Part shown: in pieces, positions 1 through 36,387 of the stretch
How the letters are laid out: every line of letters begins with the position of its first letter
How positions within the stretch are numbered: the first letter of the stretch is position 1
Source: Candidatus Sericytochromatia bacterium
GTDB taxonomy: Bacteria > Cyanobacteriota > Sericytochromatia > UBA7694
Assembly: GCA_018780035.1 (NCBI GenBank)
Contig: JADMKE010000014.1
Span: 137,271 to 173,657 of the forward strand
Length of the DNA stretch: 36,387 bases
Reading direction: 5' to 3'
The notes under the pieces: generated by a model
What the model saw: only the letters and a program-made list of their open reading frames with translations
What the model was told of the DNA's origin: nothing
Databases searched by the model: none
Made by a program: the position numbers and the translations under genes

Positions 1-330
1 ATGGGCTTGAATTTCTGCTAGTCCAGCATAGGCTTCCGGAGTGTTCCTCTGTTTCAGAAGAGTTGCCAGAAAATCATGTTTTGCCTCTTCAAAACGTTCC
101 AAGTGCAGATAACATATCCCTCGAGAACAGTAAAAATCTGCTTGTTTGGAAAATTGAAGGGCTTTGGAAAAACAGTCTATTGCCCACTCTTCGTCCTGAG
201 CTTCCAAAAATGCTAAACCCTGGAGATAAATCATTTTGCTCTTTTTCTGAGCATCTTGGTTACGTTTGAGCCTTAATGTAAGGTAATAAATAATGAGCAA
301 AGTTAAAGCTGAAACAAGGAAGCTATTCAT
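1..330 (-). CDS. TPR-repeat protein, N-terminal portion; the gene runs off the window start. A possible N-terminal hydrophobic anchor is followed by TPR-like repeats.
   Basis: The minus-strand frame is open from an ATG at 328-330 (alternative ATG at 232-234) to position 1 with no stop. It translates to MNSFLVSALTLLIIYYLTLRLKRNQDAQKKSKMIYLQGLAFLEAQDEEWAIDCFSKALQFSKQADFYCSRGICYLHLERFEEAKHDFLATLLKQRNTPEAYAGLAEIQAH. The W-x2-A/F ... G-x-Y ... EEA TPR spacing is visible. Local GC is low (about 42%). This ORF is missing from the supplied track because it is truncated by the window edge. It is preferred over the overlapping plus-strand ORF 63-269, which has no recognisable features. Confidence 0.4.
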   Translation of the reverse strand, partial: MNSFLVSALTLLIIYYLTLRLKRNQDAQKKSKMIYLQGLAFLEAQDEEWAIDCFSKALQFSKQADFYCSRGICYLHLERFEEAKHDFLATLLKQRNTPEAYAGLAEIQAH

Positions 331-475
331 TTAAATAGGCTCTCAAAAAAGGAAATACCTGTCAACCTTGATAAGCCCTCCCGACCTACGCCATCAATTG
401 CTCCCACTTAAAAATCCACACCCGCCCCGATCTTGGGTTAAGATAATCTAAAGCATCACCTCTGGAGTTTCCCCC

Positions 476-1480
476 ATGACAACATCCCCTGTCACCGGCG
501 CCATCAGACCCCTGCCCCGCCCCGAAAACCTGGGCGCAAAACCCACCGCAACCGCAACCCCTGCGGCACCAGAAACCCCGGCCCCAGAAGCAAGCGAAAC
601 AACAGCAAGCGACGCCCCCACATCCGAAAGCACCGACCCCGTACCCGCCCTGCCACAATACCTGTCTTACGACCAAACCCATCCCGATCTGCGTTTCCCC
701 GCCCTGAGCGTTCCCCTGAGCCCGTCGAAGGGAGCCGAAGGGCCTGCTCCAACTGAGCCGGCTGCCGAAGAAACAGCTACAGAAGGGACCGCCCCCCCCG
801 AAACACCCATCGATTACCCCCTCGGCCAAACAGAGGCCGACACCCATGTCTACCAATATGGCGAGGCCAGTCAAAGCGAAGAACTCTCGCCCAAGGAAGA
901 AAAAAGAGAGGAACAGGCCAATTGTGGCCCCGCTTCTGCTGCAATTGTACTCAAGCGCCTGGGCATCCCTTATGAAGATCTGCACAATCTGCGCATCGAC
1001 GGAGATGCCGTGGTGGGCAGCGACAAACCTGCAGATGGGGTTTATGCCATCAATGCCGACCAATTGAGAACCATGGTTGAACTCAATGCCGCCCGGCAAA
1101 TGCGCGATGTGGAATCCGAGCGGATTGTCTTACCTGAAGACGCGGAAGCAGCCTATGACACCATTCGCAAGGCCCTGGCAGACGGGCATGAAGTCGTATT
1201 GCGCACCGGCAATATGGACAGCAACGGCAATGGCGGCCATTATGTGGTGGTCAACAGTGTGGGAGAGCCTCCCGATCGGCAATTAAATATTTCCGACCCC
1301 CAAAACCCAGATGGAGCCGAACATATTGAAAGTTTTGAAGAATTCGAACAGGCCCTGAAAAAGCGCGACAAGATCGGCATGCCCAGTGATATTCTGCTCT
1401 TTAAAGAAAAACCCCAAAAGATCGACGATCCTTTTTTAGAAGCCCGCATGAGCCCCCCACCCGAAGCACCTGCGCCTTAA
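476..1480 (+). CDS. Papain-fold C39-like cysteine peptidase domain protein with a roughly 150-aa Pro/Thr/Ala/Glu-rich disordered N-terminus.
   Basis: ATG at 476 is preceded by GGAG 8 nt upstream. The C-terminal half has the C39-type Cys motif 'QANCGPASAAIVLKRLG', a downstream His in 'GGHYVVVNS' and Asp/Asn in 'NISDPQNPD'. The N-terminal 150 aa are low-complexity (PATATPAAPETPAPEASETT...) with no signal peptide. Confidence 0.6.
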   Translation: MTTSPVTGAIRPLPRPENLGAKPTATATPAAPETPAPEASETTASDAPTSESTDPVPALPQYLSYDQTHPDLRFPALSVPLSPSKGAEGPAPTEPAAEETATEGTAPPETPIDYPLGQTEADTHVYQYGEASQSEELSPKEEKREEQANCGPASAAIVLKRLGIPYEDLHNLRIDGDAVVGSDKPADGVYAINADQLRTMVELNAARQMRDVESERIVLPEDAEAAYDTIRKALADGHEVVLRTGNMDSNGNGGHYVVVNSVGEPPDRQLNISDPQNPDGAEHIESFEEFEQALKKRDKIGMPSDILLFKEKPQKIDDPFLEARMSPPPEAPAP

Positions 1481-1515
1481 GAGAAACACGCAGAACATCT
1501 GTTTTGCTCAAACCG

Positions 1516-2466
1516 TCAGGAAAACTTCCAAACCAATTCTCGCTCTGCGCGGTTTTTTTGGCGAAAGGCCTTGGGTGATAGTCCCACCTCTTTTTTAAAG
1601 GCCTTGGAGAAGGCAAATGCGTCTTGATATCCCACTGTCCGCGCCACGTTTTCGAGATTGTCTTCGCTCTCGTTCAGGCGCTCCATGGCCTGCAAAATGC
1701 GCAAGGTGGTCAAATAGTGGTGGGGCGTGTCTCCAAGCACCTGTTTAAAGCGCAGTGCAAAGCCCGAACGTGAGAGCCCAGCTGCTGCGGCCAACTCCTC
1801 CAGGCCCCAGTCATGGCTGGGTTTGCCGTGCATCAATTGCAGCGCCTGATTGAGCGCAGGATCTTTGACCGCTTTTGACCAGGTGTGGTTGGGTGTTGCC
1901 TCACTGTCTAAGATCCGCCTGAGAATCAAATGAAAGAGAATGTCCAACAACCCTGAGACAATCGCCTCAGAACCCAAACTTGACGCGCCCTGTTCGAGCG
2001 CCAGCAATTGCAAGGCATGTTGCAGCGCATCCGCATAATTCAATTGCTCAGCCTGAATAATCACCCACTCAGGCAATTCACGAAAAAGCGGGTGAATCGG
2101 CTCGTTCCAAAGCTGATACGCCCCACTGACCATCGAGACCAAAGGCGGGGCTTGGCCCAATGTCTTGGCTTTTTCAAAATGCTGGCAAACTTCAGCCGGA
2201 GCAGCTGTTTCGAGCAAAGCCCGATCGGGATGAGAGGAAATAAAATGGGAGGTGCCCCGCGCCATAAAGGCAATGGTACCTCTTTTGAGATGCTGAGGGA
2301 GTGATTCACCACCACTCCAAAGCCAGGCTTCACCTTGGGTCACAACATGAAAGCCCATGCTGTGAGAGCAGGGAAAACGCATCGCCCAAGCGACATCACT
2401 GGTATTTTGCCTGAGAATGCGCTTTTTCAGGCCTGCTGTTTTTAAAATATCCGCTAAAATATCCAT
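1516..2466 (-). CDS. AraC/XylS-family transcriptional regulator with an N-terminal cupin-like sensor domain and a C-terminal double helix-turn-helix.
   Basis: The C-terminal 100 aa read '...LEELAAAAGLSRSGFALRFKQVLGDTPHHYLTTLRILQAMERL...', a classic AraC helix-turn-helix. The start is placed at ATG 2466 (MDILADIL...). The track's longer ORF begins at TTG 2511, and neither start has a good SD. The gene is divergent from the NmrA-like gene across an AT-rich 127-bp spacer. Confidence 0.85.
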   Translation of the reverse strand: MDILADILKTAGLKKRILRQNTSDVAWAMRFPCSHSMGFHVVTQGEAWLWSGGESLPQHLKRGTIAFMARGTSHFISSHPDRALLETAAPAEVCQHFEKAKTLGQAPPLVSMVSGAYQLWNEPIHPLFRELPEWVIIQAEQLNYADALQHALQLLALEQGASSLGSEAIVSGLLDILFHLILRRILDSEATPNHTWSKAVKDPALNQALQLMHGKPSHDWGLEELAAAAGLSRSGFALRFKQVLGDTPHHYLTTLRILQAMERLNESEDNLENVARTVGYQDAFAFSKAFKKEVGLSPKAFRQKNRAERELVWKFS

Positions 2467-2638
2467 GGCATTAGCTTGACACAAAACCAATCCAAAGTCC
2501 ACTTCAAACAAAAAATTTAGATTTTAAGACATGTAATTTGGATTATTTACCATTCAAAGTATATTTATATGATTATATTCTAGAGGGGTACCACACAGAA
2601 CAAATACCAAAAACAGATTTTAGAGGAGTCCAAAATAT

Positions 2639-3472
2639 ATGTCTCAGATTTTAATTGTCGGGGCCAGTGGCCAAGTCGGTTCAGAACTCGCCAAACTTTT
2701 AAGCAGCCAAGGTCAGGACGTGCGCAAAGCCACCAGCAAAGCAGCAAGCGCAGCGGATCAGGTGCATTTAAATTTGGTCACAGGCGAAGGTTTAGAGGCC
2801 GCTTTTCAAGGGGTAGAAAAGGCCTTTTTAATGGCCCCACCGGGTTATACCAACCAAGATCAACTGCTGGGCCCCGCTTTTGCTCAGGCAAAAAAACAGG
2901 GAGTGAAAAAAATTGTTTTGATGACAGCCATGGGAGCGGATGCTGATCCCGAAGCCCCTTTGCGCAAAGCTGAAGTCTTACTCGAAAATTCGGGTCTGGA
3001 TTACAATATTATCCGCCCCAATTGGTTTATGCAGAATTTTAATACCTTTTGGATTCAGGGTATCTTGAGCCAGCAGAAGATCTTTTTGCCGGTGGGCCAG
3101 GCCAAAGGCAGTTTTATCGACGCCCGCGACATTGCTGCCGTGGCCGCAGCCCTGCTGGTCAAAGACGATCTCAAAAACCAGGCCTTTAATCTCACCGGAG
3201 ACGAGGCCCTCGATCACGACGAAGTCGCCCAGATTCTCTCAGCGGTCACAGGTAAAACCATTGGCTACGAAGAGATTTCTCCCGAAGCCATGCGTGAAGG
3301 GCTCTTGGGGGCCGGTTTGCCTGCCGATTACACTGAATTTTTGCTGATGATCCTGGGCTATTTTAAAGCCGGATATGCTGCGCAGATCACGCCCGAAGTG
3401 GAAAAGATCACGGGACGCAAACCGATCTCCTTTGCCCAATACGCCCAAGACTACAAACAGGCCTGGCTCTAA
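2639..3472 (+). CDS. NmrA-like / atypical SDR NAD(P)-binding oxidoreductase.
   Basis: ATG at 2639 has AGAGGAG upstream. The N-terminal Rossmann motif 'ILIVGASGQVGSELAKLL' is present. Length and layout match the NmrA/HSCARG/isoflavone-reductase-like family. It is the divergent partner of the AraC regulator. Confidence 0.8.
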   Translation: MSQILIVGASGQVGSELAKLLSSQGQDVRKATSKAASAADQVHLNLVTGEGLEAAFQGVEKAFLMAPPGYTNQDQLLGPAFAQAKKQGVKKIVLMTAMGADADPEAPLRKAEVLLENSGLDYNIIRPNWFMQNFNTFWIQGILSQQKIFLPVGQAKGSFIDARDIAAVAAALLVKDDLKNQAFNLTGDEALDHDEVAQILSAVTGKTIGYEEISPEAMREGLLGAGLPADYTEFLLMILGYFKAGYAAQITPEVEKITGRKPISFAQYAQDYKQAWL

Positions 3473-3484
3473 AGAGTGACAGAC

Positions 3485-4141
3485 TCAACGGGGGGCATGG
3501 TTGTGAATCATGCCCCTCAAAACAGCCAAACCAGGACACCCGGCTTTTTTACAAATTTTTCTCAGATGTGTCTTGACGGTATTGGTACTCAAAAACAATT
3601 CACTAGCAATTTGGGCCTGTTTATACCCTTTACACAGTAGGCGAAAGACCTCTTTTTCACGCTCAGTCAGCGGAACATGCCAGACAATCGGCCTGTAGCC
3701 TTGACGGGCTTTCTGGTGCATATGGTAATAGACAACAGGGTCCCAAAAGATATCCCCCATCAAGATTTTGTCTAAGGCATACTCAAGGGTTTCAACGGTT
3801 CCCCCTTTGACCACATAACCTCGAATCGAGAGATTGGCTGTGTCTCTCCATTCCAGCCAGTCTTCATACCCACTGAATAAGAGAATCAGGGGGGGCTGAA
3901 GCAAGGTTTGGACAAATTCAGCCACTGCCATGCCATTCATATCCGGCAAATTTAAATCCAAGATCAGCAAATCGGGTGTTGGTTGATTTTGCAACAGGTC
4001 AATCGCCATCCGTCCCGACTGTACCCGGTTTAAAATCTGAAATTCATAGGGCAAAAAACAATTCTGAGTCAACCAAGCTTCTAAAAAGTCCAGCGTGATC
4101 GCATCATCGTCTACCAACAGCACAGTTACGACAGCAGCCAT
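3485..4141 (-). CDS. Two-component response regulator of the NarL/FixJ (LuxR helix-turn-helix) family.
   Basis: The receiver domain reads 'VLLVDDDAITLDFLEAWL...LLILDLNLPDMNGMAVAEF'. The C-terminal LuxR helix-turn-helix reads 'LTEREKEVFRLLCKGYKQAQIASELFLSTNTVKTHLRKICKKAG'. ATG 4141 (MAAVVTVLLVDDD) has AGGA upstream. The track ORF extends to a GTG at 4171. No cognate kinase is adjacent. Confidence 0.85.
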   Translation of the reverse strand: MAAVVTVLLVDDDAITLDFLEAWLTQNCFLPYEFQILNRVQSGRMAIDLLQNQPTPDLLILDLNLPDMNGMAVAEFVQTLLQPPLILLFSGYEDWLEWRDTANLSIRGYVVKGGTVETLEYALDKILMGDIFWDPVVYYHMHQKARQGYRPIVWHVPLTEREKEVFRLLCKGYKQAQIASELFLSTNTVKTHLRKICKKAGCPGLAVLRGMIHNHAPR

Positions 4142-4233
4142 CCAGATTGTCCTAGCTTTTCGATTCCACACTCAAATTAAAACATATATTCTTCCCAAGA
4201 TAAAAGCACAGTTCCGTCACACCCGCCCCCCTC

Positions 4234-4256
4234 AAAATCACCCAGTGGGTGATTTT
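4234..4256. promoter_or_regulatory. Perfect 10-3-10 inverted repeat (candidate operator) in the divergent promoter region between the LuxR-type response regulator and the 1071-aa gene.
   Basis: The sequence is aaaatcaccc-agt-gggtgatttt. The arms are exact reverse complements. It lies 72 nt upstream of ATG 4328 and 78 nt upstream of the regulator start. Confidence 0.4.
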
Positions 4257-4327
4257 CAAGCATTGTAAAGATATGTTATGAAAGAGGTATGAATGATAAC
4301 GCTGGGTTGTGATGGAGGATCAGAGGT

Positions 4328-7300
4328 ATGGGTATTCAGTTGAATGGTTCGTACTCCAATGTCGGCAAAGACACGTTACAAACACTGCACAAGGTGGCAC
4401 AAAGTGGCGCAAAAATTGAAGCAGCAGAAGTCGATGAAGTCGAAAAAGCGGCCCGTGCCGATGGGGATTTCAGTGATGGCGAAAAAGCCTTGATTGCAAA
4501 ACTCAGAGAAGGAACCCGCGATAAAAAAGAGATTCAGGATTTTCAATTGGCGGCCTTTGACCCCACGGCCCAAGAGCTGGAATTTGGCAGTTTTAACCTG
4601 GAGATCAATGCCAATCAGGGCCAAAGCAAACCCGTCTATCTTGAACGCCTCGGAGAAGCCATTCGGAGCAATGATTCCGACAGTGATGACACCATTCGCA
4701 AGCTGCTGTCGGATCAAAAGCGTTTTGAACTGGCAGCCAAATTGGCACCGGGTCGGCTGCTCGAAGCTGTGGATATCCTCAAAAGTGGCAATTATTCAGA
4801 CGAAGACCGGGCTAGCGTGGTGAAAATTTTTGCAGCTGTGCCCCCTGCCCAACAGGCAGAGATTCTGAAAAAACTCAACGCAGATGGGGATGATAATACC
4901 CTGCGCGATCTGAGTGAAAACAGCACAGCTTTGGCAGCTGTGGCCCAAGGGGATCCTGCGGTCTTGGACAAAGTCATTGAGACCTTAAAAAGTGGCGTTT
5001 ATTCAAGCGAAGATGCAGCAGCAGTGGCCCGCGTGGTCGCGGCCCAATCAGCTCCTCAGCAGCAGAGTTTTGTCAAAGCAGAAATTCAGCGCAATGACAG
5101 TGACAGTGACGATACCCTGGCCGCGTTGAGTGAAAAGACCCGTGTGCTTGAAAATTTGGATACTCCCACCAAATTGCAAAGCTTACATGTGCTCTATGAT
5201 GGCAATGTCTCTGCAGAAGACAAAGTGGGCATGCGCCACATTTTGGAAGAAATCGGCTTTTTGACGATCTCTGACGACAAAGCCAAAGAAGTCGCCAAAG
5301 CCTTGGAAGGCCTCAGCGATGCACAAAAAACCAAATTGGCCGGTCAATTGGATCAACTCAGTCCAATTCAAAAAGCAGATCTGCTCAAGGTCTTGAATCA
5401 GCTCAATCCTGAACAAATCCAAAACAGCTTAAAGGCCCTGACCGCTCCCAGCAACAAAGACGAATTGGGGAGTTTGGTCAAGCTCTTAAGTGCGAGCCAC
5501 AATAAACCCGAAGAACTTGCTCGCTTTTCTGCTGGTTTTGCGGCCTTGACTGAGCCTGAACAGCAAAGTGCCGCGAAACTCATTCACAGTTTAATGCAAG
5601 CCCCTCCCCCCGCCAGCTTGAGAACAGATATTGCCACAGAATTGAGCAAATTGGGGGCCAGCAGTCCCCGCGTAGGCCAAGTCTTAAATAGTTTGGGGCT
5701 TTACTTACCAGCCACTGAGCCCAAAGCCCCCGGCACAGAAGATGCCTCTTCGCGCTTAAAAACCGTCTATATGGGGCAATACAGAACCGATGACCCCAAT
5801 GCCGACTATACCCGAGACATGTTAAAAGTCGCCCAAACTGAGAATTTTAAAGTGGCAATCCAAGGCTCTTTAACCCATTTTCCCACCCCAATGCCTGCCG
5901 CCACTGTCACGGCCAAAGAAACAGATCTGGCCGCCAAAGGGGAGTTTTCCCGCGCCAATCTGGATGCCACAATCAAAACCCTGGAAGACATGGGCGTGCT
6001 CAGTGGCGCCATGCCTGCCGCAGACAAAGACAAAGAAGCCAAGACCTATTTGGCCAAGGTGGCCCTCTTCAAAGATACCCTGATTGCCGATCTGCAAAGC
6101 AAAGAAGGCATGAGCAAAGCTGATGCCGAGGCCTTGGTCAACAATCCCGATCGGGTCGATATCCGCCTGACGCCTCACGCTGGGTATATCTGGGCCGAAG
6201 ACAATAAATGGGTCAAGGTAGATGGCACCGTAACGACCACCCCGGCGCTGCGGCGTATTCCGGGGATGGCCCCCCCCGCTTTGGACAAAGCTCAGGCCTT
6301 TACCGATGCCAATCTGGGCCAAGCCCCAGGCACCCCCGGTTCGGAGGGCCACCACACAGCCGCCTTGCCCAGCAATGATCCCTACAATTTATTGCCAGAC
6401 AACCCTGCCACCTCATGGCGGGGGGCGGTGACAATACGCGACCAGGAGATCAATGCCAATGAATTGGGACAATCTGTTAATGGCCGCCCTGCGGATGTAA
6501 CGCGCACCTACAACGAAGGTGGCAATATGCTTACCGGGACCAAGCCCAATGGCGAAAGTTATGCGGTGGTGGGCAGAGATGGCTTGTTATTGAGCGCTTT
6601 TCATTTGGAGGACACCTCAGACCCGGTCTTTGATGCTGCCAAGGTCGATGCCAGAATCAAAGCCATGGGCCTCGATCAGCCTTTTGCCTCCTTGCCCAAG
6701 GCCACCCAAGCCGAAATCGACGTCACAATCAAGCGCTTAAAAGCAGCCGGAGAAACCTTTCCCGATCTGGCTGCAGAAAGAAAACGGGCCACTGAATTTT
6801 TGGCCAAAATTGATCTAACAAAAGATCTCTTTGCCCAAGATATTGGGGTCGATCGCAAGAATTTGACATTTGTCGCCCAACCAGACTTTCATATAGATAT
6901 GCACATGCGCCCCCTGGGACCGGGGCAAATGATGATCAACGATTTTGACGCCAATCTGAAGCTCTTAACCGAGGCAAAAAAGAAAGCCACCCCTGGCTCC
7001 TGGGAAGACAAAGAACTGGATAGCATGATAGATCATGCAAAAAAAATGAAAGCGGTGCTGGGCCCGGTGATGGATCAGATTGCCCAAGAGTTAAAAGACA
7101 GTGGCCTCGAAGTCATTCGGGCCCCAGGCGTGATGGAAGCCCAAATGGCCCAAGCGCCGGTCGAAAAAGATTCGGATGTGGGTACCTTTTTGGGCTTGGC
7201 AGCAGACAAAACCTATGACCAAGCCACGCTCAAAGCAGAATTGATGGCCAAAGGAATCACCGATCCCGTTTTGGCAGAGGTTCTGACCCAAACCTTTAAG

Positions 7301-7543
7301 CGTCACGTCAATTTTATGAATGCCGTTCCTGGCACCAGCAATGGCAGCAACAAACAGTTTTATATGACCAACGCCACCAGTTTGCCTTCCCTGACAGCGG
7401 CTTATGAGGACTATCTCAAACAGACACACGGTATAGAAACCGTGTATTGGCTCGGCGGAGATGGTGGTGGCCCCAGCAGCAGAAGCGCTTCGGAACAATC
7501 ATTGGATGCCAGTGGCGGACTGGACTGCCGGGAGAACCATTGA
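4328..7543 (+). CDS. Large (1071 aa) multidomain protein. It has an N-terminal acidic helical-repeat region and a C-terminal domain (about 370 aa) of the guanidino-group-modifying-enzyme fold (arginine deiminase / DDAH / peptidylarginine deiminase / amidinotransferase-like). It is a putative arginine- or guanidino-modifying effector.
   Basis: ATG 4328 has GGAGG 9 nt upstream. The N-terminal 600 aa contain recurring motifs: 'R(S/N)NDSDSDDT' appears twice and 'LKSG.YS.ED...V' appears three times. No signal peptide is present. The C-terminal domain carries the ordered hallmark motifs of the fold: 'TYNEGGNMLTG' (EGG[D/N], nt about 6514-6525), 'DFHIDMHM' (H-x-D, nt 6890-6898) and the C-terminal 'SGGLDCRENH' (GGxxC catalytic Cys, nt 7524-7526). 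The stop TGA overlaps the next ATG (TGATG). Confidence 0.8.
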   Translation: MGIQLNGSYSNVGKDTLQTLHKVAQSGAKIEAAEVDEVEKAARADGDFSDGEKALIAKLREGTRDKKEIQDFQLAAFDPTAQELEFGSFNLEINANQGQSKPVYLERLGEAIRSNDSDSDDTIRKLLSDQKRFELAAKLAPGRLLEAVDILKSGNYSDEDRASVVKIFAAVPPAQQAEILKKLNADGDDNTLRDLSENSTALAAVAQGDPAVLDKVIETLKSGVYSSEDAAAVARVVAAQSAPQQQSFVKAEIQRNDSDSDDTLAALSEKTRVLENLDTPTKLQSLHVLYDGNVSAEDKVGMRHILEEIGFLTISDDKAKEVAKALEGLSDAQKTKLAGQLDQLSPIQKADLLKVLNQLNPEQIQNSLKALTAPSNKDELGSLVKLLSASHNKPEELARFSAGFAALTEPEQQSAAKLIHSLMQAPPPASLRTDIATELSKLGASSPRVGQVLNSLGLYLPATEPKAPGTEDASSRLKTVYMGQYRTDDPNADYTRDMLKVAQTENFKVAIQGSLTHFPTPMPAATVTAKETDLAAKGEFSRANLDATIKTLEDMGVLSGAMPAADKDKEAKTYLAKVALFKDTLIADLQSKEGMSKADAEALVNNPDRVDIRLTPHAGYIWAEDNKWVKVDGTVTTTPALRRIPGMAPPALDKAQAFTDANLGQAPGTPGSEGHHTAALPSNDPYNLLPDNPATSWRGAVTIRDQEINANELGQSVNGRPADVTRTYNEGGNMLTGTKPNGESYAVVGRDGLLLSAFHLEDTSDPVFDAAKVDARIKAMGLDQPFASLPKATQAEIDVTIKRLKAAGETFPDLAAERKRATEFLAKIDLTKDLFAQDIGVDRKNLTFVAQPDFHIDMHMRPLGPGQMMINDFDANLKLLTEAKKKATPGSWEDKELDSMIDHAKKMKAVLGPVMDQIAQELKDSGLEVIRAPGVMEAQMAQAPVEKDSDVGTFLGLAADKTYDQATLKAELMAKGITDPVLAEVLTQTFKRHVNFMNAVPGTSNGSNKQFYMTNATSLPSLTAAYEDYLKQTHGIETVYWLGGDGGGPSSRSASEQSLDASGGLDCRENH

Positions 7544-8127
7544 TGAGAAAAATAGTGATTTTGTCGCTTTTATTGGCAGGCTGCTTTGCCAAAACACCCA
7601 CAGAGGAGAAAGCCATGATCCAGAATCCCCCCGATTTAAAGCAATACCAAAACATGCTTCACAGCATGCGACAGGCCAATCAACATGGGCATTTGACTGT
7701 CCCACAAATCAAACAGGCCATCCATCTGGCCCAAGGATTTAAAGGCCAAGAACAAACGTTGGCACTGGATATCCTCAAGCAAACAGTCAGTACCCACGGG
7801 ACCAAAGAGGCAAAATCTTTTTACAGCCTCAATCCAGAATTGAATCTGGTGGATGTCTTTTCAGCTGTTCATATCGACTCAATTCCCGAATCCCTCTTGC
7901 AATTGCTCAATCCCGACATGCCCGGATTGAGTTTAGACAGATTCAGACAATTGCCTGCAAAAGACCAAACTCAGCTCTTGGAATTTGCCCGCACAGCACA
8001 AAACTATTACCTTGAGAAAGCCGAGTCGATGCGCTCTGCCGTCAATCCTATCTCTGCAAAGGCAGAGACCATTGGGATGTTTTTGCTGCAGGCCCAAACT
8101 GAAGTTCAAATTTCTGAAAACAATTAA
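7543..8127 (+). CDS. Small alpha-helical lipoprotein (194 aa) translationally coupled to the 1071-aa gene. It is a possible immunity, chaperone or partner protein.
   Basis: ATG 7543 overlaps the upstream TGA stop, and GGAGA lies 7 nt upstream. The lipoprotein signal is 'MRKIVILSLLLAGC' with a lipobox Cys. The track's longer ORF (7447) has an implausible Trp/Arg-rich N-terminus lying inside the upstream gene. Confidence 0.7.
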   Translation: MRKIVILSLLLAGCFAKTPTEEKAMIQNPPDLKQYQNMLHSMRQANQHGHLTVPQIKQAIHLAQGFKGQEQTLALDILKQTVSTHGTKEAKSFYSLNPELNLVDVFSAVHIDSIPESLLQLLNPDMPGLSLDRFRQLPAKDQTQLLEFARTAQNYYLEKAESMRSAVNPISAKAETIGMFLLQAQTEVQISENN

Positions 8128-8128
8128 G

Positions 8129-10060
8129 CTACCAGGTTCTGAGGAAGCGCTTGTTGAGTTCCAGTTTGCTGAACTTGAGCAGAATCGGGCGGCCATGGGG
8201 ACAGGTATAGGGATTGCGGGTTTTGGACCAATTTTGGACTATCTTTTGCATCTGTTCGAGAGTTAAAGGGTCGCCAGCCCGAATCGCACTGTGACAGGCA
8301 ATGGTCTTGCAGAGCCGGTTAAACGACTCCAGATAGACTTTGGCCACGCCACTTTCGCGCAACTCTAACAAAACCTCTTTAAAGGTTGCTTCGGTCTCAG
8401 CAAAACGCAGACAGTGGGGAATGGCACGAATCGCAATACTGCCAGGCCCCTCCTCTTCCCATTCAAAGCCTGCACGTTCAAAGGCTTTGCGATTTTCTTC
8501 GAGCAGGCCGCGCTCAATTTCATCGATCTCAATCACGACCGAGAGCAGCAGCGGCTGGCTGAGAATTTTGGCCTGTTCAAGCAATTCTTCGTAGAGATAG
8601 CGCTCTTCGGCCACGTGTTGATCGAGCAGGGCCAGCCCATTGCCATAATGGGCCACAATATACGTATAATCACAGGCCTGGCCCAGGGCGCTGACGGGCT
8701 CCAGCGGCGCACCAGCTTCAACCGGCGCTGGCGGAGGGGTGATTTTGAGATCGGGCAATTCCAGCACTTGCGGGGGACGTGTTGGCAACTCCGGAGCCCA
8801 ACTGGGGCCTGCAGGCTGGACGGGCACTGGTGCAGGAGCAAGGGGAGAGGCGTAAACTGGCGCGGCAGGTTCCTGAACGGAAGGCTGAACAACAGGAAGC
8901 GGCATGGCAAAAGGAGGAATTTCATCGTCATCATCAAAAGCATTGCCAGCAGAGGCTTTGACAGGATTCATAGCACTGGCTGCGGTGGACACAGTTGGCA
9001 CAGTTAACGGGGTGGGCTCAGCCGCTCCAGAATCCACCACCGGCGGCCCCAAACTGGCGCTGCGCTCAAAATTGTAACGTGAAAGGGAGTTTTGAATGCC
9101 CTCGCGGGTCAATTGAAAAATCTGGCTGAAATGTTTGAACTTGACCTCTTTTTTATTGGGGTGCACGTTCACATCGACATTGCCAGCCGGCAGTTCCAAT
9201 TGCAGAATCGCCACGGGGAAATTCTTTTTGGGTACCAGATCGGCGTAGAGATCATCGACAAGCTTGGTAATGCCCGGCACCTTGACCCAGCGCCGATTGA
9301 CAAACAAAAATTGGTAATTGCGGTCGCGGCGCACACAATCGGGATAACTCAGAACCCCTTGGACCAAACCGGCTGGGGTTTCGTGGCTGACGGTATAGAG
9401 CGAATCAGCCAGGTCTTTGCCCAAAATTTGCCTCACCACCGAACTCAGGCTCTGCTGGCCGCTGGTCTGAATCACTGTTTTGCCTTTTTTGACAAATTTA
9501 AAGCCAATCTCGGGCAAGCCCAGGGCAAAAGCCTGCATCAATTGCTGGATATACCCCAATTCGGTGGTCTCAGAGCTGAGAAATTTGAGCCGGGCAGGGG
9601 TATTGTAAAAGAGATCGCGAATCGTCAGACTCGTTCCCACTGGCCCGCCAGCGGAGCTGTTTTCGATGATTTCACCGCCCTGGATCACCAGGCGTTTGGC
9701 AATGTCTTGATCGGCGGTACGGGTTAAGATTTCAACCCGCGCCACCGAGGCAATACTGGGCAAAGCCTCACCGCGAAAGCCCATGGTATTGATGCTCCAA
9801 ATATCTTCAAAGCTCTGCAATTTGCTCGTGGCAAAACGCTGAAAGGCCAATCCGACACTTTCTGCAGGAATGCCAAAGCCATTGTCGACGACCCGCAAAA
9901 AGCGTCCGCCCTGATCCACTTCGACCTGAATAAAGGTCGCACCGGCATCAAGGGCATTTTCAACCAATTCTTTGATCACCGATGCGGGCCGCTCAACCAC
10001 TTCACCCGCGGCAATTTGGTTGGCAACCTGGGCATCGAGCAGCTGAATCGGCTTCATCAT
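8129..10060 (-). CDS. mutL: DNA mismatch repair protein MutL.
   Basis: The N-terminal GHKL ATPase motifs read 'QVANQIAAGEVVERPASVIKELVENALDAG' and 'VVDNGFGI'. A Pro/Ala-rich linker is followed by the C-terminal dimerisation/endonuclease region 'ACHSAIRAGDPL'. The ATG overlaps the htrA stop (ATGA). Confidence 0.95.
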   Translation of the reverse strand: MMKPIQLLDAQVANQIAAGEVVERPASVIKELVENALDAGATFIQVEVDQGGRFLRVVDNGFGIPAESVGLAFQRFATSKLQSFEDIWSINTMGFRGEALPSIASVARVEILTRTADQDIAKRLVIQGGEIIENSSAGGPVGTSLTIRDLFYNTPARLKFLSSETTELGYIQQLMQAFALGLPEIGFKFVKKGKTVIQTSGQQSLSSVVRQILGKDLADSLYTVSHETPAGLVQGVLSYPDCVRRDRNYQFLFVNRRWVKVPGITKLVDDLYADLVPKKNFPVAILQLELPAGNVDVNVHPNKKEVKFKHFSQIFQLTREGIQNSLSRYNFERSASLGPPVVDSGAAEPTPLTVPTVSTAASAMNPVKASAGNAFDDDDEIPPFAMPLPVVQPSVQEPAAPVYASPLAPAPVPVQPAGPSWAPELPTRPPQVLELPDLKITPPPAPVEAGAPLEPVSALGQACDYTYIVAHYGNGLALLDQHVAEERYLYEELLEQAKILSQPLLLSVVIEIDEIERGLLEENRKAFERAGFEWEEEGPGSIAIRAIPHCLRFAETEATFKEVLLELRESGVAKVYLESFNRLCKTIACHSAIRAGDPLTLEQMQKIVQNWSKTRNPYTCPHGRPILLKFSKLELNKRFLRTW

Positions 10061-11268
10061 TGCTCCCGCGTGGCAGTCAGGCGCAGATTTAAATTGATCG
10101 GCTTGCCTTTGCCACCTTTGAGAATCGTGACCTGAATGGTGTCTCCCACCCGTTTGCGGGTTTCGAGATAGGTGAGCAAATCGTTTTCGACTTTGACAGG
10201 CTGGCCATCGACCGCGAGAATAATGTCCCCACCGAGGTAAAGCTCATAATTGCCAATATACACGCGCTGAGTTCCGCCTTTGATCCCGCCTTGGGCCGCG
10301 GCCCCTGTGGGGGAGGTCTGCATCACCAAGAGGCCTTCAGAGACCTGCAATTTCATCAATTGGGCCAAACGCGGGCTGAGCGACATCACGCTGATGCCCA
10401 TCCAGGGGTATTGGGCTTTGCCGTATTTGAGCAGGTCGGGGATAAAACGTTTGACTGTGTTGATCGGAATCGCGAAGCCCAAACCGACAGAGCCACCCGA
10501 GGGGCTGTAGATCAGCGTATTGACGCCAATCACGCGCCCAGCTGAGTCAAAGAGCGGGCCACCCGAATTGCCACTGTTGATCGCCGCATCGGTTTGGATC
10601 AAATCCGACATCACCCGGTTTTCTTCGACCTGAATTTTGCGCCCGAGTGAACTGACCACCCCAGAAGTCATGGTTTGGCCCAAACCAAAGGGATTGCCAA
10701 TCGCGATCGAGGTCTGCCCGACCTGCAATTTGGAAGAATCGCCCAAGCTGACGGGATTGAGCAAATTGCCAGGGGCCTTGACCTTGAGAATCGCCAAATC
10801 GCTGCGCTGGTCATAGCCCACCAATTCAGCGGGGTAAGAGTGTTCCATATTGCCAAAGGCCACAAAGAAGCGCTGAGCGCCGTTGACCACATGAAAATTG
10901 GTCACGATATGGCCCTCTTTGTCGATCACAAAACCCGAACCTGCGCCCTCACTGGGCACCATTTCCATAAAATAATTGTATTGAAAGGAGCGGGTGGTCA
11001 CATTGACCACCGAACTGCTGACCCGTTTATACAGATCGATCGTCTGTTGCTCTTGCGAGACACCTGCCGCCGCCAGGGCACTGGGATCGACCAAAGCGGT
11101 CATGTTCGGCGAGGCTACAGGTGTTTTGGGCACAGCTTGGTTAAATTGCAAATACCCCAAGACCAACGTGCCGCCAGCCAGACCAGCCAAGGCAAAGCCC
11201 AGTAGTTGCTTGATCAGGGGGGAATTTTTGTCTGTGTGTTTGTTTGCATCGTGGTTTAAATCGTTCAT
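10057..11268 (-). CDS. HtrA/DegP-family trypsin-like serine endoprotease with an N-terminal membrane anchor and one C-terminal PDZ domain.
   Basis: Motifs are 'GSGFVIDKEGHIVTNFHVV' (His), 'DLAILKV' (Asp) and 'GNSGGPL' (Ser). The PDZ motif is 'GDIILAVDGQPV'. The transmembrane anchor is 'LLGFALAGLAGGTLVLGYL'. The start is placed at ATG 11268 (MNDLNHD...) with GAGGAA upstream. It overlaps the recO stop as ATGA. The track start at 11298 lies inside recO. Confidence 0.9.
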   Translation of the reverse strand: MNDLNHDANKHTDKNSPLIKQLLGFALAGLAGGTLVLGYLQFNQAVPKTPVASPNMTALVDPSALAAAGVSQEQQTIDLYKRVSSSVVNVTTRSFQYNYFMEMVPSEGAGSGFVIDKEGHIVTNFHVVNGAQRFFVAFGNMEHSYPAELVGYDQRSDLAILKVKAPGNLLNPVSLGDSSKLQVGQTSIAIGNPFGLGQTMTSGVVSSLGRKIQVEENRVMSDLIQTDAAINSGNSGGPLFDSAGRVIGVNTLIYSPSGGSVGLGFAIPINTVKRFIPDLLKYGKAQYPWMGISVMSLSPRLAQLMKLQVSEGLLVMQTSPTGAAAQGGIKGGTQRVYIGNYELYLGGDIILAVDGQPVKVENDLLTYLETRKRVGDTIQVTILKGGKGKPINLNLRLTATREQ

Positions 11269-12065
11269 GGTTTCCTCGTTTCGTTGGGCATGGCCCAACC
11301 CAAATTATCGTCTTGGAGATAGGTCAGGGCTTTTAAGGGTTTTTCAGCCAATTGCTCAAAATAGCTCTGCAAGCAAGCTTGCAATTGCCGCATAGCCTGG
11401 GGTTTCAGCTCGGGCAAGCTCTGCGGGGGCCCCTCAGAGGCCTGTAACCCCCGCAGAACTTCGACCTGTTCAAAGCTCAGATAGCGGCAGGTCTCTTTGC
11501 GTTTGCACGCTTCACAGCGCAAGCCGCCGTGTAAGGTATCAAAAAAGTGGTAATCGCGGGGGCGAAAGTCAATTTCACATTGGGCACAAAAATCCCAGTC
11601 CTGCTGATAGCCCAATTGCTCCAGATAATGCAATTCAAACCAGAGCAAAAGTGGCAGGGCTTCAGTCCCAGCGGAAAGCGCCTCTAAACCGTGTAAAAAC
11701 AGCGCAAAGAGATATTCATTGGGATCTTCTTCTTGGGAGAAAGAGGCGATCAACTCACCCATGGCAAGCGCATGGGTCAAGGCATGGTAATCGCGGTTCA
11801 GACCCGAAAAAGAGCGCAGGGCATCACATTGGGTGATTTTATGCAGGTTGCGTCCCCGCTCCAAGACCAGATGGTTGCAGCGCAACAGGTCCAAACGACC
11901 CGCAAGCTTGCTGCGGGGCCGACGCACACCCTTGGCAATGGAGCGCAAAACACCAAATTTGCGGCTGTAGAGCACCACAATTCGGTCGTGCTCGTTATAG
12001 TCGTAGTGCTTGAGGACAAAGGCCTCTACTTCAAACGGATGCCGGTTGGGCGGCAAGTTCGACAT
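11265..12065 (-). CDS. recO: DNA repair protein RecO.
   Basis: The N-terminal OB-fold reads 'EAFVLKHYDYNEHDRIVVLYSRKFG'. The C-terminal zinc-finger reads 'CAQCEIDFRPRDYHFFDTLHGGLRCEAC'. ATG 12065 is used; the track uses TTG 12074. The stop overlaps the htrA start. Confidence 0.9.
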   Translation of the reverse strand: MSNLPPNRHPFEVEAFVLKHYDYNEHDRIVVLYSRKFGVLRSIAKGVRRPRSKLAGRLDLLRCNHLVLERGRNLHKITQCDALRSFSGLNRDYHALTHALAMGELIASFSQEEDPNEYLFALFLHGLEALSAGTEALPLLLWFELHYLEQLGYQQDWDFCAQCEIDFRPRDYHFFDTLHGGLRCEACKRKETCRYLSFEQVEVLRGLQASEGPPQSLPELKPQAMRQLQACLQSYFEQLAEKPLKALTYLQDDNLGWAMPNETRKP

Positions 12066-12318
12066 GGTCGACAATACCTACAATCACACAGCGAATGGGG
12101 GCGTTTTCATAATGCAGGATCTGACGGGAGGAAGTGCCTTCTTCGAGCAACAACACCCGATCTCCCACACCGGCCTGAACCTGATCGATGGCGATCACCT
12201 GCTCTCCGGTGTCTTCTCCATAGGGATCGATCGGCTGGACCATGAGCAACTTGCGTCCTTGCAGGGCCTCATGTTTGATCGTGGCAACCACGCTACCAAT
12301 GACTCGTGCCAGTCTCAT
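12031..12318 (-). CDS. EutN/CcmL/PduN-family bacterial-microcompartment vertex (pentamer) protein. It is an orphan with no shell hexamer genes nearby.
   Basis: The 95-aa protein MRLARVIGSVVATIKHEALQGRKLLMVQPI...VQAGVGDRVLLLEEGTSSRQ...PIRCVIVGIVDHVEL aligns by eye along its length with E. coli EutN / cyanobacterial CcmL. A perfect AAGGAG SD lies 7 nt upstream of ATG 12318. Its 3' end overlaps recO by 35 nt. Confidence 0.8.
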   Translation of the reverse strand: MRLARVIGSVVATIKHEALQGRKLLMVQPIDPYGEDTGEQVIAIDQVQAGVGDRVLLLEEGTSSRQILHYENAPIRCVIVGIVDHVELAAQPASV

Positions 12319-12424
12319 GGCCTTACTCCTTGAATCTGTTTAAATACTCAGTGTTATACATTGTAGCCCAGGTCACAGCCCCCCCCAAGGGGAAGGCCTG
12401 AGAATCTTAAGCTGAACAACTTTT

Positions 12425-12465
12425 TCCCACAAAAAACACGAACCACCGGGAGAGATTCCCGGTGG
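12425..12465 (-). terminator. Rho-independent terminator downstream of the clostripain-like gene on the minus strand.
   Basis: An 8-bp GC-rich stem (ccaccggg / cccggtgg) has a 7-nt loop. On the minus strand it is followed by 'ttcgtgttttttgtgggaaaaa'. Confidence 0.55.
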
Positions 12466-12489
12466 CAAGTGAGAAAGTTCAGTTAAAGC

Positions 12490-13857
12490 CTATTTACGTG
12501 TGTAAGCTTTGAGGAAATTGCCCCAACCTTTGGTCTCAGCGAACAGGAGCACGCTGGGATTGTCATAAACTTGTTTGTAGCTCATGGTGGAGGTGGGGAA
12601 ATAAATCACAGCGCCGGTGGCGTTGGGATTCATGCGGTCAAAGCCATTGGCAATCACAGCTTTTTTATAAGCGTTCATGACATCAGCGGCACCGCGGCTG
12701 CGGGTGGCACCAGCGTAGAGTTGCAGGAAGTGACCGAAGTCAGCTGCATCGCGGTTATAGAACATTTGGGTTTTGCTGCGAGCGGCATCAATGGCAGCTT
12801 TGTTGGCAGGCAAACCAGCGGTCAGCTCAGCACCAAAGGCATTGATGGCGGCAGTCAGTTCGCCAGTAACGACATTCACATCGGTTGCAGCCAAGGTGAT
12901 GTCATTGCCGCGTTGTACGCCGGTGGCATAGGATTTGATATAGCTATCAACCATGTGTTTGCCGAGTTGAGCAGCATCCCAACCAGAGTTCTGGGCCAGA
13001 CCGCCAACATAAGAGCGGTATTCCCAACCGTCGCCGGGTTCGAGCTCTTCAGAAGCGACCAAGACTTTGGCCAAGCCTTTGACTTGATAAGCGGTTTCGA
13101 GGTAGCTCATCAGGCAGGTATCGAAGCCCATGATGTCCACGGGGCCACCGATATTGCGGGCGGCAGCAGCCAGAGCGGGATTCAGGTCAGCCATTTTCAT
13201 TTCGCCACCATTGTCATCGGAGCCGAAATTGCGGGAGCCATCAGCAAAGCGGCTCTGAATGCCATTCATGGCACCAATCTGAGTCGGAACAAACATTTCA
13301 AAAGTAGAGGCTTCACCACCGCGACGAACGGCACCACCACCGTGATTCCAGATGGAGATGGAGTTTTTCTGAGCGGGGAAGGTTTTGGTGACCCAATCTG
13401 TGAAAGCAGCGAAGACTTTGCCGTCGCCGGAGTCGATTTCACTGCCAGCTTTGGCAATCGGGTTGTCGATCGGTTTGGAAACGAGGGTGCTGTTTAAACC
13501 AGCGGGGTCAGCTTGCATACGGTAGACAGCAGAGTCACCCTGTTTGGCACCGTCGAAAAGCACAATCACTTCGATGTCGTTGGCTGCGGCGCCAGCGTCA
13601 TTCAGACCGGCTTCAATTTCGTTCAAGTCTTTCAGACCTGCGGTGTAGAGGTTGTTGTCTGCAGCCATGTGGATGGCAACCAGCCATTTTTTGCCATTGC
13701 GGGCGCGGCTGAGAGCGTTAACCTGGGTGCGATTATTTAATGCATTAAGCGCAGCGCCCTGGGGGCCTGTCAGTCCAACGGGACCGCAAGCAGCCATAGT
13801 ACCGACGGCAGAAGCCAGTGCGGCGAGAGCGGAAGCTTTTTTGAGAACCTGATTCAT
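12490..13857 (-). CDS. Clostripain-family (peptidase C11) cysteine protease lipoprotein.
   Basis: The lipoprotein signal is 'ALAALASAVGTMAAC'. C11 hallmarks are present: 'WLVAIHMAADNNL', the His motif 'SIWNHGGG' and the Cys motif 'MGFDTCLMSYLE'. ATG is at 13857. Confidence 0.85.
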   Translation of the reverse strand: MNQVLKKASALAALASAVGTMAACGPVGLTGPQGAALNALNNRTQVNALSRARNGKKWLVAIHMAADNNLYTAGLKDLNEIEAGLNDAGAAANDIEVIVLFDGAKQGDSAVYRMQADPAGLNSTLVSKPIDNPIAKAGSEIDSGDGKVFAAFTDWVTKTFPAQKNSISIWNHGGGAVRRGGEASTFEMFVPTQIGAMNGIQSRFADGSRNFGSDDNGGEMKMADLNPALAAAARNIGGPVDIMGFDTCLMSYLETAYQVKGLAKVLVASEELEPGDGWEYRSYVGGLAQNSGWDAAQLGKHMVDSYIKSYATGVQRGNDITLAATDVNVVTGELTAAINAFGAELTAGLPANKAAIDAARSKTQMFYNRDAADFGHFLQLYAGATRSRGAADVMNAYKKAVIANGFDRMNPNATGAVIYFPTSTMSYKQVYDNPSVLLFAETKGWGNFLKAYTRK

Positions 13858-14005
13858 GCGTAAACTACCCTGAACTTTCTTTGTTTGGTTTAAATTGAAT
13901 TTAAACTTACTTGATTCAATCTTAATATTCTTTTAACTAAAAACCCCTTGTCCCTTGCTAAAAAAGTGAAGAATTTTTGTTAAAAAATATTAAGAGGCGA
14001 CGAAG

Positions 14006-14098
14006 ATGCAAATCAATCCAGCAAAATGGATTGAAGCACCCCTGAATTTTAATACAGAGAAATCCCAGAAACAAGGGCTGTTTGCGAGGAAAATGTGA
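14006..14098 (+). CDS. Candidate 30-codon upstream ORF / leader peptide whose stop overlaps the ftcD GTG start.
   Basis: ATG 14006 has AAGAGG 8 nt upstream. The peptide is MQINPAKWIEAPLNFNTEKSQKQGLFARKM. The TGA at 14096-14098 overlaps GTG 14095 of ftcD. There is no homology evidence, and it could be a chance ORF in AT-rich leader sequence. Confidence 0.25.
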   Translation: MQINPAKWIEAPLNFNTEKSQKQGLFARKM

Positions 14099-14994
14099 AA
14101 AAAACACTTTTAGAATGTGTGCCCAATCTCAGCGAAGGTCGCGATCCCTTGGCACTTCAAGCTTTGTATCTGCAATTGTCACAATTGCCAGAATTGCAAA
14201 TTTTGGATCATTCAGCGGATTCTGACCACCACCGCTCGGTGTGGACCTGGGTAGCCCCCCCTGAGGTGATCGAACAGGCCCTGATGTGTCTGTTCCACTG
14301 GGCAGAAAAACAGATTGATCTGCGCAAACATCAAGGGGCCCACCCCCGGATCGGGGCCGTTGATGTGATTCCCTTGATTCCAATCCAAGGCATCAGCAAG
14401 CATGAGGCTGTGGCATTTTCCAAAGCCTTGGCAGCCCGTTTGGCCAAGCGTTTTCAATTGCCCATTTTTCTCTACGAAGCCTCTGCCACCCAAGCACAGC
14501 GCCGCAATTTGGCATCCATTCGCCAAGGCCAGTTTGAAGGGCTGTCTGAGAAACTCAAACAACCCGCATGGTTCCCTGATTTCGGTCCTGCCCAGCCCCA
14601 TCCGAGCTTGGGCGCCACGGCCCTGGGTGTCCGGGACTTTTTGATCGCCTTTAATCTCTGTTATGGCGCCCAGGAGCTGGCTTCAGTCAAAGAACTCGCG
14701 CGCAGGCTGCGGGCCAGCAATGGGGGACTGCCTGCGGTCAAAGCCCTGGGACTCTGGCTGCCCCAACGCCAAAAGAGCCAGCTTTCATTTAATTTAACCG
14801 ACTTTCGTGTCACCTCATTGCAAGACTTAATCCAGGCGGTTTTAAAACAGGGGGCGGAGTTGGGTATTACCCCCGAAGCGGGAGAGATCATCGGCCTGAT
14901 TCCCGCAGCTGCCACTTGGCCCGGTTTTGAAACTGCCCTCAAACTGAGCGACCGCCGGGATGTCGTTCTCGAACACCACCTGCGCAAGATTTAA
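14095..14994 (+). CDS. ftcD: Glutamate formimidoyltransferase (formiminotransferase domain only, no cyclodeaminase domain).
   Basis: The N-terminus 'MKKTLLECVPNLSEGRD' matches the conserved ECVPNFSEGR start of formiminotransferases. The start is GTG with GAGGAAA upstream. Length is about 300 aa. Confidence 0.8.
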   Translation: MKKTLLECVPNLSEGRDPLALQALYLQLSQLPELQILDHSADSDHHRSVWTWVAPPEVIEQALMCLFHWAEKQIDLRKHQGAHPRIGAVDVIPLIPIQGISKHEAVAFSKALAARLAKRFQLPIFLYEASATQAQRRNLASIRQGQFEGLSEKLKQPAWFPDFGPAQPHPSLGATALGVRDFLIAFNLCYGAQELASVKELARRLRASNGGLPAVKALGLWLPQRQKSQLSFNLTDFRVTSLQDLIQAVLKQGAELGITPEAGEIIGLIPAAATWPGFETALKLSDRRDVVLEHHLRKI

Positions 14995-15108
14995 AATCTG
15001 GCCGAAATCAAAGCAGCAATGACAATCTCAGACAAGGGTGGTATTATCAAAGCAGCAAGCGAGGTTTATGGCCTTCTTTGCGCATGCTGCTAACGAGGAG
15101 ATACCTTT

Positions 15109-15984
15109 TTGATGCAACCGACCTCTCTCTCTCGCATTATTCAGGATACCCACGCCCTGCCCTCTATTCCTGGCGTCGCCAGTCGCTTACTCGAACGCCT
15201 GCAAGATCCCGAAACCCACGCAGCTGAAATCAGCACCCTGATTGAAATGGATCCGGCTCTCAGCCTCAAAGTATTACAATTGGCCAATTCTGCCATGTTT
15301 GCCCCCGCCAGCCCCGTGCATTCCATTGAAAGAGCCATCATGCTCTTGGGGTTTAATACAGTTCGTTTTTTGATTACCGGGGTCGCTGTTTTACAGGTCG
15401 CCCAAAAGATGCCCGAAAATGAAATTATCAATCCCGAAAATTTCTGGCGTTCGGCCTTTCGGGGCGCGGTTGCAGCCAAATATTTCGCAGAGCAAAGCAA
15501 TTATCCCGAATCCAATGAGGCCTATTTGGCAGGTCTGATTCGCGAAATAGGCAAAATCGCCTTGATTCAATGTGCTTATGAGACCTATTTAAGCGTGGTA
15601 AAGGCCGCCCAAAACGCCAATGTAGCTGTGGTACACAAAGAAAGGGAGATCTTGGGTTTTACCCACGCCGATGTCGGCGCCTTGCTGGCCGTCAAATGGA
15701 ATCTCGATGAAGGCCTGGCAAGTGTGATTGCGGCTTACCCTTTTCCTGGCGATCACCCCGAACTGAACAATTTACATCTTGCCACTGTTTTGCACTTGGC
15801 CGACCGTTTTGCCGCCCTAGAGACCCCAACGGCAGCGCATTTTGAGCAGATTTTAGCCGAACTCGATCCGCTGGCAATCCAGTATTGGTCCCAAGAGCAA
15901 GGCCGCAATCTCAGCCCCGAAAGCCTTGAAATGGATTGGCAGGCCTTAAAATCCCAACTCGATCAGGGCAACCCATTCATCTAA
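15109..15984 (+). CDS. HDOD-domain signalling protein.
   Basis: The sequence 'LPSIPGVASRLLERLQDPETHAAEISTLIEMDPALSLKVLQLANSAMF...GLIREIGKIAL...FTHADVGALLAVKW' is a typical HDOD domain. The start is TTG 15109 or ATG 15112, with GAGGAG upstream. Confidence 0.85.
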   Translation: MMQPTSLSRIIQDTHALPSIPGVASRLLERLQDPETHAAEISTLIEMDPALSLKVLQLANSAMFAPASPVHSIERAIMLLGFNTVRFLITGVAVLQVAQKMPENEIINPENFWRSAFRGAVAAKYFAEQSNYPESNEAYLAGLIREIGKIALIQCAYETYLSVVKAAQNANVAVVHKEREILGFTHADVGALLAVKWNLDEGLASVIAAYPFPGDHPELNNLHLATVLHLADRFAALETPTAAHFEQILAELDPLAIQYWSQEQGRNLSPESLEMDWQALKSQLDQGNPFI

Positions 15985-16049
15985 GCTCCGCTGAACCCGC
16001 TTAAACGCATTTAATCACATCCGTTCTCAATTAATGAACGGACTTGGTG

Positions 16050-16078
16050 TTGCTTTAAAAACAGGTATGGTATATTGT
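16050..16078 (+). promoter_or_regulatory. Sigma-70-like promoter candidate for the lone atpE.
   Basis: The candidate is TTGCTT-N15-TATATT (or N17-TATTGT) in a 175-bp AT-rich intergenic region. It implies a roughly 75-nt leader. Inferred only. Confidence 0.3.
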
Positions 16079-16159
16079 GTTAAGTCTGCAAAGAAGCATA
16101 TAAACTTAGCACAATAAACACAATTAAATTATAAACACTGAAAGGAATCAAGAAAGAAT

Positions 16160-16411
16160 ATGGCAGCTGATCCCTCCATTCTCTCCTCTTCCGTTATGGC
16201 CGCCGCCGGTGCAGTAGGCCTCGCTGGTATCGGTGCTGCTATCGGTATCGGTATCTCCTCTAGCAAAGCGCTCGAAGGTATGGCCCGCCAGCCAGACGCA
16301 GAGCCCTTGCTCGCCCGTAACATGATTCTTGCCATGGCATTTATGGAAGCTATCGCTATTTACGGGTTGGTCGTTGCACTGATTCTGCTGTTTGCTAACC
16401 CCTTTAAATAA
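16160..16411 (+). CDS. atpE: F-type ATP synthase subunit c (proteolipid), monocistronic here.
   Basis: The 83-aa protein has two transmembrane helices. The Gly-rich motif is '[13 protein letters not shown]'. The ion-binding Glu is in '[24 protein letters not shown]'. The C-terminus is cyanobacterial/chloroplast-like. No other atp genes flank it. Confidence 0.85.
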
Positions 16412-16496
16412 ATGGCAAAACAGCGGTTGTCACTTGTTGACTCTGAGACTTTAACGTCTCGGTAGACAATAACTGCAACTGCCCACTAAAAAGCTT

Positions 16497-16541
16497 AAAG
16501 CCAGCTGAAACCAGCTGGCTTTTGTTTTGGCTGTTTTTTTT
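16497..16541. terminator. Bidirectional rho-independent terminator between atpE (+) and the convergent lipoprotein gene (-).
   Basis: An 8-bp stem gccagctg / cagctggc (16500-16507 and 16512-16519) has a 4-nt loop. A long T-tract 'ttttgttttggctgtttttttt' follows on the plus strand. On the minus strand A/T-rich flanks pair as U-tracts. Confidence 0.6.
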
Positions 16542-16546
16542 AAAGA

Positions 16547-17176
16547 CTAACGGCGGAGTTGGACCTGTTGCCCTTGCATGGCATCAATCATCAGTGGTGG
16601 CATGGGCGCCATCTGAGGGATCTTCCAAACCAAGCGCTGATCCAGCATCTGCAATTCAAGCGGAGAGACCGGATAGGCCACAAACTCTGAATAACTGCGG
16701 GCCTTTTTTAAGACCGCAGAACTGTCATAGGTCCAAGCTCTGACTGCGAGGGGCTCTAATCCGGACAAAGTCCCGGCATTGATCTCTTGAGAGCCCATTT
16801 GCAAATGTTCGCTGCGGGAAAAAACCCGGAAGGCCTTGCCTGGGCGATTGGGCGAGACAAAAGAGATCGTCCAGCTGGCATCGATGGGAGTGTCATTGAG
16901 ACCATTGGCAGAGATAAACCGGCCTTCAAGCGAAACAGGTTCGGCTTGGGGAGACCAGCGCAGCGCCAGTTCCTCGGCCTTGGCAAAAATATCTTTGGCT
17001 GTGCCAATGGTGGTCCGGGTCGCGGATTGAGGTGCCGATTGACGTTGAAGCTGGACAGGTGGATTGCCAACAGGGGCAAAAGCAGGTGCAGAACTACATG
17101 AAACCAGTAAAAGCGCAGTGAGTGGGATCAGCCCCAAGCGAAATGGGGAGAGTAGATCGAAGCGCGCTTTTAACAT
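16547..17176 (-). CDS. Lipoprotein of unknown function (209 aa).
   Basis: The internal ATG 17176 gives 'MLKARFDLLSPFRLGLIPLTALLLVSCSSAP', a signal peptide with a lipobox. AAGGA lies upstream. The track's longer N-terminus (17305) lacks signal features. Confidence 0.6.
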   Translation of the reverse strand: MLKARFDLLSPFRLGLIPLTALLLVSCSSAPAFAPVGNPPVQLQRQSAPQSATRTTIGTAKDIFAKAEELALRWSPQAEPVSLEGRFISANGLNDTPIDASWTISFVSPNRPGKAFRVFSRSEHLQMGSQEINAGTLSGLEPLAVRAWTYDSSAVLKKARSYSEFVAYPVSPLELQMLDQRLVWKIPQMAPMPPLMIDAMQGQQVQLRR

Positions 17177-17343
17177 AAACCACAATCCTTTAAAATTTTC
17201 CGGGTGAATTAAACTTATCTTATCATAAAGCATAGATTGTTTTTCCCCTAATCTTGTCTCAAAACAGAGCCTAAATTGCGGTAAACTGCACTGAATGGTC
17301 TTCAATTAAAGCTGAAAGGCAGCCCAAACGGATCCCTTTTCTT

Positions 17344-18222
17344 ATGAAAAAAATTGGTGTGATTACCTGCAAAGATTATCCCGACTTTCAAAAAGACGAA
17401 CAATTGCTGAGCTTGGCGCTGCCTGCCGTGGGCCTCGAAGCCGAACCCGTGATTTGGGAAAACGCGGCCCAAGGCCAACACGATCTGAGTCCCTACTCAC
17501 TTTTGGTCTTTCGCTCCTGCTGGAATTACCACTACCACCAGGCCGCTTTTGATGCTTGGCTGAACGATTTAGAAGTGCAGGCCTTACCCGTTTGGAACCC
17601 CGTTTCACTCGTGCGCTGGAACTTGAATAAACGCTATCTGCTGCAATTGCAGGCCGCCGGAATCACAATTGTCCCCACCCACTTTAGCGAACCGAGTGAG
17701 TTGGATTGGGTCTCCCAGGCCCAGGCCCAAAACTGGCAAGACTATGTGATCAAGCCGATTGTCTCGGCCTGGGGGGCCAATACCTACCGGGTTAGCCGCG
17801 AAGAACTGCCGGGCTTGGAAGCAAAAATACGCCCTCAGGCCCAAACCGTGGGCCTGATGTTGCAGCCTTTTGTGCCCCAAATTGCAGAAGGCGAGTGGTC
17901 TTTGGTCTATTATAAAACCCCAGAAGGGCAGCGTTTTAGCCACGCCTTTGTGAAACGGCCCGCATTGGGGGCCTTTCTCAGCCACGAAGAATTTGGTGCC
18001 AGCTGGGCCCCTGCCGAAGCGGCCCCTTTCATGTTTGAAACCGCCGAACAGGCCCTCAGCATTTTGCCTGGCGATTGGCTCTATGCGCGCATCGATGGGG
18101 TGGTGGTCGGACAGCAATTTTGGATCATGGAGCTGGAGGTCTTTGAACCCAGCCTCTATTTGGCCGCCGATCCAGGTGCCCCAGGCCGCTTGGCCCAGGC
18201 CTTGGCAACCCGTTTGGCTTAG
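17344..18222 (+). CDS. Hypothetical protein, possibly an ATP-grasp fold enzyme (RimK/glutathione-synthetase-like).
   Basis: ATG is at 17344. The order and spacing of motifs suggests ATP-grasp: '[17 protein letters not shown]', '[18 protein letters not shown]', 'GEWSLVYY', '[14 protein letters not shown]'. This was not verified. It lies 14 bp upstream of ybaK. Confidence 0.5.
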
Positions 18223-18236
18223 CGCGAGCTCTGACC

Positions 18237-18713
18237 ATGGCTTCACCCAAAACCAACGCAGCAAGGATTCTCGACCAACTCGGAATCGCCTACGATTTGC
18301 TCAGTTACGCCGTCGATGAAAGCGATTTAAGCGCCCCCGCTGTGGCCCAGAAAATTGGGATCGAAGCGGCCCAGACCTTTAAAACCCTGGTGGGCAAAGG
18401 CGACAAAACCGGGGTGATCATGGCCTGCCTGCCGGGCGATGCCGAACTCAACCTCAAGGCCCTGGCTGCTGCCAGCGGCAATAAACGGGTCGAACTGGTG
18501 GCCCTCAAAGAGATTCAGCCCTTGACCGGGTATATCCGGGGCGGGGTCTCACCGCTCGGGGCGAAAAAGGCCTATCCGGTTTTGATTGATGAGCTGGCGC
18601 AGGTATTTGATCGCATTGCCGTCAGTGCCGGACAGCGCGGCCTGCAGCTCTTTTTGCAGCCGGAAGATCTTCGCAGGGCCTGCCACGGCGTCTGGGCGGC
18701 CCTGAGCCAATAG
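18237..18713 (+). CDS. ybaK: Cys-tRNA(Pro)/Cys-tRNA(Cys) deacylase YbaK.
   Basis: The 158-aa protein contains '[16 protein letters not shown]...[22 protein letters not shown]...[11 protein letters not shown]', a strong match to YbaK/EbsC. Confidence 0.85.
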
Positions 18714-19721
18714 GGCATTGCTGAGTCTGAGCAAGCTGCGCAGGCCCCGGCTGGCCCAATCGGGGCGGGTTGTGAGCAGCGTCTCGCGGCGCAGGGCCCC
18801 GAGCCAGTCGGCAGGCGTGAGCGCGTGGTGCATGCCATCGAGGGAAAAAATTTGAATTTCACTCACCCCGGCCTGCCGGGCCGCTTCGCAGTCTGCGGCC
18901 AATTCAGCGGGATCGTGGTACCCCGACTCACTCAATTTGCCCACGGTGCCCACCACGCCCAAAGCCGCCTGCAAGGGCTGTTGAAAGCATTTTCGCGCGT
19001 CTTCAAAATAGCCTTTGACAAAGTGCGGTGAGAGCGAAAAACCAAGCAAATCGCGAAAGCTGCTGCGGTAGGTCATCAGTGAAAGGGCATCCCAATTGAC
19101 CCCTGTGACGGGCAATTGCAAAAGTTCCTGAAAACAGGTATTGCCCGCTTGGGCATCTTCGACCACCAGGGGATAGGTCACGGCCCAGGCCTGGGTACCA
19201 CGCTGGTGCAATTCGTGAATCAGGCGATTAAAGACCTCCCGCGCGGCAGCCAATTTGAGGGCCCGCTGGCTTTGGCGCAAATGGGCCCAGAGCGCAGGCA
19301 AGTGGCGCTGCAATAAGAGCTGACGCAGATGTAAACTGTCAGCCAAAGAGGGTTCTAGATCTGCAATCAAAACTGGCAGGGGCAATTTTTCGGCATCGAT
19401 CCAGTCCATCAAACGGTGGGCCGTCTGAGCAAAGATCTCAGCATTGCCAGCATGGGGCCAATAGCCCTGGGCATCAGGCAAGAGCAGCCAGGCCCGCACG
19501 GGCACCTCCAGCAGCGCGGCTTGGAGCAAGAGAGCCCGCAATTCAGGGCTGGCGATTTGGCTTGAAGGAATCGCCAAATTGAGGGCCAGTGCGTGTTTGC
19601 GCAAAAGAGGCAGATCACCGGCCACCCAATGATAGGGCATGAATTCGGCCCAGAGGGCATACGCAGGGTTCATCTGGTCTTGTGCCTTTAATTTGCCTTT
19701 AAACAGGGTGATCTTTTGCAT
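18549..19721 (-). CDS. Hypothetical protein (390 aa). Its 3' end overlaps ybaK convergently by 165 nt.
   Basis: It is a long ORF with an ATG start and no recognisable motifs. Codon usage matches the neighbours. The overlap with ybaK suggests either a genuine convergent overlap or an extended 3' end. Confidence 0.5.
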
Positions 19722-19804
19722 GATAGACGCTTTTTTGAGAATTTGGCAAAAAAGCAGGTCCTGGGGACTTGAAATTTATTTCAATTGTGACCTACAATAC
19801 AAAT

Positions 19805-20302
19805 ATGCATACACTTAAACACAGCTATTTAGAAGATCCTTCTTTTGAGACTGCTTTAAAGACCTATGCACCTCAGGCCACCCCTGCGCCTGAGTGGGTC
19901 CCTTTTGCCTGGGAAGGGGAAAAACCAACTGTCGCTGAGCTGGAAAGCCACCTGACAGAATTGGAAGGGCGAATCGACAGAGGGCAGGCCCTGATTCAGG
20001 CCTACCGTGAAGCCCACCAAGGCACCGACAATCTGCGACTGATGCGCCAATTGCAAAAGCTGCGTCGGGAAAAGGCCCACGTTCAGCAACAATTGGACGT
20101 CTTGGCGTCCCAACGCCCCCTCGATTTTCAGGCTGAATTGCGCAAACGTGCCCAAGCGGCCTACCAGGCACTGCTTGAAATGAATCTGCAGCGCGAATAC
20201 GATACCCCGCGCTATTTAGAACAGGAAGAAATTGTCAGACGCTATATGCGGGAGCACGAGGAGGGCTTCGCAGAACTCTGCGATTTCGCCGGAACGCTTT
20301 AG
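19805..20302 (+). CDS. Hypothetical coiled-coil protein.
   Basis: ATG is at 19805; the track's TTG at 19769 gives a longer form. The central region is Glu/Arg/Gln/Leu-rich and predicted helical. No known motif was found. Confidence 0.45.
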   Translation: MHTLKHSYLEDPSFETALKTYAPQATPAPEWVPFAWEGEKPTVAELESHLTELEGRIDRGQALIQAYREAHQGTDNLRLMRQLQKLRREKAHVQQQLDVLASQRPLDFQAELRKRAQAAYQALLEMNLQREYDTPRYLEQEEIVRRYMREHEEGFAELCDFAGTL

Positions 20303-20338
20303 CGCGCTATACTGGGAGAAAAATTCCCTGGAGCCGCC

Positions 20339-21112
20339 ATGTTGATTCGGTCTATTCCCTGTCTCCAAGACAATTACGCCTATTTATTGCGCTGTGAACA
20401 AACCGGCCAAACGGCTGTAATTGACCCCTCTGAGGCCTTACCCGTGCTCAAAGCCCTGCAAAAAGAGGGCTTGTCTTTACATGCCATTTTAAATACCCAC
20501 CACCACGGCGACCACACCGGCGGCAACAGTGAATTGCTGCGCCATTTTCCTGGCATTCCGGTCTATGGCCATGGCTCCGACCAAGGGCGAATCGCCGGAC
20601 AAACCCATTTTCTCGCCGCCGGTGAGGTCTTTGAACTGGGCAAGCTCTCGATTCAGGCCTTACACAATCCAGGTCACACCCACGGGGCCGTTTCTTACGC
20701 CGTGCATGACGCCCTGTTTACGGGAGACACACTCTTTGGCGCAGGCTGCGGCCGGGTCTTTGAAGGCACCCCAGCCCAAATGTATCACTCCCTGAACCAG
20801 GTGATTGGCGCTTGTCCAGAAAATACCCGGCTCTTTTTTGGCCACGAATACACGCGCAAAAATCTGGAATTCGCCTTACACGTCGAGCCAGAAAACCCGG
20901 CCATCGCCGACCGTTTAGCAGCCATTACAGCCCTGCTTCAAAGCGGAAATTTTTCGACGCCTTCCGAACTGGGTTTGGAGCGTTTGACCAATCCCTTTTT
21001 GCGCTGTGAAGTCCCGGCGGTCCAAGCCTTTGTCAAGCGCATCGAAGCCGAAAACCCACTCACACCTGTAGAGGTCTTTCGGGTTTTGCGGGCCCAAAAA
21101 GATCGGTTTTAG
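20339..21112 (+). CDS. gloB: Hydroxyacylglutathione hydrolase (glyoxalase II).
   Basis: Metallo-beta-lactamase motifs are present: 'LNTHHHGDHTGGN', 'ALHNPGHTHGA' and 'FTGDTLF'. The C-terminal HAGH domain is present. GGAG lies 7 nt upstream. Confidence 0.9.
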   Translation: MLIRSIPCLQDNYAYLLRCEQTGQTAVIDPSEALPVLKALQKEGLSLHAILNTHHHGDHTGGNSELLRHFPGIPVYGHGSDQGRIAGQTHFLAAGEVFELGKLSIQALHNPGHTHGAVSYAVHDALFTGDTLFGAGCGRVFEGTPAQMYHSLNQVIGACPENTRLFFGHEYTRKNLEFALHVEPENPAIADRLAAITALLQSGNFSTPSELGLERLTNPFLRCEVPAVQAFVKRIEAENPLTPVEVFRVLRAQKDRF

Positions 21113-21121
21113 GCTTAAGTC

Positions 21122-23539
21122 ATGCCAGAAAGTACAGATCACGATTGGTTGGAAGCCCAAACAGCCTGGGAAGCCGGCCTGTTCGACAAAGCCCGGCTCA
21201 AGCTCGAAAAGAGACTCAATCGCCATCCCCAAGATACATCCACACTTGCCTTATTGGGTCAGGTTGCTCAGGCCCAGCACCACTGGAAAGAGGCCCGTCG
21301 CCACTTTGAACAGGCCCACGAACTGGCCCCCGCAAACCCAGAATATACCCACTTATTGGCCCAGTGGTTTGTCGCTCGCCAAGGTTTCCCAGAGGCCGAA
21401 GCCCTTTATGCCGCTTTTTTGACCGCTTACCCAGCCCATCCTTCCCTGCGGGTCGAATACGCCGCGCTATTGGGGGCCAGAGGAGCCCTCAACGAGGCAG
21501 AAACCCAACTCAAAACCTGTTTGGCCGACTTTCCCGATCAGCTCGATGCCTGGCTGCTCTACGGCAATCTGGCAGCGGCCATGGGCCAATTCAAGACCGC
21601 TGAAAACGCCTACCAAGAAATTATCTCCCGCCAGCCAAAATTGCCCGAGGTCTATCGCCGCAGGGGTCAACTCGCGCTGATGCAAGGCCTCCCAGAACAG
21701 GCCTTGCCCCAGTTTGAACAGGCCCTGGAACTGGATCGTGACGATGCCGAAAGCTGGAGCAATCTCGGCGCCGTCAAGCTGATGATGGCCCAAACCCCAG
21801 CGGAACGGGGTGAGGCGATCCGGGCCTGCATGCAGGGCCTGCTGCGCGACAACCGCAACCCGCAGATTCTCGCCAATATTGGCCTGGGCTTTTTCCAAAT
21901 GGAACTTTATCCCGAAACCCTCTTTTATCTTGATCAGGCGCGCAGCCTTGATCCGCAATTGCAGATCGGGGATTTTGAATTGGGGATGTCTCTGCTCAAA
22001 ATCGGCAAAGCCGGTCACGCTTTGGAATATTTGCAAAACTGCCAGACCGCCGCAGAAGAACCCCCCGAAAATCTGGCCCAGGTGGCCGCTTGGCTGGGGT
22101 ATATCCGGGCCCAACAGGGGGATCTGGTTCAGGCCCAAAAAGACTATTTGGCCCTGGAGACCTGCGATCCCCACCAAGGCGGAAAATGGCTAGCGGCATC
22201 GCTCTTGCCGCCGGTGGCGGCCTCAGAATCGGCCTGGCAAGACTATGCCTTGCATTACCGCCGGGCCCTGGCCAAATTGCAGCAGGCCCCAGCATTTAAA
22301 CTCAAACAGATGCCCGTGGACATGCCTGGCCTGTTTTGGGCCTACCAGAGCGACAATGTCAGACCCGAGCAAGAAATCCAAGCCCAGCTCTGGCAACGAG
22401 CCCTACAAGACAGGCTGTGCAGCACAAAACACAAGACACGTCCCCAAGCCCCCTGGCGGATTGGGCTGGTCTCACGCTATTTTCACAATCACTCGGTAAT
22501 GGGGGTTTTCGCCCGCCTGATTCAGGCCTTGAGCCAAGAACCCAGCTTTGAAGTCGAATTGTTTATGCTCGGCCCCAGTGGCGAAGATGCCACCACCGCC
22601 TTTTTGAGCCGCCTGTCGCTCAAGCGGCATTTCCTCGGTGGCCAAGACTTAGATCAGATCAACAAAGCGATTCTCAGCCGCGAGTTGGATGTCTTGCTCT
22701 ACCCGGAGTTGGGCATGGACCCGTTGACCTTTGCCCTGGCCTGTTCGCGCCTGGCCCCTTACCAAGCCGTCTTATCTGGGCACCCGGTCACAACAGGCCT
22801 CAACACCATCGACAGCTATCTTTCCAGCCGCTGGCTTGAACCGGCTGAAAATGCCCAGGCCGCTTATAGCGAAAAGTTAATCTGTCTGGACGAATTACTG
22901 CCGGATTTTCCCTTTCCCACTCTGCCCAGCCAAAACAAAAGCCGCTCTGAACTGGGCCTGAAGCAGAAACGCGTTTATCTCTGCCCGATGATGTTATTTA
23001 AGCTGCACCCGGCCATGGATGCCGTCTTTGCTGAAATTTTGGCCCGCGACCGCGAAGGGGAGATTGTCTTTTTTCAATACCCACCTTATTCGTTGCACGA
23101 CGGCCTGGAAAAAGCCCTGATCAAACGCTGGGCCCGCAGCATTCCCCAGGCCAAACGCCTGCGTTTTTTGCCCTGGGCCTCGCGCGAAGACCTGCTGCGC
23201 CTGATTCAACACGCCGATGTGGTGCTCGACAGTTTTCCCTTTGGCGGCGGCAATACCAGCTATTTGACCCTGGCAATGGGCACACCGCTCGTGACCCTGG
23301 CTGCACCTTATTTACGCGGGCGCAGCAGCACAGGCATGTATCTGCGCATGGGTCTGCCTGAACTGCCCGCCCAGAGCCCCACTGAATATGTCGAAAAGGC
23401 CCTGAAATGGGCCAACGAACCACAGGCCCGTGCAGAGGTCAAAGCCCTGATCGAAGCCCAACGCGGCGTGCTCTTTGACAACCCAGCCGGGTCGCAGGCT
23501 TTGATTAATTTTTTGAAGAACTCCCTGGCAAGTCTTTAA
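21122..23539 (+). CDS. TPR-repeat protein fused to an O-GlcNAc-transferase-type (GT41, SPINDLY-like) glycosyltransferase domain.
   Basis: The N-terminal 400 aa hold multiple TPR repeats. The C-terminal half contains 'RIGLVSRYFHNHSVMGVF...LDVLLYPELGMDPLTFALACSRLAPYQAVLSGHPVTTGL...KLHPAMDAVFAEIL', characteristic of the GT41 catalytic domain. It lies 9 bp after gloB. Confidence 0.85.
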   Translation: MPESTDHDWLEAQTAWEAGLFDKARLKLEKRLNRHPQDTSTLALLGQVAQAQHHWKEARRHFEQAHELAPANPEYTHLLAQWFVARQGFPEAEALYAAFLTAYPAHPSLRVEYAALLGARGALNEAETQLKTCLADFPDQLDAWLLYGNLAAAMGQFKTAENAYQEIISRQPKLPEVYRRRGQLALMQGLPEQALPQFEQALELDRDDAESWSNLGAVKLMMAQTPAERGEAIRACMQGLLRDNRNPQILANIGLGFFQMELYPETLFYLDQARSLDPQLQIGDFELGMSLLKIGKAGHALEYLQNCQTAAEEPPENLAQVAAWLGYIRAQQGDLVQAQKDYLALETCDPHQGGKWLAASLLPPVAASESAWQDYALHYRRALAKLQQAPAFKLKQMPVDMPGLFWAYQSDNVRPEQEIQAQLWQRALQDRLCSTKHKTRPQAPWRIGLVSRYFHNHSVMGVFARLIQALSQEPSFEVELFMLGPSGEDATTAFLSRLSLKRHFLGGQDLDQINKAILSRELDVLLYPELGMDPLTFALACSRLAPYQAVLSGHPVTTGLNTIDSYLSSRWLEPAENAQAAYSEKLICLDELLPDFPFPTLPSQNKSRSELGLKQKRVYLCPMMLFKLHPAMDAVFAEILARDREGEIVFFQYPPYSLHDGLEKALIKRWARSIPQAKRLRFLPWASREDLLRLIQHADVVLDSFPFGGGNTSYLTLAMGTPLVTLAAPYLRGRSSTGMYLRMGLPELPAQSPTEYVEKALKWANEPQARAEVKALIEAQRGVLFDNPAGSQALINFLKNSLASL

Positions 23540-24629
23540 AACTTAAAAGTTTCAAACTGAGCTTGGTGCCCTGCCCAACTTTGCTCTGAATCTCAACGCT
23601 GGAGCGCAACAAACGGGCAATTTCGTCGCAGATACGCAAATCCATGCCTTCCAGGAGATCGCTTTCTCCACGCAGCTCTTCCAGGGCTTCGGCCACAAAA
23701 CCAGGACCATTGTCTTCTTGGCTCAACACAGACTCACGGCCTTCTTGGTACAGGCGCAAGGAAAGGGTACTGGCTGGTGGCAAATGCTGTAAGGCAAAGT
23801 GCATCCAACCATGAGACAATTCCCGCAGCAATTGGGGTTCGGCCAATACTTCATGGTCTGGATTGCAGCGCAGGCGGAGTTCAATTTGCCGAGCAGAGCA
23901 GGGCTCCATATACTGGGCCAGGATTTCGTCCAAAATGTCCCTGACATTGACCTTTTGCAGTGCGGGAAAGGGCATGAAGCGGTAATGGGCCTGGCGCAGA
24001 AGCTGATGCAAATGTTTTTGTCCCCGCTTTGCGGCAAAGAGAGCCTCTCTGAGGTATTTTTCAGGCAGACTTGGAATATCTGGCCAGGATTTTTGCAGAT
24101 TTTCCAGCCGCAAATCCATTTGCCCCAGTCCTTCGTTGAGTTCGCAAGAGAGCACCTGAAACATCTCATCTTTGGCTTGGTTAAAGCGTTTGAGTTCGTT
24201 TTCCCGGCTGTGTAAAATCAGGCTATTGCGAACCCGTGCCAAAAATTCCAGTTTATCCACAGGTTTGCGCACAAAATCGACAGCGCCCAATCCCAAGGCC
24301 CGTGACAGGTCATAACTGCGGGTCATGATGCCTGTACAAATGATTACAGGCAAATCCGCAAGCAGGGCATTTTGTTTTAATTGTTGCAGCAGGGTTAAGC
24401 CGTTCATATGGGGCATTTCCCAATCGCTGATCAGCAGATCCAACGGCTCTTGACGGGCAATTTCCAGGGCCAGCAGACCATGATTGGCCCTTAAAATTTC
24501 GAAAGGCCAGCCACTGGCGCGCAAAAATCCCTGCAGGGTTTCCAATGCACTGAGTTCGTCATCGACCAATAAAATTCGGGCCGGGGAACGGGGCCCAAAA
24601 CAGGCTGGCAAAGAATAAGACTCCGTCAT
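23505..24629 (-). CDS. Response-regulator receiver domain fused to a histidine-kinase-like region (dimerisation plus ATPase domains) in which the phospho-acceptor His is replaced by Cys. It is a probable pseudokinase or atypical signalling protein.
   Basis: The receiver reads 'ILLVDDELSALETLQGFL...DLLISDWEMPHMNGLTLL'. The H-box-like region reads 'FQVLSCELNEGL' against the consensus 'SHELRTPL'. The ATPase G1 box 'DNGPGF' and the G2-like 'GQGTKLSL' are present, but the N-box Asn is not evident. ATG 24629 has GGGAG upstream; the track start is TTG 24641. Confidence 0.8.
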   Translation of the reverse strand: MTESYSLPACFGPRSPARILLVDDELSALETLQGFLRASGWPFEILRANHGLLALEIARQEPLDLLISDWEMPHMNGLTLLQQLKQNALLADLPVIICTGIMTRSYDLSRALGLGAVDFVRKPVDKLEFLARVRNSLILHSRENELKRFNQAKDEMFQVLSCELNEGLGQMDLRLENLQKSWPDIPSLPEKYLREALFAAKRGQKHLHQLLRQAHYRFMPFPALQKVNVRDILDEILAQYMEPCSARQIELRLRCNPDHEVLAEPQLLRELSHGWMHFALQHLPPASTLSLRLYQEGRESVLSQEDNGPGFVAEALEELRGESDLLEGMDLRICDEIARLLRSSVEIQSKVGQGTKLSLKLLSFKDLPGSSSKN

Positions 24630-24675
24630 TGACGCTCCCAAATCTATCCAACAGCGTTTAATCTATCCATTTTTA

Positions 24676-26946
24676 TTATAATCGGCTGTTGGGTCTTTCT
24701 GTCAGAGGATCTTCGCTTAAGCCTGCCAGCAAGCGGCTGTAACTTTCTTGGTCAAAGGCGTTGATGGCTTGATGCAGGCCTGAGAGCCAGGTTTGGGCTT
24801 GGGGCGACAGGGTTTGATTGCTGCTAGCCAAAACAGCCTCGATCCGACTAAATTGGTAGACCTGCAACCCCCTCAGTTCTGTCAGCAGAGGGGCCAGTTC
24901 TTTGCTGAGCCCTGCGCGATCGTTCTGTTCTTCTGATCGGCTGACACCAGCTCCAGCAGGCACACGCTCTGTGATTTGCTGCCGGGCCTGGGGCAATTCC
25001 AACTTGACCTCGGTTCCCTTTTCCGCTTGGCTGTTTAAGTAGATCTTGCCACCCAAAGCCTCGGTTGCCAGCTTGCAAAAGGCCAATCCCAACCCGGTCG
25101 AAGATAAAAACAGTTCAGATTCGTGGTGGCCCGTTTGAAATTTTTCAAACAGCCGCTGTTTTTGTTGCTCTGAAATCCCGTTGCCCTGATCCCGGATCGT
25201 GAGGGTGACTTCTGCCTGCGCAAATTGCCCTGCCAACTCCACGGTGGAGCCCGGTGGGGCGTATTTGATCGCATTGCTGAGCAAATTGACCAAGACCCGG
25301 CGCAGCAAGAGCACATCACAGTTGAGCAAAATCCCTTCCGGCAAGTCGGTTTTTAAGAAAATATTGCGGCGTTCGGCATAAAAGCGCAGTTCTTGCAGCG
25401 CTTCTTGCACCAAAGCCAGCAGTTCATACTCTTCCCATTTGAGCTGCAGTGCAGTATTGCGGGCCAGGCTCAGATCGAGCAGGTTTTGAATCAGCAACTG
25501 CATCTGCCGCCCCGCTTCACGAATCTGTTGCCAAGCACCGAGTTGACTGTTGTCTTGTGCCAAAATCACCCCCAGCGGGGTTTTGAGATCGTGAATGATC
25601 ATCTCGGTCAGAGTTTCACGGGCTTCGCTCAGGGCCTCGACACGGGCCTTGGCTTGATTCAGGTCTTCTGTGCGCGCCAGCACTTTGGCTTCGAGTTCCA
25701 AGTTGAGGCTTTGCAATTCCTGGGTCAGAGACTCACGCATCACAAAGGCCTGAGAAAATCGCCGGGCCAGCAAAATCGCCTGACAAAAGCTAAAGATCAC
25801 ATAGCCCCAAAGCACCAAATCTTGGCTGCGAATCAACTCCATATTGTGCAGGATATCGTGTACAGCCAGGATCAAATAAGCGGCAAAACCACCCCAAAAG
25901 AAATAGGCTCCTTCCCGTTTATGCCTCACCGCCTGATAAGTGACCCAAACGGCATAAAGCAATTGGGCCAAATGCAATCCCCAGAAAGGTAAAAGGCTTA
26001 AACTGTGTAGGGGTGAGGGCAAGAGCAAAGTTGCCAAAAGCAACCCCCAAACAGGCCAGGTCAAAAAACGAATGATCTTGGCTGTGGTTTCATCGGGAAA
26101 GAGGGCCTGCAGATACTTAAACATTAAAAAGGTCGCCCCGTAAAGCACCAAGCGGGTCAGGCGCAAACTCAGTTCAAAGCTATCCAACCCCAGCAAACTC
26201 TCAAAGAGATGGGTCATCATCAAATCATAATAGAGCGAGGCGCACAAAATAGTCAGACCAAACCAGAGCGCCAAGCGGTTTCGCGGCAATATGCCCCAAA
26301 GCAGCAGGTGGTAAAGCGCCAAAAAGAAGACAAAGCCCAAAGCCAGGGCAATACCCGTCTGTTCTTGGTTTTCTGCCAATGAAATCTCACTGGCCAGGCC
26401 CAGCCAAAGGGGTTCGATCAGACCCGAACGGTGAAAGGTCGAATTGGATACATCACAATGCAAATGGCCCTTGTCCTGACGCAAAACAAAGGGCAGAAAG
26501 CGATTGCGGCGAGAAGCCACCAGTTCTCCACGCCAATGCGTACCGCTGTGAGCCACCAATTGTCCCTCAAAATAACAGGCGTAGGCACTGCCTTGAAAAC
26601 GGGTGCGCAAACGCAGGACCTGACCCACATCCGCTGGGGCAAAATTCACTTGCAGGGCATAACGGGCCTGGCCCAATTGTGTGCGCCAAAGCGGCAATTT
26701 TTCCAGTTTTTCCCAGCGCCCAGGCACACGAATGGCTACCTGTTGGGTACTTTGCCCAAACCGAAAGAGCCATTCCCCATTGAGTTTAAGCGGGGCTTGT
26801 TGCCTCAGCGACCATGTGCGCAGATCCAATACCCCGGCTTGGGCTTGGGGGGGCAAAACCGGAACAGCCAAAGCCCAACCAAACAGAGGGCCAGATAGCC
26901 AAAAACAAATTAAATAAACAAATATCACCCAAAAGGGCTTTTGCAT
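24676..26946 (-). CDS. Sensor histidine kinase with a 7TMR-DISM periplasmic sensor domain and 7TM module, plus a roughly 120-aa C-terminal extension of unknown function.
   Basis: The N-terminus has a signal/transmembrane segment. 'LDLRTWSLRQQAPLKLNGEWLFRFGQ' is the 7TMR-DISMED2 signature. Seven hydrophobic helices follow. A coiled coil leads to the H-box 'IIHDLKTPL', then an N-box and G-boxes 'IRDQGNGIS' and 'GLGLAFCKLATEALGGKI'. ATG 26946 has GGGGAA 8 nt upstream. Confidence 0.9.
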   Translation of the reverse strand: MQKPFWVIFVYLICFWLSGPLFGWALAVPVLPPQAQAGVLDLRTWSLRQQAPLKLNGEWLFRFGQSTQQVAIRVPGRWEKLEKLPLWRTQLGQARYALQVNFAPADVGQVLRLRTRFQGSAYACYFEGQLVAHSGTHWRGELVASRRNRFLPFVLRQDKGHLHCDVSNSTFHRSGLIEPLWLGLASEISLAENQEQTGIALALGFVFFLALYHLLLWGILPRNRLALWFGLTILCASLYYDLMMTHLFESLLGLDSFELSLRLTRLVLYGATFLMFKYLQALFPDETTAKIIRFLTWPVWGLLLATLLLPSPLHSLSLLPFWGLHLAQLLYAVWVTYQAVRHKREGAYFFWGGFAAYLILAVHDILHNMELIRSQDLVLWGYVIFSFCQAILLARRFSQAFVMRESLTQELQSLNLELEAKVLARTEDLNQAKARVEALSEARETLTEMIIHDLKTPLGVILAQDNSQLGAWQQIREAGRQMQLLIQNLLDLSLARNTALQLKWEEYELLALVQEALQELRFYAERRNIFLKTDLPEGILLNCDVLLLRRVLVNLLSNAIKYAPPGSTVELAGQFAQAEVTLTIRDQGNGISEQQKQRLFEKFQTGHHESELFLSSTGLGLAFCKLATEALGGKIYLNSQAEKGTEVKLELPQARQQITERVPAGAGVSRSEEQNDRAGLSKELAPLLTELRGLQVYQFSRIEAVLASSNQTLSPQAQTWLSGLHQAINAFDQESYSRLLAGLSEDPLTERPNSRL

Positions 26947-27077
26947 CGTCATTTCCCCACTCACAGTCCCTGGTGCAGCAAGCGCTCTTGCAGGTGTCTA
27001 GAGCATTTCAGTTTAAACCACCCAGGGCGATTTTGAATACCCTGGGCGGGCTCTGGCATTGTTTCAGAGATAGCCCA

Positions 27078-30000
27078 TCAAGGAGAAATTCTGCGAACAC
27101 GGTGGTTAAGCCGGTCGGCCACATAGACCTGACCTGTACTATCTACGCTCACACCGGTCGGATTGTTCAGCTGAGCCAAACCTGCAATGCTGTTGTCTCC
27201 GGCCAGAGCAGCGGCCCCCGTTCCAGCAAGGGTATAAATAAAATTGGCAGTCATGGCTTGGCCATAATAATTCCCTGATGTGATCGGGATAAACCGAATC
27301 TTGTGATTGCCAGTATCGGCAATAAACACCCCTGTGGCATTGGCAAAGACCCCGCGTGGGCTGCTCAGACGGGCTGAGGTCGCGCTACCGCCATCCCCTG
27401 TTGCACCGGCATTGCCATCACCAGCGATGACATACAGGGTATCTGCGGCCATGACTTGGCCAAAATAGTTACCCGCGGTGTCGGGCCTGAAGAAGATGCG
27501 GTGGCTGCCTGCATCGGCAATGTACACATGCCCGCCGTTGGTGGCGTTGGCCACCCGATGGATACCACTCGGACTGTTCAAAGCGCTGCCACCAAAGCCA
27601 CCGCCTGCAACAAAATAGATATTGCTGCCAGCGACCGTTCTGCCAAAGCGGGTGGCGGGCCCGGTCAGGAGATTGGAGAAATAGGCCACGTTATTGCCCG
27701 TATCGGCAATCAAGGTGCCATTGCCCTGATCTGCAACCCCTTCGGGACTGGCCATATTGGCCGCGAAGCGGGCAGTACCATCGGTCGCAGCACCATTGGT
27801 GCCACTGCCATTGACAGTATAAATACTGCCGGCAGTCATGGCGATATTGTAAAAAGTGGCAGTGGTATTGCTGAGGGTGCGTACCCGCTGATTGGCGGTA
27901 TCTGCAAAGGTCAGCAAAATATTGCCAATCAGGGCAATCCCGTGGGGATCGTTGACCTGAGCGGAGGTGCCCGCACCATTATCACCGGCAAATGTGCCGG
28001 TGCCATTGCCGGCCAGGGTATAGATATTGCCTGCGGTCATGCCAGCCACCCCAAAAAAGTCACCATTGCTGGCAGGCACAAAGCGAATGCGGTGATTGCT
28101 GCTATCGGCAATGGCCACATGATTGGAGGCATTGATAGAGACGCCCCAGGGGGCATTTAATTGTGCGCTTGCAGCAGCGCCATTGTCACCACTGAAGCCC
28201 TGGGTCGAACCGGCAAAGGTGGTGATTCTGGGCATGACTGTAAAATTGCTTCCGGCACTGGTTTGGGTCCCCACCTGAACAGTGGTGGCATAAGGCGCGG
28301 CATTGGATGTCAGAGAAGGTACTGTAACAGTGAGAGCCGTGGCTGTCGCCCCTGTGACTGTGGCATTTGTGCCGCCAAAACTGACGGTATTGCTGCCCAG
28401 TGTGGTGTGAAAGCCTGAACCATTGATCGTGATACTGGCTCCCGCCACATCACTGCTGGTACCGGCAGAAGTGAAACCGGTAATCGCAGGTGTGACGGCA
28501 TAATTATTCGTGCCGGCATTGGTTTGCCCTGCCACCGTGACCGTGACATTCTGGCTGCCAAAGATTCCGGCAGGCACCGTCACATTGAGGCTGGTCACTG
28601 AAGCGGTATTGACCGTGGCTGTGGTTGTACCGAAACGCACGGTATTGTTGCCAGGGGTCGTGTCGAAGCCGGTGCCGGTGATGGTCAGGGCACTGCCAAT
28701 CGTGCCATTGCTGGCACTCAGGTTGGTAATTGTGGGCCCTGCGGCACTCACTGTGTAGTTATTGGTGCCTGCATTGGTCTGTGCGCCGACCTGAACCGTC
28801 ACATTCTGAACGCCGACATTGTTGGGCACCGTGACCGTCAATTGGGTTGTGGTGGCAGCCGTGACTGTGGCAGCAGTGCCACCAAAGCTCACGGTATTGC
28901 TGCCGAGTGTGGTATGAAAACCACTGCCGTTAATAGTCATGCTACTGCCAACATTGCCTGCGATGGGGGTGAGATTGGTAATCGCTGGCGTAACCGCATA
29001 ATTATTCGTGCCGACATTGGTTTGCCCTGCCACCGTGACCGTGACATTCTGGCTGCCAAAGATTCCGGCAGGCACCGTCACGTTAAGGCTGGTGGCTGAA
29101 GCGGTATTGACTGTGGCCGTGGTCGTGCCAAAACGCACGGTGTTGTTGCCAGGGGTGGCATCAAAGCCCGTGCCGGTGATTGTCAGGGTACTGCCAATCG
29201 CGCCATTGCTGGCACTCAGGTTGGTAATCGTGGGGGTCACATTAAAATTATCTGCGGCGGTATTGGCGCTGGTCTGGTTGCCGACCTGCACAGAAATATC
29301 CTGGGCCCCGGTGATGCCCACTGGCACCGTGACCGTGAGTTGGGTATTGCTGGCTGCTGTAACTGTGGCAATGGTGGTGCCAAAGCGCACGGTATTGCCT
29401 CCGGTTGTGGCGTGAAAATTTGTGCCGTTGAGGGTAACGCTGCTGCCAATCGGGCCGGCACTCGCACCTAAACTGGTAATACTGGGGGTCGCTGGGGTGG
29501 CTGTTACTGTCACAGCATGGGTTCCACCTTCTGTGCTCGTCACCGGATTGGTGGCCACAGCATAGGTATACGTGGTTCCGGGGGTACCGGCACTGGAAGC
29601 CAAAAGCCGCAAGCCAGAACCAGGAGTGGATTTGACAAAAGCAGTCACGCCATTGCCTGCTGCCGTAACCACGGGTGTGGCACTGTCGGTCAATTGCAAA
29701 CGGGCTTGGTCTGCCCCCACTAAGCCCGTCACCGTGGCATTGACAGTGCTGCCGTTGAGGCGGTAATTGGCTGGAGTCAAAGCCCCTGGATTCTGGCTCA
29801 AAAGATCATTGGCCAATTGGGTCAGGTTGATCAGGGTCGGATGGGTGGTATAGGTATAGTTGGGATAGGTGCCTGCCACACCGGTGATCTGATTGATCAG
29901 GGTATTTAAATCCGCCAGCACGATTGCTTTGGCACGGGTGAGATTGGTGGCCATCAGGCTTTTCATCACCTTGGCCGCAGGAGTGCTCAAAAAACTGACC

Positions 30001-30476
30001 TCCACATTGGCATTGTTGATTCCGGGATGGCTGATCACACTGGCCAGTTCGGCCTGGGGAATGAGCGCCACACCGTCATTGACACTGAGCTCCAGCAATA
30101 ACAATTGATCGGGGATCAGATTGTTAAAGGTCAGGCTCAGATTGCCGCCAACAGGGTAATTGACTTGGCCCTGGGCATCAGAGCCATTGGGCCGGGTAAC
30201 AAGATTAAAGCTGTCGGTGACTAAGGCTTTGACTTTGGTGGCAGAGGCAAAGTCCAGGGCCTGGGTTTTAAACGCTGGCAAAGCAGGCAAATCCAGGTGT
30301 AAGGTCAGTTGATTCCCGTGCCATTCCATCCGAGCAGGCCTGAGTAAAACAGGTGAAACTACGGGAGATTGCTGTAAAGGAGAAGCAGGATTTGGCATAG
30401 ATGTCAGCTCAGGTGAACTTTGGCAGGCCGCCAACAGAGAGAGAAGCACAAAGAGCGAAAGAGATGAATAGCGCAT
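27078..30476 (-). CDS. Giant surface lipoprotein (1132 aa) with a lipobox signal, at least 7 IPT/TIG domains and a C-terminal six-bladed NHL beta-propeller.
   Basis: The signal is 'MRYSSLSLFVLLSLLAAC'. TIG units recur as 'TITNLSASNG.IGS.LTITGTGFD.TPGNNTVRFG...LNVTVPAGIFGSQNVTV'. NHL blades read 'AIADSSNHRIRFV', 'FADTANQRVRTL', 'VYIADAGSHRIFF', 'VFIADTGNHKIRFI' and 'VYVADRLNHRVRRI'. The ATG shares one nucleotide with the upstream gene's stop (TAATG). Confidence 0.9.
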   Translation of the reverse strand: MRYSSLSLFVLLSLLAACQSSPELTSMPNPASPLQQSPVVSPVLLRPARMEWHGNQLTLHLDLPALPAFKTQALDFASATKVKALVTDSFNLVTRPNGSDAQGQVNYPVGGNLSLTFNNLIPDQLLLLELSVNDGVALIPQAELASVISHPGINNANVEVSFLSTPAAKVMKSLMATNLTRAKAIVLADLNTLINQITGVAGTYPNYTYTTHPTLINLTQLANDLLSQNPGALTPANYRLNGSTVNATVTGLVGADQARLQLTDSATPVVTAAGNGVTAFVKSTPGSGLRLLASSAGTPGTTYTYAVATNPVTSTEGGTHAVTVTATPATPSITSLGASAGPIGSSVTLNGTNFHATTGGNTVRFGTTIATVTAASNTQLTVTVPVGITGAQDISVQVGNQTSANTAADNFNVTPTITNLSASNGAIGSTLTITGTGFDATPGNNTVRFGTTTATVNTASATSLNVTVPAGIFGSQNVTVTVAGQTNVGTNNYAVTPAITNLTPIAGNVGSSMTINGSGFHTTLGSNTVSFGGTAATVTAATTTQLTVTVPNNVGVQNVTVQVGAQTNAGTNNYTVSAAGPTITNLSASNGTIGSALTITGTGFDTTPGNNTVRFGTTTATVNTASVTSLNVTVPAGIFGSQNVTVTVAGQTNAGTNNYAVTPAITGFTSAGTSSDVAGASITINGSGFHTTLGSNTVSFGGTNATVTGATATALTVTVPSLTSNAAPYATTVQVGTQTSAGSNFTVMPRITTFAGSTQGFSGDNGAAASAQLNAPWGVSINASNHVAIADSSNHRIRFVPASNGDFFGVAGMTAGNIYTLAGNGTGTFAGDNGAGTSAQVNDPHGIALIGNILLTFADTANQRVRTLSNTTATFYNIAMTAGSIYTVNGSGTNGAATDGTARFAANMASPEGVADQGNGTLIADTGNNVAYFSNLLTGPATRFGRTVAGSNIYFVAGGGFGGSALNSPSGIHRVANATNGGHVYIADAGSHRIFFRPDTAGNYFGQVMAADTLYVIAGDGNAGATGDGGSATSARLSSPRGVFANATGVFIADTGNHKIRFIPITSGNYYGQAMTANFIYTLAGTGAAALAGDNSIAGLAQLNNPTGVSVDSTGQVYVADRLNHRVRRISP
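28244..29240. repeat. Two near-identical tandem copies of a 498-bp unit (166 aa, two TIG domains) inside the 1132-aa gene.
   Basis: The same sequence appears at about 28499-28616 and about 28997-29114, with only about 6 mismatches over the roughly 118 nt compared by eye. Reverse-strand pseudo-ORFs 28510-28758 and 29008-29415 translate almost identically. Confidence 0.8.
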
Positions 30477-32809
30477 TAGTTAAAGCCTCCATTGGCGTTG
30501 AGGGTGATTGAAGGCAAAATCGCCGCCACAGCGTCACTGCTGAGCACATCCACGATCACGGTGATGTTGATATCCCCCGGCAAATTGAGAGCGGTGGGCA
30601 CAGGCACGATCAACTGGTTGCCATTTACAGCAGCAGCCGGGACTTCAATCGTCCCAAAGCGCACGCGGTTATTGCCCGCTAAAAGGGTGTCAAAACCCGT
30701 TCCTGTCAGGGTCAGGGAGCTTCCTCTGACGAGACGAGCCTTGCCAGAGACAATGCCATGAGGTGTGGCCAGAGCCGTAATCTGGGGTTTCACTTTAAAG
30801 GACAAAGCATTGCTGTTGGCACCATTGACCTTGACAGAGACATTCTGGGCCCCAAAGATGCCGGCGGGTACCGTCACGGTGAGACTGTTGGCTGTCGCGG
30901 CGGTCACTGTGGCCGAGACATTGCCAAAATTCACCAGATTTTCAGCTGCAACTGCACTGAAATTGGAACCAGTCAACGTGATCGTGCTGCCAATCGGAGC
31001 TATAGTAGAGGCAAGGGTCGAAAGGGTGGGTTGATTGAGGGCCGAAGCCCCGCCGCCTCCGCTCCCCCCGCCGCTGCTTCCCCCACCGGAAGACTGACGC
31101 CAAGTAGACGTCGTGGCTTTGCCTGTCACAGTATCATTGCCGCGCTTGACATCCACACGGAATTCATAGCGGCTATCAGGACTGAGGCCACTTGCAAGAT
31201 ATTTGAGTTTTTCCCCGGCTTGGCCATTGATTTTGGCAAGCAGGCGATTGCTTTCAAAAATTTCATAAGTGGCTGCGGCAGCAATCCCCGTAAATTCAAG
31301 TTGAATTTGGGTATATTCATTGTTTGGGAATGGATAAGCCTTGATCTGCAGACCAGTAGCCGAAGCGCTGGGGCTCGGAGAAACCGAAGGCGTGATCTGG
31401 GGAGAGGGAGTCGGAGAAGCGGTCGGCAATGCTGTCGGTCTGGCACTAGGAGATGCTGAGGGCTGAAGGCTGGGCGCGGGTTGGGGAGTGGGAACGGTTT
31501 CCGGTAACTGGGCCTGCAAAAGTGTCAATTCACAAGGGCCCAGCGGGGGAAATGGATTGGAAAGGATGACGGTTCCTTGTGAATTGTTCAGGTTCACAAT
31601 CTCTTTTCCGGTGTTATTGAGCTGTTTATTCTGAATATTTTCACGGACCGAAGAGATGGCAATGGCCGTTTCTGCGTTTGATATTTTTGTAATTTTTGAA
31701 TCAAAAATATTTATATTTTTATTTAAATCCAACAAGATAGACTGACTATCTCCCAAAATAATTTGATTAAGCGTCTGATTGATTTTGGTAATTTCATTGC
31801 TGGTGAGACTCACCATATCCATCACACTTCCGAGAGAGGTGTCCTGGTCATTACATTGTGGCAGCGAGTTGCTCAGATTGATGATTGAGCCCAAATTTTC
31901 AGCGACTGGCTTGAGAGGGCTGGGCTTTGGCGAAGAAAATAGCACAGAGGTGGTATTTGGGGAGGGGACTTGCTGAATCTGAAAACCCTCAGAGGGGGCA
32001 GGTGCTAAAGCCGCAATTAAGTTGGCTTGTTTGAGCTGTCGCTGAATTTCCTGGCCCATGAGTCCATTGAGATAGCGAATCTGAATCAAAGATTCCAAGC
32101 GCGCCACCAGATTGGGCATTGAGCTTAGAAAGGTATTTTGAATATTCTCTAAGCTTTCTTTTTCCAATCCCACGCGACCATCTTGCTGGGAGCCGCGTAT
32201 AATATCTGCCAAGACTGTTGAGCGGGGCGAAACTTCCACAGTCAATGAGACAGGCTTATTTGGCACATCTACGAGGGCACGGGCAATTAATTGACTTTGT
32301 TGATTGAGGGCCAAGACCTCATATCTGAACCCCCCTGGTAGGGCATTGATCTGAAAATGGCCCGTGGCATCTGTTTGCGTGCTGGCCAATTCTTGACCAT
32401 CGGGTAAATAGATTTTGACAGTTTGATAAGCCAGTCCCTCCAAAACAGCTTTATTGCCTTGAGGCATCAATAAACGCCCTTTCAGAGCCAAGGGCGATGC
32501 TTGCTTGAGCTGAGCGAGAACGGCTTGTTTCAGCTGGGCTTGTGCTCGCGCTTGCAATGCTGGTTCGACAGTTACCACTGAGGGGAGTTCTATTTCTTCA
32601 GCTGTCTGGAAATAGCTGTTTAAGGCCTGTCTTAAGCGTTCCCTTTCACTGTTTTTTTCACTCTGGCTTAAAGGAGGGAGAACCGCAGGTGTGCTTAAAA
32701 GCAAATTGCTGCCCAAAGGCCCAGTCTCTTGGCAGCCCAGTAAAAGGCTGAAACAGAGACAGGTAAAGGTCAGTGATTTTTTAAATCGAAAATGAGATGG
32801 ACGTATCAT
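30476..32809 (-). CDS. Surface lipoprotein (about 777 aa). Domains in order: CarboxypepD_reg-like beta-sandwich, low-complexity N/I/K-rich region, Pro/Ser/Thr/Ala linker, Fn3-like domain, Gly/Ser linker and two C-terminal IPT/TIG domains.
   Basis: ATG 32809 (MIRPSHFRFKKSLTFTCLCFSLLLGC, lipobox) has GAGGAG 10 nt upstream; the track start is TTG 32827. CarboxypepD_reg-like motif is 'KIYLPDGQELASTQTDATGHFQINALPGGFRYEVLA'. The Fn3-like segment is 'YEIFESNRLLAKINGQAGEKLKYLASGLSPDSRYEFRVDV'. The TIG motif is 'TIAPIGSTITLTGSNFSAVAAENLVNFGNVSATVTAATANSLTVTVPAGIFGAQNVSV'. It is a paralogue of the N-terminal region of the 1157-aa protein. Confidence 0.85.
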   Translation of the reverse strand: MIRPSHFRFKKSLTFTCLCFSLLLGCQETGPLGSNLLLSTPAVLPPLSQSEKNSERERLRQALNSYFQTAEEIELPSVVTVEPALQARAQAQLKQAVLAQLKQASPLALKGRLLMPQGNKAVLEGLAYQTVKIYLPDGQELASTQTDATGHFQINALPGGFRYEVLALNQQSQLIARALVDVPNKPVSLTVEVSPRSTVLADIIRGSQQDGRVGLEKESLENIQNTFLSSMPNLVARLESLIQIRYLNGLMGQEIQRQLKQANLIAALAPAPSEGFQIQQVPSPNTTSVLFSSPKPSPLKPVAENLGSIINLSNSLPQCNDQDTSLGSVMDMVSLTSNEITKINQTLNQIILGDSQSILLDLNKNINIFDSKITKISNAETAIAISSVRENIQNKQLNNTGKEIVNLNNSQGTVILSNPFPPLGPCELTLLQAQLPETVPTPQPAPSLQPSASPSARPTALPTASPTPSPQITPSVSPSPSASATGLQIKAYPFPNNEYTQIQLEFTGIAAAATYEIFESNRLLAKINGQAGEKLKYLASGLSPDSRYEFRVDVKRGNDTVTGKATTSTWRQSSGGGSSGGGSGGGGASALNQPTLSTLASTIAPIGSTITLTGSNFSAVAAENLVNFGNVSATVTAATANSLTVTVPAGIFGAQNVSVKVNGANSNALSFKVKPQITALATPHGIVSGKARLVRGSSLTLTGTGFDTLLAGNNRVRFGTIEVPAAAVNGNQLIVPVPTALNLPGDINITVIVDVLSSDAVAAILPSITLNANGGFN

Positions 32810-32832
32810 ATAGCTGGGGCTCCTCAAAATAT

Positions 32833-35800
32833 TTACCGCAATGTGACAGTGCGAGGCTTAGAAATTGCACCGTCTTTGGTTTTTACCCATAAATAGAGCT
32901 TGGTCGGTCTTTTGGGCAATTTTTCACTGACAGAATCTTTGATGAGTTTGGCAGACATTTCAACCAAACCGTTATATTTGTATAAAGACAGGGATTTCGC
33001 AACCGAGCTGAGCTCAAGGTTTATAACCAATTTCTCTCCCTTGGGCCCATTTTTACCTGGTTCATAGGGAGAAATAAAGATTTGATTGTCTTTAATACTC
33101 TCTGAAACATGGTACGTCTTTAAAGTGAATAAAGTATCAAAAGAGATCTGTTTATTGTCGATCACCTTATCCAGAATGCTGGCAATCTCAACAGAGGTGT
33201 TGATCACTGTCCCTGAATATTCAAGTTGAACAGGGTGAGTGCCATACAACCCCATTGGTACCTTCACATCTATTTCCGAAGCAGATATGACACTTGGGGT
33301 TACCTTTTCAGCAGAGCCTACTTTAACAGAGGTATTACCAAGCGCCTGCCCCTTGATTCTGACTCTGTTGTCCCCGTATTCATTTTCTTGAGAAGTAAAG
33401 ATCGGGCTGTCGGTATTCAAGTTTAATTCAAACGTGAAGGGATTGGGCAGTTCGAATTTGGCTGGGTCTTTTTCTGGATTGGTTTTATTGGCCACGACAA
33501 ATTTGGTTGAATATTTGGTTGGGTTAATATAATCCTGATACGGACAGATAATTTTTTTCGCTTGTGCATCTTCTTGGCAAGCCCGATAAAAACTGACGCC
33601 ATTTTGATTGGCAATTTGAGCATAAAAGGACACATAGGGCGAATCAAAAGGGGGCAAATTAGCGTAATTGCCAATTTCGATATGGCTTGGTTTGGGCTCA
33701 ATATTTGAGATGGTCGGAACCAGAAAATCAAGTTTTACCCCATTGGAAACCAAATTCCCAAATTCAACTTTGACTTCTTGATTACCAGCCAACTTAGGCG
33801 CTCCTGCCTCTATGAGGGTTTCTTGCGGAGTTAAGGTCACTTTGGTCACATCAACATCTTGCCCGCCAATCTTGAGCTTGACTTGATCCGAGTTCAGGGC
33901 AGAAGTCGAAATCTTTAAGCGTTCTCCCTGTCTCACCTGGGTGATGTTTTGGCCGGCTGCATTTTGGATTTTATTGAGCGTGATTTCTTTGGTTGTTGCT
34001 CCCAGGGTGATCGGTTTGGCCTCTGAGATGATATTGTGATTGGTGACAGTCACCAATGTCTTTCCCTCTATGCCCTGAGGAACAATGACCGTCAAAGCCA
34101 CTTCGCGCGCACCCACTTGATTCGTACATCTGGCGCAATAAGGGCTGGGGATATTTACAAAGTTGAATTTAGAAGCAATTTCTTTAACAGACTCAACAAC
34201 AGCTATTTTATCGCCAAATTTGACAATATTCTGATCTTTTCTAGGATCAAAAACTCCTTGTATTTCTATTTTTTGAAATTCAGCTGCATTTTCAGGTAAA
34301 ATACCTGAAATTTTGGGGGTAATGAACAAAGGTACTTTATGAACATAGGTATTGGCGTATCCCAGATCAGACAAGAATAACTCGAGCGTTTGCTCACCCA
34401 ATAGCTGTTTGGGAAAGTTATCGATGGTCAGCAATGTGCGCTCTTGGGAGATCGATCTGCGAATAACATTGACCTTCACTATCTCTTTTTTATCGGTCAC
34501 CAAGTGGTTTACGACAAAGCTCTTATCTGAAAGATTGATTGCCAATTCCAATGTAGTGCCATTTTGAACCTGTTTGGAAAGAATCTCGGTGGTGGGTTCA
34601 ACAAAAAGAAAGCGATGTTTGGTCTTTAAATTATCCAGATAGAGCTTATAAACCCCGATATATTCTTTGGGCAGTGTTAATTTTAACTCACGGTCTGAAA
34701 CAAACTCTGGGATAAGCTCTTTTTGGAATGCTTGGGTTTGCAAATGATTCGTGAGAATAATTTTGTGATTTTTACCAAAGAGGCCATTGAGGGTGATTGT
34801 CCCACCTCTTTTGGTGTAAGTGGAATTTGTCTCCCCCATAATACCTGCCAGGGGCGTAAATTGGACGGCATTGGACGATTGCTGATTGACCATCAGCTTG
34901 ATATCGAGTGGATTGACAGAGCTGAGCATGGGAACTTCGACTTGCAGAGAAATAATCTGTTTGCCTTTGTCATCCAACTCAAAAGACATTCCGATATTTT
35001 TGGCCAAGACGTCTCCAAACATCACTTTGTTTTCAGCAAGGTTCTTAGAAAAATCCGTTGTTTTGAGGGTGACCGTATCCCCCACAGCAGCGGTGGTTTT
35101 ATCCAGGGTAATATTTGCCAGGGGAGGCAGGGGAGTCGACATCACAATGGGGAGAGGTGGAGTGCTTGTACTGCAGTTTCTGTTTCCCACCCGACCAATA
35201 ATCCCTGTTAAATCTGATTTTAATTCCGTTGTAACTGCTTCACGCAGATCCATGGCAGTGTAAAGGGTTGAAATTTGGGTGTTTTTGTTCAGGGACGTTT
35301 GGATGGTCAACAAAGGAGAAATCAACAGATGGGGAGAGTTGATATTGTTATTCAGGCTTTCAATCGATTGAATCATTTCGGGCCCCACACCAGACAGTCC
35401 ATTTAATTGGGTTAGCAATTTAATTTGCTTTGGGGACCCCCCGTTTATCAGACCTATTTGTTGAACTTTAAAGCCCGTTTGCATTTGCCCAGAGCGCTGA
35501 GAACAGGCCTGAGAACGCTTGAATACAGATTGGGTTTGAAAATCGTTCAGTTTTGTTTGCACACCCGCTTGTATTTCGTCTTGCACCTCGCTGACCAGAT
35601 TGAGCAATGACAGTCCGGACACAAGTCGGAAGAAATGCTCTGGATTTTGTGTCAGATATTTCTCAATTTGTGCCACAGAAATCTGTTCCAGGCCTGAACG
35701 CCCATCGCGCGAAGCCAGCCAAACAGCCTCAGCAACGGCTGTCGTTTCCAAAGTGAGATTTTGTTCAATACTATCAGAGGGCGGGGTGGCAGGCAGATCG

Positions 35801-36306
35801 AGCAAAGCACTGGCCAGAGAACGGCCTGTTTCAGTGCTGGCTACCAATTCTATCCGCATACCCGCAGGAACGCCTTGCAATGTGTATTGACCTTCGCGAT
35901 TGGTTTGGGCCACACCCAGAGTACTTCCATCCGGAGCATAAACGGTAAGCGGGATTCCTGAGACGGCTGTGTCTGGGGACAGTTCAAGCCGCCCCGTTAA
36001 GGTCACCTGCCTGGCTGTTTTACGCAGTTGATTGACTTCTTGGGAGGTAAATTGCGCCAATGCTGCATGATTATTTCCAAAACTCAGGTCTGGAGCTTGG
36101 GGATCTGCCAAAAATTGGGCTATTTTAGCTTCCAGAGCAACCCGCTCCCTTTGGGCTTCTGCTTTTGTCAATTTGGCAATCACAGGCTGGGTCAAAAAAG
36201 TGCTTGTGTTTGGATTGAGGGGGGCACTGGGTTGGCAGGCGGACAGATTCCAAACCGTTGCCAAACAGATCAGCCCAAGGAGATGGGTTTGGCGAAAGTG
36301 AAACAA
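32833..36306 (-). CDS. Giant surface lipoprotein (1157 aa as called). It has an N-terminal CarboxypepD_reg-like domain followed by many Ig-like / TIG-like beta-sandwich repeats. It is the first gene of the three-lipoprotein operon.
   Basis: The signal and lipobox read 'LLGLICLATVWNLSAC'. 'LTVYAPDGSTLGVAQTNREGQYTLQGVPAGMRIELVAS' is CarboxypepD_reg-like. The N-terminal 250 aa are collinear with the 783-aa paralogue. The track start is TTG 36306 with no SD. The frame is open upstream to the window end, so the true start is uncertain. The 3' end lies 5 bp from the next gene. Confidence 0.75.
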   Translation of the reverse strand: MFHFRQTHLLGLICLATVWNLSACQPSAPLNPNTSTFLTQPVIAKLTKAEAQRERVALEAKIAQFLADPQAPDLSFGNNHAALAQFTSQEVNQLRKTARQVTLTGRLELSPDTAVSGIPLTVYAPDGSTLGVAQTNREGQYTLQGVPAGMRIELVASTETGRSLASALLDLPATPPSDSIEQNLTLETTAVAEAVWLASRDGRSGLEQISVAQIEKYLTQNPEHFFRLVSGLSLLNLVSEVQDEIQAGVQTKLNDFQTQSVFKRSQACSQRSGQMQTGFKVQQIGLINGGSPKQIKLLTQLNGLSGVGPEMIQSIESLNNNINSPHLLISPLLTIQTSLNKNTQISTLYTAMDLREAVTTELKSDLTGIIGRVGNRNCSTSTPPLPIVMSTPLPPLANITLDKTTAAVGDTVTLKTTDFSKNLAENKVMFGDVLAKNIGMSFELDDKGKQIISLQVEVPMLSSVNPLDIKLMVNQQSSNAVQFTPLAGIMGETNSTYTKRGGTITLNGLFGKNHKIILTNHLQTQAFQKELIPEFVSDRELKLTLPKEYIGVYKLYLDNLKTKHRFLFVEPTTEILSKQVQNGTTLELAINLSDKSFVVNHLVTDKKEIVKVNVIRRSISQERTLLTIDNFPKQLLGEQTLELFLSDLGYANTYVHKVPLFITPKISGILPENAAEFQKIEIQGVFDPRKDQNIVKFGDKIAVVESVKEIASKFNFVNIPSPYCARCTNQVGAREVALTVIVPQGIEGKTLVTVTNHNIISEAKPITLGATTKEITLNKIQNAAGQNITQVRQGERLKISTSALNSDQVKLKIGGQDVDVTKVTLTPQETLIEAGAPKLAGNQEVKVEFGNLVSNGVKLDFLVPTISNIEPKPSHIEIGNYANLPPFDSPYVSFYAQIANQNGVSFYRACQEDAQAKKIICPYQDYINPTKYSTKFVVANKTNPEKDPAKFELPNPFTFELNLNTDSPIFTSQENEYGDNRVRIKGQALGNTSVKVGSAEKVTPSVISASEIDVKVPMGLYGTHPVQLEYSGTVINTSVEIASILDKVIDNKQISFDTLFTLKTYHVSESIKDNQIFISPYEPGKNGPKGEKLVINLELSSVAKSLSLYKYNGLVEMSAKLIKDSVSEKLPKRPTKLYLWVKTKDGAISKPRTVTLR

Positions 36307-36387
36307 CGGTGATCTTTGCTTAAGTTCAAAACTAACTGTAGTTTCGGAGATTTTTGCATGAGCAAAGAGAAAGGGCGTATTCTGAAA

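Follow-up and report, generated by a model that had tools for sequence, protein, structure and literature searches.

The window analysed here, a 36,387-nucleotide stretch of DNA from Candidatus Sericytochromatia, carries a eutN-like gene at the head of a eutN-recO-htrA-mutL operon. On its sequence features, the encoded 95-aa protein is a genuine microcompartment vertex protein (BMC-P) of a triplet-specific paralogue class. The gene is probably a satellite vertex paralogue, belonging to a microcompartment whose other genes lie in different parts of the genome, rather than an orphan that has taken up a new function. Its conserved linkage to recO is a new but modest observation. The operon and its leader are arranged as follows.

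12031..12318, minus strand: eutN-like BMC-P gene, 95 aa, ATG start, PF03319 over the full length; first cistron
11265..12065, minus strand: recO, recombination mediator, 266 aa; RecO_N (7.2e-20) and RecO_C (5.5e-22)
10057..11268, minus strand: htrA/Deg-type serine protease, 403 aa; Trypsin_2 (4.1e-34) and PDZ_2 (2.3e-9)
8129..10060, minus strand: mutL, mismatch repair, 643 or 642 aa; MutL_C (1.1e-33), DNA_mis_repair (4.2e-32) and HATPase_c_3
12031..12065, minus strand: eutN/recO overlap, 35 nt
12319..12441, minus strand: operon leader with putative promoter, from sequence reading
12442..12466, minus strand: intrinsic terminator of the C11-peptidase gene that lies upstream of eutN; 10-bp stem with 7 GC pairs, 5-nt loop and T-run

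These profile matches (PF03319, RecO, Trypsin_2/PDZ and MutL) bear out the families that an earlier note, written from the letters of the window, had assigned to the four genes. In HtrA, a hydrophobic segment at the N-terminus is accompanied by a trypsin-like domain and a single PDZ domain. The AAGGAG Shine-Dalgarno sequence, the eutN/recO overlap, and the ATGA junctions described in the same note were confirmed by reading the sequence: (i) the Shine-Dalgarno sequence is located at 12331–12326, 7 nt ahead of the eutN ATG; (ii) the recO ATG (12065–12063) lies inside the codons of H85-V86 in the C-terminal I-V-D-H-V motif of the BMC-P; (iii) the recO stop and the htrA start form an ATGA at 11268–11265; and (iv) the htrA stop and the mutL start form an ATGATG at 10060–10055. 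Two start codons are possible for mutL, the ATG of the ATGA overlap (10060) and the one that follows it (10057, 1-nt overlap), the latter being the choice of the gene callers. The C11-peptidase gene upstream is closed by a strong terminator (12466–12442), so that eutN opens a transcription unit of its own as the first cistron, as the note had proposed. A putative -10-like TACAAT (12365–12360) was read by eye and was not scored by the consensus scan, which found no full sigma-70 match on the minus strand of the leader region. Scans of the window for tRNAs and Rfam families gave no matches, and a scan for tandem repeats between 4300 and 10100 detected none.

Residues 1–84 of the 95-aa protein align with positions 1–83 of the 83-position PF03319 profile (EutN_CcmL; E = 6.9e-29, 100.6 bits, cutoff 25), and sequence matches in the PDB include EutN (1.4e-17) and the HO BMC-P (1.5e-14). 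The AF2 model (pLDDT 90, pTM 0.80) predicts the BMC-P β-barrel fold. In a Foldseek comparison of this model with the PDB, all 47 of 47 significant matches were BMC-P pentamers (EutN, GrpN, CcmL, HO, CsoS4, and RMM) with a TM of ~0.8, and OB-like proteins other than BMC-Ps surfaced only at E > 0.01. A different OB-fold family, which the earlier note had named as grounds for abandoning its assignment, was thus rejected. The residues that are invariant or nearly so in a 55-sequence alignment, which includes BMC-Ps of the 99-aa class, are all kept: V6, G8, T13, K15, D45, G50, G52, G61, R65, Q66, P74, and D84. E. coli EutN and cyanobacterial CcmL (2HD3/2Z9H, 2QW7, 4JW0, and 4N8X) have the fold (TM ~0.8) and the invariant core residues in common with the window protein, at 35–45% identity. 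By contrast, the window protein remains below the equivalog cutoffs of both families: its best NCBIfam model is CcmL (NF053795), with 75 bits against a cutoff of 125, and the EutN model (NF011992) gives 72.6 bits against 118. Given these scores and the absence of eut genes nearby, it is not the EutN of an ethanolamine-utilisation microcompartment. A β-carboxysome CcmL was likewise ruled out, as the window has no ccm genes and CcmL belongs to another paralogue group.

The paralogue grouping was obtained by clustering 207 BMC-P sequences. The eutN-like protein falls into Group 3 (n = 71) with the last BMC-P of SPU/HO-type loci, a placement by clustering that does not separate the gray from the orange colour-clade of the published catalogue; the PDB sequences of CcmL, GrpN, and the HO shell pentamer fall into Group 4, apart from Group 3. 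SPU here stands for sugar-phosphate utilisation. Comparing the protein with CcmL, EutN, and PduN had been proposed in the earlier note, and the result sets it apart from CcmL. The Sericytochromatia copies form one monophyletic clade within Group 3. Their closest relatives outside the clade are metabolosome BMC-Ps of Chloroflexota, Holophagae, Myxococcota, and Hydrogenedentota, and the window protein is 55–62% identical to the last BMC-P of the Chloroflexota, Holophagae, and Myxococcota loci. With the triplet BMC-Ps of SPU, HO, and FRAG organelles (PMC8217296; Dwyer et al. 2024, PMC11585597) it has in common the Pfam domain, the fold, Group 3 membership, the class signatures Q48, E60, and R76, and an acidic charge. 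In 27 Sericytochromatia sequences these signatures are retained, and every column conserved at ≥0.8 in BMC-embedded Group 3 proteins has the same residue. The Sericytochromatia proteins have a pI of 4.9–6.3 and a negative net charge, like other Group 3 proteins.

These placements bear directly on the suggestion of the earlier note that the gene is a relic of carboxysome loss, that is, a ccmL that survived after the lineage had lost its carboxysome. The lineage, which does not photosynthesise, is indeed sister to the Cyanobacteria, and CcmL is indeed the best NCBIfam model. However, the score is far below the cutoff and is equalled or exceeded on the same model by three Chloroflexi SPU paralogues, the CcmL structures belong to a different BMC-P group, and the nearest relatives are metabolosome proteins. 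The high conservation of the protein (see below) speaks against decay. The protein thus belongs to the triplet-specific class of SPU/HO-type metabolosomes and not to the CcmL group; the suggestion is effectively already refuted, and we give it next to no credence. We found no literature that joins Sericytochromatia to microcompartments, and, judged by title and abstract, papers on Sericytochromatia and carboxysomes seemed unrelated to the question.

The genomic setting of the gene differs from that of its relatives. In other phyla, eutN homologues are next to recO in none of the 76 loci scored; most of these are BMC loci with BMC-H, BMC-Tdp, AldDh, DeoC, and RpiB genes or a pair of two BMC-Ps, and four short or edge loci have a single BMC-P alone. 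The partner paralogue (Group 2) is located ~270–330 bp upstream in nearly all non-Sericytochromatia loci, and the literature on the BMC-P triplet describes the gray- and orange-clade BMC-Ps as always co-occurring. Unlike the SPU/HO/FRAG loci, the Sericytochromatia eutN has no adjacent partner paralogue, BMC-H, BMC-T, AldDh, DeoC, or RpiB gene, and it overlaps recO at the head of recO-htrA-mutL.

The attribution of the window to a Cyanobacteria-related lineage was right: 100%-identical eutN copies occur in Candidatus Blackallbacteria bacterium mt_P12 and in Candidatus Sericytochromatia MAGs. The earlier note had also asked whether relatives keep the eutN-recO linkage. The linkage is conserved across the whole clade, and the eutN-recO-htrA-mutL cluster is present in every lineage sampled, with varying flanks. 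The identities of EutN/RecO/HtrA/MutL to the window proteins are 92/70/80/74% in CG17, 78/46/60/54% in lineage L011, 71/45/60/53% in L013, and 67/43/63/52% in L014. EutN is the best-conserved protein of the operon (67–92%, compared with 43–70% for RecO), and these comparisons show strong purifying selection on eutN. The eutN/recO overlap is 35 nt (29 nt in L013 and L104) in 8 of the 9 lineages compared; the exception, L028, has a 175-nt overlap, and its eutN frame appears disrupted. Unlike this overlap, the recO/htrA and htrA/mutL junctions drift between lineages. A GGAG-type Shine-Dalgarno sequence precedes eutN in all 9 lineages. As eutN has a strong Shine-Dalgarno sequence and the recO start lies 35 nt within its frame, eutN could be imagined as a leader cistron that merely delivers ribosomes to the recO start, its product being functionless. 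A pure leader frame would not be so constrained, though: amino-acid identity of EutN is far above that of RecO, and every family-invariant residue is kept throughout the clade. We therefore reject this explanation as very unlikely.

In the window there is no PF00936 (BMC-H/T) gene and no second BMC-P, in agreement with the earlier note, and a further 10 kb beyond the left edge of the window holds no shell genes. Neither BMC-H nor the partner BMC-P occurs within ±10 kb of any Sericytochromatia eutN locus. The word orphan, used in that note, holds for the window only: for two genomes with the same operon, CG17 (Ca. Blackallbacteria) and HGW-Melainabacteria-1, the supplement of Sutter et al. (2021; PMC8217296) lists further shell loci. 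According to these catalogue entries, CG17 is of bmcType FRAG2, a fragmented BMC; its main locus is represented by the 99-aa BMC-P COW36_19470, and COW36_04485 is a BMC-Tdp at a satellite site. HGW-Melainabacteria-1 has two main loci (CVV27_03545 and CVV27_13785) and BMC-T genes outside the operon. A main locus is there defined by at least 1 BMC-H and 1 BMC-P, and a FRAG BMC by the BMC-P triplet and by shell genes spread over as many as six places in the genome. A shell locus elsewhere, to which eutN would be a satellite, is what the earlier note had set against its own interpretation; for these two genomes the entries report one. The evidence for other shell loci consists of catalogue labels for two related MAGs, taken from the literature, and concerns these genomes and not that of the window.

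Within those genomes, the BMC-P of the CG17 main locus is nested within Chloroflexi SPU3 sequences, and one BMC-T of HGW-Melainabacteria-1 forms a short branch beside a Spirochaete; MAG contamination or recent transfer may lie behind the shell contigs concerned. A homology search for the Blackallbacteria main-locus BMC-P with a 99-aa Chloroflexi paralogue gave 6836 matches, of which the best 120 were all Chloroflexi-like (at least 81% identity). A satellite BMC-P linked to recO, htrA, and mutL is not described in the searched parts of the PMC8217296 text and supplements.

If eutN is a satellite shell gene, as we favour, the shell genes of Sericytochromatia would be dispersed, with the eutN paralogue split both from the BMC-H/BMC-T genes and from the partner it normally has. 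By homology, five EutN subunits would form a pentamer capping the vertices of a shell whose BMC-H/T proteins are encoded at other sites; alternatively, EutN would take on whichever accessory shell role the extra triplet paralogues may have. The gene would be transcribed from its own promoter downstream of the terminator and translated from the strong Shine-Dalgarno sequence, with recO, htrA, and mutL co-transcribed and probably translationally coupled. The gene order could persist class-wide without a functional link because the recO initiation site is embedded in eutN, which would make the arrangement hard to break. Genes for a recombination mediator, an envelope protease, and mismatch repair stand side by side in the operon, with additional genes in deep lineages, so co-transcription does not imply a shared function. 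Some observations count against the satellite reading: a satellite locus would not usually keep a shell gene in tight overlap with recO throughout a class, the otherwise obligatory partner paralogue does not occur within 10 kb of any Sericytochromatia locus, and the BMC-H genes of Sericytochromatia genomes are those implied by catalogue labels for two related MAGs.

The conserved linkage could instead reflect exaptation, in which a triplet-type BMC-P gained a microcompartment-independent role tied to its operon partners, for example as an OB-fold ring that works on DNA together with RecO/MutL, or as a partner or substrate of HtrA. Consistent with such a role are the class-wide retention of the eutN/recO overlap and co-transcription amid variable flanks, the presence of NUDIX and recG in the neighbourhood in deep lineages, the rank of EutN as the most conserved protein of the operon, its separation from the otherwise obligatory partner, the derivation of BMC-P from the OB fold (PMC5683377), and hints in the literature that extra BMC-P paralogues have "an additional functional role". 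However, residues conserved in the shell-locus orthologues are neither lost nor switched, an acidic protein with a net charge of about −4 is ill-suited to nucleic-acid binding, other shell loci are catalogued in the PMC8217296 entries for genomes with the same operon, and the operon is functionally mixed in any case. Gene order by itself is weak evidence, and the recO start inside eutN supplies a non-functional reason for its conservation. We therefore regard exaptation as unlikely. The non-microcompartment or moonlighting role raised in the earlier note, for which gene order is the sole positive support, finds no conserved site relaxed or switched in its favour. That the paralogue functions outside the shell, with or needed for the RecO/MutL/HtrA module, is quite improbable; if it did, the recO linkage would be the first genomic clue to that additional role.

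Work on SPU, HO, and FRAG organelles has raised the question of why three pentamer paralogues are retained (PMC8217296, PMC11585597). The Sericytochromatia operon, in which one triplet paralogue would have a promoter separate from those of the other shell genes and would probably be expressed constitutively along with housekeeping genes, offers a natural system for asking whether the role of this paralogue differs from vertex capping. If the satellite reading holds, eutN is an ordinary satellite shell gene and a clean example of a translational overlap freezing an unrelated gene into a housekeeping operon class-wide, and what Sericytochromatia have are shell genes related to those of SPU metabolosomes and no remnants of a carboxysome.

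In the deeper lineages, the operon also includes conserved uncharacterised genes, which resemble those of a membrane protein and a lipoprotein. These genes were considered as BMC cargo or shell partners and rejected; they have no Pfam match and are absent from the window. A single BMC-P far from any enzyme genes, as seen locally, fits the FRAG-type BMCs, as in CG17, whose EutN orthologue COW36_14680 is 92–93% identical to the window protein and whose catalogue entry pairs a main locus with a satellite BMC-T.

Pfam scans and sequence reading confirmed the four minus-strand ORFs of the eutN-recO-htrA-mutL operon, together with the EutN family assignment, the Shine–Dalgarno sequence and the gene overlaps described in the earlier note:

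12466–12442, minus strand: strong terminator of the preceding C11-peptidase gene
7 nt 5' of the eutN ATG, minus strand: Shine–Dalgarno sequence AAGGAG (sequence reading)
12318–12031, minus strand: eutN, 95 aa, full-length match to Pfam PF03319 (EutN_CcmL; E = 6.9e-29)
12065, minus strand: recO ATG, 35 nt ahead of the eutN stop; product with RecO_N and RecO_C
11268–11265, minus strand: ATGA common to the recO stop and htrA start
10060–10055, minus strand: ATGATG common to the htrA stop and mutL start

The mutL start is one of the two overlapping ATGs within ATGATG. Because the terminator ends the C11-peptidase gene, eutN is the first gene of its own transcription unit. The recO ATG falls in the H85–V86 codons of the C-terminal I-V-D-H-V motif of BMC-P, the microcompartment (BMC) vertex protein. 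When every sizeable ORF of the window was scanned against Pfam, no PF00936 shell gene, second BMC-P or typical BMC enzyme turned up, as had been claimed, and the 10 kb past the left edge of the window likewise yielded none.

The EutN sequence matched the solved structures of EutN (1.4e-17), the HO shell pentamer (1.5e-14) and CcmL (~1e-10). Its AlphaFold model (pLDDT 90) gave significant structural matches to BMC pentamers only, which rules out a different OB-like fold. EutN missed the NCBIfam equivalog cutoffs of both the CcmL model (75 of 125 bits) and the EutN model (73 of 118 bits), and three Chloroflexi SPU paralogues gave an equally weak CcmL-model signal.

Homologues beyond Sericytochromatia (identity at most 62%) occur in Chloroflexota, Holophagae, Myxococcota/Kofleriaceae, Hydrogenedentota, Gemmatimonadota and others, where they sit in genuine BMC loci of two forms: (i) an SPU-type locus with DeoC, RpiB, BMC-Tdp, BMC-H, AldDh and three BMC-P genes; and (ii) an HO-type two-BMC-P satellite in Kofleriaceae. 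Clustering of 207 BMC-P sequences from homologue loci and PDB references revealed three classes:

Group 2: the partner gene immediately upstream of the Group 3 gene in nearly all other phyla
Group 3: the window EutN, all Sericytochromatia orthologues and the last BMC-P of triplets
Group 4: the 99-aa class with CcmL, GrpN and the HO pentamer

Within Group 3, the copies from Sericytochromatia form a single clade. This grouping fits the "BMC-P triplet" of the literature, whose gray- and orange-clade members are never found apart and whose third member comes from another clade (PMC8217296; PMC11585597). Because EutN belongs with this class and CcmL with Group 4, the proposal of the earlier note that the gene is a relic of carboxysome loss was rejected, on this clustering and on the CcmL-model score. 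The closest homologue outside Sericytochromatia (62% identity) lies in a Chloroflexi SPU locus (L015, 6771–10273), in which the Group 3 BMC-P is ~3 kb from its Group 2 partner, the gap holding a CHAT-domain gene and an opposite-strand gene; partial fragmentation therefore exists outside Sericytochromatia too.

More than 20 public contigs encode an identical EutN; they include a 250-kb one from 'Candidatus Blackallbacteria bacterium mt_P12' (GCA_051715345.1), and 'Candidatus Sericytochromatia' MAGs account for others. NCBI taxonomy places Sericytochromatia in the Cyanobacteriota/Melainabacteria group, and the earlier guess of a Cyanobacteria-related lineage was right. The four-gene order is kept in all near-identical contigs, in the Blackallbacteria MAG CG17 (EutN 92–93% identical to that of the window) and on contigs with EutN 78%, 76%, 72%, 71%, 79% and 67% identical, where RecO is 43–48% identical and the flanking genes are unlike those of the window. 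A RecO search returned 21 clusters of at least 42% identity, followed by an abrupt fall to 33%; the longest contig of 11 of them has the same length as that of an EutN match, which implies shared contigs, and all three further clusters inspected directly carry eutN. The recO of an Armatimonadota outgroup has no eutN, htrA or mutL nearby. The eutN-recO linkage is thus kept throughout the Sericytochromatia clade. Of nine lineages compared, six have a eutN/recO overlap of 35 nt and two, L013 and L104, one of 29 nt; the value of 175 nt in the ninth, L028, arises because the eutN frame there is apparently disrupted. The recO/htrA and htrA/mutL junctions drift: they may be ATGA, TAATG or a spacer no longer than ~15 nt.

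In L028 (Cyanobacteria bacterium UBA7694, DLGM01000486.1, 1882–2307; a 4.7-kb contig), the eutN frame looks extended or frameshifted, the ORF reaching 2307 and the HSP ending at 2067, probably through misassembly and not because the gene is a pseudogene. 'Candidatus Melainabacteria bacterium HGW-Melainabacteria-1' (L103, GCA_002839735.1, PGYP01000268.1) has the Sericytochromatia-type operon, with RecO 44% and EutN 76% identical to those of the window, the depth of undoubted Sericytochromatia; judged by these sequences, its name may not match its class. The core operon is extended in deeper lineages (L011, 8231–17041; L014, 8091–16329; L103, 8376–12317; L105, 3446–13120), with a NUDIX hydrolase (missing in L014) and a 240–260-aa membrane-anchored protein without Pfam match upstream, and a 255–263-aa protein without Pfam match, a lipoprotein in L011 and L014, 3' of mutL. 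The latter is followed by recG in L011, L014 and L105; the L103 contig ends inside mutL. Both proteins without Pfam match are missing from the window.

EutN is the best-conserved protein of the operon (67–92% identity vs 43–70% for RecO, 60–80% for HtrA and 52–74% for MutL), and a decaying relic or mere leader ORF was rejected on this ground. When 27 Sericytochromatia sequences were compared site by site with 64 Group 3 sequences embedded in BMC loci, no column conserved in the BMC-locus set had become relaxed or taken another residue in Sericytochromatia. Q48, E60 and R76, the signatures of the class, are retained, and the proteins are net negative (pI 4.9–6.3), resembling BMC-locus Group 3 proteins rather than a nucleic-acid-binding OB protein.

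A homology search aimed at a paralogue of EutN was swamped by Chloroflexi matches. The entries of a published BMC catalogue for two operon-carrying genomes do list shell genes elsewhere (PMC8217296). [quoted passage not shown] HGW-Melainabacteria-1 is given two main loci, CVV27_03545 (SPU2) and CVV27_13785 (unassigned). A FRAG BMC, by definition, has a BMC-P triplet and shell genes dispersed across as many as six sites away from the enzymes (PMC8217296). Going by these entries, the two genomes have what the earlier note named as refuting its orphan reading, a shell locus elsewhere to which eutN could belong as a satellite. Both genomes are MAGs, and these shell contigs may be contaminants or recently transferred: COW36_19470 nests among Chloroflexi sequences, and CVV27_03545 has a Spirochaete neighbour and a short branch.

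The most likely reading is that eutN, as a satellite gene, supplies a vertex protein to a dispersed metabolosome related to the SPU type. Its strong Shine–Dalgarno sequence would direct its translation as the first cistron of a housekeeping operon of mixed functions, and the recO initiation site inside its 3' end would probably have locked the arrangement in place. An additional role of this triplet paralogue, independent of the shell, seems improbable to us. The class-wide recO linkage, the parting of eutN from its normally adjacent partner paralogue and the fact that the field itself gives no known reason for multiple BMC-P paralogues (PMC8217296; PMC11585597) speak for such a role. The operon partners of eutN encode a recombination mediator, an envelope protease and a mismatch-repair protein, joined in deeper lineages by a membrane protein and a lipoprotein; these share no function, so co-transcription need not place the BMC-P in DNA repair. 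The protein family, the BMC-P triplet and fragmented BMC loci were already known, and the genome of a close relative was already catalogued; our literature search found no description of the conserved overlapping operon across Sericytochromatia. The setting of eutN is mildly unusual genomically.

Several other features of the window were observed. Directly downstream of mutL lie a 1071-aa acidic protein gene with internal sequence repeats and no Pfam match (4328–7543, plus strand) and a 170-aa ORF (~7615–8127, plus strand). Both are present in L001, L003 and L004, contigs with identical EutN, and missing in L002, L006 and L007, where mutL adjoins an NmrA-like gene; 4328–8127 looks like a strain-variable insertion. 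Among contigs with identical EutN, the product of mutL (8129–10060, minus strand) has 629, 632, 633, 642 or 656 aa and is only 92–96% identical vs 99–100% for RecO and HtrA, which suggests a hypervariable Pro/Ala-rich linker in its central part. A solitary gene for an 83-aa ATP-synthase c-subunit-like protein (16160–16411, plus strand; PF00137 found on the equivalent gene in relatives), the only atp gene of the window, has the same position in CG17. A convergent pair (18237–19721) overlaps by 165 nt, both genes being called in all assemblies, and the 1-kb bin there is the GC peak of the window (61%):

18237–18713, plus strand: YbaK/tRNA_edit-domain gene
18549–19721, minus strand: 390-aa ORF without Pfam match

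Three large tandem genes (27078–36306, minus strand) encode IPT/TIG and NHL repeat proteins of 1132, 783 and 1157 aa, the last of which opens with a lipoprotein-type signal (…LSAC). Because GC drops to 41–46% between kb 32 and kb 35 of the window, this region may be an acquired surface-protein cluster.

What the first reader, a model, noticed from the sequence alone, without database searches (positions are those of the whole stretch)
15985..16550. Monocistronic atpE with a cyanobacterial-type sequence, its own promoter and a strong bidirectional terminator
The F-type ATP synthase c-subunit gene stands alone between an HDOD gene and a convergent lipoprotein gene. A 175-bp AT-rich leader with a sigma-70-like promoter lies upstream, and a canonical hairpin plus T-tract terminator lies downstream. 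Its C-terminus '[16 protein letters not shown]' is chloroplast/cyanobacterial-like, which gives a taxonomic clue. In cyanobacteria the c subunit sits inside the atp1 operon. A detached c-ring gene suggests either an operon split, to boost c-subunit stoichiometry, or a second specialised c subunit.
Basis: partly seen in the sequence, partly recalled or inferred. Interest (0 to 1): 0.5.

Follow-up and report, generated by a model that had tools for sequence, protein, structure and literature searches.

The report
Stand-alone ATP synthase c-subunit gene
This is the ordinary proton-carrying rotor (c) subunit gene of the ATP synthase in a non-photosynthetic relative of cyanobacteria, expressed alone because this group has scattered its ATP synthase genes, an arrangement already known in other bacteria.

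Summary
ORF 16160-16411 (+) encodes an 83-aa F-type ATP synthase c subunit that passes the Pfam and TIGR01260 cut-offs. It lies between an HDOD gene and a convergent lipoprotein gene. A 175-nt, 66% A+T leader precedes it, and an 11-bp hairpin with T-runs on both strands follows it.

The organism is a Sericytochromatia bacterium, a non-photosynthetic sister class of the oxygenic cyanobacteria. The "cyanobacterial" clue is therefore right only at phylum level.

In five further sampled Sericytochromatia lineages the c gene is solitary. It always lies downstream of a formiminotransferase gene, behind a position-conserved extended -10 box (TGnTATnnT) and a GAAAGGAA ribosome-binding element, and each lineage has its own terminator hairpin.

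The a-subunit gene is also solitary in this lineage (UDG-a-groES), with no c gene beside it. No b or F1 gene lies within 10 kb of any c or a gene examined. One deeper lineage keeps atpI-a-c.

The best reading is the housekeeping c gene of a dispersed atp gene set, transcribed alone, probably at a high level. A second specialised c subunit is not supported. The ion site predicts H+ coupling.

I could not locate the F1 genes. Campylobacter has the same solitary atpB/atpE layout. Interest is low to moderate.

The parts
16020..16042 (+). Stem-loop (TCCGTTC-9 nt-GAACGGA) just after the HDOD stop codon. It is probably the 3' hairpin or weak terminator of the HDOD transcript, and it separates HDOD from the c-gene promoter.
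   Evidence: Read directly from the sequence. Strain variants GAGCGGA, GAATGGA and GAGTGGA keep pairing only through G-U wobble on the + strand RNA. No strong U-tract follows.
16050..16055 (+). Weak -35-like hexamer TTGCTT, 15 nt upstream of the -10.
   Evidence: Sequence. It is not conserved outside the Blackallbacteria-like lineage, and the spacer falls outside the 16-18 nt rule of the scan.
16068..16076 (+). Extended -10 promoter element TGgTATATT.
   Evidence: T16068, G16069, T16071, A16072, T16073 and T16076 are invariant in 8 Sericytochromatia lineages (alignment A1).
16083..16159 (+). Predicted 5' UTR of about 76 nt, 53% A and essentially unstructured. The transcription start is inferred, not mapped.
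   Evidence: Composition. The fold has z = +1.29, and 188 of 200 shuffles fold at least as well. No Rfam match.
16140..16147 (+). Conserved GAAAGGAA element, the probable Shine-Dalgarno (AAGGA), 13 nt before the ATG.
   Evidence: GAAAGGAA is readable 12-13 nt upstream of the start codon in all 8 lineages compared, although MAFFT mis-registers one of them (L013).
16160..16411 (+). atpE/atpH: F-type ATP synthase subunit c, 83 aa. It has the proton-binding Glu62 (FMEA), Tyr67, the loop ARQPD, and helix-1 motif GIGAAIGIG.
   Evidence: PF00137 and TIGR01260 above cut-off. PDB alignments. Strain variants differ only by 2-5 synonymous codons; against the CG17 relative there are 32 synonymous and 9 non-synonymous codon differences.
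16422..16482 (+). Long imperfect stem-loop in the 3' UTR, possibly a stabilising element for the mRNA 3' end.
   Evidence: MFE fold. RNAalifold on 6 strain variants keeps the core (about 16434-16472), with 3 pairs changed on both sides. The evidence is modest.
16497..16541 (.). Bidirectional intrinsic terminator: an 11-bp hairpin (16497-16522) plus the + strand T-tract to 16541. The - strand reads the same hairpin followed by AAGCTTTTTA.
   Evidence: Scan hits on both strands. The stem is invariant in strain variants. Every other lineage has a different G+C-rich hairpin with a T-run after its c gene.
16547..17233 (-). Convergent gene for a predicted lipoprotein (signal peptide ...LTALLLVSC). 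It is a neighbour that shares the terminator, not part of the ATP synthase.
   Evidence: ORF. Called as 228 aa in identical contigs. No Pfam or NCBIfam family.
15109..15984 (+). HDOD-domain gene, the upstream neighbour. It sits between the formiminotransferase gene and the c gene only in this lineage.
   Evidence: PF08668 at 180.7 bits. It is absent between FTCD and c in L013-L018, L021 and L023.

Best explanation
[quoted passage not shown] It is organised as its own monocistronic transcription unit.

Proposed mechanism:
- Transcription starts at a class-conserved extended -10 promoter, TGgTATATT at 16068-16076.
- The mRNA carries an A-rich, unstructured leader of about 76 nt with a conserved AAGGA ribosome-binding element.
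- It ends at a strong hairpin terminator that also stops the convergent lipoprotein gene.

In this class the atp genes are dispersed. The a-subunit gene is solitary as well, with its own extended -10 promoter. The high copy number of c per enzyme (about 10-15 copies against 1 a) would then be met by a dedicated strong promoter, leader and stable mRNA. Cells with an intact operon instead tune translation within the operon.

Shown: gene identity, solitary position, conservation of the promoter, SD and terminator, the solitary a gene, and purifying selection.
Inferred: the transcription start site, high expression, the stoichiometry rationale, H+ specificity, and that this is the only c gene in the genome.
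For: - Identity: PF00137 and TIGR01260 are above cut-off. The closest solved structures are chloroplast and Spirulina c rings.
- Solitary position: there are no other atp genes in the 36-kb window. tblastn with b, delta, alpha, gamma, beta and epsilon queries finds nothing in the roughly 550 kb of window and related loci held, which cover up to 10 kb each side of each c or a gene.
- Conservation within the species: the exact same protein sits in the same synteny on the 10 places shown; 21 contigs were read that carry it.
- Conservation across the class: the c gene is solitary after the FTCD gene in lineages at 89, 72, 69, 66 and 66% identity.
- Regulatory elements: TG, TAT and the final T of the -10 box are invariant in 8 lineages, and GAAAGGAA is readable 12-13 nt before the ATG in all 8. 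Each lineage has its own hairpin-plus-T-run terminator.
- Terminator and UTRs here: for the terminator, for the unstructured leader.
- Solitary a subunit (UDG-a-groES or a-metG): found in Blackallbacteria CG17, in a contig from the same JGI sample as a c-exact contig, and in two further genomes. Its own TGnTAAAAT box and AAGGAGAACGGTTGTG start region are conserved.
- Selection and codon use: only synonymous differences among strains, and 32 synonymous against 9 non-synonymous versus CG17. Codon choice is skewed to GGT (6 of 8, background 0.22) and TCC (4 of 7, background 0.12).
- Ion site: Glu62 and Tyr67 are kept. There is no Ser/Thr after the Glu and no Gln/Glu in helix 1.
Against: - The b, delta, alpha, gamma, beta and epsilon genes of this organism were not located. 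A second c gene beside them is therefore not formally excluded.
- No transcript data exist. Read-through from the HDOD gene is possible, since it is on the same strand, 175 nt away, and its hairpin lacks a clear U-tract.
- The -35 is poor and the generic promoter scan finds nothing in the leader.
- The SD-to-ATG spacing of 13 nt is longer than optimal.
- The codon-bias argument rests on only 83 codons.
Confidence: 0.78

Rival explanations
1. The gene is a second, specialised c-subunit paralogue, for example for a different ring size or growth condition. The main c gene would sit in an atp operon elsewhere.
For: - The F1/b cluster of this organism was never found, so its content is unknown.
- The proton-site Gln of cyanobacterial c is replaced by Ile here (Met or Ile in the other lineages).
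- The protein fails the NF005608 cut-off.
Against: - The a-subunit gene of the same lineage has no c gene next to it.
- Among the 120 listed homologues, the only c named Blackallbacteria and the only one named Sericytochromatia both belong to this family.
- The solitary FTCD-c locus is conserved across the class, and the Gln to Ile/Met change is a class-wide trait rather than a paralogue feature.
- Strict purifying selection and codon skew fit a core gene.
Confidence: 0.08
2. The gene is not truly monocistronic. It is the distal gene of an HDOD-c (or FTCD-HDOD-c) operon, and the leader is only an intercistronic spacer.
For: - All three genes are on the same strand.
- The hairpin at 16020-16042 has no strong U-tract.
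- No canonical -35/-10 pair was found by the scan.
Against: - The HDOD gene is absent from this position in four other lineages, yet the extended -10 box, leader type and SD stay at the same distance from the c start codon.
- The 175-nt gap is A+T-rich.
- Wobble-only substitutions maintain an RNA hairpin right after HDOD.
Confidence: 0.1
3. The gene encodes the c subunit of a Na+-translocating or N-type ATPase. Some Sericytochromatia carry such an enzyme.
For: PMC8047818 reports N-ATPase alpha/beta sequences in some Sericytochromatia.
Against: - TIGR03322 (N-ATPase c) scores 61.4 against a cut-off of 130.85.
- The Na+ ligands are absent: Ile replaces the helix-1 Gln/Glu, and Ala-Ile replaces Ser-Thr after the Glu.
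- From general knowledge, N-ATPase genes form one compact operon, and none is present here.
Confidence: 0.02
4. The gene is a recent horizontal acquisition of a cyanobacterial c gene, inserted as a single-gene cassette.
For: - The best PDB matches are chloroplast and cyanobacterial c rings.
- G+C over 16001-16500 is lower than in the flanks (0.44 against about 0.52).
Against: - The same locus and the same promoter architecture occur in lineages down to 66% identity, which indicates vertical descent.
- Identity to cyanobacterial and chloroplast c is only 57%.
- The low G+C comes from the UTRs. CDS GC3 is 0.54 against a background of 0.57.
Confidence: 0.02

Closest known systems
Chloroplast/cyanobacterial ATP synthase subunit c (AtpH; spinach c14 in PDB 4mjn/6fkf, Spirulina c15 in 2wie)
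   Same: - The best solved matches are 79.5 and 77.8 bits, each 57% identical.
- The length is the same.
- Shared motifs: AFMEA...[15 protein letters not shown], with the proton-binding Glu and Tyr, and the ARQP(E/D) loop.
   Different: - It fails the cut-off of its best-scoring NCBIfam model, NF005608 (96.6 against 128). That this model is the chloroplast/cyanobacterial one is my recollection, not something the tool output states.
- The site Gln (GQG) is Ile here and Met or Ile in the other Sericytochromatia lineages. Helix 1 reads GIGAAIGIG, as in E. coli, rather than GIGPGVGQG.
- It is not inside the a:c:b':b:delta:alpha:gamma operon that most cyanobacteria and plastids keep (PMC11124002).
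Dispersed atp genes of Campylobacter
   Same: [quoted passage not shown] Here too, c and a are each solitary.
   Different: - It is an unrelated phylum, so the arrangement arose independently.
- The location and make-up of the b/F1 cluster in Sericytochromatia was not established.
- One Sericytochromatia lineage still has atpI-a-c together.
E. coli atpE within the atpIBEFHAGDC operon
   Same: - Both must over-produce c relative to the other subunits.
- Both have an A/U-rich, unstructured region upstream of the c start codon. The E. coli atpE translational enhancer is cited from my own knowledge (McCarthy and Bokelmann 1988, listed in the references of PMC11124002).
   Different: In E. coli the excess is achieved by translation within one polycistronic mRNA. 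Here a separate promoter and terminator are available. The E. coli protein uses Asp61 and scores only 48.7 bits.
Monocistronic atpH mRNA of chloroplasts
   Same: [quoted passage not shown] That these yield an abundant atpH-only mRNA is my own knowledge. The outcome is similar, an abundant c-only message.
   Different: In plastids the message is made by processing a polycistronic precursor. Here the single-gene unit is hard-wired in the DNA.

Membership tests
F-type ATP synthase subunit c (PF00137 / TIGR01260) | Scores above the curated HMM cut-offs | tested here: met
   PF00137 at 66.3 bits against 24. TIGR01260 at 78.2 against 43.95. NF005363 at 74.1 against 71.
F-type ATP synthase subunit c (PF00137 / TIGR01260) | Two-helix hairpin of about 70-90 aa with a polar loop R-Q/N-P and an essential carboxylate in the middle of helix 2 | tested here: met
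   83 aa, loop ARQPD, and Glu62 in FMEA aligned with the chloroplast and Spirulina proton-binding Glu. No 3D model was made.
F-type ATP synthase subunit c (PF00137 / TIGR01260) | Partner subunits (a, b, delta, alpha, gamma, beta, epsilon) encoded in the same genome | tested here: inconclusive
   An a subunit was found in the same lineage and in the same JGI sample as a c-exact contig. The b and F1 genes of this organism were not located. The literature reports a standard F-type enzyme in the class.
Chloroplast/cyanobacterial c subunit (NCBIfam NF005608, equivalog) | Scores above the model's cut-off | tested here: not met
   96.6 bits against 128. That NF005608 is the chloroplast/cyanobacterial model is my recollection; the tool output calls it only 'F0F1 ATP synthase subunit C'.
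Chloroplast/cyanobacterial c subunit (NCBIfam NF005608, equivalog) | Gene lies in the a:c:b':b:delta:alpha:gamma cluster | tested here: not met
   It is solitary between the HDOD and lipoprotein genes. The cyanobacterial layout is taken from PMC11124002.
Chloroplast/cyanobacterial c subunit (NCBIfam NF005608, equivalog) | Proton site Gln (helix 1) plus Glu and Tyr (helix 2) | tested here: not met
   Glu62 and Tyr67 are present, but the Gln is replaced by Ile (Met or Ile in the other Sericytochromatia).
Na+-binding c subunit (Ilyobacter tartaricus type) | Gln/Glu in helix 1 plus Ser/Thr directly after the helix-2 Glu | tested here: not met
   Ile occupies the helix-1 position and Ala-Ile follows Glu62 (sequence). 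1yce scores only 59.3 bits. The motif definition comes from general knowledge.
N-ATPase c subunit (TIGR03322) | Scores above the model's cut-off | tested here: not met
   61.4 bits against 130.85.
Intrinsic (Rho-independent) terminator, bidirectional | G+C-rich hairpin followed by a T-run on each strand | tested here: met
   Stem 16497-16522 with 11 pairs, reported on both strands. However, the count of terminator-like sites in the region (5) is not above shuffles (3.9 +/- 2.3). The support comes from position, stem length and conservation.
Intrinsic (Rho-independent) terminator, bidirectional | Transcripts actually end there | not testable with these tools
   Needs Term-seq or RNA-seq.
Extended -10 sigma-70 promoter | TGn immediately upstream of a TATAAT-like hexamer | tested here: met
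   TGgTATATT at 16068-16076, matching 5 of 6 in the hexamer. TG, TAT and the final T are invariant in 8 lineages.
Extended -10 sigma-70 promoter | Mapped transcription start about 7 nt downstream | not testable with these tools
   No transcript data are available.
Campylobacter-type dispersed atp organisation | atpE (c) and atpB (a) each at a separate locus | tested here: met
   c. a.
Campylobacter-type dispersed atp organisation | The remaining genes are clustered as b'-b-delta-alpha-gamma-beta-epsilon | tested here: inconclusive
   The only such cluster retrieved (L096) is of unknown taxon. It has 43.5% G+C against 51.6% here, and its alpha subunit is only 67% identical to Sericytochromatia alpha over the N-terminal ~150 aa compared.

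The most novel reading that the evidence does not exclude
Sericytochromatia may run a distinct variant of the cyanobacterial-type F-ATP synthase. Its features would be:
- a rotor subunit under separate transcriptional control, through a class-conserved promoter and leader;
- a proton-binding site that has lost the Gln ligand (Ile or Met instead);
- an a subunit with a roughly 100-residue His/Ser/Thr/Glu-rich tail, predicted to face the periplasm.

Independent control of c supply, or a second c gene not yet found, could then allow condition-dependent changes in ring size or composition, and so in the H+/ATP ratio.
Probability: 0.07. Interest if true: 0.55.

Novelty: new member of a known kind. 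Interest (0 to 1): 0.28.

Why it matters
The gene itself is routine and is already labelled "ATP synthase F0 subunit C" in public MAG annotations. Three modest points follow from the work.

- Comparative: the a:c:b':b:delta:alpha:gamma arrangement is kept in most cyanobacteria, and partly in plastids (a:c:b:alpha). It is not kept in their non-photosynthetic sister class. One Sericytochromatia lineage retains atpI-a-c, while the others have a and c each alone.
- Practical: the conserved extended -10 box, A-rich leader and terminator give a clean example of what a probably strong promoter and UTR set looks like in an uncultured class.
- Annotation: c-subunit genes found away from atp operons in these MAGs should not be read as extra copies or contamination.

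Tried and rejected
1. Generic promoter scan. No -35/-10 pair was found in the leader. The promoter call rests on phylogenetic footprinting instead.
2. Rfam on 15800-16700. No match, so there is no known riboswitch or leader RNA.
3. Genome-collection scan with the c protein. It returned one true relative, the species' own MAG, which names the organism. It was therefore useless for counting c copies per genome.
4. Locating the F1 genes.
   - I rebuilt 153 aa of a Sericytochromatia alpha subunit (GCA_002783405.1) from the interleaved alignment in the supplement of PMC8047818.
   - The protein search with it returned only short fragments, and the 99% hit has no contig on record.
   - The best hit on a long contig, L096, carries parAB-b'-b-delta-alpha-gamma-beta-epsilon without a or c. 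Its taxon could not be established: cluster look-up gave no organism names, its alpha is 67% identical to Sericytochromatia alpha over the N-terminal ~150 aa compared, and its G+C is 43.5%. I do not use it as evidence.
   - The metagenome scan with the alpha N-terminus was saturated by the generic pattern GDGIARIY, with a best identity of 65%.
5. Cryptic b or delta genes among the unannotated ORFs of the window. None were found.
6. N-ATPase, Na+-type and horizontal-transfer readings. All were rejected; see the rival explanations.
Full report
**What is there.** The window contains an 83-codon ORF at 16160-16411 (+). It encodes [83 protein letters not shown]. The protein matches Pfam ATP-synt_C at 66.3 bits (cut-off 24). 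It also passes the NCBIfam equivalogs TIGR01260 (78.2 against 43.95) and NF005363 (74.1 against 71). Its best-scoring model, NF005608, stays below its cut-off (96.6 against 128); I believe from memory that this is the chloroplast/cyanobacterial model. The N-ATPase model TIGR03322 also stays below cut-off (61.4 against 130.85).

Upstream lies an HDOD-domain gene at 15109-15984 (+). Downstream lies a convergent ORF ending at 16547, with a lipobox signal peptide (...LLLVSC) and no family match.

The rest of the 36-kb window encodes the following, with no further atp gene:
- an AraC regulator, an NmrA-like protein and a LuxR response regulator;
- MutL, an HtrA protease and RecO;
- a C11 peptidase, a formiminotransferase (FTCD) and a DcsG-like ligase;
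- YbaK, a glyoxalase II, a TPR-GT41 protein and histidine kinases;
- giant TIG/NHL proteins.

**The transcription unit.** The HDOD-c spacer is 175 nt and 66% A+T.

- Promoter. The generic promoter scan finds nothing in the spacer. I aligned the c-gene upstream regions of eight lineages, which average only 55% identity. A block stands out in which T16068, G16069, T16071, A16072, T16073 and T16076 are invariant. These are the diagnostic bases of an extended -10 promoter (TGnTATnnT; here TGgTATATT). A weak -35 (TTGCTT, 15-nt spacer) is present only in the closest lineage.
- 5' UTR. A start near 16083 would give a 5' UTR of about 76 nt that is 53% A. It is no more structured than shuffled sequence: z = +1.29, and 188 of 200 shuffles fold at least as well. 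It has no Rfam match.
- Ribosome-binding element. GAAAGGAA sits 12-13 nt before the ATG in every lineage, read from the raw flanks and the alignment.
- 3' UTR. After the stop codon the 3' UTR folds strongly (z = -6.9). It forms a long imperfect stem-loop (about 16422-16482), for which a few compensatory changes among strains give modest support.
- Terminator. An 11-bp hairpin at 16497-16522 has a T-run on each strand and is reported on both strands by the terminator scan. The convergent lipoprotein gene stops 25 nt from this hairpin, so 'bidirectional terminator' is a fair description.
- Other lineages. Each has a different G+C-rich hairpin with a T-run after its c gene.
- HDOD 3' hairpin. A 7-bp hairpin at 16020-16042 follows the HDOD stop codon. 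It varies among strains only by substitutions that keep G-U pairs on the + strand RNA. I read it as the 3' structure of the HDOD message.

**Whose gene it is.** The identical protein was carried by 21 contigs read from metagenome assemblies, and the 10 places shown all have the same neighbours. The only 100% match among species-representative genomes is a MAG titled 'Candidatus Sericytochromatia bacterium isolate ME2015-09-13_3300035666_group6_bin207'. The nearest named homologues are Candidatus Blackallbacteria CG17 (89%) and another Sericytochromatia MAG.

In line with that, the closest solved c subunits are spinach chloroplast (79.5 bits) and Spirulina (77.8 bits), well ahead of Ilyobacter (59.3), Bacillus PS3 (51.4) and E. 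coli (48.7). Identity to each of the first two is only 57%.

**Is it a displaced copy, an extra copy, or the normal state?** Relatives at 89, 72, 69, 66 and 66% identity show the c gene alone, always directly downstream of the FTCD gene. Their downstream neighbours are unrelated to one another. The HDOD gene is inserted between FTCD and c only in the Blackallbacteria-like lineage.

One more distant lineage (GCA_964422885.1; c of 101 aa) has atpI-a-c followed by a non-atp gene. I used its a subunit as a probe. The a-subunit gene of Blackallbacteria CG17 and of three further relatives is itself solitary:
- In three of these genomes the order is UDG - a - groES - groEL.
- In the fourth, a is followed by metG.
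- One of the three UDG-a-groES contigs comes from the same JGI sample (3300056999) as a contig carrying the exact c protein of this window.

These a genes have their own conserved TGnTAAAAT box and AAGGAGAACGGTTGTG start region. A tblastn search with b, delta, alpha, gamma, beta and epsilon queries found nothing in the roughly 550 kb of window and related loci held. These loci cover up to 10 kb on each side of each c or a gene.

So the solitary c gene is the ancestral state for most of the class and part of a general dispersal of atp genes. No second c gene sits where one would expect it, next to a.

**Selection and expression hints.** Strain variants differ from the window by 2-5 codons, all synonymous. 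The CG17 relative differs by 32 synonymous and 9 non-synonymous codons. Codon choice departs from the window's background in the direction usual for highly expressed genes: GGT 6 of 8 against 0.22, TCC 4 of 7 against 0.12, and GCT/GCA enriched. This is suggestive only, given 83 codons.

**Ion specificity.** Glu62 (FMEA) and Tyr67 align with the proton-binding Glu and Tyr of the chloroplast and Spirulina rings. The helix-1 Gln of those rings is Ile here and Met or Ile in the other Sericytochromatia. Glu62 is followed by Ala-Ile rather than the Ser-Thr of Na+-binding rings. I therefore predict H+ coupling, using the motif definitions from established structural work on I. tartaricus and Spirulina c rings. 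Helix 1 reads GIGAAIGIG, the E. coli-like form of the glycine packing motif. Ring size cannot be inferred from it.

**Mechanism proposed.**
- Shown: a complete, conserved, stand-alone gene with promoter-like, ribosome-binding and terminator elements. These are conserved by position across a class while the surrounding sequence diverges.
- Inferred: the gene is transcribed alone from the extended -10 promoter. It is translated efficiently from an unstructured A-rich leader. Its mRNA is protected by 3' stem-loops, which would give the large molar excess of c over the single-copy subunits.

In E. coli the same need is met by translational tuning inside one operon. In plastids it is met by processing and protein-mediated stabilisation of atpH mRNA termini (PMC11124002).

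**Comparison with what is known.** Most cyanobacteria keep a:c:b':b:delta:alpha:gamma plus beta:epsilon (PMC11124002), so this locus is not a member of that arrangement. A dispersed layout with solitary atpB and atpE is documented for Campylobacter jejuni and C. coli (PMC7717971). From memory, the same holds for Helicobacter pylori. Sericytochromatia are reported to have a standard F-type enzyme, and some have an additional N-ATPase (PMC8047818). The present c is not of the N type.

**What I could not do.** I did not find the b and F1 genes of this organism. I reconstructed a Sericytochromatia alpha N-terminus from a paper supplement and spent the last protein search, the last contig look-up and the metagenome scan on it. 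The output was fragments, one contig of unknown taxon (L096), and a scan saturated by a generic peptide pattern. 'Only c gene in the genome' therefore remains an inference.

**Verdict.** A second specialised c subunit is unlikely. The taxon is Sericytochromatia, not oxygenic cyanobacteria. This is a new example of a known kind of organisation and is of low-to-moderate interest.

Noticed in passing
L024:10001-11008, L094:7648-8613, L095:10001-11011 (a-subunit genes of relatives; not in the window): The solitary a subunits are 321-336 aa instead of about 230-270. The ATP-synt_A core starts near residue 105. It is preceded by a low-complexity tail rich in His, Ser, Thr and Glu, for example repeated S-T-E-H-S. 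The extreme N-terminus is conserved (MQPAxA-EH) and the protein ends in ...AEHH. From general topology knowledge this tail should face the periplasm, next to the proton entry channel. Its function is unknown.
   Followed up: partly
window 14095-14994 with 16160-16411; L013, L016-L018, L021-L023: The formiminotransferase (FTCD) gene lies directly upstream of the c gene in every Sericytochromatia lineage with a solitary c. Nothing else in the neighbourhood is conserved. It could be a frozen accident or shared regulation; I have no explanation.
   Followed up: partly
window 16508-16511 versus L004:10253-10400 and L007: The 4-nt loop of the terminator hairpin (plus the adjacent closing pair, absent in L004/L007) is inverted between strains: CAGCTGAAACCAGCTG here and CAGCTGGTTTCAGCTG in L004/L007. 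The + strand of one equals the - strand of the other, while the stem is unchanged. This looks like palindrome flipping.
   Followed up: no
window 12031-12318 (-): A lone 95-aa EutN/CcmL-family gene (microcompartment vertex protein) overlaps the start of recO. Pfam PF03319 is on record for the identical contig L001, and the ORF is confirmed. No shell or enzyme genes for a microcompartment occur in the window, and the organism belongs to a non-photosynthetic class.
   Followed up: no
L019:9804-10109 and L021:10001-10354: Some Sericytochromatia c subunits carry C-terminal extensions (101 and 117 aa). The L021 tail ends with a second ...VPHPFKG that echoes the normal ...VANPFK end. It could be a read-through, a duplication artefact, or a real tail.
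   Followed up: no
window 18237-18713 (+) and 18549-19721 (-): The YbaK-type deacylase gene and a convergent 390-aa ORF of unknown function overlap by 165 nt at their 3' ends. The same overlap is called in the related contigs.
   Followed up: no
window 31500-35500: G+C drops to 0.41-0.45, against about 0.52-0.58 elsewhere, across the genes for giant TIG-domain proteins of 783 and 1157 aa. This may be a horizontally acquired or fast-evolving surface-protein block.
   Followed up: no
L096:6539-14281: A contig of unknown taxon carries parA-parB-(122 aa)-b-delta-alpha-gamma-beta-epsilon without a or c. The delta and alpha genes are broken into fragments, which suggests frameshifts or assembly errors. 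It illustrates the layout that would complement solitary a and c genes, but it cannot be assigned to Sericytochromatia.
   Followed up: partly
L010-L012:12751-16190: In the Blackallbacteria CG17-like relatives the c gene lies about 2.5 kb upstream of genes with NuoG-, NuoH- and NuoI-type Pfam domains, that is, respiratory complex I genes. This linkage is absent from the window.
   Followed up: no

Follow-up and report, generated by a model that had tools for sequence, protein, structure and literature searches.

Five consecutive genes in a metagenome-assembled genome (MAG) of Candidatus Sericytochromatia ("Blackallbacteria"-like) may well make up an envelope cluster specific to this lineage, in which a tandem array of lipid-anchored proteins is served by a dedicated signalling pair. 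We give this reading, which draws on gene structures, motifs, homologies, gene neighbourhood and strain variation, a probability of about 0.55. The cluster is a lineage-specific system built of familiar parts and not a new principle, TIG and NHL lipoproteins, two-component control and recombination in repeats all being familiar already. To our knowledge, the uncultured Sericytochromatia, which are sister lineages of the oxygenic cyanobacteria, have an almost undescribed envelope and lifestyle, and we know of no predator in the lineage.

In the window, by which we mean the whole 36,387-nt stretch of DNA analyzed, ORF calls and translations place the five genes in a row on the minus strand, as an earlier reading made from the sequence alone (the sequence-only reading) had stated. 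They encode P1, a putative lipoprotein of 1157 aa with a TTG start (32833–36306); P2, a lipoprotein of 777 aa from an ATG at 32809 (30476–32809); P3, a lipoprotein of 1132 aa (27078–30476); a sensor histidine kinase of 762 aa, delimited by its ORF, Pfam matches and homologues (24676–26964); and a receiver protein with a His-less kinase-like part, of 374 aa from an ATG at 24629 (23505–24629; the ORF runs to 24641, giving 378 aa). The lipoproteins, previously called giant, are large rather than giant at these lengths. The P3 ATG overlaps the P2 stop by one base in the expected TAATG, with an SD-like GGAGG 9–13 nt upstream of it. The 5-bp gap quoted between P1 and P2 holds if P2 starts at the TTG at 32827 (783 aa), but not for the 777-aa product quoted alongside it, whose ATG is preceded by GAGGAG and leaves a 23-nt gap. 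Between P3 and the kinase gene lie 113 nt (26965–27077, minus strand), within which an inverted repeat, CCCAGGG-N12-CCCTGGG (27021–27046), is not followed by a T-run and so is not a canonical terminator. Genes of this family are spaced by a few bases throughout, including 1-nt and 4-nt stop/start overlaps, and because of this family-wide tight packing, together with the finding of no terminator-like site between the five genes, their sequence makes a single transcription unit plausible.

The proposed association of the lipoproteins with the two signalling proteins is upheld. Arrays of the same lipoprotein family recur in three further lineages that are much more divergent (L030/L031, L033 and L034), and there, in three gene orders or orientations, they adjoin full-length homologues, at 26–30% identity, of the kinase (L030, L033 and L034; E 1e-57 to 1e-80) and of the receiver/pseudo-kinase (the same three loci; E 1e-25 to 1e-29). 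L033 encodes, on one strand, a histidine kinase of 736 aa, a REC-HATPase protein of 337 aa, a weak-REC/Trans_reg_C protein of 229 aa, lipoproteins of 704 and 785 aa and a PKD lipoprotein of 296 aa; L034 follows the L033 order, also on one strand, with four lipoproteins and one of 303 aa; in L030 and L031, three regulators diverge from lipoproteins of 1556, 706, 785 and 781 aa and one of 297 aa. The order of the lipoprotein subfamilies (~700, ~785, ~785 and ~297 aa) and their tight packing are kept. The fuller clusters (L030, L033 and L034) also have an OmpR-like gene and a small PKD lipoprotein; the window and its close relatives have neither. Because homologues of both the kinase and the receiver protein adjoin same-family arrays in three further lineages, the neighbourhoods support a putative sensor-controlled lipoprotein system; what recurs is the link between kinase pair and lipoprotein array, whereas the specific P1-P2-P3 trio is not kept.

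The kinase pair could instead merely flank an insertion/deletion hot spot and be unrelated to the lipoproteins. This would fit L006, where a hydrolase gene overlaps the start of the kinase gene and the pair is kept with no lipoprotein gene adjacent, as well as the varying cassette content of close strains, the distant 7TMR-DISM kinases of L007–L009, which have no TIG neighbours, and the arrays that go without the pair: no such kinase lies within 10 kb of family arrays or single genes in L003, L029 and L032, and the L027 array comes with a different two-component pair. However, a linkage of both signalling homologues to same-family arrays that is kept through rearranged orders and orientations at 26–30% identity is hard to explain by chance, and we consider coincidental adjacency unlikely.

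The identification of the sensor as a 7TMR-DISM kinase is borne out by Pfam matches to 7TMR-DISM_7TM (PF07695; 60.5 bits vs a cut-off of 29, residues 206–401), HisKA (21.6 bits) and HATPase_c (83.7 bits), and its homologues in L030, L033 and L034 also match 7TMR-DISM_7TM. The protein runs from a signal/TM segment through a ~165-aa ectodomain, the 7TMR-DISM 7TM module and a coiled coil to the H-box, the N/G1/G2 region and a ~100-aa C-terminal extension; its translation reads HDLKTPL (His458), NAIKYAP, DQGNGI and GLGLAF, with N, G1 and G2 intact. The 7TMR-DISMED2 domain ascribed to it was not detected in the ectodomain at E ≤ 10, in a search of low power, as L007, a typical relative with a GEWEFYW motif, likewise gives no PF07696 match; a PDB sequence search with the ectodomain also returned no match. 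It is on this domain that the idea of glycan sensing rests. The ectodomains of L033 and L034 give very weak matches to the GH2 sugar-binding domain (E 0.04–0.08). Pseudomonas RetS and LadS are 7TMR-DISM sensor kinases, of which RetS acts on GacS by contact (10.1101/2020.03.31.018614; PMC8498467; PMC7695008). As in these proteins, the window kinase fuses the 7TM module to a histidine-kinase core, and signalling may run partly via kinase-like proteins, by contact rather than phosphotransfer; unlike them, it shows no DISMED2 match and is not a receiver-domain hybrid, its partner being a separate receiver/His-less kinase-like protein and its neighbours lipoprotein arrays.

This partner is the degenerate receiver-kinase protein that had been anticipated. 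Its receiver (PF00072, 77.6 bits) contains D23/D24, D69, T99 and K122, all invariant across the family alignment, and is accompanied by a DHp-like helix with Cys162 at the phospho-acceptor His site and by a marginal HATPase_c (29.5 bits); the Pfam search gave no HisKA match. In six family members, the residue at the H-box site reads C, R, R, Q, Q or R and is never His, and the CA-like domain keeps DxGxG, the N-box Asn and the G2 box being lost in the window's clade. By these features the sensor is a two-component histidine kinase and its partner is not. In Caulobacter DivL, a His-less pseudo-histidine kinase, the site is a Tyr and an N-terminal receiver is lacking. The window's family shares with DivL a DHp/CA-like fold devoid of the phospho-acceptor His, and presumably signals by protein-protein interaction, but differs in having a variable site (C, R or Q) and a domain driven by an intact receiver. 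The cluster provides a naturally occurring example in which a conserved signalling component is a His-less kinase-like protein driven by a receiver.

From this organization we infer phosphotransfer, regulation of the array, and the localization and binding role of its products. The kinase would sense an extracytoplasmic or envelope cue via its ectodomain and 7TM module, autophosphorylate His458 and pass the phosphoryl group to Asp69 of the receiver/pseudo-kinase, which, because it has no acceptor His, would have to act through protein-protein contacts. In the fuller clusters, it would probably act on the adjacent OmpR-like DNA-binding protein and so set expression of the lipoprotein array. The lipoproteins would then be exported and acylated on the lipobox Cys, their Ig-like stalks binding a ligand or building an envelope layer, and, in the window's clade, the low-GC cassette genes would be exchanged, added or deleted through breakpoints in the TIG repeats.

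Each of P1, P2 and P3 carries the lipoprotein signal claimed for it, recognized by a basic n-region, a hydrophobic core and a final lipobox, [LVI]-x-[GAS]-C. The predicted lipoboxes are LSAC in P1 (Cys24), LLGC in P2 (Cys26) and LAAC in P3 (Cys18); the PROSITE PS51257-type pattern accepts those of P2 and P3, whereas that of P1 fits only the classic L-x-[GA]-C pattern, an Asn at −4 failing the PROSITE-type one. The assignment of CarboxypepD_reg, TIG, Fn3 and NHL domains to each protein was correct in part. At Pfam gathering cut-offs (TIG PF01833, 20.9 bits; fn3 PF00041, 25; CarboxypepD_reg PF13620, 32.3), TIG scores 152.7 bits in P3 (five repeats) and 57.6 bits in P2 (two repeats), with a weak signal in P1 (29.1 bits summed, no individual stretch above threshold). 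NHL (PF01436, 74.9 bits) and TEN_NHL (53.9 bits) match P3 alone, the Pfam search finding no NHL repeats in P1 or P2, while fn3 (P2 only, 14.6 bits) and CarboxypepD_reg (18.8 bits in P1, 21.3 in P2, no match in P3) stay below threshold. A match to the NCBIfam model of the Leptospira lipoprotein LIC10067 is far sub-threshold (35 bits vs 200). P1 and P2 are indeed paralogues, with collinear N-terminal regions of ~290 aa (27% identity, E 4e-19). The lipoproteins are modular, consisting of an N-terminal module, a TIG/Fn3-like beta-sandwich stalk and a variable head or tail, the head of P3 being the NHL propeller.

In P1, the N-terminal module (helices and a putative transthyretin-like sandwich) precedes an array of very divergent TIG/Ig-like domains, of which a custom TIG HMM recovered residues 401–484 clearly and 732–763 and 989–1027 more weakly. 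The P1 gene is low in GC (0.44), and a search of 1.84 billion (1.84e9) representative proteins gave just 9 relatives of P1; L019 carries a copy that is 96–97% identical. P2 continues from its P1-paralogous N-terminal module into an N/S/I-rich region, a Pro/Thr/Ser linker, an Fn3-like domain, a Gly-rich linker, two TIG domains and the family C-terminal tail (...LNANGGFN); the tail and last domains are 44–50% identical to ~780-aa family members in L004, and an AF2 model of low confidence (overall pLDDT 58) shows a beta-sandwich at residues 107–193 of the N-terminal module (block-mean pLDDT ~62–88). P3 comprises two Fn3/Ig-like sandwiches with a helical insert (residues 48–330), five TIG repeats (331–750; the array, delimited by repeat search and blastn breakpoints, spans 28227–29486 on the minus strand) and the NHL beta-propeller (750–1132). 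Its C-terminal 383 aa match PDB entries 1rwi, 9pt5 and 9ifo by sequence (E 3e-14 to 8e-32). The Mycobacterium tuberculosis PknD ectodomain (1rwi) and the bacterial teneurin-like proteins (9pt5, 9ifo) have six-bladed NHL propellers as extracellular binding modules, but the P3 propeller sits on a lipoprotein TIG stalk rather than on a kinase or toxin-like shell. Leptospira LigA and LigB combine a lipobox signal with a long bacterial Ig-like array, are encoded by paralogous genes and have a presumed surface binding role. The window lipoproteins would resemble them in all these respects, by analogy; Lig repeats are however Big_2 and not TIG, the lig genes are neither in tightly packed tandem arrays nor linked to a 7TMR-DISM kinase pair, and we found no sequence relationship between the two groups beyond the Ig-like fold.

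The C-terminal tail is conserved across the lipoprotein subfamilies and in P2; P1 and P3 are without it. Type V pili of Bacteroidia (FimA/Mfa1) are made of lipoprotein subunits encoded in tandem, which contain transthyretin-like domains together with a conserved C-terminal strand, and the array could be likened to them, as an analogy only. The lipoproteins might accordingly polymerise into a fibre, with the C-terminal strand (...N-x-x-NGGF-x) inserting into the next subunit. The kept subfamily order and tight packing, the shared tail and the transthyretin-like domains (from the sub-threshold CarboxypepD_reg matches of P1 and P2 and the low-confidence model) are in line with this, but the tail may be just the strand that closes a conserved terminal domain, two of the three window proteins lack it, no maturation protease, processing motif or cleavage site was found, and known type V pilins are far smaller than the family's subunits, at 700–1500 aa. 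We regard such polymerisation as highly improbable. A broader version, in which the lipoproteins would form a heteromeric envelope fibre or layer by strand exchange, set by a relay from kinase to pseudo-kinase to OmpR-like protein and with exposed subunits diversified by cassette exchange in the window's clade, is a long shot. The OmpR-like protein of that relay has a degenerate receiver, and such a fibre or layer would be a previously unseen one, in non-photosynthetic relatives of cyanobacteria.

The lipoprotein array is among the most strain-variable spots in the genome. Strains with flanks 90–96% identical carry 0, 2, 3 or at least 4 lipoprotein genes: L001, L002 and L005 carry an Lgt gene and genes for an 855-aa and a 1556-aa protein, and L019 has at least four lipoprotein genes, including, at the upstream cassette boundary, a fourth paralogue of 1199 aa. 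Since close strains carry different sets, with none beside the kinase in L006, a fixed three-protein complex is unlikely. Homology to the alternative locus type stops at 28744, the same position against L001 and L005 in blastn, abutting a 266-nt duplication in the P3 TIG array (28471–28736 and 28969–29234, 90% identical); neither L001 nor L005 aligns with the P3-kinase gap or with the first ~37 codons of the kinase gene. GC is low in the cassette genes (GC3 0.43–0.47 vs 0.54–0.70 in flanking genes). The lipoprotein part, judged from these comparisons, appears as a recombination hot spot between the hydrolase gene and the kinase gene.

Every sequence comes from MAGs or metagenome contigs, junctions 28744 and 36335 are known from the window's assembly only, and this MAG may be chimeric at repeats, so that the mosaicism and strain variants could be assembly artefacts from the TIG repeats at the breakpoint. 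Against this, three independent assemblies (JGI L001, Logan L002 and the NCBI MAG L005) give the alternative arrangement with the same breakpoint, L019 independently shows P1-P2-P3 over 7.1 kb, the repeats are not identical and all ORFs are intact, which makes an artefact very unlikely.

Cassette exchange and a breakpoint in TIG repeats point to possible diversifying selection on an exposed structure. The lipoproteins, rather than being outward-facing adhesins, might nonetheless face the periplasm or form a structural envelope layer of spacers or scaffold, with the kinase monitoring the state of the envelope and not an external glycan. A lipobox signal by itself is no proof of surface exposure, and the domains are Ig-like spacers of a generic kind; in L001 and L005 the cassette is adjoined by Lgt, in L027 the array has Lnt nearby, and 7TMR-DISM proteins such as RgsP (PMC6107284) also work in cell-wall growth. 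The strong strain turnover and low-GC cassettes are however more typical of exposed, selected surfaces, and the NHL propeller heads are similar to sensor or binding domains that work outside the cell. We consider a periplasmic or structural role somewhat unlikely. Conserved, sensor-linked and strain-variable, the array is a good candidate for a structure that meets phages, surfaces or partners. Homology to L019 ends at 36335, which sets the upstream cassette boundary in the window genome at 36336–36387; a plus-strand ATG lies within it at 36358, where a divergent gene may start.

An ORF scan recovered five successive minus-strand genes exactly where the sequence-only reading had placed them: three lipoprotein genes, P1 (32833-36306, 1157 aa), P2 (30476-32827, 783 aa) and P3 (27078-30476, 1132 aa), a 7TMR-DISM histidine kinase gene (24676-26964, 762 aa), and a last gene (23505-24641, 378 aa) encoding a receiver fused to a His-less kinase-like region, hereafter the receiver/pseudo-kinase. 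The claimed TAATG overlap of the P2 stop with the P3 start is present, with a GGAGG 9-13 nt upstream of the P3 start. The proposed gap of 5 nt between P1 and P2 holds for a TTG after the P1 stop, but P2 more probably starts at the ATG at 32809, which has GAGGAG ahead of it and would give a 777-aa protein and a 23-nt gap; the gene call in L019, a close strain, uses this same ATG. For the receiver gene, the most likely start is the ATG at 24629, predicting 374 aa. No terminator-like sites were found between the five genes, and their overall frequency is not above that in shuffled sequence; in the 113-nt gap ahead of the kinase gene there is an inverted repeat, with no T-run. The scan for promoter-like sites gave about double the number in shuffled sequence (21 against a mean of 10.8, sd 3.8); as these sites are scattered on both strands and within genes, no internal promoter was identified.

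All three lipoproteins display the predicted signal peptide with a terminal lipobox Cys, P2 and P3 passing the strict lipobox pattern and P1 the classic one only. The earlier observation is largely right on ORFs, junction, signals and kinase, while its domain list is right in kind but not true of each protein: Pfam places five TIG repeats (152.7 bits) and an NHL propeller (74.9 bits) in P3, two TIG repeats (57.6 bits) in P2 and a weak TIG signal (29.1 bits summed) in P1, with CarboxypepD_reg below threshold in P1 and P2. The P3 propeller is nearest to bacterial teneurin-like proteins and to the PknD sensor domain. As noted from the sequence, P1 and P2 have a collinear N-terminal module in common (27% identity over 296 aa, E 4e-19), which we also found in the proteins P0002 and P0009 and in a 1199-aa protein of L019; P2 and P3 have the TIG repeats alone in common. 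The predicted structure of this module (pLDDT 58 overall), in which residues 107-193 form a better-defined sandwich with helices on either side, was too uncertain for a fold search. The best-supported reading of the lipoproteins is that they would be lipid-anchored Ig-like stalks with variable ends.

P3 has a 100% identical counterpart in a Candidatus Sericytochromatia MAG. The N-terminal 700 aa of P3 belong to a large family of TIG lipoproteins of ~700 to ~790 aa, whose named members are nearly all from Sericytochromatia, with several per contig, and whose conserved terminal tail (...NGGF-x) is also carried by P2. P1 is far rarer, as established by exhaustive search and not by word-index counts: among 1.84 billion representative proteins, HMMER gave nine matches at E<=0.001, and for its C-terminal 750 aa the 1199-aa paralogue was the sole match. 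A tblastn search of a plasmid collection with P1, bearing on a plasmid origin, gave no match.

The three lipoproteins had been proposed to assemble into one surface structure, but they do not form a conserved set, as close strains carry different sets. The genome locus closest to the window comes from a Candidatus Blackallbacteria MAG. While the flanking DNA of close relatives is 90-96% identical, what is encoded between a hydrolase gene and the kinase gene is completely different: in L001, L002 and L005, Lgt and two proteins of 855 and 1556 aa, the larger one with N-module, long middle, Fn3-like, TIG and NHL regions; in L019, the 1199-aa fourth paralogue followed by P1, P2 and P3, the last cut by the contig end; and in L006, nothing, the hydrolase gene there overlapping the kinase start. 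The three genes of the window are therefore one allele of a hypervariable islet. The window ceases to match L001/L005 at 28744, within P3 and beside a 266-nt TIG duplication. The C-terminal 556 aa of P3 share 97% identity with the 1556-aa protein of L001, whereas the first 576 aa are unrelated to it. We considered that P2 and P3 might have arisen by recent fission of a gene like that for the 1556-aa protein, but rejected this, P2 being just 31-44% identical to its N-terminal part. This divergence indicates instead that recombination in the TIG array joined the two locus types, which are old or foreign alleles. GC3 is 0.43-0.47 in P1, the 1199-aa gene, the 855-aa gene and the 5′ part of P2, against 0.54-0.70 in flanking genes. 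With L019, the window is 96% identical over 7.1 kb, up to 36335 just upstream of P1; the last 52 nt (36336-36387) differ, and a divergent plus-strand gene may begin there (ATG at 36358, MSKEKGRILK...). Either a rearrangement or an assembly join could account for this difference. A Rieske/FMN_red gene between the receiver gene and a GT41 gene, present in L001 (18344-19384) and L005 (about 13536-15408) but absent in the window and L006, is a second indel in this neighborhood.

The kinase was correctly assigned to the 7TMR-DISM type, with a 7TM module (60.5 bits) followed by HisKA and HATPase_c, and in its translation the H-box (His458) and the N, G1 and G2 boxes are intact. The DISMED2 sensor domain (PF07696) was not matched by its ectodomain of ~165 aa at E<=10; this negative is weak, because L007, a more typical relative, fails the same Pfam test. 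The ectodomain matched no PDB sequence, and matches of kinase homologues to the GH2 sugar-binding domain were only faint. The kinase of L007 is not a fusion with a pseudo-kinase, as we had considered, but an ordinary hybrid kinase to which an adenylate cyclase is fused. Searching by word index with the sensor half of the kinase brought up a single distant protein and missed relatives that are ~90% identical, so that such low counts do not amount to rarity. A metagenome scan with the kinase alignment gave generic kinase-core matches only. The genome scan found two close loci, L005 and L006, and 12 others that are distant or generic kinase matches, with no TIG neighbors at the three of these that were examined (L007-L009). 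The last protein is indeed degenerate, as had been read: its receiver is intact (D23/D24, D69, T99, K122), and in the fused DHp/CA-like region the phospho-acceptor position is Cys in the window protein and R, R, Q, Q and R in five homologues, never His. The N-box Asn and a GLGL G2 box persist in distant members and have been lost in the clade of the window. Judged by these residues, the degeneracy is a conserved family trait.

As L006 has the kinase but no lipoprotein cassette, it counters an obligatory link between the two; family members on other contigs point the other way, and more strongly. In L033, the kinase, a receiver/HATPase protein and a weak-receiver/Trans_reg_C protein are followed by TIG lipoproteins of 704 and 785 aa and a 296-aa PKD lipoprotein; in L034, a TARA scaffold, the order is unchanged and there are four lipoproteins plus one of 303 aa; and in L030 and L031 these three regulators diverge from four lipoproteins and a 297-aa one. 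The kinases of L030, L033 and L034 align over their full length with that of the window at 26-30% identity (E 1e-57 to 1e-80), as do their receiver proteins (26-30%, E 1e-25 to 1e-29), and both are 43-55% identical among themselves. That the linkage survives such divergence, together with changes in order and orientation, is good evidence that the kinase pair is functionally tied to lipoprotein arrays. These neighborhoods lend partial support to the core of the earlier interpretation, the sensor-lipoprotein link, but not to its specifics. The visible flanks of the L003, L029 and L032 arrays hold no kinase pair, the L027 array has a different two-component pair, and a contig end cuts the upstream side of the L004 array. 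Throughout the arrays, genes are spaced by a few bases, 1-nt and 4-nt overlaps included.

The third regulator of the fuller clusters (L033 7056-7745, L034 3452-4153, L030 972-1700), tightly packed behind the receiver/pseudo-kinase gene, is an OmpR-type winged-helix protein with a weak or degenerate receiver (28.7 bits in L033, cut-off 30.2). The small PKD/Big-like lipoprotein (196-303 aa; L026 14774-15667, L027 12386-13264, L033 12360-13250, L034 14772-15683, L004 32-622) comes last in arrays, but first in L004, and its copies are 34-38% identical. Neither occurs in the window or its close relatives, and no homologue of the small lipoprotein was found in the window.

A sensor-controlled lipoprotein array is the best-supported reading, everything beyond the sequence facts being inference. 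The kinase would detect an envelope or external cue and phosphorylate Asp69 of the receiver/pseudo-kinase, which, as it could not take phosphate on His, would have to relay the signal by contact, probably to the adjacent OmpR-like protein in the fuller clusters; array transcription would be tuned as a result. The cues of 7TMR-DISM proteins vary, from mucin glycans for RetS (10.1101/2020.03.31.018614) to cell-wall growth for RgsP (PMC6107284), and RetS acts on GacS through contact (PMC8498467). We found no paper on Sericytochromatia envelope proteins. The rapid turnover of the lipoproteins suggests an exposed surface under selection, and the locus is best described as a putative lineage-specific, strain-variable variant of a two-component-controlled envelope lipoprotein system.

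In the clade of the window, genes for TPR plus GT41 (O-GlcNAc-transferase-like) proteins lie on both sides of the locus (window 21122-23539, plus strand; L001 3435-5369 and 19404-21884; L006 7033-8967; L019 3120-5054), that of the window being convergent with the receiver gene and overlapping its 3′ end by 35 nt; the distant clusters L030, L033 and L034 show no GT41 genes. The long Pro/Thr/Ser linker of P2 is, speculatively, a candidate glycosylation target. Lipoprotein biogenesis genes adjoin lipoprotein arrays in L001, L005 and L027: Lgt, the prolipoprotein diacylglyceryl transferase, is encoded directly upstream of the cassette (L001 6606-7424, L005 1782-2600), and an apolipoprotein N-acyltransferase-like (Lnt-like) gene lies near the L027 array (673-2016). 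The window also encodes a clostripain-family (C11) cysteine peptidase (12490-13857, minus strand), ~10 kb from the array among housekeeping genes (RecO, HtrA-like, MutL), and a 1071-aa ORF (4328-7543, plus strand) that has neither a Pfam family nor an obvious signal peptide and is adjoined by a receiver/GerE response regulator gene (3485-4171, minus strand). In L004, a four-gene TIG lipoprotein array with 1-nt stop/start overlaps is followed by a gene for a T2SSE-family (GspE/PilB-like) ATPase (12699-14456), in this one instance only.

Follow-up and report, generated by a model that had tools for sequence, protein, structure and literature searches.

The window, meaning the whole 36,387-nucleotide stretch of DNA that was analyzed from Candidatus Sericytochromatia, an uncultured lineage related to cyanobacteria, carries a minus-strand gene whose product joins a complete receiver (REC) domain to a histidine kinase-like module that lacks the phospho-acceptor His. 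This protein, hereafter called the REC-pseudokinase, is probably a receiver-gated histidine pseudokinase in which Asp69 is phosphorylated by the neighboring kinase and whose output is binding or scaffolding. A preliminary description of this DNA had raised the idea of a scaffold or phosphate sink, which is now the leading reading.

The gene and its upstream partner are located as follows:

23505..24629, minus strand: REC-pseudokinase gene, 374 aa from the ATG at 24629, with its stop codon at 23505-23507
24676..26964, minus strand: 7TMR-DISM sensor histidine kinase, the upstream partner (Pfam 7TMR-DISM_7TM, HisKA, HATPase_c)

An in-frame TTG at 24641 (ORF 23505..24641) would add four residues; orthologs begin with MTESY at the equivalent of the ATG at 24629, and GGGAG lies about 7 nt 5′ of this codon. 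The same protein sequence is deposited at NCBI as MBT9545790.1 with the label 'hybrid sensor histidine kinase/response regulator', and a sibling entry is labeled 'OmpR family DNA-binding regulator' in public records. Both labels are very probably wrong for the REC-pseudokinase, whose layout is REC followed by DHp-like and CA-like parts.

A complete receiver domain fused to a degenerate kinase module

The domain boundaries are these:

24231..24575, minus strand: receiver (REC) domain, aa 19-133 (Pfam PF00072 and residues read from the sequence)
24087..24254, minus strand: one continuous helix, aa 126-181, comprising REC alpha5, the signaling helix and DHp-like helix 1 (AlphaFold2 model)
23979..24071, minus strand: DHp-like helix 2, aa 187-217 (AlphaFold2 model)
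23541..23957, minus strand: catalytically degenerate CA-like domain of Bergerat fold, aa 225-363 (Pfam, model and custom HMM)

The REC domain matches PF00072 (Response_reg) with 77.6 bits against a cut-off of 30.2 (E 1e-21), and its set of phosphorylation residues is complete: Asp23/Asp24, the acceptor Asp69 (24423-24425), Thr99, Phe119 and Lys122. All of these are unchanged across seven orthologs, among which REC is the best-conserved part of the protein, with 92% of its positions invariant. The AlphaFold2 model (mean pLDDT 89.7) shows REC, the long helix on which the former H-box sits, a hairpin of helices and a CA domain built as an alpha/beta sandwich. Pfam finds a marginal, partial HATPase_c match (PF02518; 29.5 bits against a cut-off of 26.4) that spans only profile positions 17-107 and leaves the N-box part unmatched. 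No Pfam match to HisKA (PF00512) appears in the REC-pseudokinase even at E≤1, and in the relative P0128 the HisKA match falls below threshold. The fusion of a receiver to a kinase-like module, as originally described, is borne out by the Response_reg and partial HATPase_c matches and by the DHp/CA fold of the model.

The motif register was set with a profile HMM built from 103 His-bearing relatives, none of them from the window clade, and MAFFT alignments gave the same register. The elements of the former active site are:

24144..24146, minus strand: Cys162 codon TGC, at the phospho-acceptor His position (custom HMM alignment, ortholog codons)
23784..23831, minus strand: former N-box helix, LLRELSHGWMHFALQH, with the Phe278 codon at 23796-23798 (custom HMM)
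23697..23714, minus strand: G1 box DNGPGF, intact (custom HMM; 6/6 positions invariant among orthologs)
23637..23696, minus strand: shortened ATP lid, closed by the degenerate G2 box LEGMDL at 23637-23654 (alignments)

The segment FQVLSCELNEGLGQ aligns with the profile string fsiisHDLrnplss such that Cys162 falls on the acceptor His. Similarly, LSHGWMHFALQ aligns with ilrNLlsNAik and places Gly274 and Phe278, the latter invariant within the window clade, at the two N-box Asn positions. The G1 box is intact (EDNGPGF against eDnGvGi), G2 is degenerate (LEGMDL against GtGLGL), and a deletion relative to the profile of 103 relatives leaves the ATP lid about 10 residues shorter. Like the G1 sequence DNGPGF, G3 (GQGT) is strictly conserved. 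Two further claims of the preliminary description, that Cys replaces the acceptor His and that the N-box Asn is missing beside an intact G1 box, therefore agree with the profile alignment.

Of the 103 relatives, 100 carry the His, 102 the N-box Asn at the Phe278 position and 102-103 the G2 glycines (97-100% for these three features), and 96 have Asn at the Gly274 position. Because these motifs are nearly universal in the relatives, their combined loss is a real and unusual state rather than noise. It is natural to infer that ATP binding and His autophosphorylation have been lost, and given the conserved G1 and G3 boxes the pocket could conceivably still bind a nucleotide of some kind or serve another role.

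The acceptor position varies among orthologs

Seven distinct orthologs, 78-99% identical, come from Candidatus Sericytochromatia/Blackallbacteria. Cys occupies the acceptor position in three of the seven and Arg in the other four, and neither the His nor an N-box Asn is found in any of them. The Arg codon is CGC in orthologs that are 93-95% identical and CGG in the 78% ortholog, and Cys (TGC) is restricted to the sub-clade of the window, L007 and P0272. The next relatives (about 35-39% identical) retain both the His and the N-box Asn, and the more distant cassette homologs P0121, P0122 and P0128 have the His. The acceptor codons form a series of CAT/CAC (His, distant relatives), CGC/CGG (Arg) and TGC (Cys).

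A neighbor-joining tree places the His-bearing P0121 as sister to the window clade (159/200 bootstraps) and the Cys as derived within the pair of the window and L007 (197/200 bootstraps). Since the outgroup ortholog has Arg, Cys162 is a recent single C-to-T transition. The preliminary description had treated Cys-for-His as the defining feature; judged from these sequences, the acceptor site is relaxed and varies freely, and Cys162 proves to be incidental. We likewise rejected Cys162 as a conserved functional residue, given the Arg in four of seven orthologs and the one C-to-T change by which Cys arose.

The suspicion that orthologs with a canonical His might expose a sequencing error or strain-specific mutation holds for neither. 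His is absent from all close orthologs, which rules out sequencing error, and the degenerate motifs recur in seven distinct orthologous sequences from at least nine independent assemblies, which argues equally against a strain artefact. The outcome of this check is nonetheless mixed, as the more distant P0121, P0122 and P0128 do carry the His.

Conservation indicates a maintained protein

The reading frame is intact in all seven variants. By the Nei-Gojobori method, dN/dS is about 0.15 for the whole protein, as expected for purifying selection, 0.07-0.09 for REC and 0.12-0.23 across the DHp-like and CA-like parts at an ortholog dS of about 1, ratios that are approximate because dS is near 1 between the most distant orthologs. 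The invariant fraction among the seven orthologs is 0.84 for the signaling helix and 0.84 for DHp helix 1 after the acceptor site, and 71% of positions are invariant in DHp-like helix 2. The least conserved segments are the former catalytic elements, with invariant fractions of 0.33 for the H-box, 0.50 for the N-box helix and 0.50 for the lid. This pattern, in which the signaling helix and DHp are kept and the catalytic motifs are loose, fits a pseudokinase.

The window clade is small, its seven sequences all deriving from metagenome assemblies. HMMER, run exhaustively against 1.84 billion representatives, yielded just four proteins at E≤1e-10, and a genome scan for orthologs added only L007 and L008. 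A metagenome scan gave no match above 34% identity; the two best matches that were translated, L055 and L056, are REC-LuxR-type proteins.

A conserved two-gene cassette

As the preliminary description had noted, the gene adjoins a 7TMR-DISM kinase. The REC-pseudokinase lies immediately downstream of it, with 46 nt between the end of the partner gene and the REC-pseudokinase start codon. The partner has all canonical motifs, namely the H-box (His458, 25591-25593), N-box, G1 and G2, and these are invariant in six cassette kinases. A 7TMR-DISM kinase is directly upstream at all window-clade loci, even where other flanks differ. The same order, 7TMR-DISM kinase and then Rec-HK homolog, occurs at L001-L006, L048, L049-L051 and L052, and the distant homologs P0121, P0122 and P0174 likewise have such a kinase directly upstream. 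Its presence ahead of every such gene therefore defines a conserved two-gene cassette.

Within the window, no response regulator with an output domain adjoins the cassette; at the homologous locus L052, an OmpR-type regulator lies beside it. We also considered whether the C-terminal extension of the partner kinase might be an HPt domain, in which case the target REC would be an intermediate in a relay. This was rejected, as the extension has no Pfam match and its single His in the window kinase is Arg, Lys or Met in other cassette kinases.

A proposed mechanism and its alternatives

The ancestor was probably a Rec-controlled histidine kinase of the LvrB/PhcR class (REC, signaling helix, DHp and CA), whose gene came second in a conserved cassette, after that of a 7TMR-DISM sensor kinase. 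In the window clade (Sericytochromatia/Blackallbacteria), the acceptor His was replaced by Arg, which later gave way to Cys in the sub-clade of the window. Both N-box Asn residues, the G2 box and a portion of the ATP lid were also lost, and the fold was retained. In the present-day system, the 7TMR-DISM kinase would autophosphorylate on His458 and pass the phosphoryl group to Asp69, and, following the LvrB model, phospho-REC would repack the long signaling helix together with the dimeric DHp-like bundle. Rather than releasing CA for autophosphorylation, this conformational change would alter a binding surface, and the output would therefore lie in contact with another protein, be it a response regulator, a different kinase or the upstream kinase. 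Bacterial histidine pseudokinases such as DivL act in this manner.

Several other explanations have to be weighed against this one. The protein could be a phosphate sink only, such that REC drains the 7TMR-DISM kinase in competition with a true output regulator whose gene lies elsewhere and the dead module is only a dimerization stalk. REC and a dimerizing helix would stay under selection in a pure sink too, REC is intact and best conserved, neither an output domain nor a partner can be seen near the cassette, and the OmpR-type regulator of L052 could be the real output at that locus. A CA-like domain of about 140 residues, kept at a dN/dS of about 0.2 and with a confidently predicted fold, nevertheless exceeds what a stalk needs, and DHp helix 1 is 84% invariant past the former His. 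In real kinases this part of helix 1 is the surface on which the regulator docks, as in complexes of the HK853-RR468 type. We therefore regard a pure sink as unlikely. A gene that is decaying toward a functionless pseudogene might lose several catalytic motifs together and survive only in a small clade, but this is very improbable for an intact frame in seven variants and at least nine assemblies, at a synonymous divergence of about 1 and a dN/dS of about 0.15, with its cassette arrangement kept.

The remaining alternatives assign an activity to the degenerate module. Under REC control, the DHp-like bundle might dock a downstream response regulator and, independently of the His, speed up its dephosphorylation or sequester it. 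An acidic residue next to the former His is retained (C/R-E-L/W-N-E), the helix that follows is conserved, and the authors of the LvrB study propose that its symmetric, REC-unphosphorylated state is phosphatase-competent (PMC13269768). The H+4 residue, however, is Glu here and Thr, Asn or Ser in 76 of 103 relatives, and PsmA, which has no D/ExxT/N motif, was judged to be phosphatase-dead (PMC12963549), making this reading decidedly improbable. We assign a still lower likelihood, one that is close to negligible, to continued kinase or phosphotransfer activity through non-canonical chemistry, in which Cys162 forms phosphocysteine or His206 or His215 is the acceptor. Cys162 is exactly at the acceptor position, and the intact G1 and G3 boxes do not vary among orthologs. 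Yet the position is Arg in four of seven orthologs, some of them 93-95% identical, conservation within the protein is lowest at the residues that flank Cys162, and no phosphodonor for it is evident. P0121, the nearest relative with the acceptor His, conserves neither His206 nor His215, and the CA-like domain has Phe in place of the Mg-ATP-binding N-box Asn, a degenerate G2 box and a truncated lid. The non-canonical chemistry suggested in the preliminary description is not supported.

The receiver-gated pseudokinase reading can be carried one step further. It is possible, although we hold this only tentatively, that the catalytic relay step of an old cassette was swapped for a phosphorylation-gated binding step, such that the protein regulates by contact. 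If true, the REC-pseudokinase is in effect a response regulator with a dead kinase as its effector domain, and its target would be another kinase or regulator, or its own sensor kinase through feedback. Such a conversion may have taken place two or more times independently, once in the window clade (His to Arg/Cys) and once in the lineage of P0174, where the His is Asn and the N-box Asn is Arg. One cassette offers a graded series for studying how a kinase relay step becomes a binding step, running from the full Rec-HKs P0122 and P0128, through P0121, a Rec-HK in which the lid is shortened and both His and Asn are retained, to the fully degenerate window clade and, independently, P0174.

Comparison with known systems

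A literature search for a Rec-HK pseudokinase or a 7TMR-DISM/Rec-HK cassette found nothing specific, and a sequence search of the PDB with the C-terminal part as query returned only weak, generic matches to CA domains (PhoR, ZraS). By structure, LvrB of Leptospira (8vc9, E 2e-21) is the PDB entry that best matches the full length, at a sequence identity of about 18%; the pseudokinase DivL (4q20) comes next, and RetS (6dk7) ranks 49-50.

LvrB has the same layout as the REC-pseudokinase, with an N-terminal REC, a long signaling helix, DHp and CA (379 versus 374 aa), and both genes directly follow that of a sensor kinase. The closest sequence relatives, P0121, P0122 and P0128, are ordinary Rec-HKs with the His. 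Rec-HKs were formerly called 'hybrid response regulators', and PhcR of Ralstonia is another example. In Leptospira, the upstream sensor kinase LvrA phosphorylates the REC of LvrB, which triggers autophosphorylation and then transfer to LvrC; the autophosphorylation was assayed with 32P-ATP with and without BeF3- (PMC13269768). In contrast to LvrB, the REC-pseudokinase has neither the acceptor His nor the N-box Asn, its G2 is degenerate and its lid is shortened, and on these grounds the REC-triggered autophosphorylation and transfer step should be impossible for it.

DivL of Caulobacter is described as having a histidine kinase fold without the acceptor His, as signaling by binding and as sensing a phosphorylated regulator through its kinase core (PMC4211667). 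It represents the second-best structural match class, with a TM of 0.73 on the DHp-CA part. DivL differs in its Tyr at the His position, its N-terminal PAS domains, its lack of a REC and its role as an alphaproteobacterial cell-cycle protein, and no evidence points to shared descent with the REC-pseudokinase beyond the histidine kinase superfamily.

PsmA of Streptomyces and the pseudokinase RocA of group A Streptococcus are, like the REC-pseudokinase, degenerate kinase-like proteins without an H-box His. The hybrid-kinase-like PsmA has no autokinase activity and works via protein interaction (PMC12963549), and RocA is described as an accessory protein linked to CovR/S (PMC7028121). PsmA carries its REC at the C-terminal end, and the Asp of that REC is dispensable, whereas that of the REC-pseudokinase is N-terminal, canonical, best conserved and paired with a dedicated upstream kinase.

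RetS and LadS of Pseudomonas have the 7TMR-DISM sensor module of the partner kinase, and RetS (6dk7) structurally matches the DHp-CA part of the REC-pseudokinase. RetS works through contact of its DHp with that of GacS, a mode in which the pseudokinase output might also operate. In RetS/LadS, however, the 7TMR-DISM module and an atypical kinase core share one protein, whereas the window cassette has a canonical sensor kinase and a degenerate core in a separate, REC-fused protein.

The retained histidine kinase fold and the ortholog-wide loss of the His and the N-box Asn are both features by which histidine pseudokinases are recognized. This class, defined by function and not by descent from a single lineage, is already established, and beside DivL, PsmA and RocA the REC-pseudokinase would represent a modest new variant of it.

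A receiver joined to a kinase-like core that has lost its catalytic residues

The cassette examined here places a 7TMR-DISM sensor histidine kinase gene ahead of a gene for a receiver (REC) fused to a kinase-like core (DHp and CA domains).

24676..26964, minus: 7TMR-DISM sensor histidine kinase with HisKA and HATPase_c domains (Pfam), upstream of the target
23505..24641, minus: open reading frame of the REC-pseudokinase (the target) from a TTG, 378 aa
23505..24629, minus: the same gene from the adopted ATG at 24629, 374 aa, a start common to all orthologues

A GGGAG sequence stands before this ATG, and residues are numbered in the 374-residue form. In Pfam, the target protein is recognized as a receiver (PF00072, E 1e-21) and reaches HATPase_c only marginally and in part (29.5 bits, with the cut-off at 26.4; positions 17-107 of the profile), and HisKA is not matched even when hits up to E 1 are allowed. 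Its receiver, read from the sequence, is complete for the phosphorylation residues (Asp23/Asp24, Asp69, Thr99, Phe119 and Lys122). At its 3′ end, the gene overlaps by 35 bp (23505-23539) the 3′ end of a convergent TPR and GT41 glycosyltransferase gene (21122..23539, plus), a neighbor also found in four orthologous loci (L001-L004).

NCBI record MBT9545790.1, from a metagenome-assembled genome (MAG) of Candidatus Sericytochromatia, carries exactly the target's protein sequence, and the closest genome match is a Candidatus Blackallbacteria MAG (97%). NCBI labels MBT9545790.1 a 'hybrid sensor histidine kinase/response regulator', and JGI labels a 95%-identical sibling a 'DNA-binding response OmpR family regulator'. 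Judged by sequence, both labels misfit the target, making this case a correction to public annotation.

To place the motifs, the window protein was aligned to a profile HMM built from 103 relatives recovered by exhaustive search, none of them from the window clade. A preliminary description had proposed a Cys in place of the phospho-acceptor His, an intact G1 box and no evident N-box Asn, and the alignment upholds all three. Specifically, Cys162 (TGC, 24144-24146) falls on the His position, DNGPGF matches the G1 box, and the two conserved N-box Asn positions are occupied by Gly274 and Phe278. In addition, LEGMDL stands at the place of the G2 box GxGLGL, and the ATP lid is shorter by ten residues. 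MAFFT alignments agree with this register. Among the relatives, the acceptor His is present in 100 of 103, the N-box Asn in 102 of 103 and the G2 glycines in 102-103 of 103, such that the motif state of the window protein is unusual for its family.

The N-box Asn ligates Mg-ATP. Because this Asn is replaced by Phe, the G2 box is lost and the lid is truncated, the protein should neither bind ATP nor autophosphorylate; we regard the inability to autophosphorylate as very probable.

An old cassette with graded loss of kinase motifs

The 7TMR-DISM kinase gene ends 46 nt before the target start codon. In its product, His458, the N-box, G1 and G2 are retained, and none of them varies among six cassette kinases. 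After the CA domain, the partner kinase also carries a helical C-terminal extension of ~65 residues (~aa 686-750; 24715-24909, minus), which the six cassette kinases all keep, even at identities as low as 30%, with Leu690, Ser706, Leu712, Ala733 and Phe737 invariant. Pfam offers no meaningful match to this extension (best E 0.041), and no His within it is conserved among the six kinases; it may serve to dock the Rec-(pseudo)kinase partner.

Queried with the C-terminal 239 residues of the target, an exhaustive search of 1.84 billion representatives gave no more than four proteins at E<=1e-10. Outside the clade, the nearest relatives are P0121 (39% identical at full length and 35% over the C-terminal query), P0122 (34-35% and 30%) and P0174 (34% at full length), and the locus of each has a 7TMR-DISM kinase of 734-751 residues either directly upstream of the gene or overlapping it. 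The clade's own loci keep this kinase even where every other neighbor differs. Its presence in both distant loci and clade loci with differing flanks indicates that the pairing is old and specific.

Within this cassette family, P0122 and P0128, another distant homologue, retain the full motif set. P0121 (L048:2478-3575) keeps the His and the N-box Asn and already has the shortened ATP lid common to the window clade, which itself lacks the His, both N-box Asn residues and G2. As the sister of that clade, P0121 may represent an intermediate toward the pseudokinase. P0174 (L052:5001-6053), in which the His position is Asn, the N-box Asn is Arg and one G1 glycine is Thr, is apparently a second, independent degenerate Rec-kinase, its state being less certain as a single sequence. 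P0174 also lies behind a 7TMR-DISM kinase, and a convergent OmpR-type regulator (L052:6050-6820) adjoins it. The family offers a clean example of conversion from kinase to pseudokinase inside a conserved cassette.

Other genes in the window were noted as follows.

27078-36306, minus: a tandem run of three very large genes (1132, 783 and 1157 aa) with IPT/TIG domains, the first also with NHL repeats and with a TIG unit repeated internally in near-identical form; directly upstream of the 7TMR-DISM kinase on the same strand, and absent from this position in a 95%-identical orthologous locus
3485-4171, minus: NarL/LuxR-type response regulator, divergent to the next entry
4328-7543, plus: 1071-aa ORF with no Pfam match at E<=1e-5
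12490-13857, minus: clostripain-family (C11) peptidase
15109-15984, plus: HDOD-domain signaling protein
Elsewhere: housekeeping genes for MutL, RecO, an HtrA-like protease, formiminotransferase and glyoxalase II

The receiver is strongly conserved and the former catalytic motifs least so

Seven distinct orthologues, 78-99% identical, come from at least nine independent assemblies. The former His position is Cys in three (the window protein, P0274 from L007, and P0272) and Arg in four (P0271, P0273 and P0001, each 93-95% identical, and P0002, 78%), so the Cys is not conserved. Codons at this site are TGC, CGC and CGG, and the His codons of P0121 and P0122 are CAT and CAC. In a neighbor-joining tree, the window and L007 sequences group together (197/200 bootstraps) inside an Arg-bearing clade (200/200), whose sister is the His-bearing P0121 (159/200). 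The simplest history is that Arg replaced His in the ancestor of the clade and that Cys later replaced Arg, via one C-to-T transition, in the window's sub-clade. Polymorphism among near-identical proteins indicates that this position is no longer constrained, and on this evidence the Cys fails as a meaningful feature and is best read as incidental.

Constraint on the remainder of the protein was estimated by the Nei-Gojobori method, with synonymous divergence to the P0002 lineage of ~1. Overall dN/dS is ~0.15, and reading frames are intact in the orthologues.

Conservation by region (dN/dS, or fraction of positions invariant in the seven orthologues)
Receiver domain: dN/dS 0.07-0.09; invariant 0.92
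DHp-like part: dN/dS 0.12-0.19
CA-like part: dN/dS 0.18-0.23
Signaling helix: invariant 0.84
DHp helix 1 after the former His: invariant 0.84
G1 box: invariant 1.00
H-box residues up to the site: invariant 0.33
N-box helix: invariant 0.50
ATP lid: invariant 0.50

The H-box, N-box helix and ATP lid, which are the most conserved elements of a working kinase, are the least conserved here. Such a pattern is what one would expect of a pseudoenzyme in which fold, input and interaction surfaces are retained, and by these measures the target remains a functional protein.

A binding output is favored over four alternatives

Established two-component biology and the work on LvrB, a Rec-controlled histidine kinase, suggest how such a protein could operate. 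The 7TMR-DISM kinase would phosphorylate Asp69, which would re-pack the signaling helix and the DHp-like bundle. The output would be a phosphorylation-dependent change of binding surface, directed at a regulator, another kinase or the sensor kinase itself. Precedents for pseudokinases with a binding output are PsmA (PMC12963549) and DivL (PMC4211667). We think it rather likely that this whole statement holds: a pseudokinase, phosphorylated on Asp69 by its neighbor kinase, that acts by binding.

In a pure phosphate sink, selection could act on the REC and a dimerizing stalk alone; we consider such a sink unlikely, if the foremost of the rivals. A His-independent phosphatase or sequestering module is more doubtful still, given that the Thr/Asn/Ser of the phosphatase motif at H+4 is Glu in the target. 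That the gene is simply decaying seems highly improbable in view of its intact frames and low dN/dS. We give equally little credence to non-canonical kinase chemistry, an option entertained in the preliminary description: an unconstrained former His position argues against any use of the Cys, and non-canonical chemistry in general is contradicted by the polymorphism between Arg and Cys and by the loss of ATP-binding residues.

Comparison with known receiver-controlled kinases and pseudokinases

An AlphaFold2 model of the target, built with a 40-sequence alignment (mean pLDDT 89.7, pTM 0.71), predicts the following elements.

Residues 17-121: alpha/beta receiver
Residues 126-181: single continuous helix that includes residue 162
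Residues 187-217: return helix
Residues 225-363: alpha/beta sandwich

The top PDB match of this model (Foldseek) is LvrB of Leptospira (8vc9, E 2e-21, full length), followed in the list by the pseudokinase DivL (4q20), HK853 and WalK, with RetS lower. Histidine pseudokinases are already well known as a class; the literature searched yielded no account of either a receiver-controlled pseudokinase or a 7TMR-DISM/Rec-kinase cassette. In LvrB, phosphorylation of the receiver by the upstream kinase LvrA causes the signaling helices to become a coiled coil, which frees a CA domain for autophosphorylation of His161 and transfer of the phosphoryl group to LvrC (PMC13269768). LvrB and the window protein are alike in architecture, but the catalytic residues are absent from the window protein. 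By architecture and descent, it groups with the Rec-controlled kinases, but it should not be filed as one because it lacks two defining catalytic features of that class; at the sequence level, it has the characteristics of a histidine pseudokinase.

Follow-up and report, generated by a model that had tools for sequence, protein, structure and literature searches.

A one-domain similarity rather than a recent two-domain duplication in an apparently chimeric TIG-array lipoprotein gene of Sericytochromatia

Introduction

Does the gene for a 1132-aa lipoprotein in an uncultured member of the Sericytochromatia contain a freshly duplicated stretch of DNA, through which the length of a surface protein could still vary? 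The question was raised by a preliminary description of the window (the whole stretch of 36,387 nucleotides analysed here), in which two adjacent 498-nt units, each of two TIG domains, were taken to be about 95% identical and hence the product of recent duplication or ongoing gene conversion. We examined how much of this repeat is really alike, how old the likeness is, and how the gene compares with those of its nearest relatives.

Results

Layout of the gene

The gene encodes a surface lipoprotein, and its product is a 100% match to a protein of a metagenome-assembled genome deposited at NCBI as 'Candidatus Sericytochromatia bacterium'. Its features, and the gene upstream, are as follows.

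27078..30476, minus strand: 1132-aa lipoprotein gene (open reading frame), with signal peptide and lipobox, N-terminal module of ~310 aa, five IPT/TIG domains and NHL beta-propeller
29487..30476, minus strand: aa 1-18, signal peptide and lipobox; aa 19-330, N-terminal module without a Pfam match
29235..29486, minus strand: TIG domain T1 (aa 331-414), nearest in-gene relative T3 (65% nt, dS 0.94)
28989..29234, minus strand: TIG domain T2 (aa 415-496), read here as a derived copy of T4
28737..28988, minus strand: TIG domain T3 (aa 497-580, AAG linker included), 60% nt and 67% aa to T5, 65% nt to T1
28491..28736, minus strand: TIG domain T4 (aa 581-662), orthologue of the first TIG in the sister species' gene
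28236..28490, minus strand: TIG domain T5 (aa 663-747), 94% aa identical to T5' of P0002, dS 0.175 versus L001
27081..28235, minus strand: NHL six-bladed beta-propeller region (aa 748-1132), dS 0.162 versus L001
30476..32827, minus strand: upstream gene of 783 aa (open reading frame and Pfam), with two terminal TIGs (U1, 30788-31030; U2, 30479-30787)

The description of the product as a lipoprotein with repeated TIG domains is borne out. Read by eye, the lipoprotein signature (MRYSSLSLFVLLSLLAAC) has L-A-A-C at aa 15-18 (LLAAC, aa 14-18), and Cys18 is near-invariant across an alignment of 32 homologues. Pfam IPT/TIG (PF01833) matches five stretches (152.7 bits versus a cut-off of 20.9, E 2.6e-45) and Pfam NHL (PF01436) matches the C-terminal part (74.9 bits versus a cut-off of 20, E 2.8e-21), which also gave PDB sequence matches to the Pizza, TRIM71 and teneurin NHL propellers and a Foldseek target TM of 0.73-0.87 against NHL propellers. 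An AF2 model (mean pLDDT 81) has five beta-sandwich domains with pLDDT ~90; its pTM of 0.48 means that the single domains are confident and the geometry between them unreliable. Foldseek matched this model to TIG+NHL surface lipoproteins of Bacteroides and to plexin IPT arrays. An NCBIfam search of the protein returned a generic repeat-domain match only, a scan for promoters and terminators found nothing peculiar to the repeat, and a literature search on the clade found nothing relevant to this gene. The exact 1132-aa protein was not found in the contig collection. The 783-aa upstream gene and the 1132-aa gene overlap in the sequence TAATG, which holds the stop codon of the former and the start codon of the latter.

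One domain, not two, is closely repeated

The 498-nt period is real (TRF, 1.9 copies, score 1236), and each of the two units described earlier, T5+T4 and T3+T2, does hold two TIG domains. The reported identity of about 95% was not recovered. TRF gave 79% matches across the repeat, a gapped global alignment of the units gave 394/528 (75%), and self-blastn gave 76.6% over 607 nt. When aligned without gaps, only 266 nt are highly similar (89.85% by blastn, E 1e-101, beyond chance):

28471..28736, minus strand: high-identity tract, T4 copy plus the first 7 codons of T5, 90% to 28969-29234, abrupt edges
28969..29234, minus strand: high-identity tract, T2 copy plus the first 7 codons of T3, 90% to 28471-28736, abrupt edges

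In 30-nt windows, identity goes down abruptly from 83-100% within the tract to 20-60% at either edge, and to 20-40% outside it. Over their 82 codons, T2 and T4 are 90.7% identical in nucleotides and 93.9% in amino acids (dS 0.335, dN 0.028), while in all other TIG pairs of the gene dS is either 0.94 or more or at saturation. The T2/T4 pair thus stands far apart from the other pairs in its DNA, as had been noticed, and this gap in dS calls for a later, non-reciprocal copy event. The second half of the unit took no part in it. T3 and T5 are ~60% identical in nucleotides and saturated at synonymous sites; they have 56 identical residues, with the same codon in 20 of those 56. A 21-aa motif identical in T3 and T5 was considered as a conversion patch and rejected, since 14 of its 63 nt differ and all of these differences are synonymous, as expected of conservation at the protein level only. 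The other phasing of the array, [T1-T2][T3-T4], fails likewise (T1/T3 dS 0.94 versus 0.335 for T2/T4). Abrupt edges, together with a dS discordant with the neighbouring sequence, are what gene conversion would leave.

The copy is probably about as old as the sister split

The age of the copy was calibrated with the dS of shared segments against their orthologues in L001, a sister species 91-92% identical in shared DNA. T4 and T4' of L001 are 97.6% identical in amino acids and 91.9% in nucleotides, with a dS of 0.336. That is the same as the T2/T4 value and higher than the 0.16-0.23 of flanking orthologous segments (T5, NHL, histidine kinase, response regulator), so that the copy is not recent. 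Of the 246 nt of T2, 23 are different in the window's own T4, 26 in that of L001 and 28 in that of L003, and the identities among these four sequences are star-like (88.6-91.9%). From these comparisons, which use few sites of a 246-nt tract and three orthologous T4 sequences, the T2/T4 copy would date to roughly the split from the sister species. We also observed that T4 orthologue dS exceeds that of the flanks; a locally faster rate would make the T2/T4 copy seem older than it is.

A recent tandem duplication of the two-TIG unit, or conversion still going on, in an actively length-variable surface protein is in our judgement improbable. It would account for the 498-nt period, for the fact that domains one period apart (T1/T3, T2/T4, T3/T5) are among the closest relatives within the gene, and for the persistence of a 67-nt exact run with one patch that appears younger (described below). 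Against it stand the saturated T3/T5 half, a T2/T4 dS equal to that between species, and the first 141 nt of the domain, where T2 is no nearer to its own T4 than to that of the sister species. Length variants of the 1132-aa protein were also sought among 5.8 billion proteins, and none was found. Nor was any evidence of variation in unit number found in searches that yielded no second genome of the same species; apart from the sister species (L003), the genome and metagenome collections scanned yielded nothing but distant TIG or NHL proteins.

It might be asked instead whether T2 and T4 are kept alike by selection acting directly on their nucleotides, through codon usage or through an element in the RNA or DNA. 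The T4-type domain is indeed 87% identical in the P0035 protein, whose NHL part is only ~59% identical, but the P0035 copy reaches only 77-80% in nucleotides, and synonymous sites of this domain are free to vary among orthologues (dS 0.34-0.49 among each other). We regard this explanation as scarcely credible.

A younger patch within the tract

The tract is not uniform along its length. Over domain nt 1-141, T2 and the window T4 are 17 nt apart, and the T4 sequences of L001 and L003 are 16 and 15 nt from T2; the within-genome count of 17 compares with 14-17 between genomes. Over nt 142-239 the corresponding differences are 3, 7 and 10, and here the within-genome count of 3 compares with 6-10 between genomes. 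Six sites support the split of T2 and window T4 from L001 and L003, versus 4 and 1 for the two alternative splits. For the longest concordant run, a GENECONV-like permutation gave P=0.003 uncorrected, or ~0.02 after correction for the six pairs tested. At its centre lies one exact run:

28517..28583, minus strand: exact 67-nt match to 29015-29081, forming the core of the conversion patch that looks younger

A single later conversion of ~70-100 nt around this run has probably re-homogenised part of the tract. Of the ongoing conversion proposed earlier, there remains this one short later patch, of modest significance, whereas nt 1-141 are not homogenised. The 67-nt run makes in-frame expansion or contraction by 498 nt possible, although it is a poor substrate for it. 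Domain nt 105-141 hold a cluster of changes specific to T4; a search of the window for sequence that could have donated them found none.

Homology with the sister species stops at T4

By blastn, window positions 23465-28744 are 91-92% identical to L001, L002 and L003, and beyond 28744 only paralogous matches occur:

28744..28745, no strand: limit of the DNA shared with the sister species, coinciding with the 5' edge of T4 (blastn and base-level alignment)

In the sister genomes, T4, T5 and the NHL region lie behind an unrelated N-terminus of ~1000 aa. P0002, P0009 and P0035 share the order linker, TIG, TIG, NHL, with two TIGs each. The N-terminal module of the window gene is absent from the sister species' gene, with no homologous DNA in L001 or L003; it is common to a ~785-aa family and to a 1413-aa gene that bears a different propeller. 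Since sister homology stops at the 5' edge of T4, the 1132-aa gene is, as far as alignments can tell, a chimera in which another N-terminal module and T1-T3 are joined to a conserved TIG-TIG-NHL tail. Read in the same way, the number of TIGs (5 versus 2 in relatives) reflects replacement of the whole N-terminal part and not gain or loss of units, the direction of change being inferred from three relatives. Simple insertion into an ancestor of the 1556-aa type was also considered; the 783-aa upstream gene is a distant paralogue, only 31-45% identical, of the N-terminal part of the sister 1556-aa gene, and not its severed 5' part.

Since the sequence comes from a metagenome-assembled genome and homology breaks at a domain boundary within a repeat-bearing gene, the five-TIG chimera might be suspected of being unreal, through a mis-join of the contig at the TIG repeat or the collapse of a further copy. 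A mis-join via T2/T4 would however give one hybrid domain, not two copies with T3 between them, and the tract that the two copies share does not extend to the junction at 28744. Moreover, the reading frame is intact with its domain boundaries kept, and copies that differ by 10%, with a longest exact run of 67 nt, are resolvable by ordinary reads. An artefact of this kind is therefore very improbable, and collapse of the T2 and T4 copies in the assembly is unlikely given their ~10% difference.

Another origin can be considered for T2, which could have arrived with the foreign 5' module (N-terminus and T1-T3) from a third, about equally distant lineage whose domain at the equivalent place was already of T4 type; its likeness to T4 would then be allelic or orthologous. 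The star-like distances fit such an origin, as do the lack of homology to the sister species in everything upstream of T4 and the presence of T4-type TIGs in the ~785-aa family (70-77% aa identity). Yet no known sequence matches the remainder of the 5' module at more than 54% identity, and the domains on either side of T2, T1 and T3, reach only ~60% with any TIG, so that the donor would have to be very distant everywhere but in T2. In addition, T2 has six sites in common with the window T4 at which both sister genomes carry another base. We hold this origin to be unlikely, though less so than a recent duplication.

Discussion

The interpretation that we favour, with a probability of about 0.62, is that T2 arose as a non-reciprocal copy of ~266 nt of T4 near the time of the sister split, with a short patch added later, in a chimeric gene whose TIGs serve as a spacer. 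The T4-T5-NHL tail is ancestral, being shared at ~92% nt with the sister species, and T2 is thus the derived copy. Its source would be gene conversion of an existing TIG, or the copying of a single domain, at about the time when the two lineages parted; a conversion patch of ~70-100 nt around the 67-nt run would have followed. The N-terminal module and T1-T3 would have replaced the ~1000-aa N-terminus of the relatives, with a junction exactly at the start of T4. In the protein, the five diverged IPT/TIG domains would stand between a lipid-anchored N-terminal module and the C-terminal NHL propeller, and may act as a spacer that keeps this propeller, likely a ligand-binding head, off the membrane, with a reach set by the number of TIGs.

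A bolder possibility is that the conserved T4-type TIG serves as a recombination joint, by which N-terminal modules are swapped onto a constant TIG-TIG-NHL tail. We consider it doubtful. If true, the locus would be a cassette-like, hypervariable surface-protein locus in Sericytochromatia, and repeated exchange at the joint would have produced, as side effects, both T2 as a copy and the high dS among T4 orthologues.

Rather than a new duplication of 498 bases, the T2/T4 copy is a case of ordinary domain-array evolution, left behind by the shuffling of domains. Beyond annotation, the finding has small weight. It corrects the anatomy of the repeat, from a 498-nt unit at 95% to one domain at 90%, and as the copy is old, the gene should not be flagged, on present evidence, as an actively length-variable protein or a likely assembly collapse. 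The more useful by-product is that two genomes ~92% identical in their shared DNA differ by a whole 5' replacement of a surface lipoprotein gene, exactly at a TIG boundary. This replacement illustrates how lipoproteins with TIG arrays evolve by modules in an uncultured relative of cyanobacteria that does not photosynthesise.

Comparison with known systems

Intragenic gene conversion and concerted evolution among the domain repeats of bacterial surface proteins are a general phenomenon, for example in the Big-domain arrays of Leptospira Lig proteins. The present gene resembles such cases in its tract of about one domain, its abrupt edges, its discordant dS and its mosaic sub-tract. It differs from them in that conversion here is old and episodic at most, and most of the tract lacks within-genome homogenisation relative to orthologues.

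Periscope Proteins (SasG, Rib, Sgo_0707) are bacterial surface proteins of variable length, with arrays of adjacent tandem domains that have high DNA identity and vary in number between strains (PMC8201768); neighbouring domains of Sgo_0707 have 82-100% protein identity (PMC8201768). The 1132-aa protein has in common with them a surface anchor, an Ig-like (E-set) array and a putative binding domain, and its repeated DNA could allow in-frame gain or loss of domains. However, its adjacent pairs (T1/T2, T2/T3, T3/T4, T4/T5) are only 47-60% identical in amino acids, the sole similar pair, T2/T4, is non-adjacent and ~10% diverged, and searches that gave no second genome of the species showed no strain-level variation.

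A structural parallel is provided by the Bacteroides lipoproteins BT_3476 and BACOVA_00264 (PDB 3tc9, 4hw6, 3hrp), in which one or more IPT/TIG domains likewise precede a six-bladed NHL propeller (Foldseek E 6e-15 to 6e-13). These 'auxiliary nutrient binding proteins' have ~400-424 residues versus 1132 here, and they cover part of the model at 12-16% sequence identity. Unlike in the Bacteroides comparison, there was no sign of a polysaccharide-utilisation locus within the window.

A further comparison is with Sericytochromatia lipoproteins of ~780-860 aa (P0004, P0006, P0034), whose N-terminal module and 5-6 TIGs align with aa 1-750 at 43-54% identity. Their genes sit in tandem operons (locus L012), where neighbouring paralogues share blocks of DNA, for example 1025 nt at 83%. 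These proteins stop after the TIG array, whereas the window protein runs on into an NHL propeller, the orthologues of which sit behind a different N-terminus.

Domain organization of the lipoprotein and extent of the repeat

The gene at 27078..30476 (minus strand) encodes a 1132-aa protein whose N-terminus, MRYSSLSLFVLLSLLAAC, is a signal peptide with a lipobox at its end. Pfam assigns five IPT/TIG domains and C-terminal NHL repeats to this protein, and a six-bladed NHL propeller was confirmed by PDB sequence matches and Foldseek.

IPT/TIG domains of the 1132-aa lipoprotein, N- to C-terminal (minus strand)
T1: aa 331-414, 29235-29486
T2: aa 415-496, 28989-29234
T3: aa 497-580, 28737-28988
T4: aa 581-662, 28491-28736
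T5: aa 663-747, 28236-28490

The beta-sandwich domains are confidently modelled by AF2 (pLDDT ~90); the pTM is low (0.48), so that the overall shape is not informative. Foldseek returned NHL propellers, plexin IPT arrays and Bacteroides TIG+NHL surface lipoproteins, the last deposited under the name 'auxiliary nutrient binding proteins' (3tc9, 4hw6 and 3hrp); these matches suggest a surface protein that binds a ligand. The TIG domains might serve as a spacer between the propeller and the lipid anchor with its N-terminal module, and their number would then set the reach of the propeller. That module (29487-30422, aa 19-330) had no Pfam or NCBIfam match, and AF2 models it as a beta-sandwich, a helical segment and a second beta-sandwich (pLDDT 80-95).

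The preliminary description proposed a recent tandem duplication of a 498-bp unit, two TIG domains each, with about 95% identity. Tandem Repeats Finder recovered the 498-nt period (1.9 copies, 79% matches, score 1236), and the units do comprise two TIG domains, T5+T4 and T3+T2. The identity was overestimated: a gapped alignment of both units gives 75%. Ungapped high similarity is confined to 28471-28736 versus 28969-29234 (90% over 266 nt), beyond which identity per 30-nt window drops sharply to 20-60%. This T2/T4 tract is the sole long repeat in the entire window, and its sharp edges fit either a conversion tract or the copying of one domain.

Divergence between TIG domains (Nei-Gojobori on codon alignment)
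T2/T4: aa identity 93.9%, nt identity 90.7%, dS 0.335, dN 0.028
T1/T3: aa identity 59%, nt identity 65%, dS 0.94, dN 0.35
T3/T5: aa identity 67%, nt identity 60%, dS saturated, dN 0.315

All pairs other than T2/T4 have a dS of at least 0.94 or are saturated. T3 and T5 agree at 56 residues, only 20 of which have the same codon, and the 21-residue motif TINGSGFHTTLGSNTVSFGGT, identical in both (28875-28937 and 28368-28430), differs at 14 of 63 nucleotides; their likeness is thus protein-level conservation only. Constraint on this motif is strong and specific to T3 and T5, the other three TIG domains having a different sequence. Since T2/T4 dS is 0.335 whereas T3/T5 is saturated, the two halves of the unit differ in history, and therefore one 498-nt duplication cannot explain the pattern under either phasing. 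The T2/T4 similarity needs a single-domain event of its own.

A chimeric gene

A protein of a 'Candidatus Sericytochromatia bacterium' MAG at NCBI is 100% identical to the 1132-aa protein, and no further close full-length relative was found among 5.8 billion proteins. The next match, a 1556-aa protein (P0002), is 97% identical from residue 576 onward only. It is encoded at three sister-species loci, L001 (JGI), L002 (Logan) and L003 (the GTDB representative 'Candidatus Blackallbacteria bacterium mt_P12'). Across window 18294-28744, each of the three is collinear at 91-92% nucleotide identity. Homology stops at 28744, only a few bases before T4 begins; further upstream there is no DNA similarity between the genomes, save the paralogous match of T2 on the sister T4 (T4'). 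In the sister gene, an unrelated N-terminus of ~1000 aa is followed by a Gly-rich linker, only two TIG domains (T4' and T5') and NHL. As the order linker, TIG, TIG, NHL also occurs in two more distant homologues (P0009 and P0035), T4-T5-NHL is the ancestral tail, and T2 is best read as a derived copy of T4.

By the same comparison, the 1132-aa gene is best described as a chimera. Its aa 1-580 are 43-54% identical to Sericytochromatia lipoproteins of ~780-860 aa, a family that shares the N-terminal module, carries 5-6 TIG domains and is encoded in tandem operons. At the related locus L012, the same module is fused to one TIG domain and a different propeller. A simple insertion was ruled out, because the 783-aa gene upstream is related to the N-terminus of the sister gene only as a distant paralogue, at 31-45%. 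The interspecies homology break coincides exactly with the start of the conserved T4, which hints that N-terminal parts are swapped modularly at this locus.

A mis-join through the T2/T4 repeat could be an alternative source of such a structure. However, it would yield one hybrid domain and not two copies with T3 between them, the break at 28744 falls outside the tract common to T2 and T4, and the copies differ enough for short reads to resolve. It is possible that a further near-identical copy was collapsed in the assembly.

Surrounding region

At least 7.6 kb differs between the window (28744-36387) and L001 (1-13005) and L003 (1-8007). This block contains the 5' part of the 1132-aa gene, the 783-aa gene and a 1157-aa gene, and the sister species carry a different 849-aa gene and the ~1000-aa N-terminus at that place; its far edge lies beyond the window. 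Three large lipoprotein-like genes lie head to tail (36306..27078, minus strand), and at 30476 the stop of the 783-aa gene and the start of the 1132-aa gene overlap (TAATG). This arrangement suggests one operon with translational coupling; L012 has the same overlap pattern. Three tandem genes of L012 (640-12363) encode the same N-terminal module with 5-6 TIG domains; a fourth, of 1413 aa, combines this N-terminus with a single TIG and with repeats spaced ~1080 nt apart (72-74% nucleotide identity, rich in 'DGITWT'-type motifs).

Directly downstream, a 7TMR-DISM histidine kinase (24676-26964) and a response-regulator/HATPase protein (23505-24641) are also kept beside the NHL lipoprotein gene in the sister species. 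A ~1.1-kb segment with a Rieske/FMN_red gene, present in L001 and L003, is absent from the window (23465-23515). In L001 it is flanked by an imperfect direct repeat (40/51 nt; 18270-18320 and 19437-19487); in the window this repeat is present once, as a hybrid copy, a pattern that looks like deletion or insertion by recombination between short repeats. In the JGI sample that also yielded L001, gene calling splits the paralogue P0035 (L010 6001-9412) into a 976-aa gene and, after it, a detached NHL fragment of 149 aa, which may reflect a frameshift or pseudogene.

Age of the copy and later conversion

Orthologous dS between the window and L001 was used for calibration: 0.162 for the NHL part, 0.175 for T5, 0.216 for the response regulator, 0.233 for the histidine kinase and 0.336 for T4. 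The paralogous T2/T4 dS (0.335) is thus as large as that of the T4 orthologues and exceeds that of the flanks. Moreover, over 246 nt, T2 and T4 differ at 23 sites within the window, at 26 against L001 and at 28 against L003, and pairs among the three T4 orthologues differ at 20-28, a near-star relationship. The copy would thus have arisen around the time the lineages split and is not recent as first proposed; since then, T2 appears not to have been held identical to its T4 partner. T4 itself (28491-28736) has an orthologous dS of 0.34-0.49 against L001 and L003, above the 0.16-0.23 of the adjacent T5, NHL, histidine kinase and response regulator. Lying beside the breakpoint, T4 may either have evolved faster or been patched from elsewhere.

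The T2/T4 differences are unevenly spread. Over domain nt 1-141, T2 lies equally far from all three T4 sequences (17, 16 and 15 differences for the window, L001 and L003); over nt 142-239, it has 3 differences from its own T4 versus 7 and 10 from the sister T4s. This second stretch contains a 67-nt exact run (28517-28583 and 29015-29081). T2 equals T4 at nine successive polymorphic sites (permutation P 0.003, about 0.02 once corrected for six pairs), and six sites support grouping T2 with the window T4, against 4 and 1 for the alternatives. One later short conversion is the probable cause. Of the ongoing gene conversion initially suggested, this patch stands, but the equidistance over nt 1-141 argues against continuing homogenization, and conversion would be episodic at most.

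In RecA-dependent recombination, a 67-nt exact run within 266 nt at 90% can support rare unequal exchange, which here would add or remove exactly 166 codons, in frame. There is no indication that such a gain or loss has occurred.

Comparison with known systems

Taken together, the locus holds an old single-domain copy in a chimeric TIG-array lipoprotein gene of an uncultured Sericytochromatia bacterium, with one probable later conversion patch. DNA similarity blocks occur in TIG arrays elsewhere in the family, such as 1025 nt at 83% common to neighbouring paralogues of L012; thus, the family as a whole appears to exchange TIG-coding sequence from time to time.

The variable surface protein initially envisaged corresponds to Periscope Proteins, in which neighbouring domains are closely alike (82-100% at the protein level in Sgo_0707) and repeat number varies between strains, with high DNA identity as the proposed driver (PMC8201768). 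Neighbours in multidomain proteins usually share <50% identity (PMC8201768). In contrast to Periscope arrays, adjacent TIG domains here are 47-60% identical, near that usual level, and the sole similar pair, T2/T4, is non-adjacent and ~10% diverged. The lipoprotein therefore lacks the near-identical tandem array that defines Periscope Proteins. The locus is a case of ordinary domain-array evolution.

Follow-up and report, generated by a model that had tools for sequence, protein, structure and literature searches.

The window, that is, the whole stretch of 36,387 nt from a Candidatus Sericytochromatia bacterium that was analysed, carries an array of paralogous lipoprotein genes that are co-directional and tightly packed. 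Their order is 1199/1204 aa (g1199, outside the window), 1157 aa (g1157), 777/783 aa and 1132 aa. The 1132-aa gene is the last of the array, and in the sequence TAATG its start codon shares bases with the stop codon of the 783-aa gene. The 783-aa open reading frame likely starts at 32809, giving a 777-aa protein; a spacer of 23 nt precedes this start and contains GAGGAG some 10 nt before it, an operon-like packing. The features referred to below are as follows.

27078-30476, minus strand: 1132-aa lipoprotein gene with five TIG repeats and an NHL beta-propeller; GC 0.555
28471-28744, minus strand: right-hand cassette breakpoint; homology to the relatives L008/L009 begins at 28744
30476-32827, minus strand: gene of the 783-aa open reading frame, a lipoprotein with the same N-terminal module as g1157
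30479-31177, minus strand: residues 551-783 of the 783-aa protein, Gly-rich linker and two TIG domains; GC 0.56, GC3 back to 0.60
31328-31552, minus strand: Pro/Ala/Ser-rich linker of the 783-aa protein; GC 0.61, composition-expected 0.64-0.66
31553-31852, minus strand: deep dip, residues 326-425 of the 783-aa open reading frame; GC 0.36, GC1/2/3 0.37/0.29/0.42, FYMINK 0.39
32833-36306, minus strand: g1157 lipoprotein gene (open reading frame); GC 0.442, GC1/2/3 0.50/0.37/0.45
32836-35136, minus strand: g1157 residues 391-1157, AT-rich Ig-like body; GC 0.42, GC3 0.44, FYMINK 0.32
35137-35706, minus strand: g1157 residues 201-390, predicted helical region; GC 0.447, minimum 0.41-0.42 at 35257-35481
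35707-36306, minus strand: g1157 residues 1-200, N-terminal module; GC 0.52, GC3 only 0.47
36330-36387, no strand assigned: end of a mobile-element-like insertion, just upstream of g1157

The translations match the lipobox pattern of bacterial lipoproteins (Lgt/LspA substrates), [LVI][ASTVI][GAS]C, on a pattern match only, and the predicted lipoboxes are ..WNLSAC24Q (1157 aa), ..LLLGC Q (783/777 aa), ..LLAAC17Q (1132 aa) and ..GLPAC S (1199 aa). In g1157 a CarboxypepD_reg-like beta-sandwich follows the signal peptide and lipobox; next come a helical region and a Pro-rich linker, and Ig-like/TIG domains in a chain make up the rest. In the 783-aa protein the N-terminal module leads through a Pro-rich linker to an Fn3-like domain, and a Gly-rich linker connects this to two TIG domains. 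Pfam TIG (PF01833) scored 57.6 bits in the 783-aa, 29.1 bits in the 1157-aa and 152.7 bits in the 1132-aa protein against a gathering threshold of 20.9, and CarboxypepD_reg (PF13620) stayed under its 32.3-bit gathering threshold with 21.3 and 18.8 bits, the latter in the 1157-aa protein. For the CarboxypepD_reg-like domain AF2 predicted a beta-sandwich at residues 100-192 (pLDDT 53-79) and, in the 1157-aa protein, confident beta domains at residues 90-200, 395-485, 663-711 and 735-860. Because the alignments were shallow, the models are of low confidence (mean pLDDT 40 and 46 for the two proteins), and only the beta domains are usable; the helices of the N/I-rich segment are a weak, low-confidence prediction. 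That segment may form a helical stalk, and these lipoproteins may be surface-exposed and act as adhesins. Foldseek matched the 1157-aa model to multi-Ig-like proteins, and with AF2 it supports Ig-like domains in the body of this protein. No Rfam families or tRNAs were found in the scan.

The low-GC stretches in both lipoprotein genes are real, with corrections to the preliminary description, which had set them in a background of 56-58% GC. The measured values are 0.516 for the window, 0.533 for coding DNA and 0.555 for the adjacent gene. In the 783-aa gene, low GC had been described over 700 nt (31550-32250) and holds for about 300 nt of these: GC is 0.359 at 31550-31850, 0.308 at 31600-31800 and 0.257 in the core at 31660-31760, whereas 31851-32250 stands at 0.482. 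In g1157 the value given for 33000-35300, about 42%, is accurate (0.422), but the low-GC stretch begins near 35650 and ends only with the stop codon, at 32833. The C-terminal TIG ends had been called normal in GC, which is correct for the 783-aa protein but not for the 1157-aa protein, where the final 270 nt of the gene are at 0.40. The same had been said of the N-terminal ends; it applies to total GC (0.52 in g1157) but not to GC3, whose values in these 5' parts of the two genes are low (0.38-0.54). The contrast within the 783-aa gene is sharp because the linker peak directly follows the dip. No tandem repeat was found in the deep dip by TRF or a repeat finder, and an origin by slippage or tandem repetition was rejected on this ground.

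In the local coding background (821 coding 150-nt windows in the other 19 genes) GC has a mean of 0.535 and a standard deviation of 0.047, and only 0.6% of these windows fall below 0.42, as against 47% of 150-nt windows in the g1157 body and 100% in the 783-aa dip. The remaining stretches of the analysed DNA below 0.42 are intergenic or at gene ends, with the 150-nt window 6751-6900 as the sole exception. Background statistics were drawn from about 27 kb of the window and about 38 kb from relatives. No low-GC run exceeds 450 nt in the roughly 65 kb of non-cassette DNA of the genus, and cassette genes have runs of up to 725-1075 nt.

To separate protein composition from codon choice, we computed the GC expected from the amino acids under background codon usage. 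Expected and observed GC agree closely over 60 windows (r = 0.905, R2 = 0.82), and composition accounts for 80% of the GC deficit in the 783-aa dip, 69% in the g1157 body (computed over residues 221-1157) and 65% in the g1199 body; the remainder of the deficit is lower GC3. Within the AT-rich parts FYMINK residues amount to a fraction of 0.32-0.39, versus 0.14-0.27 elsewhere. The synonymous share is steady at 0.034-0.047 of total GC in AT-rich and "normal" parts alike. We conclude that the low-GC stretches mostly represent the amino-acid make-up of the domains, not foreign modules spliced into native genes.

A second signal is found at synonymous sites. GC3 of these gene parts is 0.42-0.47 versus 0.51-0.69 in 21 neighbouring genes, the kind of atypical synonymous-site composition by which genomic islands are recognised. 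Synonymous GC is lower by about 0.10-0.13 across the 1199/1204-aa gene, the 1157-aa gene and the first 550 or so codons of the 783-aa gene, and low GC3 stops near residue 550 of the latter. Synonymous sites show no border where the AT-rich parts meet the "normal" N-terminal parts. In the N-terminal module of g1157, composition predicts a GC of 0.56 and 0.515 is observed (z = -4.0 by synonymous resampling under background codon usage).

The deep dip encodes an N/I/K/S/L-rich, predicted helical segment bracketed by two Cys, and alignment shows it to be homologous to a Cys-bracketed N/I/L/S-rich segment within residues 201-390 of g1157. This AT-rich, N/I/K-rich segment lies at the same N-terminal position in all three paralogues of the lineage, and in the 783-aa gene it is therefore no insert. 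A family member in another lineage also carries an AT-rich segment at the homologous position. Furthermore, the AT-rich bodies of g1157 and the 1199-aa paralogue align over their full length with 29-30% identity (residues 17-1028). The 783-aa protein is itself a chimera at the family level, with an N-terminal module like that of g1157 (27% identity) and TIG domains closer to those of the 1132-aa gene (45-48% identity) than to those of g1157 (31%).

All homologue searches returned only strain orthologues, paralogues and weak matches to the N-terminal module. Sequence look-up gave no exact match for the 1157-aa protein and, for the 777-aa form, one only in an assembly identical to the window. 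For g1157 residues 391-1157, the sole homologue in an exhaustive HMMER search of 1.84 billion representatives was the paralogue P0006, and neither word-indexed and exhaustive HMMER searches nor pattern scans of GTDB genomes and JGI metagenomes detected the AT-rich body outside the lineage. A search for donor lineages of the AT-rich segments had been suggested; the same word-indexed, HMMER, GTDB and JGI searches identified no donor. The paralogue cluster includes MBT9548554.1 from Ca. Sericytochromatia, and the contig of family member P0008 has a GC3 of 0.39-0.45 in every gene. MutL is 93-99% identical to that of Ca. Sericytochromatia/Blackallbacteria MAGs. Literature searches turned up nothing specific to the locus or to this feature of the lineage. 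The family is one of uncharacterised, lineage-restricted, putative surface lipoproteins of Sericytochromatia, poorly known non-photosynthetic relatives of cyanobacteria.

Comparison with the relatives L008/L009 revealed a cassette replacement. Their flanks are 90-92% identical to the window, and between the abhydrolase gene and the TIG repeats of the 1132-aa gene they hold other genes: LGT, an 849-aa lipoprotein and a 1556-aa lipoprotein (L008_1556). Such presence/absence polymorphism between conserved flanks among close relatives is a mark of genomic islands. The breakpoints lie at 6187 in L002, a strain 96% identical to the window, and at 28744 in the window, the latter on the edge of a 266-nt copy of the TIG repeat; this copy and 28969-29234 are 90% identical. 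Homology to L008/L009 from 28744 onwards is 91.8% in nucleotides and 96.6% in amino acids, and the 1132-aa protein is 96.6% identical to its L008 counterpart after residue 576 and unalignable before it. The alternative cassette also has a low-GC3 gene (GC3 0.43). Two cassette versions were seen.

The only mobility feature at the array is the end of an IS/MITE-like insertion within it, with a 15-nt terminal inverted repeat (36336-36350) and a 6-bp target duplication, TTAGTT (minus strand, 36330-36335). This insertion upstream of g1157 is not present in L002, and a scan of JGI metagenomes for the element ends found nothing. As for the mobility marks of an island, there is no tRNA, no integrase or transposase Pfam match among the genes of the window and there are no flanking repeats. 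Likewise, no recombinase or RT domain occurs among these genes and no inverted repeats for programmed variation were found, direct repeats being limited to the TIG/NHL repeats of the 1132-aa gene. Horizontal acquisition or exchange, as proposed from the GC mosaic, is supported at the cassette scale by the L008/L009 replacement but not for intragenic modules, and the low-GC3 block behaves like accessory DNA. Exchange works at a larger scale than the GC segments and is ordinary accessory-gene biology.

L002, which is collinear over 7.1 kb, served as partner for a strain comparison. The AT-rich parts have a pN/pS of 0.15-0.35 (0.27 in the deep dip of the 783-aa gene) and a pS of 0.05-0.15, values similar to those of the remaining gene parts; they are under purifying selection. 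They had been suggested to be rapidly diversifying modules, with an alignment of orthologues to show whether they are the variable regions; rapid diversification finds no support, since divergence in them is ordinary and the most divergent stretch between the strains is the normal-GC 5' end of the 1132-aa gene (pS 0.42 at residues 1-100). Between-strain identity does change sharply within the 783-aa and 1132-aa genes, as in mosaic genes. Residues 551-783 of the 783-aa protein are nearly identical in the two strains (1 difference in 233 codons), and pS in this gene is 0.005 at residues 545-777 versus 0.075-0.094 upstream.

As an explanation of the whole, we consider it probable that a composition-driven GC profile in a paralogous array is combined with an accessory block of lower GC3. 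This reading joins four direct observations, namely the composition decomposition, the paralogy, the purifying selection and the cassette replacement. The Gly/Ala/Arg/Pro-rich N-terminal beta-sandwich module gives a normal-looking GC, the Asn/Ile/Leu/Ser/Lys-rich, probably helical segment the deep dip, the Pro-rich linker the GC peak, and the Lys/Ile/Asn/Phe-rich Ig-like domains the long low-GC body. The second, smaller effect acts on the block and not on the module. The block would be accessory DNA in a cassette position, where related genomes hold other lipoprotein genes between conserved flanks, and its exchange may proceed through homologous recombination within the flanks and the TIG repeats. 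A foreign origin, by entry as whole genes from AT-richer relatives, appears most likely, with weak codon-usage selection as the alternative cause. Against a foreign block stand the absence of a donor from the searches and of a tRNA, integrase or flanking direct repeats marking an island. The paralogues are only about 29% identical yet alike in low GC3, which could reflect either joint import or local upkeep of AT-richness.

The latter idea is the strongest competitor, although we regard it as unlikely. It holds that selection or mutation keeps the N/I-rich segment AT-rich at the DNA or RNA level, and perhaps the Ig-like bodies too, without foreign origin; this could come about through weak mRNA structure, slow translation between domains, nucleoid-protein binding or a mutational AT bias that depends on context. 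Four members that are 25-30% identical all have a GC minimum and depressed GC3 at the N/I-rich segment. The homologous segments in g1157, g1199 and L008_1556 are local GC minima as well, with values of 0.36 at L002 7201-7500 and 0.37-0.43 at residues 451-600 of L008_1556. In L008_1556 the drop in GC3 is limited to this segment (0.36-0.46, with 0.6-0.7 on both sides), and for this reason that gene is better fitted by local maintenance than by a block-level origin. Residual GC3 deficits also peak locally, at residues 351-400 of the 783-aa open reading frame (-0.20, the largest there) and at residues 651-725 of g1157 (-0.24 to -0.30). In the genes of the window, however, the GC3 deficit is roughly uniform, GC-normal parts included, and the AT-rich parts show no concentration of rare codons. 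The stretch 27000-36387 has somewhat more promoter-like matches than expected (16 versus 9.4 +/- 2.9), but these come from a consensus scan of AT-rich DNA, and the number of terminator-like sites is as expected. With no more than this mild excess of consensus hits, internal promoters or terminators were discarded as a candidate.

A more far-reaching version, to which we give somewhat less credence, is that the locus is a dedicated cassette site for variable surface lipoproteins of Sericytochromatia and the N/I-rich segment a selected element at the nucleic-acid level. If so, entire N-terminal gene parts would pass from lineage to lineage through recombination at the TIG repeats, for example in escape from phages or grazers or in altered attachment, and the conserved segment would be a translational pause or a regulatory or silencing target in an undescribed lipoprotein family.

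Low expression alone is doubtful as an explanation. On this account the genes are native, their expression is weak and codon selection slight, GC3 drifts to an AT-biased equilibrium and composition adds the rest. Adaptation to background codon usage is indeed lowish (0.60-0.66 in all parts; the background averages 0.69), rare codons are used about two times as often as in the background, and the genes are lineage-restricted and without known function. The background set is not a "high expression" reference because it lacks ribosomal and other highly expressed genes. However, GC3 jumps from 0.46 to 0.60 within one gene of one apparent operon, the translationally coupled 1132-aa gene has a GC3 of 0.59, and a single mRNA cannot differ internally in expression level. 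A related suggestion, expression tuning through rare codons in the AT-rich segments, finds no specific support, since rare codons make up a fraction of 0.08-0.11 throughout these genes, in AT-rich and other parts alike.

The original proposal, that the AT-rich stretches are separately acquired, exchangeable or fast-diversifying modules in native genes of normal GC, now seems very improbable at the scale of such modules. Total GC does shift sharply within both genes, the locus does recombine (30600-31400 is 100% identical between the strains beside stretches 10-20% divergent, and a breakpoint lies inside the 1132-aa gene), and the 783-aa protein is chimeric at the family level. GC3, on the other hand, is constant across the proposed module borders, the AT-rich segment is kept at a homologous position in every paralogue, the bodies align throughout, and divergence and pN/pS are ordinary. 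Moreover, the identity breaks (about 31400, 30600 and 28744) lie elsewhere than the GC borders (31550, 31850 and about 35650), and the segments are without flanking repeats. A chimeric metagenomic assembly joining the DNA of two organisms can be dismissed: although the data are of metagenome type and contigs break at the array, the low-GC pattern and its junctions recur in independent assemblies from different runs (L001, 100% identical; L002, 96%; L013/L014, upstream of the window) and therefore are no assembly artefact, reading frames are unbroken across all GC borders, and the repeat-like insertion accounts for the contig break.

Returning to the composition-driven profile with its accessory block, its main value is one of caution, as a striking GC mosaic inside a gene can arise almost wholly from domain-specific amino-acid composition. 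Splitting GC3 from GC1 and GC2 moves the compositional boundary from the module borders to a block of about 8.7 kb. A lipoprotein locus that differs between close genomes may matter to studies of cell-surface biology and population genomics in Sericytochromatia. The current understanding of genome evolution is unchanged by these results.

The concept of amelioration of laterally transferred genes is reportedly due to Lawrence and Ochman, and AT-rich accessory genes and ORFans in bacterial genomes are said to have been described by Daubin, Lerat and Perriere and by Daubin and Ochman. The present genes resemble these in a GC3 under that of their neighbours, in richness in FYMINK residues, in patchy occurrence among close relatives and in having homologues only in a narrow lineage. 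They differ in that no mobility genes, tRNA site or donor were found, in being old paralogues (29% identity) and not one recent import, and in a GC contrast that is mostly protein composition and not a foreign signature.

Similarly, tandem Ig-like surface proteins such as the Leptospira Lig lipoproteins, invasin/intimin, FdeC, PrgB and the S-layer protein SbsC have, like the present proteins, an N-terminal anchor (a lipobox in this case) with Ig-like/IPT domains strung behind it, and Foldseek matches include the Ig-like domains of PrgB, InvD, FdeC, SbsC and plexin IPT. Sequence homology to them is limited to the generic TIG fold, and the N-terminal module, a CarboxypepD_reg-like sandwich with the helical N/I-rich segment, is specific to the lineage. 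The dip, N/I/K/S/L-rich with a DNA core of 26% GC, is comparable to Asn/Ile/Lys-rich low-complexity regions from AT-rich DNA; in contrast to those, it lies in a genome of 52% GC, contains no tandem repeat, is conserved in position among paralogues and has a pN/pS of 0.27. Finally, capsule and O-antigen loci and the mosaic surface-antigen genes of naturally transformable bacteria offer a further parallel. Unlike these variable surface loci, the present one has only two cassette versions and no signs of programmed variation (inverted repeats, recombinase, RT or homopolymer switches); like them, it has flanks of 90-92% identity around non-homologous content, identity breaks inside a gene at a repeat, and near-identical and divergent stretches that alternate between strains.

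Positions 27078-36306 of the window are filled by three large minus-strand ORFs, which form part of a tandem array of lipoprotein genes:

27078-30476, minus strand, large ORF of 1132 aa
30476-32827, minus strand, ORF of 783 aa; a probable start at 32809 gives 777 aa
32833-36306, minus strand, large ORF of 1157 aa

The array has a fourth gene, located beyond the upstream end of the window; its product is 1199 aa long on the contig of a 96%-identical strain (L002) and 1204 aa long on L014, from the same sample as the window. Every product carries an N-terminal signal peptide and lipobox cysteine. Pfam identified TIG in all three products from the window and NHL in the 1132-aa protein; CarboxypepD_reg matches in the 783-aa and 1157-aa proteins fell below threshold. 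Three of the proteins, of 1199, 1157 and 777 aa, are paralogous and have a common N-terminal architecture of ~400 residues, in the order lipobox, helix, beta-sandwich, helical region, an Asn/Ile/Leu/Ser-rich segment (~100 residues, bracketed by two cysteines) and Pro-rich linker. The 1157-aa and 1199-aa proteins align over almost their entire length at 29-30% identity. The 777-aa protein, by contrast, has C-terminal TIG domains that most resemble the ones in the 1132-aa protein (45-48% identity). AF2 models were poor overall, with the beta domains of the 1157-aa body predicted with confidence, and Foldseek matched the models to multi-Ig-like surface proteins. The tight packing of the genes, with the 783-aa stop overlapping the 1132-aa start (TAATG at 30474-30478) and a 23-nt spacer with GAGGAG between the 1157-aa stop and the 777-aa start (32810-32835), suggests that the array is one operon; overlap and spacer are also signs of translational coupling.

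Outside the array the window is ordinary chromosome, with MutL, RecO, HtrA, FTCD and two-component systems among its genes. MutL is 93-99% identical to that of Candidatus Sericytochromatia/Blackallbacteria MAGs, and the 1199-aa protein falls in one cluster with MBT9548554.1, a Ca. Sericytochromatia hypothetical protein. The ORFs at 4328-7543 (1071 aa) and 476-1480 (334 aa) gave no Pfam hit at E <= 1e-5.

Mean GC of the window is 0.516. The preliminary description had set AT-rich segments at 31550-32250 and 33000-35300 against a background of 56-58% GC, which is too high; we measured 0.516-0.555. The first segment exists as a deep dip at 31550-31850 (GC 0.359 in the fine-scale profile; 0.257 in the core, 31660-31760), but its interval was drawn too wide, as 31851-32250 has a GC of 0.482. 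In the 1157-aa gene, a low plateau runs from ~35650 to the stop codon (0.424 for 32833-35650; 0.422 for 33000-35300). Normal GC had been assigned to the C-terminal TIG domains, which is correct for the 783-aa gene (0.553-0.562) but not for the 1157-aa gene, whose last 270 nt have a GC of 0.40. The dips are statistically unusual among the coding DNA of the window: only 0.6% of 821 coding 150-nt windows from the other 19 genes fall below 0.42, compared with 47% of windows in the body of the 1157-aa gene and 100% of those in the dip. The remaining low-GC stretches are intergenic, bar 6751-6900 inside the 1071-aa ORF, which is the one further window under 0.42 that is wholly intragenic. In ~65 kb of non-cassette DNA of the genus, the longest run below 0.45 GC is <=450 nt, versus 725-1075 nt in the array genes. 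The same GC structure recurs in independent assemblies and is thus not a chimera.

Expected GC was calculated from the amino-acid sequence and the codon usage of 19 background genes in 50-codon windows, and agreed closely with observed GC (r = 0.905). The share of the GC deficit that composition accounts for is 80% for the dip, 69% for the body of the 1157-aa gene and 65% for that of the 1199-aa gene; the FYMINK fraction is 0.32-0.39 in AT-rich parts versus 0.14-0.27 elsewhere. What is left of the deficit is synonymous and varies little (0.034-0.047 of total GC; GC3 residual ~ -0.10), and is equally large in the 'normal-GC' N-terminal parts (z = -4.0 and -4.8 by synonymous resampling). Therefore, the visible mosaic is a protein-composition effect. 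A GC3 of 0.42-0.47 characterises the full 1157-aa gene, residues 1-550 of the 783-aa ORF and the bulk of the 1199-aa gene, whose first 200 codons stand at 0.52. The 233 residues that complete the 783-aa ORF have a GC3 of 0.60 and the 1132-aa gene one of 0.59; values for 21 neighbouring genes span 0.51-0.69. The actual nucleotide-level boundary thus lies near 31180, enclosing a block of ~8.7 kb, and not at the borders first proposed. The strongest synonymous AT bias of the window is found at 34132-34356 (GC3 0.18-0.22, residual -0.24 to -0.30), which encodes residues 651-725 of the 1157-aa protein, within a confidently predicted Ig-like domain; between strains, this stretch has pS 0.146 and pN/pS 0.19.

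The AT-rich segments had been tentatively attributed to acquired modules, rapid diversification or rare codons. The dip segment is not an insert, since all paralogues have a homologous segment in the corresponding place, where GC reaches a local minimum (1199-aa gene, 0.36; 1157-aa gene, 0.41-0.42). A local minimum (0.37-0.43) also occurs at residues 451-600 of a 1556-aa family member from another lineage (L008_1556). A donor search with the AT-rich body gave no match outside the lineage. Compared with L002, the AT-rich parts show pN/pS of 0.15-0.35 and pS of 0.05-0.15, and rapid diversification is not supported; divergence is highest at the 5' end of the 1132-aa gene, where GC is normal (pS 0.42, pN 0.16). 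Rare codons make up 0.08-0.11 of all parts of the array genes, with no enrichment in AT-rich parts, and 0.05 of background genes. The window and L002 diverge in a strongly mosaic way. They are nearly identical in the TIG end of the 783-aa gene, and 30600-31400 shows 0-1 differences per 200 nt, versus 22-43 across 30000-30600, the divergent 5' end of the 1132-aa gene. This pattern indicates recent recombination between diverged alleles at 30000-31400.

Replacement of the locus is seen in a relative (contigs L008 and L009) with flanks 90-92% identical to the window and a histidine kinase 89% identical. There, the stretch from the abhydrolase gene to the TIG repeats is an alternative cassette at the same locus (1806-9871 of L008), comprising a gene for prolipoprotein diacylglyceryl transferase (LGT), a lipoprotein of 849 aa (GC 0.44, GC3 0.43) whose body is low in GC, and the 1556-aa protein. 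The last of these looks like a fusion: its N-terminus belongs to the array family (25-31% identity), its middle matches residues 493-744 of the 783-aa protein (43.5%), and its final 557 residues, a TIG/NHL end, share 96.6% identity with the 1132-aa protein. The cassette's right-hand breakpoint falls at 28744 of the window, at the edge of one of two 266-nt TIG repeat copies that are 90% identical. The 1132-aa gene contains five TIG repeats of ~252 nt (28318-29480), and the 90% DNA identity of the two 266-nt copies (28471-28736 and 28969-29234) suggests gene conversion between them. In a more distant relative (L010), another, different TIG protein adjoins the kinase.

Additionally, the window's own strain carries a mobile-element-like insertion directly upstream of the 1157-aa gene, absent from L002:

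window 36330-36387; L014 9365-9392; L013 (also upstream of the window) 13653-13680; L002 9990-10020: insertion locus, between the 1204-aa paralogue and the 1157-aa gene

The element is bounded by perfect terminal inverted repeats of 15 nt (CTGTAGTTTCGGAGA), and its 6-bp target, TTAGTT, is duplicated. The window stops within the element, contigs from two runs are also broken there, and a JGI metagenome scan gave no match to its ends.

Taken together, the GC pattern is most likely explained in two layers. Domain composition produces the contrast within genes. Additionally, we infer that the whole paralogue block is AT-shifted at synonymous sites because it is accessory DNA in a surface-lipoprotein cassette replaceable by recombination, and probably came in, as whole genes, from relatives of higher AT content. 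Genomes of this kind that carry the family exist, as all genes on the contig of P0008 (L012) have GC3 of 0.39-0.45. P0008 itself is a distant member of 801 aa (N-terminal module, Fn3, TIG and a repeated C-terminal domain) from a genome of ~43% GC. The main rival to import is local maintenance of AT-richness, which is favoured by the sharply confined GC3 dip of L008_1556. Low expression does not by itself account for a change of GC3 partway through one gene of a single putative operon. Both elements of this account, GC variation driven by composition and accessory genes rich in AT, are phenomena of known kinds; the protein family of the array is itself undescribed.
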